Below, piece by piece: positions 1 to 28,228 of a stretch of DNA of 28,228 nt. A program made the translations under genes and the position numbers. The notes under the pieces are model-generated. The model ran no database searches and was not told where the DNA came from. It saw only the letters and a list, made by a program, of their open reading frames with translations. Source of the stretch: a virus (taxonomy: Duplodnaviria; Caudoviricetes); IMG/VR virus record IMGVR_UViG_3300025875_000768, positions 1 through 28,228 of that record. The stretch is one strand, 5' to 3'. Within the stretch, counting starts at the first letter, position 1. Every line of letters begins with the position of its first letter.

Positions 1-44
1 TCATAATCCTGGGGTCGGGGGTTCAAGTCCCTCCTCCGCTACCA
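1..44 (+). tRNA. 3' half of tRNA with CAU anticodon (probably tRNA-Met); 5' half lies outside the window; probable prophage attachment site
   Basis: TCATAA anticodon loop, GGGGGTTCAAGTCCCTC T-arm, acceptor strand CTCCGCT plus discriminator A and CCA at 42-44. Confidence 0.9.
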
Positions 45-1632
45 CCTTAACCGAACGGTCAGGACCACTCGCGAGATTACGGGGGGTCGTCGCCAAAGCG
101 ACGGCCCCACCGAGAGAAGTCAGCACCTCTATGCTCCAGGCGCCGTCGTTCAGGGGCGTGCACCGCACGTTTTCAATGATATCGCGCAGCCGCTCGACCA
201 CTTCGCGGCTCTGCTCGCTGCTTTCGTTCAGGTGCGCCGCCAGTGCGCGCACCCGCTTCCGATAGGTTTCGGCCACCTGCGGGTTGAGTGCGATCACCGG
301 CGTCGCATCGATCTCCTGCCGCTCCCGCAGCAGCGAATCGCGCTCGGCCCGCCGGGCGGCGAGCGCCTCTCGGATCTCTCCGAAGTCTGCGGCGCCTTCG
401 GCGATCGCGGCGATCAGGCGCTCGGTGGCCTTCTCAGCCTTGGCGATTCGCCGATCGAGGCCCGCGGTGTCCCGCTTCCGACTCGACTGCTTTGCCTCGA
501 TCTCGGCATGATAGCGGCCAACCAGCCGCGAGATTGCTTCCGGTGCGAGCAGCTGATCCGTGATGCCGGTGAGGACCCGCTGCTCAAGTTCGAGTCGCTT
601 GATCGTCGTTTTGACCTCGCACGTGCCGGCCTCGCGGTGCCGGGTGCAGCCGATACGGCCCCCACCGATGACCGTCATCGCGCCCCCGCAGGTGCCGCAG
701 CTGATCAACCCGGTCAGCAGGTAGCGAGGGCGACGGCGGCTCACGACGGTGCCCCAAGCCCGCTGCTCCGCCTCTTGCTGGGCTGCCTGCCAAAGCTCGT
801 CGGAAACGATTCTCAACTCGGGCATCTCGACCACGACGCGATCGTCGGTGGCGTTTGCGCGCGACACGCGCTTCCGGCTCTCCGGGTCCCGCTTCATGCT
901 GACGCGATTGTAGAGGTACCGGCCAGCGTAGACCGGGTTGCAAAGCACTCCGATCCCGCGCTCGCGATTGCCCGACAAGGTCGACGCCCGCCACTCTCCG
1001 CCGCGCGGTGAGGGAATGCCGTCGCGATTCAAGCCGTGGGCAATCATCTTCGGGCTGCGGCGGCCGACCACGTATTCGTCGTAGATCCGCCGGACGACGT
1101 CGGCCTGCTCTTCCTTGATCCGGCGCAGTCCTCGATCGAGCTGGCCGTCCTTGCCGATCTGCGTCACCACCTCGTAGCCGTAGGTCAGGCCGCCCGGCAC
1201 GCGGCCGCGGCCTACCGCGCCGCGCTGACCGCGGCGGATCTTGTCGGCGAGGTCCTTCAGGAACAACGCCCCCATCGTGCCCTTGAGGCCGATGTGCAGC
1301 TCGTTGACCCGGCCCTCGGACATGGTCTCGATCGCGACATCGGCGAACTCGAGCTGCTGATAGATTGTGGCGATGTCGGCCTGGTTGCGCGCAATCCGGT
1401 CGAGCGCTTCGGCGAGCACGATGTCGAAGGTGCCAGCGGCCGCGTCGGCGAGCATCGATGTCATGCCTGGCCGCCTGTTGTTTGCGCCCGAGATGGCGAT
1501 ATCGGTGTAGACGCCGGCGACTTCCCAGCCTTCGCGCTTGGCGCGCGCCGAGCAGAGGGCGATTTGATCCTCGGCGGAGTTGGCCGACTGCCGATCGGTT
1601 GAGAAGCGGGCGTAGATGGCGCAACGGGGCAT
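1..1632 (-). CDS. Large serine recombinase (resolvase + recombinase + zinc ribbon + coiled coil)
   Basis: AIYARFSTDRQ catalytic motif, DRIAR, YGY, CGTCGG..C..C zinc ribbon; AGGAG SD upstream of ATG 1632. Confidence 0.95.
   Translation of the reverse strand: MPRCAIYARFSTDRQSANSAEDQIALCSARAKREGWEVAGVYTDIAISGANNRRPGMTSMLADAAAGTFDIVLAEALDRIARNQADIATIYQQLEFADVAIETMSEGRVNELHIGLKGTMGALFLKDLADKIRRGQRGAVGRGRVPGGLTYGYEVVTQIGKDGQLDRGLRRIKEEQADVVRRIYDEYVVGRRSPKMIAHGLNRDGIPSPRGGEWRASTLSGNRERGIGVLCNPVYAGRYLYNRVSMKRDPESRKRVSRANATDDRVVVEMPELRIVSDELWQAAQQEAEQRAWGTVVSRRRPRYLLTGLISCGTCGGAMTVIGGGRIGCTRHREAGTCEVKTTIKRLELEQRVLTGITDQLLAPEAISRLVGRYHAEIEAKQSSRKRDTAGLDRRIAKAEKATERLIAAIAEGAADFGEIREALAARRAERDSLLRERQEIDATPVIALNPQVAETYRKRVRALAAHLNESSEQSREVVERLRDIIENVRCTPLNDGAWSIEVLTSLGGAVALATTPRNLASGPDRSVKVVAEEGLEPPTPGL
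83..108. terminator. GC-rich hairpin just downstream of the tRNA, inside the recombinase CDS
   Basis: GGGGTCGTCGC-CAAA-GCGACGGCCCC, 11-bp stem with one G-T pair; no U tract. Confidence 0.4.
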
Positions 1633-1730
1633 TGGCGACTCCTGGTGTCGAGGGATCGCGCAACATCCTCGCCAGCCATCTCGCGGGCAATCGCGTCGAC
1701 GAGCGCGAGAATGCCGGGCGGCAGTGTCAT
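1461..1730 (-). CDS. Small protein upstream of and overlapping the serine recombinase (directionality-factor candidate)
   Basis: ATG 1730 overlaps upstream TGA (ATGA); amphipathic helix ILALVDAIAREMAGEDVAR. Confidence 0.4.
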   Translation of the reverse strand: MTLPPGILALVDAIAREMAGEDVARSLDTRSRQCPVAPSTPASQPIGSRPTPPRIKSPSARRAPSAKAGKSPASTPISPSRAQTTGGQA

Positions 1731-2728
1731 GCGTCCCCCATGAGACCGGGCGCCAGGCCCAGTTTCTTGTTGCGGTCGGTGATCAGCTCGGCCGCCTTCA
1801 ACTCTCCGACGCGCCCGCCGAAGGCGCCGCCCGAGGCTGCCATGTTGGCAAGCGCCGCGAGCTGCTGGCGCGTGACCTCGCGGGGGTGGACGTCCGCCAA
1901 TAGCTTCAGCAGCCTGCCAGCCGCGCCGAGGCGGGAACTCCACCATTGGACCAGCGCCGGTCCCGCCGGCGGCATGTTCGGCACTGATCCGCCTGCAGCT
2001 GCCACGCCGGCGGCGGTCGCGAACCACCGTCCGTCGCGTCGCTCGATCCAGCCGGCCTCGACGAAACGCCGGCGGCGGGCGTTCCAGGCTCCGCCCTTGC
2101 GGCTGTAGCCCGCCCGCGCAGCCCATGCGGCTTCGGTCAGGCCGGCCGGGTGAATGACAGCGAGGGTGCCGAGCGCGGTCCCGGTGTCCCGCTCGGGTAC
2201 CCCGGCCGTCGCCGGGGCACCCTCAACGGCCGGGGCCTCTGCCTCCGCCTCGGCCGCTGTCTCGAGATCGGGTGCGGCACCCGAACTTGCGTCGCGCTCA
2301 TCGATGAGAGCGAGCAGCTTCTCCACGTCGGCCGTGATCCGGCTCCCGATCGTGAGGGCCCGCTTCGCCACGTATTCGAGCGTCTTGATCCGCGCATCGC
2401 GCGCCGCGACCGACCCTTTCAGCTCAGCGATGTGCCGATCGCGCTCGACTATCATCTCGCCGACGACACCGCCTTTCGCGTACGCGGCCGCGGCATCGGC
2501 CGGGATCGTGTCGTCGGGCAGCTCGACGGACGCCGGCGGCGCGAGAGCGGCGGCGATCGCCGACACGTCGAACTCCGCCAGCGTGCGCGGCTGTGCGAGC
2601 TGCTCGCCGGACCCCGGGGTGCGCGAGCTGTCGAAGGTGGTCAGCGCCGGCGTGACGCCGCGCTCCAGGATCTTGAGCCGCGGCGAGTAGATCCAGCGCT
2701 CGCCGACCGCGAGCTCGGCGAGGCTGCG
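1727..2728 (-). pseudogene. C-terminal remnant of a phage HerA/DUF87-type ATPase-like protein with coiled coil and C-terminal HTH-like regions; 5' end missing
   Basis: Frame of ORF 1727..2566 stays open upstream as SLAELAVGERWIYSPRLKILERG..TFDSSRTPGSGE, resembling the tail of DUF87 phage ATPases; no Walker A present. Confidence 0.55.
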
Positions 2729-3960
2729 CGCGCGTCCTGCACGATGGCACCCCGCAGGATGGCGCGGCGGATCGAGCGCATCACCTGGACGCCCTCCGCC
2801 GTGAGCCCGGCCTCCTCCTTGATCAGCGCGTCGGCTTCCTGCCGGGCGCCGTCACACTGCTGCCCGATCGCTGAGCCGGCCCTAAGCCGGCCTGCCGACC
2901 GCGTCGACGGGGCAGAGCGCTGCTCCTTGTCCTTGCTGTCCTTGCGCGTCGCCGCCAGCATCGCCTTGCGATCAGGCCACCAAAAGCTAACCTCGGCGTC
3001 GCCGTTCTCCGGGATCTCGACGCACGCGACAACATCGCCGTCGGGCAGCTGCTCCCCCTCGGCCGGCGTGTTGACGTGCAGGATCCAGTCGGGCCCGCCA
3101 TACGTGCCTTCCGGCTTGCGGCTGATGAAGCGCATCTCGGGGCGGCCGAACCGCGCGCGGGTGTCTTCGCGCAGGTTGGCCACCTTCTCGTCGGCGAGCT
3201 GGCGCAGCAGCTTGTCATTGGTGACGATGCCGCTCTCGTCCTCGCCCTCGGCGAACAGATCGCGCTCGATTGAGCCGCCGGCCGCGAGGTAGGCGTCGCG
3301 GCCGACGAAGCGCAGCAGCCGGCCAGCCTCGCGATCGTCGACGCGCAACCAGGCGCGGATCGCTGCCGGCGTGCGCGCGTGCTCGGGCCCGGCCGACAGC
3401 GCCTCAAACGCGGCGAGCTGGCGTTCGTGATCGCCGGTGGCGCCGAACGCGCGGACCTGCTCGTCGGACAGCCGGCCGGCAGCGAAGGCCTCAAACACCG
3501 GCTTGGCGAGATCGCCCAGGCGCAGCGCGCGGTTGACCCACGTCAGCTCCTGGCCGTGGCGCGCGGCAATCTGCTCAGGCGTGTGGCCAAGGTTGCGCTC
3601 CCGCACGATCGCAGCGCACGTCTCGTAGGAGCGCAGGTTGCGGCGAAGCATGTTCTCGGACAGCGATCGCGCCACGATCTCTACGTCGGCCGCCTCGTTG
3701 ACGATCACCGGTACCGGAAAATCGCGCGGCAGATCGCCGCGGTCGACCAGCCGGCGGATGCTCCGGTACCGGCGCCCGCCAGCGAACACGCCGTAGAGCT
3801 TCACGCTGCCGCGCATCGGGTGGACCGACAGCGACTGCAGCACGCCCTCGGCAAGGATCGACGCCTCGAGCGCGGTGGTGGCGGAAGCGTCGGATTCGTT
3901 GGTACGGACGTTCAGCGGTGACAAACGCAGCTGGTCGATCGACAGCGTCATGCTAGTCAT
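2641..3960 (-). pseudogene. ParB/RepB/Spo0J-family protein, apparently 3'-truncated near 2730
   Basis: LSPLNVR, GVLQSLSV, AGGRRYR, SENMLR ParB N-terminal motifs; sequence after AIVQDARA becomes low-complexity out-of-frame text. Confidence 0.75.
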
Positions 3961-4337
3961 AGGTGGGCTCCGGCTTCGCGGCCGCGAGCGCGTTGTCTCG
4001 ACTGGGCGGCCTTGGGTGCGCTCACGCGGGTGCTGGCGGGCACCGGCGCGTCGGGATCGGTGAGGGGGGCGGCATCCGGCTCGCCCCCCGAGCTGGTGCG
4101 GGCAGCGATGCTGTCCTCAATGTCGATCTGGCGGGCGTCGGCCTCCTCGCGGCCGTAGCGCACCGACAGGATCACGTCGGACCAGGTCGCGTGGCCGGTG
4201 GCGTCGTGGTGGCGCGCGGCCGTGCCCTGCGCCTGGCCACCGTACCAGCGCGCGTCGGTGCCGTGGCAGACAAAGCAGCCGGCGCGCACGTCTCGGCTGG
4301 TGGAGGTCAGCCGGCTGGTGAACGGCGAGCGCTTCAT
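3957..4337 (-). CDS. Hypothetical phage protein (CxxC/His motif)
   Basis: ATGA-coupled on both sides; CFVC..HH..GH. Confidence 0.65.
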   Translation of the reverse strand: MKRSPFTSRLTSTSRDVRAGCFVCHGTDARWYGGQAQGTAARHHDATGHATWSDVILSVRYGREEADARQIDIEDSIAARTSSGGEPDAAPLTDPDAPVPASTRVSAPKAAQSRQRARGREAGAHL

Positions 4338-4843
4338 GCGCCTAAACCCTCGGCCCCGGCCGACGTGGCGAGCCGCGTGCGGTAGCGGTCCTCCCAGCCC
4401 AGGGTGGACCGTCCAGCAAGGTCGAGCGCCCTCTTTCTCCGCCAGACGTGGACCATCGACCGGCTCACGCCGTAGTGAGCAGCTGCGCCCGCCTGCCCGA
4501 CCTGGGCGAGCGTTTCGGCAAGATCGTCTGGGATCGCGAGGGCTGGCGGACCGCCCTTCGGGCGCGGCACCGGCCGCTCGCGGAACCAGCGTGTGATCGT
4601 GCTCGGCCCCGCCCGATAGTGGCGCTGCAGCTCGGTGGAGGTGAGATCGGGCGCGACAAGCGACCAGTCCGTTGGAACAGGGCGGAAGCCTCGCTGCGCC
4701 GACTTGAAGCCACGCTTCTTCAGCTCGCTCAGCGTCGACGATGCGATGCCTGTCAGTTCACAGACGGTGCGGTGCCCATGCACTTCGGACAGCCGTCGCG
4801 CGCGCTCGGCCTGCGCGGGGGTGATGATGGGACGGCTGCCCAT
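4334..4843 (-). CDS. Hypothetical protein with repeated HTH-like segments
   Basis: Coupled to neighbours; CELTGIASSTL, HYRAGPSTITRW, HYGVSRSMVHVW. Confidence 0.65.
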   Translation of the reverse strand: MGSRPIITPAQAERARRLSEVHGHRTVCELTGIASSTLSELKKRGFKSAQRGFRPVPTDWSLVAPDLTSTELQRHYRAGPSTITRWFRERPVPRPKGGPPALAIPDDLAETLAQVGQAGAAAHYGVSRSMVHVWRRKRALDLAGRSTLGWEDRYRTRLATSAGAEGLGA

Positions 4844-5108
4844 CAGATCATCCCCAGCGCTTGCATGTAGACCTCGAGGATCGCTTCCTCTTCCTGGAAC
4901 TCCTCTTTTTTCTTCTTGCGGATCGACAGGATGCGGCGGATCCCCTTAGGGTCGTATCCGCGGCCTTTGCCTCCGCGAACACGTTCTTGATGTCGTCGGC
5001 GAGGCCCTTCTTCTCTTCCTCGAGCCGCTCGGCGCGCTCGATGAGCAGGCGCAGTTCGTCGGCGGCGACGTGGCCTCCGCCCATGCCTTCCTGACGTTCT
5101 TCGGCCAT
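4843..5108 (-). pseudogene. gapR: GapR/DUF2312 nucleoid-associated protein homologue with a 1-nt frameshift near 4964-4968
   Basis: [34 protein letters not shown] then, in another frame, [40 protein letters not shown]; TGATG coupling at both ends. Confidence 0.85.
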
Positions 5109-5362
5109 CACCGACCTCCGAAGCAGGAGAGCAGCGCAGCGGCGGTGCCGTGCGGGTCGATCTCCAGCATGATCGCGGTGACCGAAACCGCGGCGGCGAC
5201 GGCCAGCTTGCCGGGATGGGCGGCGGTGAGCTGGCGCGGCGCGCTGGGCGTGTGGGGTTCGCAAGCCGAGCAGTCGCACCCCATCGGGTGGATCTCGACG
5301 TCGTAGGGCAGCGCGGCTGGGATAGAGTAGCGGCGGTACACCGCGGTCAGTTCGCGGCTCAC
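5108..5362 (-). CDS. Hypothetical protein ([10 protein letters not shown] motif, hydrophobic C-terminus)
   Basis: Translationally coupled in the early operon. Confidence 0.6.
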
Positions 5363-5805
5363 TGCAGCTGCTCCGAGGCATCGGCCGGCTCACCACCGCA
5401 CTTTCCGGCCGAGCACAGGTGCGGCGTCGCCAAGGAGCAGGTGCCCCGGCCGGTGTAGCAGGGGTCCCAGGCGCTGCAGCCGCAGCCGCGGCAGACCTGG
5501 GGGTGACGATCGGCGGGCTCGTTCGCCAGCTGGAAATAGACGTCGACGTCGAGCGGGAAGGCGATCGCCAGCTGCTCGATCGTCTCGCGATCCTTCGCCT
5601 TCACGCCCTCATCCTCGAGCATGCCGATCAGCACGGCGGCGTCGTGCCGCTTGGCCAGCGGCGCGCAGATGGCGGCAACCTTCGCGATCGACAGGCCGGA
5701 GGCGGCGCGGCGCAGCCGGAGGTAGCCGGCGGGGGTGAGGGGCTGGACGAGGCCGGACGGCGCTGGGGCGGCGCTGCCTTTCTGCCATTGGTTGAAGTGA
5801 ATCAC
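5359..5805 (-). CDS. XRE-like HTH protein with Cys-rich C-terminal domain
   Basis: [17 protein letters not shown]; [14 protein letters not shown]. Confidence 0.7.
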
Positions 5806-5898
5806 GGGTTTTCCTCATCGGGCAAAGTTCGGGCGATCTCGGAAGCAGGGGCTTTCGAGCATGGACGGTCTGTGGTGGCGGTCAGGGTGCGGAAGGCG

Positions 5899-6381
5899 TC
5901 AGCTGGTGTCGTGCGACGCGTTCCTTGCCCGCTCCAGCTGGTCGCGAAGATCGGCGATGGCGGTCGTTGAGGCGGTGTGGGCCTGCTCCATCTCGGCTAG
6001 GGCATGCCTCAGCGCGTCCTCGTCGCCGGCAGCGAACGCCGCTTGGCAAAGGGCAGCGATCGCCTCGCCACTTTCCTTGGCGAGCAGCGCGGCGTTGCGG
6101 CCGTTGGCGGCGGCGTCCGCGAACCGCTCGGATCGGGCGGTGTCGAGCCGACGGCCCAGCGCCTGGTACAGCGGGAAGCCGCGCCCGAAGCGGGCGTGGT
6201 GCTCCAGATCGAGCAGCTCCAAGTCGCGGACGTTGAGCTGCTCGCGCCGATCCTCGTCCGTGCACTGGTTGAGGTAGGCAGTGCCGCGGCTGGTGATCTC
6301 GGCCGCAACCTCGATCGTCAGCTCGCCCAGCACCACGCGCAGCGTGTTCTCGATGGAGAGGGGGGTGCGCACCTTGGTCAT
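5899..6381 (-). CDS. CII-like phage regulatory protein
   Basis: Position downstream of Cro-like gene; N-terminal HTH-like segment and helical C-terminus (KESGEAIAAL). Confidence 0.6.
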   Translation of the reverse strand: MTKVRTPLSIENTLRVVLGELTIEVAAEITSRGTAYLNQCTDEDRREQLNVRDLELLDLEHHARFGRGFPLYQALGRRLDTARSERFADAAANGRNAALLAKESGEAIAALCQAAFAAGDEDALRHALAEMEQAHTASTTAIADLRDQLERARNASHDTS

Positions 6382-6536
6382 GCCGCTGCCTCGAAACGCG
6401 GCGCCGATCGGAGCAGACGACCGGCGCCGAGGCGTTCACAAGGGAGTGACAGACTGCTTGCCCGCGCAAGGGAGAGGAAGTGCGCAGGTCGACCGGTCTG
6501 CCAGCGGCCGAAGGAGGATGAGGATGCGCGGATCAC
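6378..6536 (-). CDS. 52-aa hypothetical coupling ORF
   Basis: GTG overlaps the cro stop (GTGA) and its TGA overlaps the next ATG (ATGA). Confidence 0.35.
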   Translation of the reverse strand: MIRASSSSFGRWQTGRPAHFLSLARASSLSLPCERLGAGRLLRSAPRFEAAA

Positions 6537-6802
6537 CGGGCTTGCTCCAGCGTGCTAGCCGCTTGGGCAGTGTCGGTCGGGCTGTCAGGGTGCGTGGACA
6601 GAGCAGCCAATGCGCCCAGCGCGAAGAAGTCGTTGGGCATAACCGAACCGCCGGTTTCGACCACGATCAAGGGCATGGTCTCTTTGTCGGGGATGCGATC
6701 GCCAGTGACGTAACGCCGGACGGCCTCAGCAGAGCGGCCGATTCGGGCCGCGAACTGCTGCGGTTTCAAGTCTTCCCGATCCAACCACTCGCCTAAGCGC
6801 AT
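6533..6802 (-). CDS. Cro-like HTH regulator
   Basis: MRLGEWL..QQFAARIGRSAEAVRRY..GDRIP..TGGSVMPNDFF; divergent from CI-like gene. Confidence 0.85.
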   Translation of the reverse strand: MRLGEWLDREDLKPQQFAARIGRSAEAVRRYVTGDRIPDKETMPLIVVETGGSVMPNDFFALGALAALSTHPDSPTDTAQAASTLEQAR

Positions 6803-6821
6803 TATGCGATCTCCGATGCAG

Positions 6822-6894
6822 CACCAATATGGTGGCACCACTATGGCTATGTCAACACCAAATCGGAGTATGGGCGGAAGACACCAGATTGGTG
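6822..6894. promoter_or_regulatory. Four 13-bp operator-like sites, consensus CACCA-N3-TGGTG
   Basis: CACCAATATGGTG 6822-6834, CACCACTATGGCT 6836-6848, CACCAAATCGGAG 6856-6868, CACCAGATTGGTG 6882-6894, between cro and cI. Confidence 0.8.
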
Positions 6895-7682
6895 CAGATG
6901 GCGACGTGAGCAGCGTCAACAACATCGTGAGCTTGCGCGAGGCGCGGGGCTGGAAGCGGCCAGAGCTGGCGCGCCGAATGGGAACGACCCCTCAGCAGGT
7001 CGAACGCCTCGAAAAGGGAACTCGTCAGCTCACCGTCGGGTGGATCGACAAGGCGGCCGAGGCTCTGGGTGTGCCTTCCTGGAGGATCATCGCTCCGGAA
7101 GGCGAGGGTACGCCAGCGGCACCGACCAGTAGCCCAGCCTTGGCCCCTCAACAGGCGCAGAAGCTCAACATCATCGAACGCGCGAACGCTGGGCAGCTGC
7201 AAGCGATTGCGGAATATCTCACCGGCACCGGAGCTGGCCAGCTCCCCGCAGGGGCGACGATCGATGAACTCGACGCTGTTCTACTGCCGCAGGTAGAGGT
7301 CGGCTTCTCCATGGGCGGCGGCTCGATCTTGGAAGACTGGCCGGTCGTCCAGCAGGTGCCGTTCAGCCGATCCTGGCTGCGCAATCTGACGCGATCGTCG
7401 CCGGCCGACCTGCTGGTAGCGAGCGGGGAGGGCGACTCGATGATCCCGACGTTGCTCGATCAGGACCTGGTGATCATCGACCAAGGCGATCGTTTCCTAC
7501 GGCAGCCAGATCGCATCTGGGCGCTGACCTATGGCGGGTACGGCATGATCAAGCGGGTGCGCCCGCTGCCGGACGGCACGATCCAGATCAACAGCGACAA
7601 CCCCGCAGTTACGTCGATCAACGCGGTCGAGAGCGAGGTCAACCTCGTCGGCCGCGTTGTCGGGATCGTCAGGCGCGTCTGA
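6870..7682 (+). CDS. CI-like repressor (XRE HTH + S24 peptidase); start may be GTG 6906
   Basis: LREARGWKRPELARRMGTTPQQVERLEKG; GDSMIP serine and IKRV lysine dyad. Confidence 0.92.
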   Translation: MGGRHQIGADGDVSSVNNIVSLREARGWKRPELARRMGTTPQQVERLEKGTRQLTVGWIDKAAEALGVPSWRIIAPEGEGTPAAPTSSPALAPQQAQKLNIIERANAGQLQAIAEYLTGTGAGQLPAGATIDELDAVLLPQVEVGFSMGGGSILEDWPVVQQVPFSRSWLRNLTRSSPADLLVASGEGDSMIPTLLDQDLVIIDQGDRFLRQPDRIWALTYGGYGMIKRVRPLPDGTIQINSDNPAVTSINAVESEVNLVGRVVGIVRRV

Positions 7683-7810
7683 GGTGAGCGGCGCGCGCGA
7701 CTGTCATCGCATTGACGCTGGTAGGCTGTCCCAAGTCGAAACAATTGACCGTCTAGCAGACCTGCCGATCCTTCCAGGCTTGACCGACTCGAAACCGGCA
7801 TGCGCATTGT

Positions 7811-7825
7811 GTTCCGGCTATGTTC
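7811..7825 (+). promoter_or_regulatory. Alphaproteobacterial LexA (SOS) box
   Basis: GTTC-CGGCTAT-GTTC upstream of the HIRAN gene. Confidence 0.75.
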
Positions 7826-7861
7826 TACTCACCTGTTCAGCGCCTCACGTCGCCGCGCGAG

Positions 7862-8242
7862 ATGAGCCTTGCCGTTGTTGGGTTGGGCTATCCGAATGCC
7901 GACCGTACCAATCGCCGCTTCGAGATGGCGCTCTGCACCCGAGGCGAGCCGGTCCATCTAGTGCTCGAACCAGAGAACAAGTTCGACGAGTCGGCTGTCG
8001 CGGTGGTCAGCGCCCGCGGCATCCAGCTCGGCTATATCACGGCCGAGCGATGCGGTCTGATCGGCACTTGGATCCGCGCGGGCGAGAAGCACGAGGCGGT
8101 GTTCCAGGAGCCTGGGCGAACGGCAGCGGTGATTCGCGTGCGGTTCGGTGGCGGCCGGATAACGATGCCGCCGGAGCGCGCCGACGTGATCTGGGACCGG
8201 AGCGAGGTCGGATACGGCGAAGCGGTGGACTGGGGTTGCTGA
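7862..8242 (+). CDS. HIRAN-domain protein
   Basis: SLAVVG..Y, L..EPENKFDESAVAV, QLGYI motifs. Confidence 0.85.
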   Translation: MSLAVVGLGYPNADRTNRRFEMALCTRGEPVHLVLEPENKFDESAVAVVSARGIQLGYITAERCGLIGTWIRAGEKHEAVFQEPGRTAAVIRVRFGGGRITMPPERADVIWDRSEVGYGEAVDWGC

Positions 8243-8280
8243 TCGCGGTGGCAGGCAGAACATGTCGAACGAAATGAGCC

Positions 8281-8418
8281 ATGGCTGAGAATTGGTATCG
8301 CTCGTGGCGGCACGAACAGCGGCAGCGATCGGAGGGGGAGCGCCGGCAGCACCGACTTGCCGACTTGCTGCTCGGCGTTCTTGCCGTGGCGTCAATGCTC
8401 GCGATGTTGAGGTGGTAG
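8281..8418 (+). CDS. 45-aa small membrane protein
   Basis: MAENWYRSWRHEQRQRSEGERRQHRLADLLLGVLAVASMLAMLRW*; single C-terminal hydrophobic helix; below the ORF-track cutoff. Confidence 0.4.
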   Translation: MAENWYRSWRHEQRQRSEGERRQHRLADLLLGVLAVASMLAMLRW

Positions 8419-8565
8419 TGCAGATGCGGGCTGCATCCGGCGTTCGATCCAGTTCCGCGCCGCGTCGAGCGCGATCGCGAGATCACGTTCGCCCAACGCA
8501 TCGGCTTCGGCACGCAGGGCGCTGATGCGGGCGTGTAATCCCGTCAGCGTTGGATCCGGGGTCAT
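8392..8565 (-). CDS. 57-aa small helical protein divergent from the LuxR gene
   Basis: MTPDPTLTGLHARISALRAEADALGERDLAIALDAARNWIERRMQ..; purine-rich upstream region. Confidence 0.5.
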   Translation of the reverse strand: MTPDPTLTGLHARISALRAEADALGERDLAIALDAARNWIERRMQPASALPPQHREH

Positions 8566-8619
8566 CGTTGCTGTTCCATCCTCATTCTCCTGCGCGACGC
8601 AGCCATACGGGCGACGACC

Positions 8620-9108
8620 GTGTTAATCGATCCTGGCGTTTTGATCGAGCGACTGACCCCGCGGCAGCGCGAGTGCCTTCGGCTGGTGTTTGAGCGACAG
8701 ACATCCAAGGAAATCGCCGTCGTCACCGGATTGGCGATCGGCACGATCGACACCTACATCGCCGAGGCAATTGCCACGCTGGGTGCGCGCAACCGGCGGC
8801 ATGCGGCGGAAATCCTGCATTTGGCAGAGACACAGGGCGATAATACCGCCCCCAGTAAAGTCGAGTTCGATCCTACTGGGGTGCCCAACCCGGCTGCACC
8901 GGCGCCACCAGGTCGTCACGGAAGCCCTTCGCCGCACTGGCGATGGCTGCTTCCGATCCGACCAACTGGAGCTGCCGACAATGACCTCGCCGTCCTCATC
9001 CGTCTTGCCTGGATACCCGCAATCGCCATCCTTCTCGCCATCGGTTTCGGCGCCGTCGTCGGTGGCCTCGGCGTGCTCTCCGACATCCTCGGACGGAAGC
9101 ACGGCTGA
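8620..9108 (+). CDS. LuxR-type HTH regulator with C-terminal transmembrane helix
   Basis: LTPRQRECLRLV..TSKEIA..GLAIGTIDTYI..LGARNRRHAA; hydrophobic C-terminal segment. Confidence 0.85.
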   Translation: MLIDPGVLIERLTPRQRECLRLVFERQTSKEIAVVTGLAIGTIDTYIAEAIATLGARNRRHAAEILHLAETQGDNTAPSKVEFDPTGVPNPAAPAPPGRHGSPSPHWRWLLPIRPTGAADNDLAVLIRLAWIPAIAILLAIGFGAVVGGLGVLSDILGRKHG

Positions 9109-9445
9109 GCAGGGCCCCGCCGACACGCTTGCCGCCGAACTCCTGGCGTTCGAGCGGTTGCTCAGCGCGTGCTACGCCACGTGCGGACGCCTTTCCGCCG
9201 CAGCAGCCTCCGCTCAGGCGCACCACAATCTGTCGGTCGTCGCCGGCCACCAGATCCTCAGTGCGATCAGCGCGGCCCAAGGCGAGGTCGCCAGCGCGAT
9301 CGGGAAAAGCGCGGAGGCGCACCGGATGATCGAGGTGGTGGGACGGCGCCTAGGCTATGATCCAACCGCTTATGGCGACCAAGAAAAGGATCCCGGAGCC
9401 GGCTTCACGACCGCCCGGGCCAGCGGCTTGCGCGCCGTTGCATGA
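9101..9445 (+). CDS. Small helical hypothetical protein; apparent start codon is ACG (non-canonical or mutated ATG)
   Basis: ACGGCTGA overlaps the LuxR stop, GGAAG SD-like sequence upstream; AAELLAFE..LSVVAGHQIL..AH..G..TAYGD..K pattern. Confidence 0.6.
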   Translation, partial: TAEQGPADTLAAELLAFERLLSACYATCGRLSAAAASAQAHHNLSVVAGHQILSAISAAQGEVASAIGKSAEAHRMIEVVGRRLGYDPTAYGDQEKDPGAGFTTARASGLRAVA

Positions 9446-9478
9446 TCGTGCAGATCGGGCGTGACCAGCCCTTCCACC

Positions 9479-10006
9479 ATGCCGACGCACATCATCACCT
9501 TCAACGTCGTCCAGTTCCTCGCCTCTTGCTATGCATGTCGGCGGGGAGGGGGGCCCGAGCGGGCCGTCGGACTGCTGTTGTTGATAGCTGGCGCAACCTC
9601 CATCGTGGTTCCGCGGAATGCCGCGACCAATCTGTTTGTCGTCAACAGCTACATGCTGAGCGTCGACGCCATGCTGATGGTGGCGCTTACGGCGGTGGCT
9701 TTGGTCGCCAACCGGTATTGGCCGATCTGGATCGCGGCTGTGCAGCTGGTAACCCTCGCTGCTCACGGAGCGCGCGCCTGGGACCAGACCATCTGGGCGA
9801 GAGCTTACGGACAATTCACCGGGAAAATTGCGTACGTCTGCATCGCGCTGCTGGTGATCGGTACCTTGCGGCATCGGGCACGCCTGGCCGAGGGGTTTCC
9901 CGAGCGTGGCTGGTCATGGTCGCCGAGGATCAGCGATGACGGGGTCCATCACGGTCGAACTCAGCCAGGTGACCGAAAAGGTGAGGCAGATACGGCAAGA
10001 GCTTGA
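9479..10006 (+). CDS. Multi-pass membrane protein
   Basis: About 5-6 hydrophobic segments; RGGGPER, ANRYWPIW, GTLRHR motifs. Confidence 0.8.
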   Translation: MPTHIITFNVVQFLASCYACRRGGGPERAVGLLLLIAGATSIVVPRNAATNLFVVNSYMLSVDAMLMVALTAVALVANRYWPIWIAAVQLVTLAAHGARAWDQTIWARAYGQFTGKIAYVCIALLVIGTLRHRARLAEGFPERGWSWSPRISDDGVHHGRTQPGDRKGEADTARA

Positions 10007-10421
10007 TCTGCTTTTGCGCCCCGCCGCGAACGACATCGATGGGGTACGGCGGGCAGCCGAAGTGACAGCGCGCACCTCGCCGACAACGCGAACCGACGAC
10101 CTGGCCGAACGCGCGAGAGCGATCTACGCGACCCGTCGCCGCCGGGCCCGCTGTTTCGATGTTGGCGGCGGACTGTTCGCTGATCCGGCGTGGGATATTC
10201 TGTTGGACCTTTATTGTAACGAACAGGCAGGGCGCACGACATCCGTCTCCAGCGCCTGCATCGCCGCCGACATCCCAAGCACGTCCGCGCTGCGATGGAT
10301 CAATACGCTTGTTCGAACCGGCTTGGTCGCGAAGAACCCTCATCCAACAGACCGCCGGTGCACGCTTCTCAGCCTGACCGATAGAGCTGTTCAGGGGCTG
10401 GTGCAGATCCTGTCCGAATAG
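9936..10421 (+). CDS. MarR-like winged-helix protein
   Basis: FADPAWDILLDLY, SVSSACIAADIPSTSALRWI..GLV..DRR..LT. Confidence 0.85.
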   Translation: MTGSITVELSQVTEKVRQIRQELDLLLRPAANDIDGVRRAAEVTARTSPTTRTDDLAERARAIYATRRRRARCFDVGGGLFADPAWDILLDLYCNEQAGRTTSVSSACIAADIPSTSALRWINTLVRTGLVAKNPHPTDRRCTLLSLTDRAVQGLVQILSE

Positions 10422-10570
10422 GCTTCAAGCCTTGCTGACGTCGATTGGCTTGGTGAGTGAAGGCGACGGTCCGGCTGGAAGTTTCCACCATTGACTCTGC
10501 ACGACGGTGCAGCATCTTCACGTACGCCGAATGGGGATTCGGCACTGGGAGGGTACCAAAGAAATCGATT

Positions 10571-11179
10571 ATGATCGCCGTCGGCTTGAGCCTAGTCGCG
10601 TCTGCTGCTTCCGCGTAGCTGACGTCACCTGCAATCGCACCGATGATTGCGGGTCAGCAGGACACGGCGGTGCTGCGGACGGGAACCAAAGTTCCGCTCA
10701 AGCTGTCGGAAACGCTCACGACCAAGGGCAAGAAGCTGCGGGTCGGCCAGCGTTTCCAAATGGAAGTCGCCGAAGCGGTGCTCGTCAATGGTCTGCCGGT
10801 GATCCCGGCCGGATCGCCCGCGACCGGGGAGATCACTGAGGTTCGAAACAAGGGCATGTGGGGCAAGTCGGGCCACCTCACCGCCCAGGTGCTGTATGTG
10901 ACCGTGAACGGGCGGCAGGTGAAGCTGAACGGTACGTTCGACGACAAGGGTGTGACCGGCACCGCCGGCGGCGTGGGCGCGATCGCGTTGGTCCCCGTCG
11001 CGGGCTTCCTCATGACCGGGACCAGTGCGACCGTGCCGCTTGGCGCGCCGGTGATGGCGTTTGTCGGCGAGGATATCCCGATCGCCGGCGCCACCGCAGC
11101 GCCGATGATGGTCAGCGTACCGGCGCCCGCGACGTCGCCCACCCTGACGCAGGCGGTCGTGACCAAGCCTGTGCAGTGA
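10571..11179 (+). pseudogene. Secreted beta-rich protein with an in-frame TAG (10616-10618) at the signal-peptide cleavage site
   Basis: MIAVGLSLVASAASA-TAG-LTSPAIAP in frame with ORF 10643..11179; TAG where CAG (Gln) would follow an A-S-A site. Confidence 0.7.
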
Positions 11180-11186
11180 CGATGGT

Positions 11187-11213
11187 GGCCGCGCGAGGAG
11201 ATCTCGCGCGGCC
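11187..11213. terminator. Perfect 11-bp hairpin after the secreted-protein gene
   Basis: GGCCGCGCGAG-GAGAT-CTCGCGCGGCC; no U tract. Confidence 0.45.
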
Positions 11214-11219
11214 GTCAGC

Positions 11220-11315
11220 GGGTATCAGCGGGGTACTACTAGCGAGAGGAGACCGTTCACTGACGGCTTTCCGCGGCTTTTCGCGACCGTGGCGGAGGGG
11301 TTCTCCGCCCTGGTC
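11220..11315 (+). repeat. att-like site copy A: GGGTA pair plus 31-bp palindrome
   Basis: GGGTA at 11220 and 11231; GACCGTGGCGGAG-GGGTT-CTCCGCCCTGGTC at 11285-11315. Confidence 0.85.
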
Positions 11316-11362
11316 TAGAGCTTCAGCGCGCTGTGACGCAGCAAATCTGCTATCGGCCAAGG

Positions 11363-12316
11363 ATGGATAGCACCGGACGTTTCAGCAACGAGCTTATGGC
11401 TCTCCGATCCCGAAGCTACGACCGCTGCCAAAGCTGTGGGAGCCAACTTCCCCGCGACGTTGCGGCATACGCGGGGTATGCAGCCGACGGTACTCCCCGA
11501 TACGTCGGGAACTGCTGTGTCAGCCAGATCAGCGAACTGGCCACCCACGTCTACTGGTGGTGGGAGGCGGATAAGCGCGTCGAATCTGAGACCAGCCTCT
11601 GGCGCTATATGGATCTGGCAAAGTTCATTCATCTGCTCGAAGAGGAAACGCTTTTCTTCGCCCGAGCAGATACGTTCAGCGACCCATTCGAGGGCGCCTC
11701 AGGGCTCTTGCAGAGAGAGGCTGAGTGGGACCGCTGGTACCTTGACTACTTTCGAAACGCGGTTCGCAATCCACCAGAAGGATATCCGCCGCCGCCTGAA
11801 GAGCAGGTCGAAGCCAATGCAAGACGGCTCCTTGCTTCCATCAGAGGCGGAGCGGAGCGCGATCGGCGAACCACGTTCGTGAGCTGCTGGCACGCCAACA
11901 CCGGGGAGTCGGAGGCACTTTGGCGGCTCTACTGCCCTCCTGGTACGGTCGGTGTCGCGATTGAGACGAGTGCGGACCGACTTTTCAAGGCACTCGACCC
12001 GTCCACTCGGATCGAGTTGGGAAAGGTCCAATACATCGATTTCAGAAAGTCGTTCGCCGGCTTCCATGATCGCATTTTCTGGAAGCGAAAATCGCTCAGC
12101 CACGAGGCGGAAGTCCGTGCCGTGACCACAGCCCATTTAGACGAGAAGTGGACGGGGCTCCCAGTCGCCATCAATCTTCAGACGCTGTGTAAATCAGTTG
12201 TGCCGTCGCCCTTTGCGCCCCCTTGGTTCACTGAAACCCTCAAGGCGCTCGTTGCGCGTTATCAAATGCAGCTTTCCTTGGTTGAGTCGGAGCTCCTGGC
12301 GCGGCCGTTCTTTTGA
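11363..12316 (+). CDS. DUF2971-family protein with N-terminal Cys-rich extension; candidate defence gene
   Basis: LWRYMDLAKF, LFFARADTFSDPFEG, FVSCWH..ESEALWRLY, GVAI, KRKSLSHEAEVR; CQSC..CC N-terminus; visibly less GC-rich. Confidence 0.8.
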   Translation: MDSTGRFSNELMALRSRSYDRCQSCGSQLPRDVAAYAGYAADGTPRYVGNCCVSQISELATHVYWWWEADKRVESETSLWRYMDLAKFIHLLEEETLFFARADTFSDPFEGASGLLQREAEWDRWYLDYFRNAVRNPPEGYPPPPEEQVEANARRLLASIRGGAERDRRTTFVSCWHANTGESEALWRLYCPPGTVGVAIETSADRLFKALDPSTRIELGKVQYIDFRKSFAGFHDRIFWKRKSLSHEAEVRAVTTAHLDEKWTGLPVAINLQTLCKSVVPSPFAPPWFTETLKALVARYQMQLSLVESELLARPFF

Positions 12317-12336
12317 GAGTTGAACTGGTGGCGCGG

Positions 12337-12433
12337 GGGTACAGCCCGGGTATCGGGCGCATGTACGCTGAAGGAGCGGGCGCGGTGCGTCAGCCAACTG
12401 GAGACCATGGCGGAGGGTGTCTCCGCCGCTGTC
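12337..12433 (+). repeat. att-like site copy B
   Basis: GGGTA at 12337 and 12348; GACCATGGCGGAG-GGTGT-CTCCGCCGCTGTC at 12403-12433. Confidence 0.85.
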
Positions 12434-12541
12434 CGAAGTAGCGAGATGCGCAGCCGACTTGCTCAACCGGCGGCCTACAGTCATCATTGCACGCTGGCCG
12501 TCAGACCGGCCGAACAGCGATCTGGATGCGAAGGCGTACTG

Positions 12542-13025
12542 ATGACGGCAGAGGAAATCGCGCGCGCGAGCCAAGCTAGAGCACGAGGCGCGGTCTGAGG
12601 AAGTAAGGCTCCGGATCGAGAACCAAGTCAAAAAGCTGGACACCCTTTTCAAGAATCTCACTCTGATAAACGGCGGCGCCATTGTCGCATTGTTCACGCT
12701 CTTGGGGAACAGCCACGAGGGACATCTGGCGGTGAATGCCCAGTCTATATGGTGGGCATTCGGAGCCTTTCCTGTTGGGCTGATCGCCACGATGGCAGCT
12801 TCCGGGTTGTCTATTCTCTCGCAATACCACCTCTCCATTCGAGCGAAGAGGCAGGCTTGGAACGAGCAGGCGAGCATGTTCGGCCTTCCGGCGGAGCACG
12901 ACGCCCTATCTCCATTCGAGCGGTCGGAACGCTTCGTGTCTGCAACCTGGTGCGCGGCAGCAGTGTCATTGCTGTCGTTCGTCGGAGGAGCGGCATGTGC
13001 GATGGATGGGGTATTGCCGCACTAA
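12542..13025 (+). pseudogene. 3-TM membrane protein frameshifted at a (CG)5 tract (12559-12568)
   Basis: MTAEEIAR.. continues in another frame as AKLEHEARSEEVRLRIENQVKKLDTLFKNLTLINGGAIVALFTLLG..; that frame has a TGA at 12543-12545 and no start of its own before TTG 12690. Confidence 0.65.
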
Positions 13026-13096
13026 GAGCTTCCCGGAGTGAGAGTGGCGCGACGGAGGTTGCGCCGTCCTCACAGGCGCGTATCTCCGCTACCGCC
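13009..13096 (+). repeat. att-like site copy C (degenerate left half)
   Basis: GGGTA at 13009; GTCCTCACAGGCG-CGTAT-CTCCGCTACCGCC at 13066-13096; shares GTATCTCCGCTAC exactly with copy D. Confidence 0.55.
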
Positions 13097-13217
13097 AACG
13101 CCCGCCCGTCAGTGGCCCCTTATGATCCGCGGATCGCCGGCTCAGGCTGTGCCGCCAATGCAACATCACGATCGGGCGAGCCGTCGAAATTGCCACTCTC
13201 GGCTCGCCCGTCTCAGA

Positions 13218-13760
13218 TCACGCCGCCGGGATCGGCACAGCAGTGAACGCGTTGACCATCTGTCCCGAAACCATGACGGCCGAATGGCCTGAGATCAGCA
13301 TGGAGCCGAGGAGTGCGGCCACAGTGTTGCCCTTGCCTTCTTGCCGCCACTTGCCCTTGAGAGCGTATTCCTGCCCGCGGACGGTGACGGTGTTGAAAGT
13401 GAGATCGAACTTGGCCGACTTGCCTCCGATGCCTTTGCCGGTCCGCCAAGTCACGGTAGCCTTCACCGGCGCGCCGCGCGGAATGATCACCACCCCGTTC
13501 TGAACAGCGTCGGCGGCGACCTGAAGCATCTTCACGTCGCCTTCTTTCATCTTTTTGGAGGTGATCTCCTCGACCGGCGTCACCTGCAAGACCGTGTCGG
13601 CGGGGAGTTCTGCGCCGCCAGAAGTTGCTGTCGTTGGTGTCTGCGCCGTCGGAGAAGGCCCCATGGGCAACTGAGTTGTCGAAGCTTGCGTCTGCCCGAT
13701 CGCGCCGGTTGCGCCCGTGACGAGCATCGTCGCCACGGCGATGTGGTGAACCTTCATCAT
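13218..13760 (-). CDS. Secreted beta-rich protein, distant paralogue of 10571..11179
   Basis: Signal peptide MMKVHHIAVATMLVTGATGAIG-Q; shared V..NG..IP.G.P..G..GKS..V.G..L.G..G pattern. Confidence 0.8.
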   Translation of the reverse strand: MMKVHHIAVATMLVTGATGAIGQTQASTTQLPMGPSPTAQTPTTATSGGAELPADTVLQVTPVEEITSKKMKEGDVKMLQVAADAVQNGVVIIPRGAPVKATVTWRTGKGIGGKSAKFDLTFNTVTVRGQEYALKGKWRQEGKGNTVAALLGSMLISGHSAVMVSGQMVNAFTAVPIPAA

Positions 13761-13872
13761 TTCCTCCCCTGTTGCCGACGAGTCGGCTTATCGATGTTAG
13801 TCACAGGAACCTGACGTCATCAAGTCTGGCACCCACGAGCCGTTTGGTTGCCCTGCGTAGCGCCAAAGGTGA

Positions 13873-13979
13873 GGGTATCGAGTGCTGAAACGCGGGGACT
13901 GCCTTGCATCAGAGGGCCTAAAAATCGCAGAAGAGCGTGCGCGTCACAGACCACGGCGGAGGGTATCTCCGCTACGGTC
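13873..13979 (+). repeat. att-like site copy D
   Basis: GGGTAT at 13873, GGGGAC at 13894; GACCACGGCGGAG-GGTAT-CTCCGCTACGGTC at 13949-13979. Confidence 0.8.
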
Positions 13980-14005
13980 GTCTATGGAATTGGCGCTGTT
14001 GGACA

Positions 14006-14020
14006 ATTCCCGCTATGTTC
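14006..14020 (+). promoter_or_regulatory. Degenerate LexA box
   Basis: ATTC-CCGCTAT-GTTC, one mismatch, spacer nearly identical to the box at 7811. Confidence 0.5.
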
Positions 14021-14051
14021 CTGTTGAGGGGAGCAGGGGTAAGCCGACACA

Positions 14052-14459
14052 ATGGGAGCGCCGTTTCGACTTTCGCCAACGATGGCCAGCCGCAAGGCGC
14101 TCGTGCTCACTTTCGTCGCCGGCTACATTGGCGATCATGGCTACAGCCCGAGCACCGGTGAGATTGGCGAGGCCTGCGGCATATCGCGGGAGCGTGCTCG
14201 CGTGCTGGTCCACAAGCTGGTGCGCGACGGCAAGCTGCTCCTGATCCCGGGAAAGCGCCGCACGATCGCACTCCCTGACAGCCAGGAAGCCGCTATCCAG
14301 CTGCTGCGCGAGCTCGGTTGGAAGATCGACCCTGATGCACACGCGGTCGCGGTCGCCATCCCGTTGGCAAAGAACAGGCTGACGCTGCTGCCTATGCTCG
14401 ATCACATCCCCGTCAGCGGTGACGGGAGCGGGCAGAATGGCGGAATTGACCCCAGTTGA
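14052..14459 (+). CDS. LexA-like N-terminal winged-helix protein lacking the peptidase domain
   Basis: VLTFVAGYIGDHGYSPSTGEIGEACGISRERARVLVHKLVRDGKL..PGKRRTI. Confidence 0.8.
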   Translation: MGAPFRLSPTMASRKALVLTFVAGYIGDHGYSPSTGEIGEACGISRERARVLVHKLVRDGKLLLIPGKRRTIALPDSQEAAIQLLRELGWKIDPDAHAVAVAIPLAKNRLTLLPMLDHIPVSGDGSGQNGGIDPS

Positions 14460-15327
14460 GGCGAAGGTGATGCGCGCGATCGTCGCGCGCGAGCACAAGC
14501 ATGCACTGGCGGAGAAGCGAGAGGCGAAGGCGGCCTATGCCGCAGCGCACGCGGCCGCACCGTCAAAGGTGGGCTGGTCGACCAAGCCCGCGCCCAAGCG
14601 GAAGCCCAGCAAGGCCGAGCAGGCAATCGCCGCGAGCATCGCGGACGAGAAGCGTGCTCGCGCCCGCAAGCACCCGGACGTCGCTGCGGCTGAGCGCACG
14701 CTGCGCAAGAGCCGGGCCGAGCTGCTCGAGCGCTGGGATCACAAGCGCGAGGGAACGCCCGAAACACACGAGCATCATGCCCAAACCCGGGAAGGATCGC
14801 TCGCGCGCCTGTACCAGTCCGGCTCGATCGATGCCGTGCAGCTCGCGTCTGCCGTGGATATCGCATCTGTCGCCGAGCGCATTGCCGCCCCTGTTGCCGT
14901 CAAAACTGCCAGCCTTGAGGCCCGCGTCGACGTGACCCGCCTCGGCGACGGCACGTTCTACGAAAAGCTCAGCCAGGTGCGGCGGGAGATGGCGTACACG
15001 CGGTGGCGTGCTGAGGTGCATGGGCCGATCGGCGCCGTGCTCGACATGATCGTCGGCGATGCTGTCGGGTTCACGCTGGTGGCGCACCGTTATCGCATGG
15101 GCCATCGTCGCGCCAAGCAACTGCTGCTCGACGCGCTCGACCTTTGGCCGAGGATGTTGGCGGACCCGACGGCTGGGCGCGCAGGCCCGGGCAGATCATC
15201 CGGCGGCTGGCGCTGCTCGCCGGTGGCGCCGGCAAGATCGATGACGCCTCGCTCGATGCGCTCGACGCTGCCTGCCCGTACAACGTCTCGATCTACCTCG
15301 ACCAGCAGACCACAGCGCGCGACCTGA
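14437..15327 (+). pseudogene. Phage protein in the late-regulator (Q-like) position, probably truncated near 15160 by a deletion
   Basis: GTPETHEH..GSLARLYQSGSID..LLLDALDLWP, then out-of-frame S/T/R-rich text overlapping the tail ORF. Confidence 0.55.
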
Positions 15328-16880
15328 TCCAGAAGATCGCCGCCAGCGTGAACGCCGTGGCGCTGGTGACGTGGACCGGGCGGCTGGTGGTCGTGCCGGT
15401 TGCGATCGGGACCGCGGCAACGCCGGCGACCTGGAACGACACCGCAGTCTGGGTTGATGTCGGCAGCTGGCAGGACCGGACGGTGCCTTTGGGCGGCGCG
15501 CCCACCCTGACGCTGGCTGCGGACGGGTCGGCCCTCCCGGCCGTCAGCACGGTCAAGCAGATCGCGATCGACGCGCCGTACCAGAAGCTCGCCATTGGAG
15601 CGGCACGCGCCTGGACGGTGTATCAGCTGGCAGACATCGCGTTCGAGGCCCCGCTGGTCGACCGGGGCCGCTACGACAATGCCGAGACGTACCGCGAGGG
15701 CAACATCGTCGACCTCGCGAATGGCTCGCGGTGGTTGTTCATCAATGTCGCCCCGAAAGCGGGCGTGGTGCCCGGCACCGATGGCAACGAGTATTGGACC
15801 AACCTCAGCCCTGCCACGAGCGCGGTGGACATCGCTTACGAGGACGGGACCCCTCTCGAGGATCTGAAGCCTGCCGAGCCGGGCGCGACCGCGGGCGCGC
15901 CGGCGGGCACGCGTGTTGGCGATCGGGATGCGGCGACGGTGATCGCAAGCCTCGACATCAACGCAGCAGGCATCCTGTCGCAGGCCCTGCGACAGGACGA
16001 TCTGCTCCTGTTGTTGGACGCGCGCACGCTGGTCGAGGGGCAGGCCGTCGGAACCACGTTCCTGTCGTTCCGGAACACGCAGCAGAAGACGAACAGCGCA
16101 CTCGCTTCGCAGCTCGATCTGATCGGTGCCAAGAACGCTGACGGGACGGGCTGGAACCTCAACCTGTCCAGCGTCATGGTCGGCCCTGTCTCGCTCGGCG
16201 ATCGCTTCGGCGGGCTGGACGCCGCGGTCGGCACGCTTTCGACAGACTTGCAGGAGCTTGGGGCCAAGTACGACGGCACGGACGCCACCGTCACCTTCCT
16301 GCGCGAGGCACTGGCGAGCCCCGATGGTGGCTACGCGAACGCATTGCTGCGTGCCGATGCCGATGGGGTGTTCGGGGCGTTCGCGATCACCGTCGACGGG
16401 CCGCAGCGGCTGTCCCAGATCAAGATGGTGGCCGACGAGCTGCACTTCGTCGATCCGAACAACGGCAACCCGATCCAGCCGTTCAGCATTGTCGGCGGCG
16501 CTGTCATCGCGACCAACTTCCAGGCGGACATCATCACGTACGGGGCGCTGGTGCAGCGCTTTACCGACGTCGGGCAGCAGCACCTCGACCCCGCAGGCTG
16601 GTACCAGGAGATCCCCGGCGGGCTGATCATGATGGGCGGCAAGTACCGGCAGACGATCAACCGCGAAGTCCAGCTCACCGTCAGCTTCCCGAAGCCGTTC
16701 CCCAGCCAGGTGCTTTCGGTCGGCGTGGTCCCGCACCTCAACACCTATTCCTCGGCGCGCGACTTGTGGCTCCAGACGGTGGGCGAGCCCTTGCTCACCT
16801 CCTTCTCGGTGCAGACCCAGGCGGCATCGAGCGACAACATGACCCTGGACGGCTTCGACTGGTGGGCGTGGGGGAAGTGA
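15144..16880 (+). pseudogene. 5'-truncated phage tail/host-specificity protein with gp53-like C-terminal domain
   Basis: No SD; begins mid-domain at GPDGWARRPGQIIRR; EPGATAGAP, K.VAD.L.FVDP, PGGLIM..G..V.FPKPFP..W.A.G C-terminus. Confidence 0.7.
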
Positions 16881-19051
16881 TGCCAGATCCAACCATTTCC
16901 GACGTGCTCGCCGGCGTCACCGCCTTGCTCGGCCCCCGCGACCTGACGCAGCGCGAGTTCGCCGACTGGGTCGCCGGTGCGGTTGACGGCGGTCCGGACG
17001 GCGACGGCATTTTCCCGCTGACCGACAGCACCGGCTTTGTCCGCAGCTACCCGTCGATCCCGAAGATCGCCAGCCTGCTCGGCATCGATATCGGCGGCGA
17101 TCCCACAACCGGCGGCGGGACGGACGGGTCGCCGCCGGCGGTGCTGCCGATCCGACTGGTGGGGGCGCTCGGCTTCGACCTGGCAGCGGGCCTGGGCGAG
17201 ACGGTCGCCGAGATTCTGGGCGTGCCGCGCGGGGCCGCGCCGACCGTCACACCGGCCGGCGTTGTTGTCATCGCCGGCGACGAGCATTCGGGCTGGCGGC
17301 TGGTCCGCGGCACGGGCACAGCCGGCACCGGCAGCCTCACGGTAAGCGTCGCGGCGGCCGGCGGCATCAGCGCCGTCGCTGACCTCGCCATCGCAGCCGC
17401 GCCGACGGTGGCATCGGTGCTCGGCACAATCGCAGTCGCGGAGAAGAGCGGCGCGGCACTCGCCGACTACCAGGTGTCGGTGACGCTGCCGTGGAAAGCC
17501 GGCATGGCGGCCGACTTTGCCAACGTCGTCTTCCGCGACCAGCCGAGCGGCGCGGTGCTGGTGCCCTACATCGTCCCGGAGAGCGTCGTTGCCGGCACGA
17601 CCTGCAAGCTGTGGCTCAAGCTGCCGGCGATCGGGGCGAGCGCCACCCGCACGCTGGACTACGGCACCTGTGCCACCACGCTGCCGCGCTCCACCGCGCG
17701 CGGCCGGCGCGTGTTCGACTTCTTCGACGACTTCGAGGTGGGATGGGACCCGTCCTTGTGGGCCGCCCACACCGAGGGCAAGGGCGGCGAGTGGGCCGGC
17801 TATGTCGACCATTGGCGGTTCGTTGCCCCGACGGTGCTGATCTCAGGCGGCAAGTTCAACCAGGGCAGCGTCGGGGACGGCGCTTATTTCTATGGCGGCC
17901 GCGACGACGGTCAAGGCGTGGACGGGCTGATCTTCAAATACAGCTATGCAGGCGTCTACACCGACAGCTTCCCCGGTGTGTCACACAACAACGGCCTGAG
18001 CGTGCGCGCGAACGGCAATATCCTCACCTGCAGCGCTGGCACGGTGGTGACCGGGCTGTCGGGTCAGAGCGTCGTCGCCGAGATCACGCCGCAAGGGAAG
18101 AAGGTCCGCACCTGGGACTTCGGCGACAAGCTCTATTTCGGGGCCGCGCCCAACGGGTGCTACCGCAACGAGATCGCCGGCGGGTTCGAGTTTATCGTCA
18201 TGCAGGGCGCTACCTCACGGCTCGTCGCGCAGATCCTACGCTGCATGGACGATGGCACATGGTCGATCAGCCCCGAGTCCTACGAGCTGAACATCGCCAA
18301 GGTGCCGCAGGTCCGGGGTCAGAACGTCTGGTACCAGGATGGCATTCTCCAGCTGGTCACCGACGACGTGTCGCCGTCGGGCTCCTATTCCGCGGATGCC
18401 TATGGCACGGTCTTGCGCTGGCGGCTGGAGGCGGACGGCACGGGCACACCGATCGACAGCTGGCGGCACCTGCCGGGAGGCGAACGCGAAGCGATCACGT
18501 TCGATGGCACCAACTGGCTGTTCAGCACGCATGCCGGCACGCTCAACCGCCTCGTCATCGACAGCACCCGATCCGGTCGGGTGATGACTGCTGGCGTCGC
18601 CGGCCAGAAGGTAGCCAACCTCGCGCGGGCGGCGTTCGCCGGCTCATACGCCGTGTCCTGGCGGATGGCGACGATCGGTGCGTCTCCGCAATTCGGGCTG
18701 GCCGACAGCTTTACAGCGGAAACCGGCATGGTTGTGCTGGAAGTCCGTGCGTCGACATCCATGTCCAGCCGGCGACAGAACGGCGCGGCCGTCAACGTGA
18801 CGACCTATGCGGCGGCCAACGATGTCGCGAACTATCACACCTATGAGATCCAGAAGCGGCCGACGTCGGCGACGTTCGTGCGCGACGGCGTGACCTTGGC
18901 AACGGAGACGGCAGGGGTGCCCGACATGCCCCTCTATCTCCGCTTCAGCGCCAACGCGCTCGACGGCAGCGGTGGATCATGTGTGCTCGCCTGTGACCAG
19001 GTGTTCGTGCGCAAACTTGCCGGCGCAGAGCCGACGGTCACGGTCAACTGA
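16880..19051 (+). CDS. Tail fibre/receptor-binding protein with DUF2341-like region and beta-rich C-terminal domains
   Basis: TGATG coupling; GGPDGDGIFPLTD N-terminus; DYQV..MAADF..LWLKLP..YG..VFDFFDDFE. Confidence 0.75.
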   Translation: MPDPTISDVLAGVTALLGPRDLTQREFADWVAGAVDGGPDGDGIFPLTDSTGFVRSYPSIPKIASLLGIDIGGDPTTGGGTDGSPPAVLPIRLVGALGFDLAAGLGETVAEILGVPRGAAPTVTPAGVVVIAGDEHSGWRLVRGTGTAGTGSLTVSVAAAGGISAVADLAIAAAPTVASVLGTIAVAEKSGAALADYQVSVTLPWKAGMAADFANVVFRDQPSGAVLVPYIVPESVVAGTTCKLWLKLPAIGASATRTLDYGTCATTLPRSTARGRRVFDFFDDFEVGWDPSLWAAHTEGKGGEWAGYVDHWRFVAPTVLISGGKFNQGSVGDGAYFYGGRDDGQGVDGLIFKYSYAGVYTDSFPGVSHNNGLSVRANGNILTCSAGTVVTGLSGQSVVAEITPQGKKVRTWDFGDKLYFGAAPNGCYRNEIAGGFEFIVMQGATSRLVAQILRCMDDGTWSISPESYELNIAKVPQVRGQNVWYQDGILQLVTDDVSPSGSYSADAYGTVLRWRLEADGTGTPIDSWRHLPGGEREAITFDGTNWLFSTHAGTLNRLVIDSTRSGRVMTAGVAGQKVANLARAAFAGSYAVSWRMATIGASPQFGLADSFTAETGMVVLEVRASTSMSSRRQNGAAVNVTTYAAANDVANYHTYEIQKRPTSATFVRDGVTLATETAGVPDMPLYLRFSANALDGSGGSCVLACDQVFVRKLAGAEPTVTVN

Positions 19052-19095
19052 AGCCGAGGAAGAAGGACCGGCGATGACGACAATCGACCAAGGCT

Positions 19096-19476
19096 ATGGC
19101 TGGTGAGGGCGCTGTGACCGCGCACCTGATCCCGATCCTGCGGCTGCTGGTACTGGTCGGCTGGAGCATGGTCACGCTGTGGGCGGCCCCGGCCTATCGC
19201 CGGGTGGTGTTCGGCCACACCGCCGACGGCGACTTCAAGCAGGTCGCGCTTGCCGTGGTCGGCCTGGCGCTGGTTTATTTCCAATTGAACGCTTTCGGGC
19301 TGCCGCCTCGAACCGATGATGGCACGGCTGCCGGCCTGCTGCTGCTCGCGGTTGGTGCTGGCATCGTCTTCGTGTTCATCCACCTGCCGCGCACGCCCGA
19401 CGGCCATAAGCGCAGCCTCGCGCTCACCTATCTGGCGATCCTGGTCGCCTGCGTTGTCGGAGGCAGCCTTGGATGA
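19096..19476 (+). CDS. Small 4-TM membrane protein (lysis region); start may be GTG 19114
   Basis: Hydrophobic segments; ATGA-coupled to the next gene. Confidence 0.65.
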   Translation: MAGEGAVTAHLIPILRLLVLVGWSMVTLWAAPAYRRVVFGHTADGDFKQVALAVVGLALVYFQLNAFGLPPRTDDGTAAGLLLLAVGAGIVFVFIHLPRTPDGHKRSLALTYLAILVACVVGGSLG

Positions 19477-19979
19477 ACAACTGGCCTTCGTGGGAAACCG
19501 CGCGCCTCGCATGGGAAGGCACGCGCTTCTGGCTGATCATCGCCGTGGGCTCGCTGGTGGGCCTGCTGGGAGCATATGGCCGCGAGCAGCACGAGGGACG
19601 CACGCCCGATCGCAAATGGCTGGTCGGCCGGCTGTGCATCATGCCGTTCCTCGCCATCACGGCGTCGGCGATCACCGATACCATGCACCTGTCGGGGCAG
19701 GTCGCCGCGTTCGTGTCGGCGATCTTCTCCTTGCTGGCCTACGACCTTGTGCGCGTGATCGCGCTGCGGACGCTGAAGAAAGCGGCGGGCGGAGAGATCA
19801 AGCTGCCGAGCGACGCCGCGGTCGAGATCCCCGGCAGCGCGGGTGCGCCAGAGGTGCTGAAGGTGAAGACCACGCCAGGCACGCCGATGCGCGGCGAGTT
19901 GCGGCAAGCGATCCCGTTCGCGCCGGCCGACCCTGACCTGAACCAGCTGCTCGACGGCTTGGGCGAACCCGAAGTCTGA
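19473..19979 (+). CDS. Holin-like membrane protein
   Basis: Three hydrophobic segments directly upstream of the lysozyme. Confidence 0.6.
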   Translation: MNNWPSWETARLAWEGTRFWLIIAVGSLVGLLGAYGREQHEGRTPDRKWLVGRLCIMPFLAITASAITDTMHLSGQVAAFVSAIFSLLAYDLVRVIALRTLKKAAGGEIKLPSDAAVEIPGSAGAPEVLKVKTTPGTPMRGELRQAIPFAPADPDLNQLLDGLGEPEV

Positions 19980-20004
19980 TCCTTCCACATCGACGGAGAA
20001 TACC

Positions 20005-20535
20005 ATGGCTCAGCCTACCGCTGGGACAGCGCCCCCGCGCGCGCCGAACAAACTGACAGCGCTCGCCCTCGCCTGCGGCGTCGGGATGGCCGCGATCTGC
20101 GCGCCGTTCGTGTCGCGCTGGGAGGATGGGCCGAAAGGGCCCGCGCTCGTGCCCTATCGCGACATCGTCGGGGTATGGACGCAATGCTCTGGCGAGACGC
20201 TGGGCGTTACCGCAGCGTCACCGAAGGAGACGCCTGAGGGCTGCGCGATCAAGCTCGACACGCGGCTCGCGGGCTTCGCCAAGGCGGTGGTCACCTGTAC
20301 ACCATCGCTGCGCGGCCATGACCCGCAATGGGCTGCCGCCACCAGCCTCGCCTACAACATCGGCACGGCCGCCTACTGCCGATCGAGCGCCGACCGCGCC
20401 TTCGACGCCGGGAAGTGGAACGCCGCATGCGACGCCTTCCTGCTCTGGAACAAGGCGGGCAGCCGTGTGGTGCGGGGCCTCGTCAATCGCCGCACCGCCG
20501 AGCGCGAGCTCTGCCTCACAGGGAGCCTGATTTGA
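20005..20535 (+). CDS. GH24 phage lysozyme (endolysin), probably SAR type
   Basis: Weakly hydrophobic N-terminus, WE..YRDIVGVWT..G.T catalytic region, S.AYNIG, W..AG..V.GL..RR..E..LC. Confidence 0.92.
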   Translation: MAQPTAGTAPPRAPNKLTALALACGVGMAAICAPFVSRWEDGPKGPALVPYRDIVGVWTQCSGETLGVTAASPKETPEGCAIKLDTRLAGFAKAVVTCTPSLRGHDPQWAAATSLAYNIGTAAYCRSSADRAFDAGKWNAACDAFLLWNKAGSRVVRGLVNRRTAERELCLTGSLI

Positions 20536-20825
20536 TGGATCCATCCGCACCTGCGGCGACCGCCGCGCGCGCGATCGGCGCCGCGCTGTTCCGCCACGTC
20601 CTGACCGCCGCCGGGACCGCGCTCGTCGCCCACGGCTTCGTCGACCAGGACACCGCCACCAGCGCCGTTGGTCCGATCGCTGAGCAACTGCTCGGGCTCA
20701 CCGTCACCATTGGCGCCGCCAGCTGGTCCGCCCTTCGCGCGCGCCTGTCGCACACACGCTGGGCGGACGCCTGGCACGCGCTGACCGCGCCCGCTCCCGA
20801 AGTTCAACAAGGAGAACACCCATGA
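20535..20825 (+). CDS. Small putative holin (Pam3-gp28-like)
   Basis: RHVLTAAGTALVAHG..G....IG...WS; TGATG coupling. Confidence 0.65.
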   Translation: MDPSAPAATAARAIGAALFRHVLTAAGTALVAHGFVDQDTATSAVGPIAEQLLGLTVTIGAASWSALRARLSHTRWADAWHALTAPAPEVQQGEHP

Positions 20826-21184
20826 AGATTTTTGGCCTCCACATTCTCACCGCCGCCCAGCTCGCCGCAGTGAAGCAGTTCGCGACCAACGAGTTCGACC
20901 AGGCGGTCGCGGCCGCCAAGTCGACCGAGATCGGCAAGGCGGCCGCGGCCGCGGTGCAGGCGGTCGAGCAGCCGGGCGCCACCGGCGAGCAGAAGATGGT
21001 CGGCGCCATCGCCGCCGTTGCGCCGGTGGTGCTGTCCTATGCCGCCAAGGGCGGGTTCGCCGGCGTGGTCGCCGATGCCGAGCAGTTCGCGCGCGCCGTG
21101 ATCGAAACGACGCTTGCCGATCTGAAGCAGACCAAGGCGCTGTCGATCGCGGCCGTGATCCTCAAGCTGCTCGGCATCAAGTGA
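20822..21184 (+). CDS. Hypothetical Ala-rich phage protein
   Basis: AAGGAG SD, high-GC3 codon usage, coupled. Confidence 0.75.
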   Translation: MKIFGLHILTAAQLAAVKQFATNEFDQAVAAAKSTEIGKAAAAAVQAVEQPGATGEQKMVGAIAAVAPVVLSYAAKGGFAGVVADAEQFARAVIETTLADLKQTKALSIAAVILKLLGIK

Positions 21185-21438
21185 CCCTCTCCGGCCGCGT
21201 CTACGATATCTGGCGCGGCCGGACCAAGGATGGCCACGCGGCGCTCGGCGTCGAGATCGACGTGCTCGACAAGAAGCGATGCTTCTGGGTGCCGTATGAC
21301 GGCACCGGGCCCGAGCCCGTCCAACGCGGCGACCAGGTCAGCGCCGGGCCGCACCATTACACCGTCAACGGCAGCGAGGAGCGCCGCAAGCTCGGCTGGC
21401 TGTTCGATCGCACCGATCCCGCTCTCTACACCGGATAG
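21181..21438 (+). CDS. Hypothetical phage protein
   Basis: GTGA coupling, normal codon usage. Confidence 0.65.
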   Translation: MTLSGRVYDIWRGRTKDGHAALGVEIDVLDKKRCFWVPYDGTGPEPVQRGDQVSAGPHHYTVNGSEERRKLGWLFDRTDPALYTG

Positions 21439-21450
21439 GAAGTCCCCGCC

Positions 21451-21819
21451 ATGAAGAGCATCGTTCTGCGGGTGGGCGCCATTGCGCTCGTCCTGCTGGC
21501 CTGCGCCTATGCGGGCGCGGATCCTGCGCTAGCGCAGCGTGACCAATATGGCACCTATGCCATGCAGTCAGACACGGTGAATGCGCCCTGCCGGCGCTGG
21601 TCCGCCATCGTGCCCAGCGACAGCACCGACCTCGCCGAGCTACCCAAGGCGGTGTACGTCGGCGGCGGCGGCGACCTCACCATGATCGGCGTCGACGCGC
21701 CGGCTGAAGCATCGGGCGTCGCCTGGAGCAACGTCCCCTCCGCCTCGATCCTGCCGGTCAGGCCGCGGCGCGTGCTCGCCACTGGCACGACGGCGACCCT
21801 GATCGTGGGCTGCTACTGA
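21451..21819 (+). CDS. Head-spike base protein (RcGTA Rcc01079-like) with a signal-peptide-like N-terminus
   Basis: AIVPSDSTDL..PKAVYVGGGGDL..V...NVP...ILPVRPRRVLATGTTA..IV. Confidence 0.8.
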   Translation: MKSIVLRVGAIALVLLACAYAGADPALAQRDQYGTYAMQSDTVNAPCRRWSAIVPSDSTDLAELPKAVYVGGGGDLTMIGVDAPAEASGVAWSNVPSASILPVRPRRVLATGTTATLIVGCY

Positions 21820-21965
21820 TGGGCCTGCATGGGCTCGGCCTAGCCCTGGGCAGGCGCATCGCGGTCCATATCGGCCTCGCCTCCGGCGCGAAGCCGCGGC
21901 CGCCCGCGACTTGGGACGACACCACCACCTGGAATGACAACCTCGCTTGGAGCGATGCCGCATGA
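21819..21965 (+). CDS. 48-aa putative head-spike adaptor (GLGL N-terminus plus WxD repeats)
   Basis: MGLHGLGLALGRRIAVHIGLASGAKPRPPATWDDTTTWNDNLAWSDAA*; TGATG and ATGA coupling on both sides; absent from the ORF track. Confidence 0.7.
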   Translation: MGLHGLGLALGRRIAVHIGLASGAKPRPPATWDDTTTWNDNLAWSDAA

Positions 21966-23284
21966 CCGTGCTCACCACCATCCCCAACGGAGCGTCCAAC
22001 AAGGACATCCGCGAGACCCTGAACTCCGTGTTGGCGCGCATCCTCGCCCTGGAAGCCGGCGGGAGTTCCACACCGACCCCCACGCCGACCCCCACACCGG
22101 TTCTCACCGTCTCCGTCGCCGGGATCGGTGACAGCGTCATGGCTGGCGAGAAAGCGGACGGTCACACGGCGATCGGCGGCATGAGCCTGGGCAGCGGTGT
22201 GACCGTCCTGAACACCGGCGTCTCGGGGGAGCCACTGACCACGAGCCTTGACCGGGTTTACTGGGGCAGTGTCGCTGCGGCGCGATCGACCACAACGACG
22301 GCCATCGCGATCGTTCAGGGTGGCACCAACGACCTGGCGGACAATGGCGGCAGCCTGTCGGCGGACCGCCTGTACGCCGGTGCCACGACGCCGGTCGTCG
22401 CCGCGCTCAAGGCGCAGGGTTTTTATGTCATCGTGGCGACGCTGCTGCCTCGCAAAGCGGGCGTGTTTGGCTGGTCGGCTGCGCAGGAGGCGCAGCGCCT
22501 CTCGTACAACGGCAAGGTGCGCGCGAACGGGGCGGGAGCCGATTACGTCATGGACTTGGCCGGGCATGCCACAATGGGCGATGCGGCCGATCCCACGAGC
22601 AACATGGCGCTGTACGCCGATGGCGTTCACCCGACCGCCGCGGGACAGGATGCGCTGGCGCCGACCTATGCCGCAGCGGTCAGGGCCGTGGCGCAGGCGC
22701 ATCCGACGTTGCGGCCTTATGGTGTCGAGGCGGGCAATAATCTTCGTTTTGGCAGCTTGGCCAACATGGCTGAAACGGGAGACGCGGCAACGGGCTGGAC
22801 ATATTCCGCGACGGCCGACACCGGATATGGCCCGACCGCTGGGCGGGGCTTGGGAGCGGTCAGTCTGGCAGCCGGAGCGGTCGGATGGATCGAGATGGTT
22901 GCACCCGCGGTCGCTGCGACAGGGCCTATCCTCGGCCTGCAGACGAGCGCGACCTTTGCCAACTACGATACGATCAACTTCGGCGTTTACATCGACGGAG
23001 GTTACAACGGCGAAGGTGCGCCATTCGACGGCGGCCCGACGATCCTCTCTGCTGGCGCTCCGACTACGCGAAACGGCGCCGCTTTCGCGATCACGGCTGG
23101 CGACAAACTCCGGCTCCGCAGGGCCGAAACCGGAATGTACGCCGAAGCATCACACGATGGCGCGATCTGGACGCGAGTGCACAGCTTCGCGGGTGTTGGC
23201 TCGCCCCTGTATGCGGTCGCAATGTCGCCCAGTTCCGCGGCGACGGCGCGCGTGCTGAAGCCGAGGTTCGCGGTGCCGGCCTGA
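21962..23284 (+). CDS. SGNH/GDSL hydrolase (probable polysaccharide O-acetyl esterase) with PT linker and C-terminal beta domain
   Basis: GDS, NTGVSG, GGTND, DGVHP blocks; TPTPTPTPTP linker. Confidence 0.88.
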   Translation: MTVLTTIPNGASNKDIRETLNSVLARILALEAGGSSTPTPTPTPTPVLTVSVAGIGDSVMAGEKADGHTAIGGMSLGSGVTVLNTGVSGEPLTTSLDRVYWGSVAAARSTTTTAIAIVQGGTNDLADNGGSLSADRLYAGATTPVVAALKAQGFYVIVATLLPRKAGVFGWSAAQEAQRLSYNGKVRANGAGADYVMDLAGHATMGDAADPTSNMALYADGVHPTAAGQDALAPTYAAAVRAVAQAHPTLRPYGVEAGNNLRFGSLANMAETGDAATGWTYSATADTGYGPTAGRGLGAVSLAAGAVGWIEMVAPAVAATGPILGLQTSATFANYDTINFGVYIDGGYNGEGAPFDGGPTILSAGAPTTRNGAAFAITAGDKLRLRRAETGMYAEASHDGAIWTRVHSFAGVGSPLYAVAMSPSSAATARVLKPRFAVPA

Positions 23285-23294
23285 GAATGACGGC

Positions 23295-23322
23295 TTGCCT
23301 GTCGCTAGGGGCCCCGTATATC
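23295..23322 (+). promoter_or_regulatory. Putative sigma70 promoter for the acyltransferase gene
   Basis: TTGCCT-N16-TATATC just before ATG 23330 with no SD, suggesting a leaderless moron transcript. Confidence 0.4.
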
Positions 23323-23329
23323 CGCCTCC

Positions 23330-24412
23330 ATGCCAGCCTCTGCCACGCCGTTTAGCAGTCGCCCCAAGCACTTTCTCGAGCTGGACGGACTTCGCGGGAT
23401 CGCCGCCCTGTCCGTGGCTCTTTTTCACCAGCGCGCATGGTTCGGAGGCGATACCTTCTTCGGCCACGGTTACCTGGCGGTAGACTTCTTCTTCATGCTG
23501 AGCGGGTTCGTGCTCGCCTATGCCTACGAGGAGCGGTTGAGGCAGCCTGGCGCCTTCTGGCCGTACGTCCGCGACAGGATTGTGCGCCTGTACCCGATGC
23601 TTGCCATGGGAGCCTTGGTGGGGGCCGTGGCGGTCAGCACCGGTCCTGATAAGGTCGCGCGATCGGCGGCGGACCTCGGCGCGCTCACCCTGCTGAACGG
23701 CCTGGCGCTGCCGGCGTTGTGGCTCGCACTGCCCTTTCCAATTAACGGTGCCGTCTGGTCGCTGTTCTTCGAGATCATAGCCAATCTCGGCTTCGGGCTA
23801 GTAGGTCCATACCTAAGCGACCGGCGCCTTCGCATTTTCATCGTCGCGTCCGCACTCTGCATGCTGACTCTAAATCACCACTACCACATGTTCGGCTTCG
23901 GGTGGGCGAGGGATACGATGCCGGCCGGGCTAGTCCGCGTGAGCGTCAGCTTCGCCATCGGCGTCGCCCTATGCGATCTGCACGGGCGTGGCATCCTCGC
24001 CGACGGCGGCAGACGATGGTGGGTCGCGCCCGTGCTCGTGGCTACGTTCGCCTCGTTGCGGCTGTCGAGCTCCTTGTCGGTTGTCTACGATCCGCTGGTC
24101 GTCTTCCTCGTTTACCCGGTCCTGATCCTAGCGGGCGCTGGCAGTGCTGAACTGATGCCGCGCTTTGCTCGCCTCATGGGGGACATATCCTATCCCTTCT
24201 ACCTCCTGCATGTGCCCGCGTTCAGCCTGCTCCAGCTCGGGGTTATCAAGGCCGGATTGACCATCACGCCGGGCTTGGTGCTTCTAAACTTCGTCCTGAC
24301 GGTCGCGGCGACATGGCTGGTTCTCACGATCTACGACAAGCCCGTCCGCTCCGCATTGCGAGCGAGGATCGGCAGTCGGTCACATCGGTCCGAGACAGCT
24401 CAACAGGCGTAG
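23330..24412 (+). CDS. Acyltransferase-3 (OafA-like) membrane O-acyltransferase
   Basis: LDGLRGIAA..V..FH, GYLAVDFFFMLSGFV, RIVRLYP, WSLFFE, GDISYPFYLLH. Confidence 0.92.
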   Translation: MPASATPFSSRPKHFLELDGLRGIAALSVALFHQRAWFGGDTFFGHGYLAVDFFFMLSGFVLAYAYEERLRQPGAFWPYVRDRIVRLYPMLAMGALVGAVAVSTGPDKVARSAADLGALTLLNGLALPALWLALPFPINGAVWSLFFEIIANLGFGLVGPYLSDRRLRIFIVASALCMLTLNHHYHMFGFGWARDTMPAGLVRVSVSFAIGVALCDLHGRGILADGGRRWWVAPVLVATFASLRLSSSLSVVYDPLVVFLVYPVLILAGAGSAELMPRFARLMGDISYPFYLLHVPAFSLLQLGVIKAGLTITPGLVLLNFVLTVAATWLVLTIYDKPVRSALRARIGSRSHRSETAQQA

Positions 24413-24489
24413 CTGGAGCATCGCGGCACGGTGTCCTCCGTGTCCGTGTCCGCCCGAGACATTTGCACATCACCAGAGAAGGAATGGCC

Positions 24490-26163
24490 ATGAGCACTTC
24501 GTGCCAGGTGGGGATGAACCTCGCCGCCAATACCTACTACGCCACCGAGTTTCCCTTCATCGACCGCATGAAGGCGTCCGGAGGCTGGGTGGTCAACGGC
24601 GCGACCGAGCCGCTTGAGGAGACGCCCGATGGCTATCCGGTGCGCATGCCGGCGGGCGCGACCAGCGCGTACACGATGATCGGCATGGACCCGACGCCGG
24701 CCGACTATGTGCTGCTCTACGAGGGGCCAGGCGCGCCATACATGCAGGGTGCGGCATTCGGCGCCCAATCGCCGGGCCGGGTCGCGTTCCACCATGACGG
24801 CGGACAGATGATGCTGGCGATCGGCGGCGCGGGCTACCGCAACATGCGTGTCTGTCGCGCCGAGCACGAGGCGCTGCTCTCGGCTGGCGAGATCTTCAAC
24901 CCGGCGTTCGTGAGCAAGATCGCCGCGTTCGACACGCTGCGATACATGGACTGGATCAACACCAACGCGACCAACGTCACGCGCTGGGCCGATCGCACGC
25001 TCCCGACCTACCGGACCTGGCAGACGTCGGGCGACAGCAGCATGCCGATCGAGGTCATGGTCGCGCTCGCCAACAAGACCCGGACGAACATGTGGCTGAA
25101 CGTGCCGACCAAGGCGGACGACGATTACGTCCGCCAGCTGATGACCTATGTCCGCGAGCGCCTCGACCCGGCGCTGTCGGTGCACCTCGAATACTCGAAC
25201 GAGGTGTGGAACTGGCAGTTCCAGCAGGCCGGCTATGCTCATGTCGAGGCCGCCAAGCTGTGGGGCACCGACGCCAACCACGACGGCCACATCGACCCGC
25301 TCGACCACGCCGAGCAATACGGGCCGGGCTGGGTGACGTGGTACGGCTATCGCGCCGCGCAGGTCGCGTCGGTCGCGCGCGAGGTGATGAAGGATCGGCT
25401 GCACCCAGTCATCGCGACGCAGACCGCCTACCTCGGACTGGAGGGGTTGATCTTCGACGGCGTCACCCGCGCCAACCTCGGCTCTGTCACCGACCTGTTC
25501 GACGATTACGCCGTGACCACCTATTTCGACGGCATGCTGCGCGGCGCGAACGACGCCGACCGGGCCACCATCCTGTCCTGGGCGCGCAATGGCGATGCTG
25601 GCCTGACTGCGGCGTTCGCGGCATTGAAGGATGGCACCGGCCTGACCGCCAAGGATGAGGGGTCGCTTGCCTGGCTGGCCAGCGTCATGGCGGCGCAGGG
25701 TGCCGTCGCCAAGAAGAACGGGTTGAACCTCGTCGCCTATGAAGGCGGCGTCGACCTGACCGGCGGCCAGAAGCAGGGCAGCGAGGTCGTGGCGTTCTAT
25801 CGGCGCGTCCAGGCGAACGCGCGCATGGGCGACATCTACACGCAGATGGTGTCCGATTTCGGCGCGGCCGGCGGCACGCTGCTCAACCCGCTGATCGACG
25901 TGGACGCCGGCTTCTGGGGCCACCTCAAGTCGATCTACGATACGGGGAGCCCGGCATGGGATGCGCTGGTCGCGGCGCAGAAGGCGGCCAAGGGTGATGT
26001 GCCTGTCCCCGCGCCTGTCCCGGCGCCGACGCCTGATCCCGTCCCGACCCCGGCTGTCGACCCCGACGATAAGCCGACCAAGGACGAGATCTACGCCGCG
26101 CTCACTGCGGTGGACAAGGCAACGTCCTATGCACGGGCTCTCGTCAAAGCCTACCGCAAGTAG
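24490..26163 (+). CDS. Putative glycoside hydrolase/glycan-binding protein with Pro-rich linker
   Basis: GMNL..YY..PFID.MK, LRYMDW, WLNVP, LEYSNEVWNW, AYEGG; GAGAAGGA SD; no signal peptide. Confidence 0.75.
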   Translation: MSTSCQVGMNLAANTYYATEFPFIDRMKASGGWVVNGATEPLEETPDGYPVRMPAGATSAYTMIGMDPTPADYVLLYEGPGAPYMQGAAFGAQSPGRVAFHHDGGQMMLAIGGAGYRNMRVCRAEHEALLSAGEIFNPAFVSKIAAFDTLRYMDWINTNATNVTRWADRTLPTYRTWQTSGDSSMPIEVMVALANKTRTNMWLNVPTKADDDYVRQLMTYVRERLDPALSVHLEYSNEVWNWQFQQAGYAHVEAAKLWGTDANHDGHIDPLDHAEQYGPGWVTWYGYRAAQVASVAREVMKDRLHPVIATQTAYLGLEGLIFDGVTRANLGSVTDLFDDYAVTTYFDGMLRGANDADRATILSWARNGDAGLTAAFAALKDGTGLTAKDEGSLAWLASVMAAQGAVAKKNGLNLVAYEGGVDLTGGQKQGSEVVAFYRRVQANARMGDIYTQMVSDFGAAGGTLLNPLIDVDAGFWGHLKSIYDTGSPAWDALVAAQKAAKGDVPVPAPVPAPTPDPVPTPAVDPDDKPTKDEIYAALTAVDKATSYARALVKAYRK

Positions 26164-26167
26164 GTCA

Positions 26168-26395
26168 TCAGGTGGGGCCCATCCCCCGCTCCATCGGCAG
26201 CACCGACATATCCCCGGCCAGCAACAGTCGCGCGCGGGCCCTGAACACCTCACGGACCTCGGGTGCCTCGCGCTCCCATGGACCCTGCCTGACGCGTCCG
26301 GCGAACTCAGGCACGTCCGACCAAGGCGTTCGCGCGTAGAGCTCGGCGGCGAACCGTTCGGTGATCGGGTGTGCGGCGTCGGGTGGGTGTTTCAC
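26168..26395 (-). CDS. 75-aa hypothetical protein, probably SOS regulated
   Basis: GTG 26395 in ORF 26168..26593 frame, LexA box immediately upstream. Confidence 0.5.
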   Translation of the reverse strand: MKHPPDAAHPITERFAAELYARTPWSDVPEFAGRVRQGPWEREAPEVREVFRARARLLLAGDMSVLPMERGMGPT

Positions 26396-26402
26396 GGCTC
26401 GC

Positions 26403-26417
26403 GTTCTGCGCTTGTTC
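26403..26417. promoter_or_regulatory. Alphaproteobacterial LexA (SOS) box
   Basis: GTTC-TGCGCTT-GTTC. Confidence 0.7.
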
Positions 26418-26497
26418 TGTGGGGGCGCGCAACCCACCAAACTTTCCGATCCAGCCGGCGGATCCAACAGCGAGGCCCGAAAACTATTCTGCTCGCG

Positions 26498-26596
26498 TGG
26501 GGGTATCCTTGGGGGTATCCGCGAAGTTCCAGCAAAGTGATGTGGCGGTTTTCTGCCGTTTTTACTCGCCAGTCTGTTAGGTGCCGGGCCCAACCA
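26498..26596 (+). repeat. attR-like site: tandem TGGGGGTATCC arm repeats plus degenerate tRNA-3'-like core
   Basis: TGGGGGTATCC at 26498-26508 and 26510-26520; TGCCGGGCCCAACCA ending 26596. Confidence 0.65.
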
Positions 26597-26676
26597 TCTG
26601 ACCGTTCAACAGCGTGCAGGAGCCGTCAGCGAGGCGGGGTAGGGGGCCTTACCAGAACGGAGATGAGCCCAGATGC

Positions 26677-26775
26677 GGGTACCGGCCGGGGTATCGCGTC
26701 GCTAACGACCTGCCGAAACCAACGGAAAATCGCGCCTCCCGCGCGACCATGGCGGAGGACTCCTCCGCCATGGTC
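26677..26775 (+). repeat. att-like site copy E (perfect palindrome) upstream of the tyrosine integrase
   Basis: GGGTA at 26677 and 26689; GACCATGGCGGAG-GACTC-CTCCGCCATGGTC at 26745-26775. Confidence 0.88.
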
Positions 26776-26784
26776 CACAGTAAA

Positions 26785-26992
26785 TTATGTGCCGGTCAGC
26801 GCAGCGTCAATCATCCGCGTCCATTGCTGGCGGGTACATTGCCCGGCCGCCAGCATCGCCGCCGTAGGCTGTCGCATGGCTGCGATGACGACCTTCGCGT
26901 CCTCCGCATACATGCGCCAGGTCGTAGGCACCCCCGTTGTCGCCGCTCGCCATCGCCTCCGCGACCCGCTCGACCATCGTTTTCCCGGCCAT
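26785..26992 (-). pseudogene. Small phage protein frameshifted in a G5 tract (26931-26935)
   Basis: MAGKTMVERVAEAMASGDNG joins VPTTWRMYAEDAKVVIAAMRQPTAAM..W..MIDAAL if one G is removed; GGAGG SD. Confidence 0.6.
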
Positions 26993-27016
26993 CCCGTCCT
27001 CCCAGGGGAGCAGTCT

Positions 27017-28228
27017 ATGCTGACCAACGCCGCGGTGAAAGCCGCGCGGCCGCGCGCGGCCGCCTACAAGCTGGCCGACGAGCGCGGCCTGCACCTGTTC
27101 GTCGCGCCCAACGGGCGCCGCTCATTCCGCTGGCGCTTCCGCTGGGCGGGGAAGGAGCAGCTGCTGACGATCGGCGAGTGGCCGGCCGTCTCGCTCGACC
27201 AGGCGCGCGATCGCGCCGAGCTCGCGCGCGAGCAGCTCGGCCGCGGCGAGGATCCGCGAACCATCGGAGCTCGAGGTCCGGAGGTCCGGAGGTTCGATGA
27301 TATCGCCCGGCGCTGGCACGCCCACATGCGGCCGCGCTGGACGGAGGTGCATGCCAGCGACGTCCTCGCGAGCCTCGAGCGCGACGTGTTCCCCGCGATC
27401 GGCGCGATGCCGCTGGCCGCCATCACCGCGCCGGTGGTGCTGAACGCGCTGCGCGGTGTCGAGGAGCGCGGCCGCCTGGAGACGGCGCGCCGCGTCCGGC
27501 AGCGGATCTCGGCCGTGTTCGTGTTCGCGATGTCCGAGGACCTGGTCGACAGCGACCCGGCCGCGCGCGTCGGGCGCATGCTCACACCGCCGGCCCCGGC
27601 CCGCCACCAGCCGGCGCTGCTCGACATCGCCGACGCGCGCGAGCTGCTCGCCGCGGTCGACCAGCTGGCGGCCGCGCCGGCGATCAAGCTGGCCTCGCGA
27701 TTCCTGGCGCTGACCGCCGTTCGCCTCGCCGCGGTGCGCGGCGCGCGGTGGTCCGAGATCGAGGACTTGGACGGCGCGGCGCCGTTGTGGCGCGTGCCGG
27801 CGGCGCGCATGAAGCTGGCGGCGGCGAAGAAGGGCGACGCGAAGAACGATCACTTGGTGCCGCTCGCGCCGGCGGCGGTGGAGATACTGCACGCTGCCCG
27901 GAGCCTGCGTCACGAAGGTGGACTAGTTTTCCCGGGCAGGAGCGGGACTAGTCCACTCGGTGAGGCGGCGATCGGCGCGCTGTACGATCGCGCGGGCTTC
28001 GCCGGCCGGCACGTGCCGCACGGCTGGCGCGCGACGTTCGCGACGATCATGAACGAGGCATGCGGTGGCGCCGACCACGCGCTGATCGATCAGGCGCTGG
28101 CGCACACGCCGAAGAACAAGGTGGAGGCGGCCTACAACCGGGCGGCGCTGCTCGATCGACGTCGTGCGCTGTTCGTTGCTTGGGCGGAGCAGCTGACCGG
28201 AGAGCGCGCGTCGACGCCGTTTGGCTAG
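27017..28228 (+). CDS. P4-like tyrosine integrase with N-terminal arm-binding domain
   Basis: MLTNAAVKAARP..YKLADERGLHL..LTIG.WP..SL..AR; TAVR, RMK, HGWR, LAH, AAYNR catalytic residues; GGGGAG SD before ATG 27017. Confidence 0.95.
   Translation: MLTNAAVKAARPRAAAYKLADERGLHLFVAPNGRRSFRWRFRWAGKEQLLTIGEWPAVSLDQARDRAELAREQLGRGEDPRTIGARGPEVRRFDDIARRWHAHMRPRWTEVHASDVLASLERDVFPAIGAMPLAAITAPVVLNALRGVEERGRLETARRVRQRISAVFVFAMSEDLVDSDPAARVGRMLTPPAPARHQPALLDIADARELLAAVDQLAAAPAIKLASRFLALTAVRLAAVRGARWSEIEDLDGAAPLWRVPAARMKLAAAKKGDAKNDHLVPLAPAAVEILHAARSLRHEGGLVFPGRSGTSPLGEAAIGALYDRAGFAGRHVPHGWRATFATIMNEACGGADHALIDQALAHTPKNKVEAAYNRAALLDRRRALFVAWAEQLTGERASTPFG

Follow-up and report, generated by a model that had tools for sequence, protein, structure and literature searches.

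Putative sites of a tyrosine integrase bound accessory genes at two platforms in Sphingomonas temperate phages

Little is understood of how temperate phages acquire the contents of their accessory and defence hotspots. The window analysed here, a stretch of 28,228 nucleotides from a Caudoviricetes virus (IMG/VR record IMGVR_UViG_3300025875_000768), poses the question in a compact form: single genes alternate with copies of a palindrome, and a tyrosine integrase gene, Int1, lies at the far end. A sequence-only reading had proposed an integron-like array. We asked what the repeated element is, and which enzyme it is tied to. By sequence comparison, the array is real and part of a system that is widespread in Sphingomonas temperate phages.

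Repeated sites and genes of the window

The sites and genes on which the argument draws are as follows.

11220..11315, + strand: site A1, first of platform A; GGGTA arms at 11220 and 11231, core 11285-11315, spacer GGGGTTC
12337..12433, + strand: site A2; arms at 12337 and 12348, core 12403-12433, spacer GGGTGTC
13009..13092, + strand: half-site, probable relic; single arm at 13009, right-half core 13080-13092 (13 nt), without left half
13873..13979, + strand: site A3, last of platform A; arm at 13873 (-76), weak motif at -55, core 13949-13979, spacer GGGTATC
26677..26775, + strand: site B, platform B; arms at 26677 and 26689, perfect 31-bp palindromic core 26745-26775, spacer GGACTCC
11363..12316, + strand: unit 1 cargo, 317 aa; PADLOC PDC-S31 match at 1e-18, Pfam DUF2971 at E 0.13, below threshold
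12542..13025, + strand: unit 2 cargo, small hydrophobic protein; the frame of the ATG at 12542 closes at 12598, another is open over 12546-13025, first in-frame start TTG at 12690
13218..13760, - strand: unit 3 cargo, 180 aa, family not recognised; 30% identity over 119 aa to the gene at 10643-11179
14052..14459, + strand: LexA-like HTH gene, a conserved backbone gene directly after platform A in relatives
26785..27027, - strand: small ORF between site B and the Int1 start; slot filled by unrelated DNA in close relatives
27017..28228, + strand: Int1, tyrosine integrase, 403 aa; Arm-DNA-bind_3, Phage_int_M and catalytic domains
1..1632, - strand: large serine recombinase, separate from Int1, with what we take to be a tRNA-like sequence at its end

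Of the four cores listed by the sequence-only reading, three hold up. Those at 11285, 12403 and 13949 carry 2, 3 and 3 mismatches, respectively, to the palindrome (26 positions), and 200 Markov-simulated windows gave no match with six or fewer. Profile scores of the true copies are 31-35, against 8.7 for the best background position. The copy at 13066, described as degenerate, scores -1.9 with more than 10 mismatches and is a half-site only: one arm is retained at -57, and 13 nt (13080-13092) are the same as in the right half of the core at 13949, an agreement reached in 0.8% of 3000 shuffles. It is probably the decayed relic of a core. The inventory had overlooked the perfect copy at 26745, and with it a platform beside the integrase; the arms of this site B lie at -68/-56 and its core 272 bp before the Int1 ATG. 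At 26501 a further pair of arms stands without a core, in a region that matches none of five genomes compared. Arms had been placed 54-57 bp before each core, which is correct at 11285 (-65/-54) and 12403 (-66/-55) and fails at 13949, where the exact GGGTA is at -76. A unitig from a DNA sequencing run that is possibly the source of the window DNA covers the array (10847-19182) without differences. No joint at a core was listed among the contigs of the two DNA runs examined, which says nothing about activity, and no recombination product or circle was seen.

Each interval contains a single main ORF, as had been noted, and interval GC is 0.59-0.62 compared to 0.67-0.73 in four backbone stretches. 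The unit 1 product had been labelled DUF2971 on what is a sub-threshold match; it is a candidate defence protein, judged by its PADLOC match, and has 272 homologues at E<=1e-30. The unit 2 gene is probably frameshifted or shortened at its 5' end. No viral relatives of units 1 and 3 were found, and unit 1 was absent from the 42 site-bearing genomes searched. Searches for the window's units elsewhere gave no copy lying between cores; for unit 1, 28 of 68 metagenome loci were inspected and an armed core was present in 0/28.

Int1 matches PF13356, which we take to be the former DUF4102, and PF22022, and its sole NCBIfam match at 1e-5 is PRK09692, not TIGR02249. The residues R236, K272, H335, R338, H363 and Y373 were all found. 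The serine recombinase is likely the prophage's own integration enzyme; ARAGORN gave no tRNA at the end of its gene. We infer rep and the right att site of the window's prophage from its relatives.

Across loci, the site consists of GGGTA arms on one side only, followed by GGCGGA-7 bp-TCCGCC. At 209 sites, 373 GGGTA motifs fall at -30 to -80, compared to 15 reverse motifs in the 200 nt downstream. Their positions peak at -35, -45, -55/56 and -66, a spacing that suggests helical phasing of the arms. The downstream arm score exceeded the threshold at 2 of 121 array sites; a downstream arm of other sequence may be present. Arms occur at the first site in 42 of 43 arrays and at the last in 32 of 43 (Fisher p=0.003), both fractions being inflated because the pattern used to collect loci required arms. 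Within elements, spacer pairs with one mismatch number 49 (28.5 expected) and identical pairs 3 (5.9-7.6 expected; p=0.16 in the plain test, 0.03 in the class-aware test).

Recognition of the core as a hairpin was considered and rejected: covariation of the outer pairs across elements was lost on within-element shuffling (p=0.3 for five pairs jointly, p=0.008 for one pair alone), an indirect test of folded-strand recognition. Sequence preference at the level of the element would explain this covariation. Rfam gave no match at the gathering score in the window and seven loci, with chance-level ones only in the array, and terminator calling did not call the cores as terminators.

Distribution and association with Int1

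Of 401 Sphingomonas genomes, 72 have the arm-plus-core site; a sample of 400 other Alphaproteobacteria has none. The remaining 329 Sphingomonas genomes gave no arm-plus-core match, and the maximum per genome was 14 overlapping matches. In four genomes without the site, the bare core occurs in 0-1 copies each. A host attB or a REP family was rejected on the grounds that the bare core is at chance level, and the site is not a genome-wide REP or terminator family, which the sequence-only reading had named as grounds for refutation.

The predicted link between the cores and this integrase clade was borne out. In a quick tree with SH-aLRT support only, the site lies upstream of 48 of 50 Int1-clade rows and of 0 of 19 sister-clade rows, 6 of which have scorable upstream DNA. 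Homologues of at least 54% identity to Int1 have a site at most about 2.1 kb upstream in 31/31 loci (four of them the same prophage reached twice), while those of 49% or less have it in 0/6 (L029, L198-L202). The catalytic R, K, H and R are invariant in 49/49 aligned Int1 rows. Int1 is a paralogue of the tRNA-targeting integrases (Int2) that form its sister clade in these phages; the latter adjoin tRNA genes and have GGGGGCA arms. Int1 is absent from one genome with five sites, G001.

All 15 Int1 prophages examined, which were picked for showing several sites, have two platforms. Platform A follows the immunity region and precedes the late genes; platform B lies at the end of the late region, before Int1 and adjoining it. 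The late module is bracketed by A and B in 15/15, with a spacing of 24-33 kb in 12, and 82/82 sites are on one strand. The largest array (L097) has eight sites. None of the 87 A-B pairs within one genome shares a spacer. The sites are internal to the prophage rather than at its ends, and no tRNA or other host target for them was found.

Junctions and cargo in related elements

Gene content in relatives changes at the cores, as the sequence-only reading had anticipated. In 66 site pairs with common upstream DNA, similarity drops to background at core position 26; in 10 pairs with common downstream DNA it rises from that same position. Loci L140 and L012 are 100% identical from the core onward and unrelated upstream. 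Loci L212 and L389 form an empty/filled pair: L389 has an additional unit of 1251 bp from core to core, between flanks 89% and 95% identical to those of L212. It is the one clean pair among 326 sites, and a crossover of two phages at cores that match would also produce it. Two genomes (G005 and G177) with 93-95% identity over most of the backbone (86% in one block) differ in their arrays. A unit of about 392 bp recurs in four genomes, each time after a different upstream arm region, its right end marked by a second repeat family and not by a core.

This second family, unrelated to the core, is found after 26 of 209 cores, and in some arrays it too rearranges DNA. An order change between L205, which contains Ns and duplications, and L206 was considered as core shuffling and rejected, as its breakpoints lie in the second family. 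Beyond the last core, close relatives differ without a right-hand core to mark the change, so that some other process must act on this segment; they become similar again at the Int1 ATG (0 to about -26) or shortly ahead of the LexA-like gene. The earlier picture of cassettes stacked by an arm-binding tyrosine integrase holds for the clade association and for the content changes at cores, and does not account for this segment or for the second repeat family.

The 117 core-to-core intervals comprise 110 kinds, 5 of them recurring, with a median length of 967 bp, a GC of 0.57 and one ORF in 67. Units hold one or two genes, and by longest-ORF calls, some of which may be spurious, 84 ORFs run along the site direction and 80 opposite. 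PADLOC models matched 11 of 44 long cargo proteins tested, most of the others having no family, and one unit encodes a class A beta-lactamase plus its regulator. The arrays offer candidate defence genes.

Interpretation and comparison with known systems

We consider it probable that the sites are recombination sites of Int1 and that the accessory units between them, whose ends map to the cores, are traded by Int1 at the two platforms. In the mechanism we propose, Int1 would contact both the arms and the core, bend the DNA into a loop and recombine double-stranded DNA within the core with that of another core, which may or may not have arms. A spacer match would presumably favour the reaction, so that neighbours with identical spacers would be lost and slightly mismatched arrays would persist. 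The first, armed site would be the main entry point for new units, and Int1 would add, remove and exchange units at two fixed platforms. Host integration of the prophage would fall to another enzyme, either Int2 at tRNA genes or a serine recombinase. A lambda-type integrase recombining sites armed on one side only would, if true, be mechanistically unusual.

Another possibility is that the main task of Int1 is to resolve dimeric forms of the excised phage circle at their twin sites, with the arrays as a by-product like plasmid dif modules. The chemistry would be identical to that of unit exchange. One-sided accessory repeats give resolution selectivity in TnpI/IRS (excerpt of PMC2847244), twin sites in a dimer share spacers where 0/87 A-B pairs do, and Int1 adjoins the replication initiator. 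Nevertheless we regard this as unlikely: a single site would be enough, yet there are two platforms in each of the 15 prophages (picked for several sites) and up to eight sites in L097, and the arm polarity along arrays and the diversity of cargo fit repeated acquisition. Exchange of the whole late (head, tail, lysis) module between A and B, with small units incidental, could be suggested by the bracketing of that module in 15/15 prophages at 24-33 kb in 12, by the common strand of 82/82 sites and by the unrelated head-tail modules found between the same platforms. However, no A-B pair has a common spacer, no collapsed A-B element was noticed in the locus list, and prophages lacking head and tail genes (the window, G009, G012, L212) retain both sites and both module edges; therefore their deletions are not A x B products. 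Of the readings weighed here it is the least probable.

It is also very improbable that the site serves in regulation or structure (as a terminator, operator or RNA) and that its neighbours are ordinary morons swapped by homologous and illegitimate recombination, with boundaries that would simply end at a conserved element, even though boundaries are just as sharp at the Int1 start codon, where no site lies, A and B bracket the late region, and cargo orientation is mixed (84 same, 80 opposite). Neither Rfam at gathering score nor terminator calling recognises the cores, and the outer-pair covariation is gone in within-element shuffles (p=0.3). Such an element would leave unexplained the duplication of the core around an insertion, the phased arms like those of Int2 and the tie to one integrase clade.

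Whether recombination by Int1 also amounts to an independent integron strategy is, in our estimate, evenly balanced. A duplicated phage integrase would have become a dedicated gene-capture enzyme with double-stranded one-armed att sites, a 7-bp spacer lock and two platforms, by which defence and fitness genes are traded among phages, prophage remnants and chromosomal islands across Sphingomonas. Hotspot boundaries are here a defined site tied to a defined enzyme, which opens the question to tests with a single protein and short DNA substrates. Among Sphingomonas genomes the system is frequent (72/401), and attC-based searches do not see it. We found no description of it in the literature searched, which covered a minority of the subscription journals.

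The system is not an integron. In contrast to integrons, Int1 has an arm-binding domain and misses the IntI model, the sites are arms plus a 7-bp-spacer core without attC boxes or within-element hairpin covariation, and genes lie both ways; no pair of attC ends (RYYYAAC...GTTRRRY) starts within 11000-14200 on either strand. What survives of the integron-like label is that units are bounded by sites and gained and lost there. Excerpts of PMC9892861 and PMC8618304 describe phage integrons and CALINs, such as the Shewanella prophage M16-3 with two attI-headed arrays, and the likeness to these includes arrays of small units ending in sites, a recombinase beside one platform with the second platform distant, arrays without a recombinase (here G001) and entry at the first site, which we infer.

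Int1 has the arm-binding, core-binding and catalytic domains and RKHRHY residues of P4-like (IntSXT) integrases, and shares with them paired arms at a fixed distance from the core and a 7-bp overlap geometry (excerpt of PMC8138268; lambda att anatomy compared from an excerpt of PMC1807965). Unlike P4-like modules, the sites are internal and repeated, with one-sided arms and no host target found, and the segments that the integrase would move do not include its own gene. Tandem accretion and CIMEs likewise stack integrase-less segments between the att sites of one tyrosine integrase; a CIME, as described in PMC5704250, is what remains of an ICE or IME after decay and has its attL and attR at the end of a chromosomal gene, whereas here the units are gene-sized, the platforms are internal to phages, and there is no second arm set (downstream arms pass at 2/121 sites).

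We take the site sequence to be unlike dif, and we know of no arm-binding domain in TnpI. Resolution-type sites also bound the accessory pdif modules of Acinetobacter plasmids; there, by the available part of PMC9771954, host XerCD acts on inversely oriented dif sites, while here a phage enzyme would act on direct repeats, 82/82 on one strand. Similar, too, is Tn4430, whose recombinase TnpI itself binds the IRS, in which two accessory direct repeats lie to one side of the core (PMC2847244); the difference is that TnpI acts at one site per transposon, resolving cointegrates.

The window's array and its sites

The array is a real and widespread cassette system of Sphingomonas phages and apparently an undescribed one; the literature searched, which covered few subscription journals, contained no account of it. 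The 28.2-kb record is a prophage-like sequence. After a serine recombinase come an early and immunity region and the array, then genes for tail fibre and lysis, and finally a tyrosine integrase that we call Int1. A scan of 33 window proteins gave no terminase, capsid or portal.

1-1632, large serine recombinase
27017-28228, tyrosine integrase (Int1)

Four cores had been proposed from sequence alone. Those at 11285, 12403 and 13949 were recovered with 2-3 mismatches to the proposed palindrome (none of 200 simulated windows matched it at ≤6 mismatches), whereas the copy at 13066, probably a relic, consists of the right half and one arm. A fifth core at 26745, perfect and with paired arms, had been overlooked; the integrase begins 272 bp farther on. 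The proposal of one gene per interval held, with a single main ORF in each of the GC-poor intervals. A single 8336-base unitig covers the array and its join to the tail-fibre gene with 0 differences (the run may be the record's source), and neither therefore resembles an assembly error.

Two window genes of unknown family are paralogues with 30% identity over 119 aa; they lie on opposite strands, one just outside (10643-11179) and the other inside (13218-13760) the array. An accessory block after the lysis genes (21947-26163), with no bounding cores, encodes a GDSL-like hydrolase, an acyltransferase 3 and a 616-aa ORF without family. At 26462-26595, another GGGTA arm pair (26501, 26513) lacks the usual core and precedes a stretch that we take to resemble a tRNA 3' end. 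This region also fits an attC end pattern, had no match in five genomes, and may be what remains of an att half-site from another element.

Across 106 paired-arm sites the core consensus is GGCGGA, a 7-bp spacer (mostly GGGNNYM) and TCCGCC, its invariant letters having been fixed by the search pattern; outer symmetry is looser. Arms are confined to one side of the core and peak at -35, -45, -55/56 and -66, a spacing of about one helical turn. Between the arms and the core there is an A/T-rich motif, presumably similar to an IHF site, that may bind a bending protein. Covariation of outer pairs was seen across elements but was gone once halves were shuffled within elements. This favours half-sites that are bound by protein as double-stranded DNA, with preferences that differ between lineages, over an attC-like hairpin. 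Occasional sites in or beside arrays scored as reversed (L192:8072, L220:6181, L059:3289); in L192, one segment is armed at both ends, as inversion between cores would give.

Int1 and the distribution of its sites

All 31 loci with integrase homologues of ≥54% identity (four are duplicates) have a site no more than about 2.1 kb upstream, and none of six loci at ≤49% does. In a quick tree of 74 rows, 50 fall in the Int1 clade (SH-aLRT 95) and 48 of these have an upstream site; one exception, genome G004, has a degenerate site under the cut-off. The sister group has a site in 0 of 19 rows, only 6 of which had enough upstream DNA to score. At the level of sequence, the site family and its link to Int1 are established. 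Catalytic residues are present and conserved in Int1, and we infer that it catalyzes recombination at the sites.

Genes of the sister clade (Int2) adjoin tRNA-Tyr, -Asn, -Gln, -Thr or -Ser, with GGGGGCA arms preceding their start, and other phages, like the window and G004, have a serine recombinase in place of Int2. Int1 therefore appears to be a paralogue that was retained, has an arm word of its own and takes no part at the prophage ends. In G004, G005, L188 and L194, a replication initiator lies at the prophage far end, either downstream of Int2 or on the other side of the att site from the serine recombinase; judging from gene order, excision may connect it with the early operon.

A pattern scan found at least 132 arm-plus-core stretches in viral contigs, many with 3 or 4 direct copies. 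The pattern occurs in 72 of 401 Sphingomonas genomes, with 0 matches for a backward control, and a stricter two-arm pattern was absent from 400 other alphaproteobacterial genomes. Named-genome relatives of the window integrase are mostly Sphingomonas. Bare cores number 0-1 per genome in four genomes without the site. This distribution and these counts show that the site is not a genome-wide host repeat family, an alternative raised at the outset. No host target for the site was found. Some arrays lie in prophage remnants or beside non-phage genes (L206, L207, L221), and a provirus with five sites lacks Int1. L196, from a bin titled Prosthecochloris, carries a prophage Int1 whose 5' end is 94% identical to that of a Sphingomonas genome (L195), probably a binning error.

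Fifteen prophages, picked for showing several sites, were read whole or nearly whole. All 15 have both platform A (one to seven sites, between the immunity region and a LexA-like gene) and platform B (one to three sites, between lysis or Dam genes and Int1), and 82 of 82 sites lie on the same strand. The Shewanella M16-3 phage integron, which has two docking sites (PMC9892861), is a precedent for two platforms per phage. Several independent prophages lack the head-tail module and keep Int1, the two platforms and genes for lysis or tail fibre; they may be decayed and kept for their cargo.

Prophages without a head-tail module
window, about 15100-15350
G009
G012 (L215-L216)
L212
L220

Junctions, cargo and unit order

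Among 214 sites, 66 pairs share upstream DNA only, with identity dropping to background at core position 26, and 10 pairs share downstream DNA only, with identity climbing from the same position; not all pairs are independent. Spacer positions 15-18 are often unequal in the upstream-sharing pairs, and for this reason the crossover would lie somewhere in core positions 12-26. Locus L389 equals L212 plus a 1251-bp unit that has a Crp-family gene and lies between an armed and an armless core; the empty L212 site has the distal core's spacer. Gene content in these relatives changes at the cores, as the sequence-only reading had anticipated, and the alignments themselves fix the junction positions. 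Genomes G005 and G177 have mostly 93-95% identical backbones and unlike arrays, with platform B diverging from core position 26. In four genomes a unit of ~392 bp starts at the core, each time with a different, unrelated arm region ahead of it; on the right, the unit ends about 12 bases beyond the core, in a second repeat family.

The 117 distinct intervals are of 110 kinds (median 967 bp, GC 0.57), and 67 have a single ORF of ≥70 aa; ORFs occur in both orientations. PADLOC matched 11 of 44 cargo proteins submitted from 138 longer ORFs, including an AbiL pair, RmrA/RmrT, a type IIG restriction enzyme, a TIR protein and window unit 1 (11363-12316), although some were general ATPase matches. Pfam names include glyoxalase, Crp regulator and class A beta-lactamase with LysR.

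L181:15860-17698 (G009), between two cores, LysR regulator and class A beta-lactamase

Since none of 28 metagenome loci with a unit-1 homologue has an armed core, the cargo appears to be drawn from a wider pool.

The first site is armed in 42 of 43 arrays and the last in 32 of 43, in a sample that favoured armed sites. Units would enter at the array's first site, which matches this excess, presumably from circular intermediates. Spacers of the same element commonly differ by a single mismatch and are rarely the same, and no A-B pair shares a spacer. Lambda integrase requires an identical 7-bp overlap (PMC1807965). Int1 may likewise need a spacer match, with some tolerance. Under this putative rule, near-matching spacers would insert and then stay, neighbours with identical spacers would excise, and unlike A and B spacers would shield the late genes from A x B deletion. 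In vitro, lambda Int is able to recombine a pair of attL sites.

Known systems and a second repeat family

The array had been called integron-like and run by an arm-binding integrase. Int1 is P4-like and its arrays work as integrons do; however, the system differs from integrons in enzyme, attC boxes, hairpin signal and gene orientation. Int1 belongs among the P4-like integrases, but its sites form no integration module. The main rival is a resolvase role for Int1, because the one-sided accessory repeats of its sites recall those described for TnpI/IRS (PMC2847244).

Within the cassette reading, the array ends do not fit. In close relatives, the DNA from the last B core to the Int1 ATG is unrelated and has no second core, and similarity returns at the Int1 start codon. 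The platform A end shows the same turnover, and a putative capture at one end, with ordinary recombination in the conserved gene afterwards, would account for both.

Short palindromic repeats of a second family are found behind 26 of 209 cores compared to 6 of 1398 backbone windows. The family's two types, roughly ATGTCCG..TGG..AAAGCGGAC, directly follow many cores and precede many arms; in other genomes they surround accessory genes. The family was not detected in the window's array, and its sequence words had no match in the literature searched.

Second-family repeats
L205:600-640, 2480-2520, 3555-3600, 5030-5070
L206
L214:7345
L220:7151, 11185
flanks of L249-L256

The repeats also flank several unit-1 homologues. 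L205 and L206 contain 99.9%-identical segments in different order with breakpoints within the repeats; this may be an assembly artefact, or it is the outcome expected of one excision at one repeat type with re-entry at the other. Because these repeats follow cores, flank unit-1 homologues and hold the breakpoints, two shuffling systems appear to overlap in some arrays.
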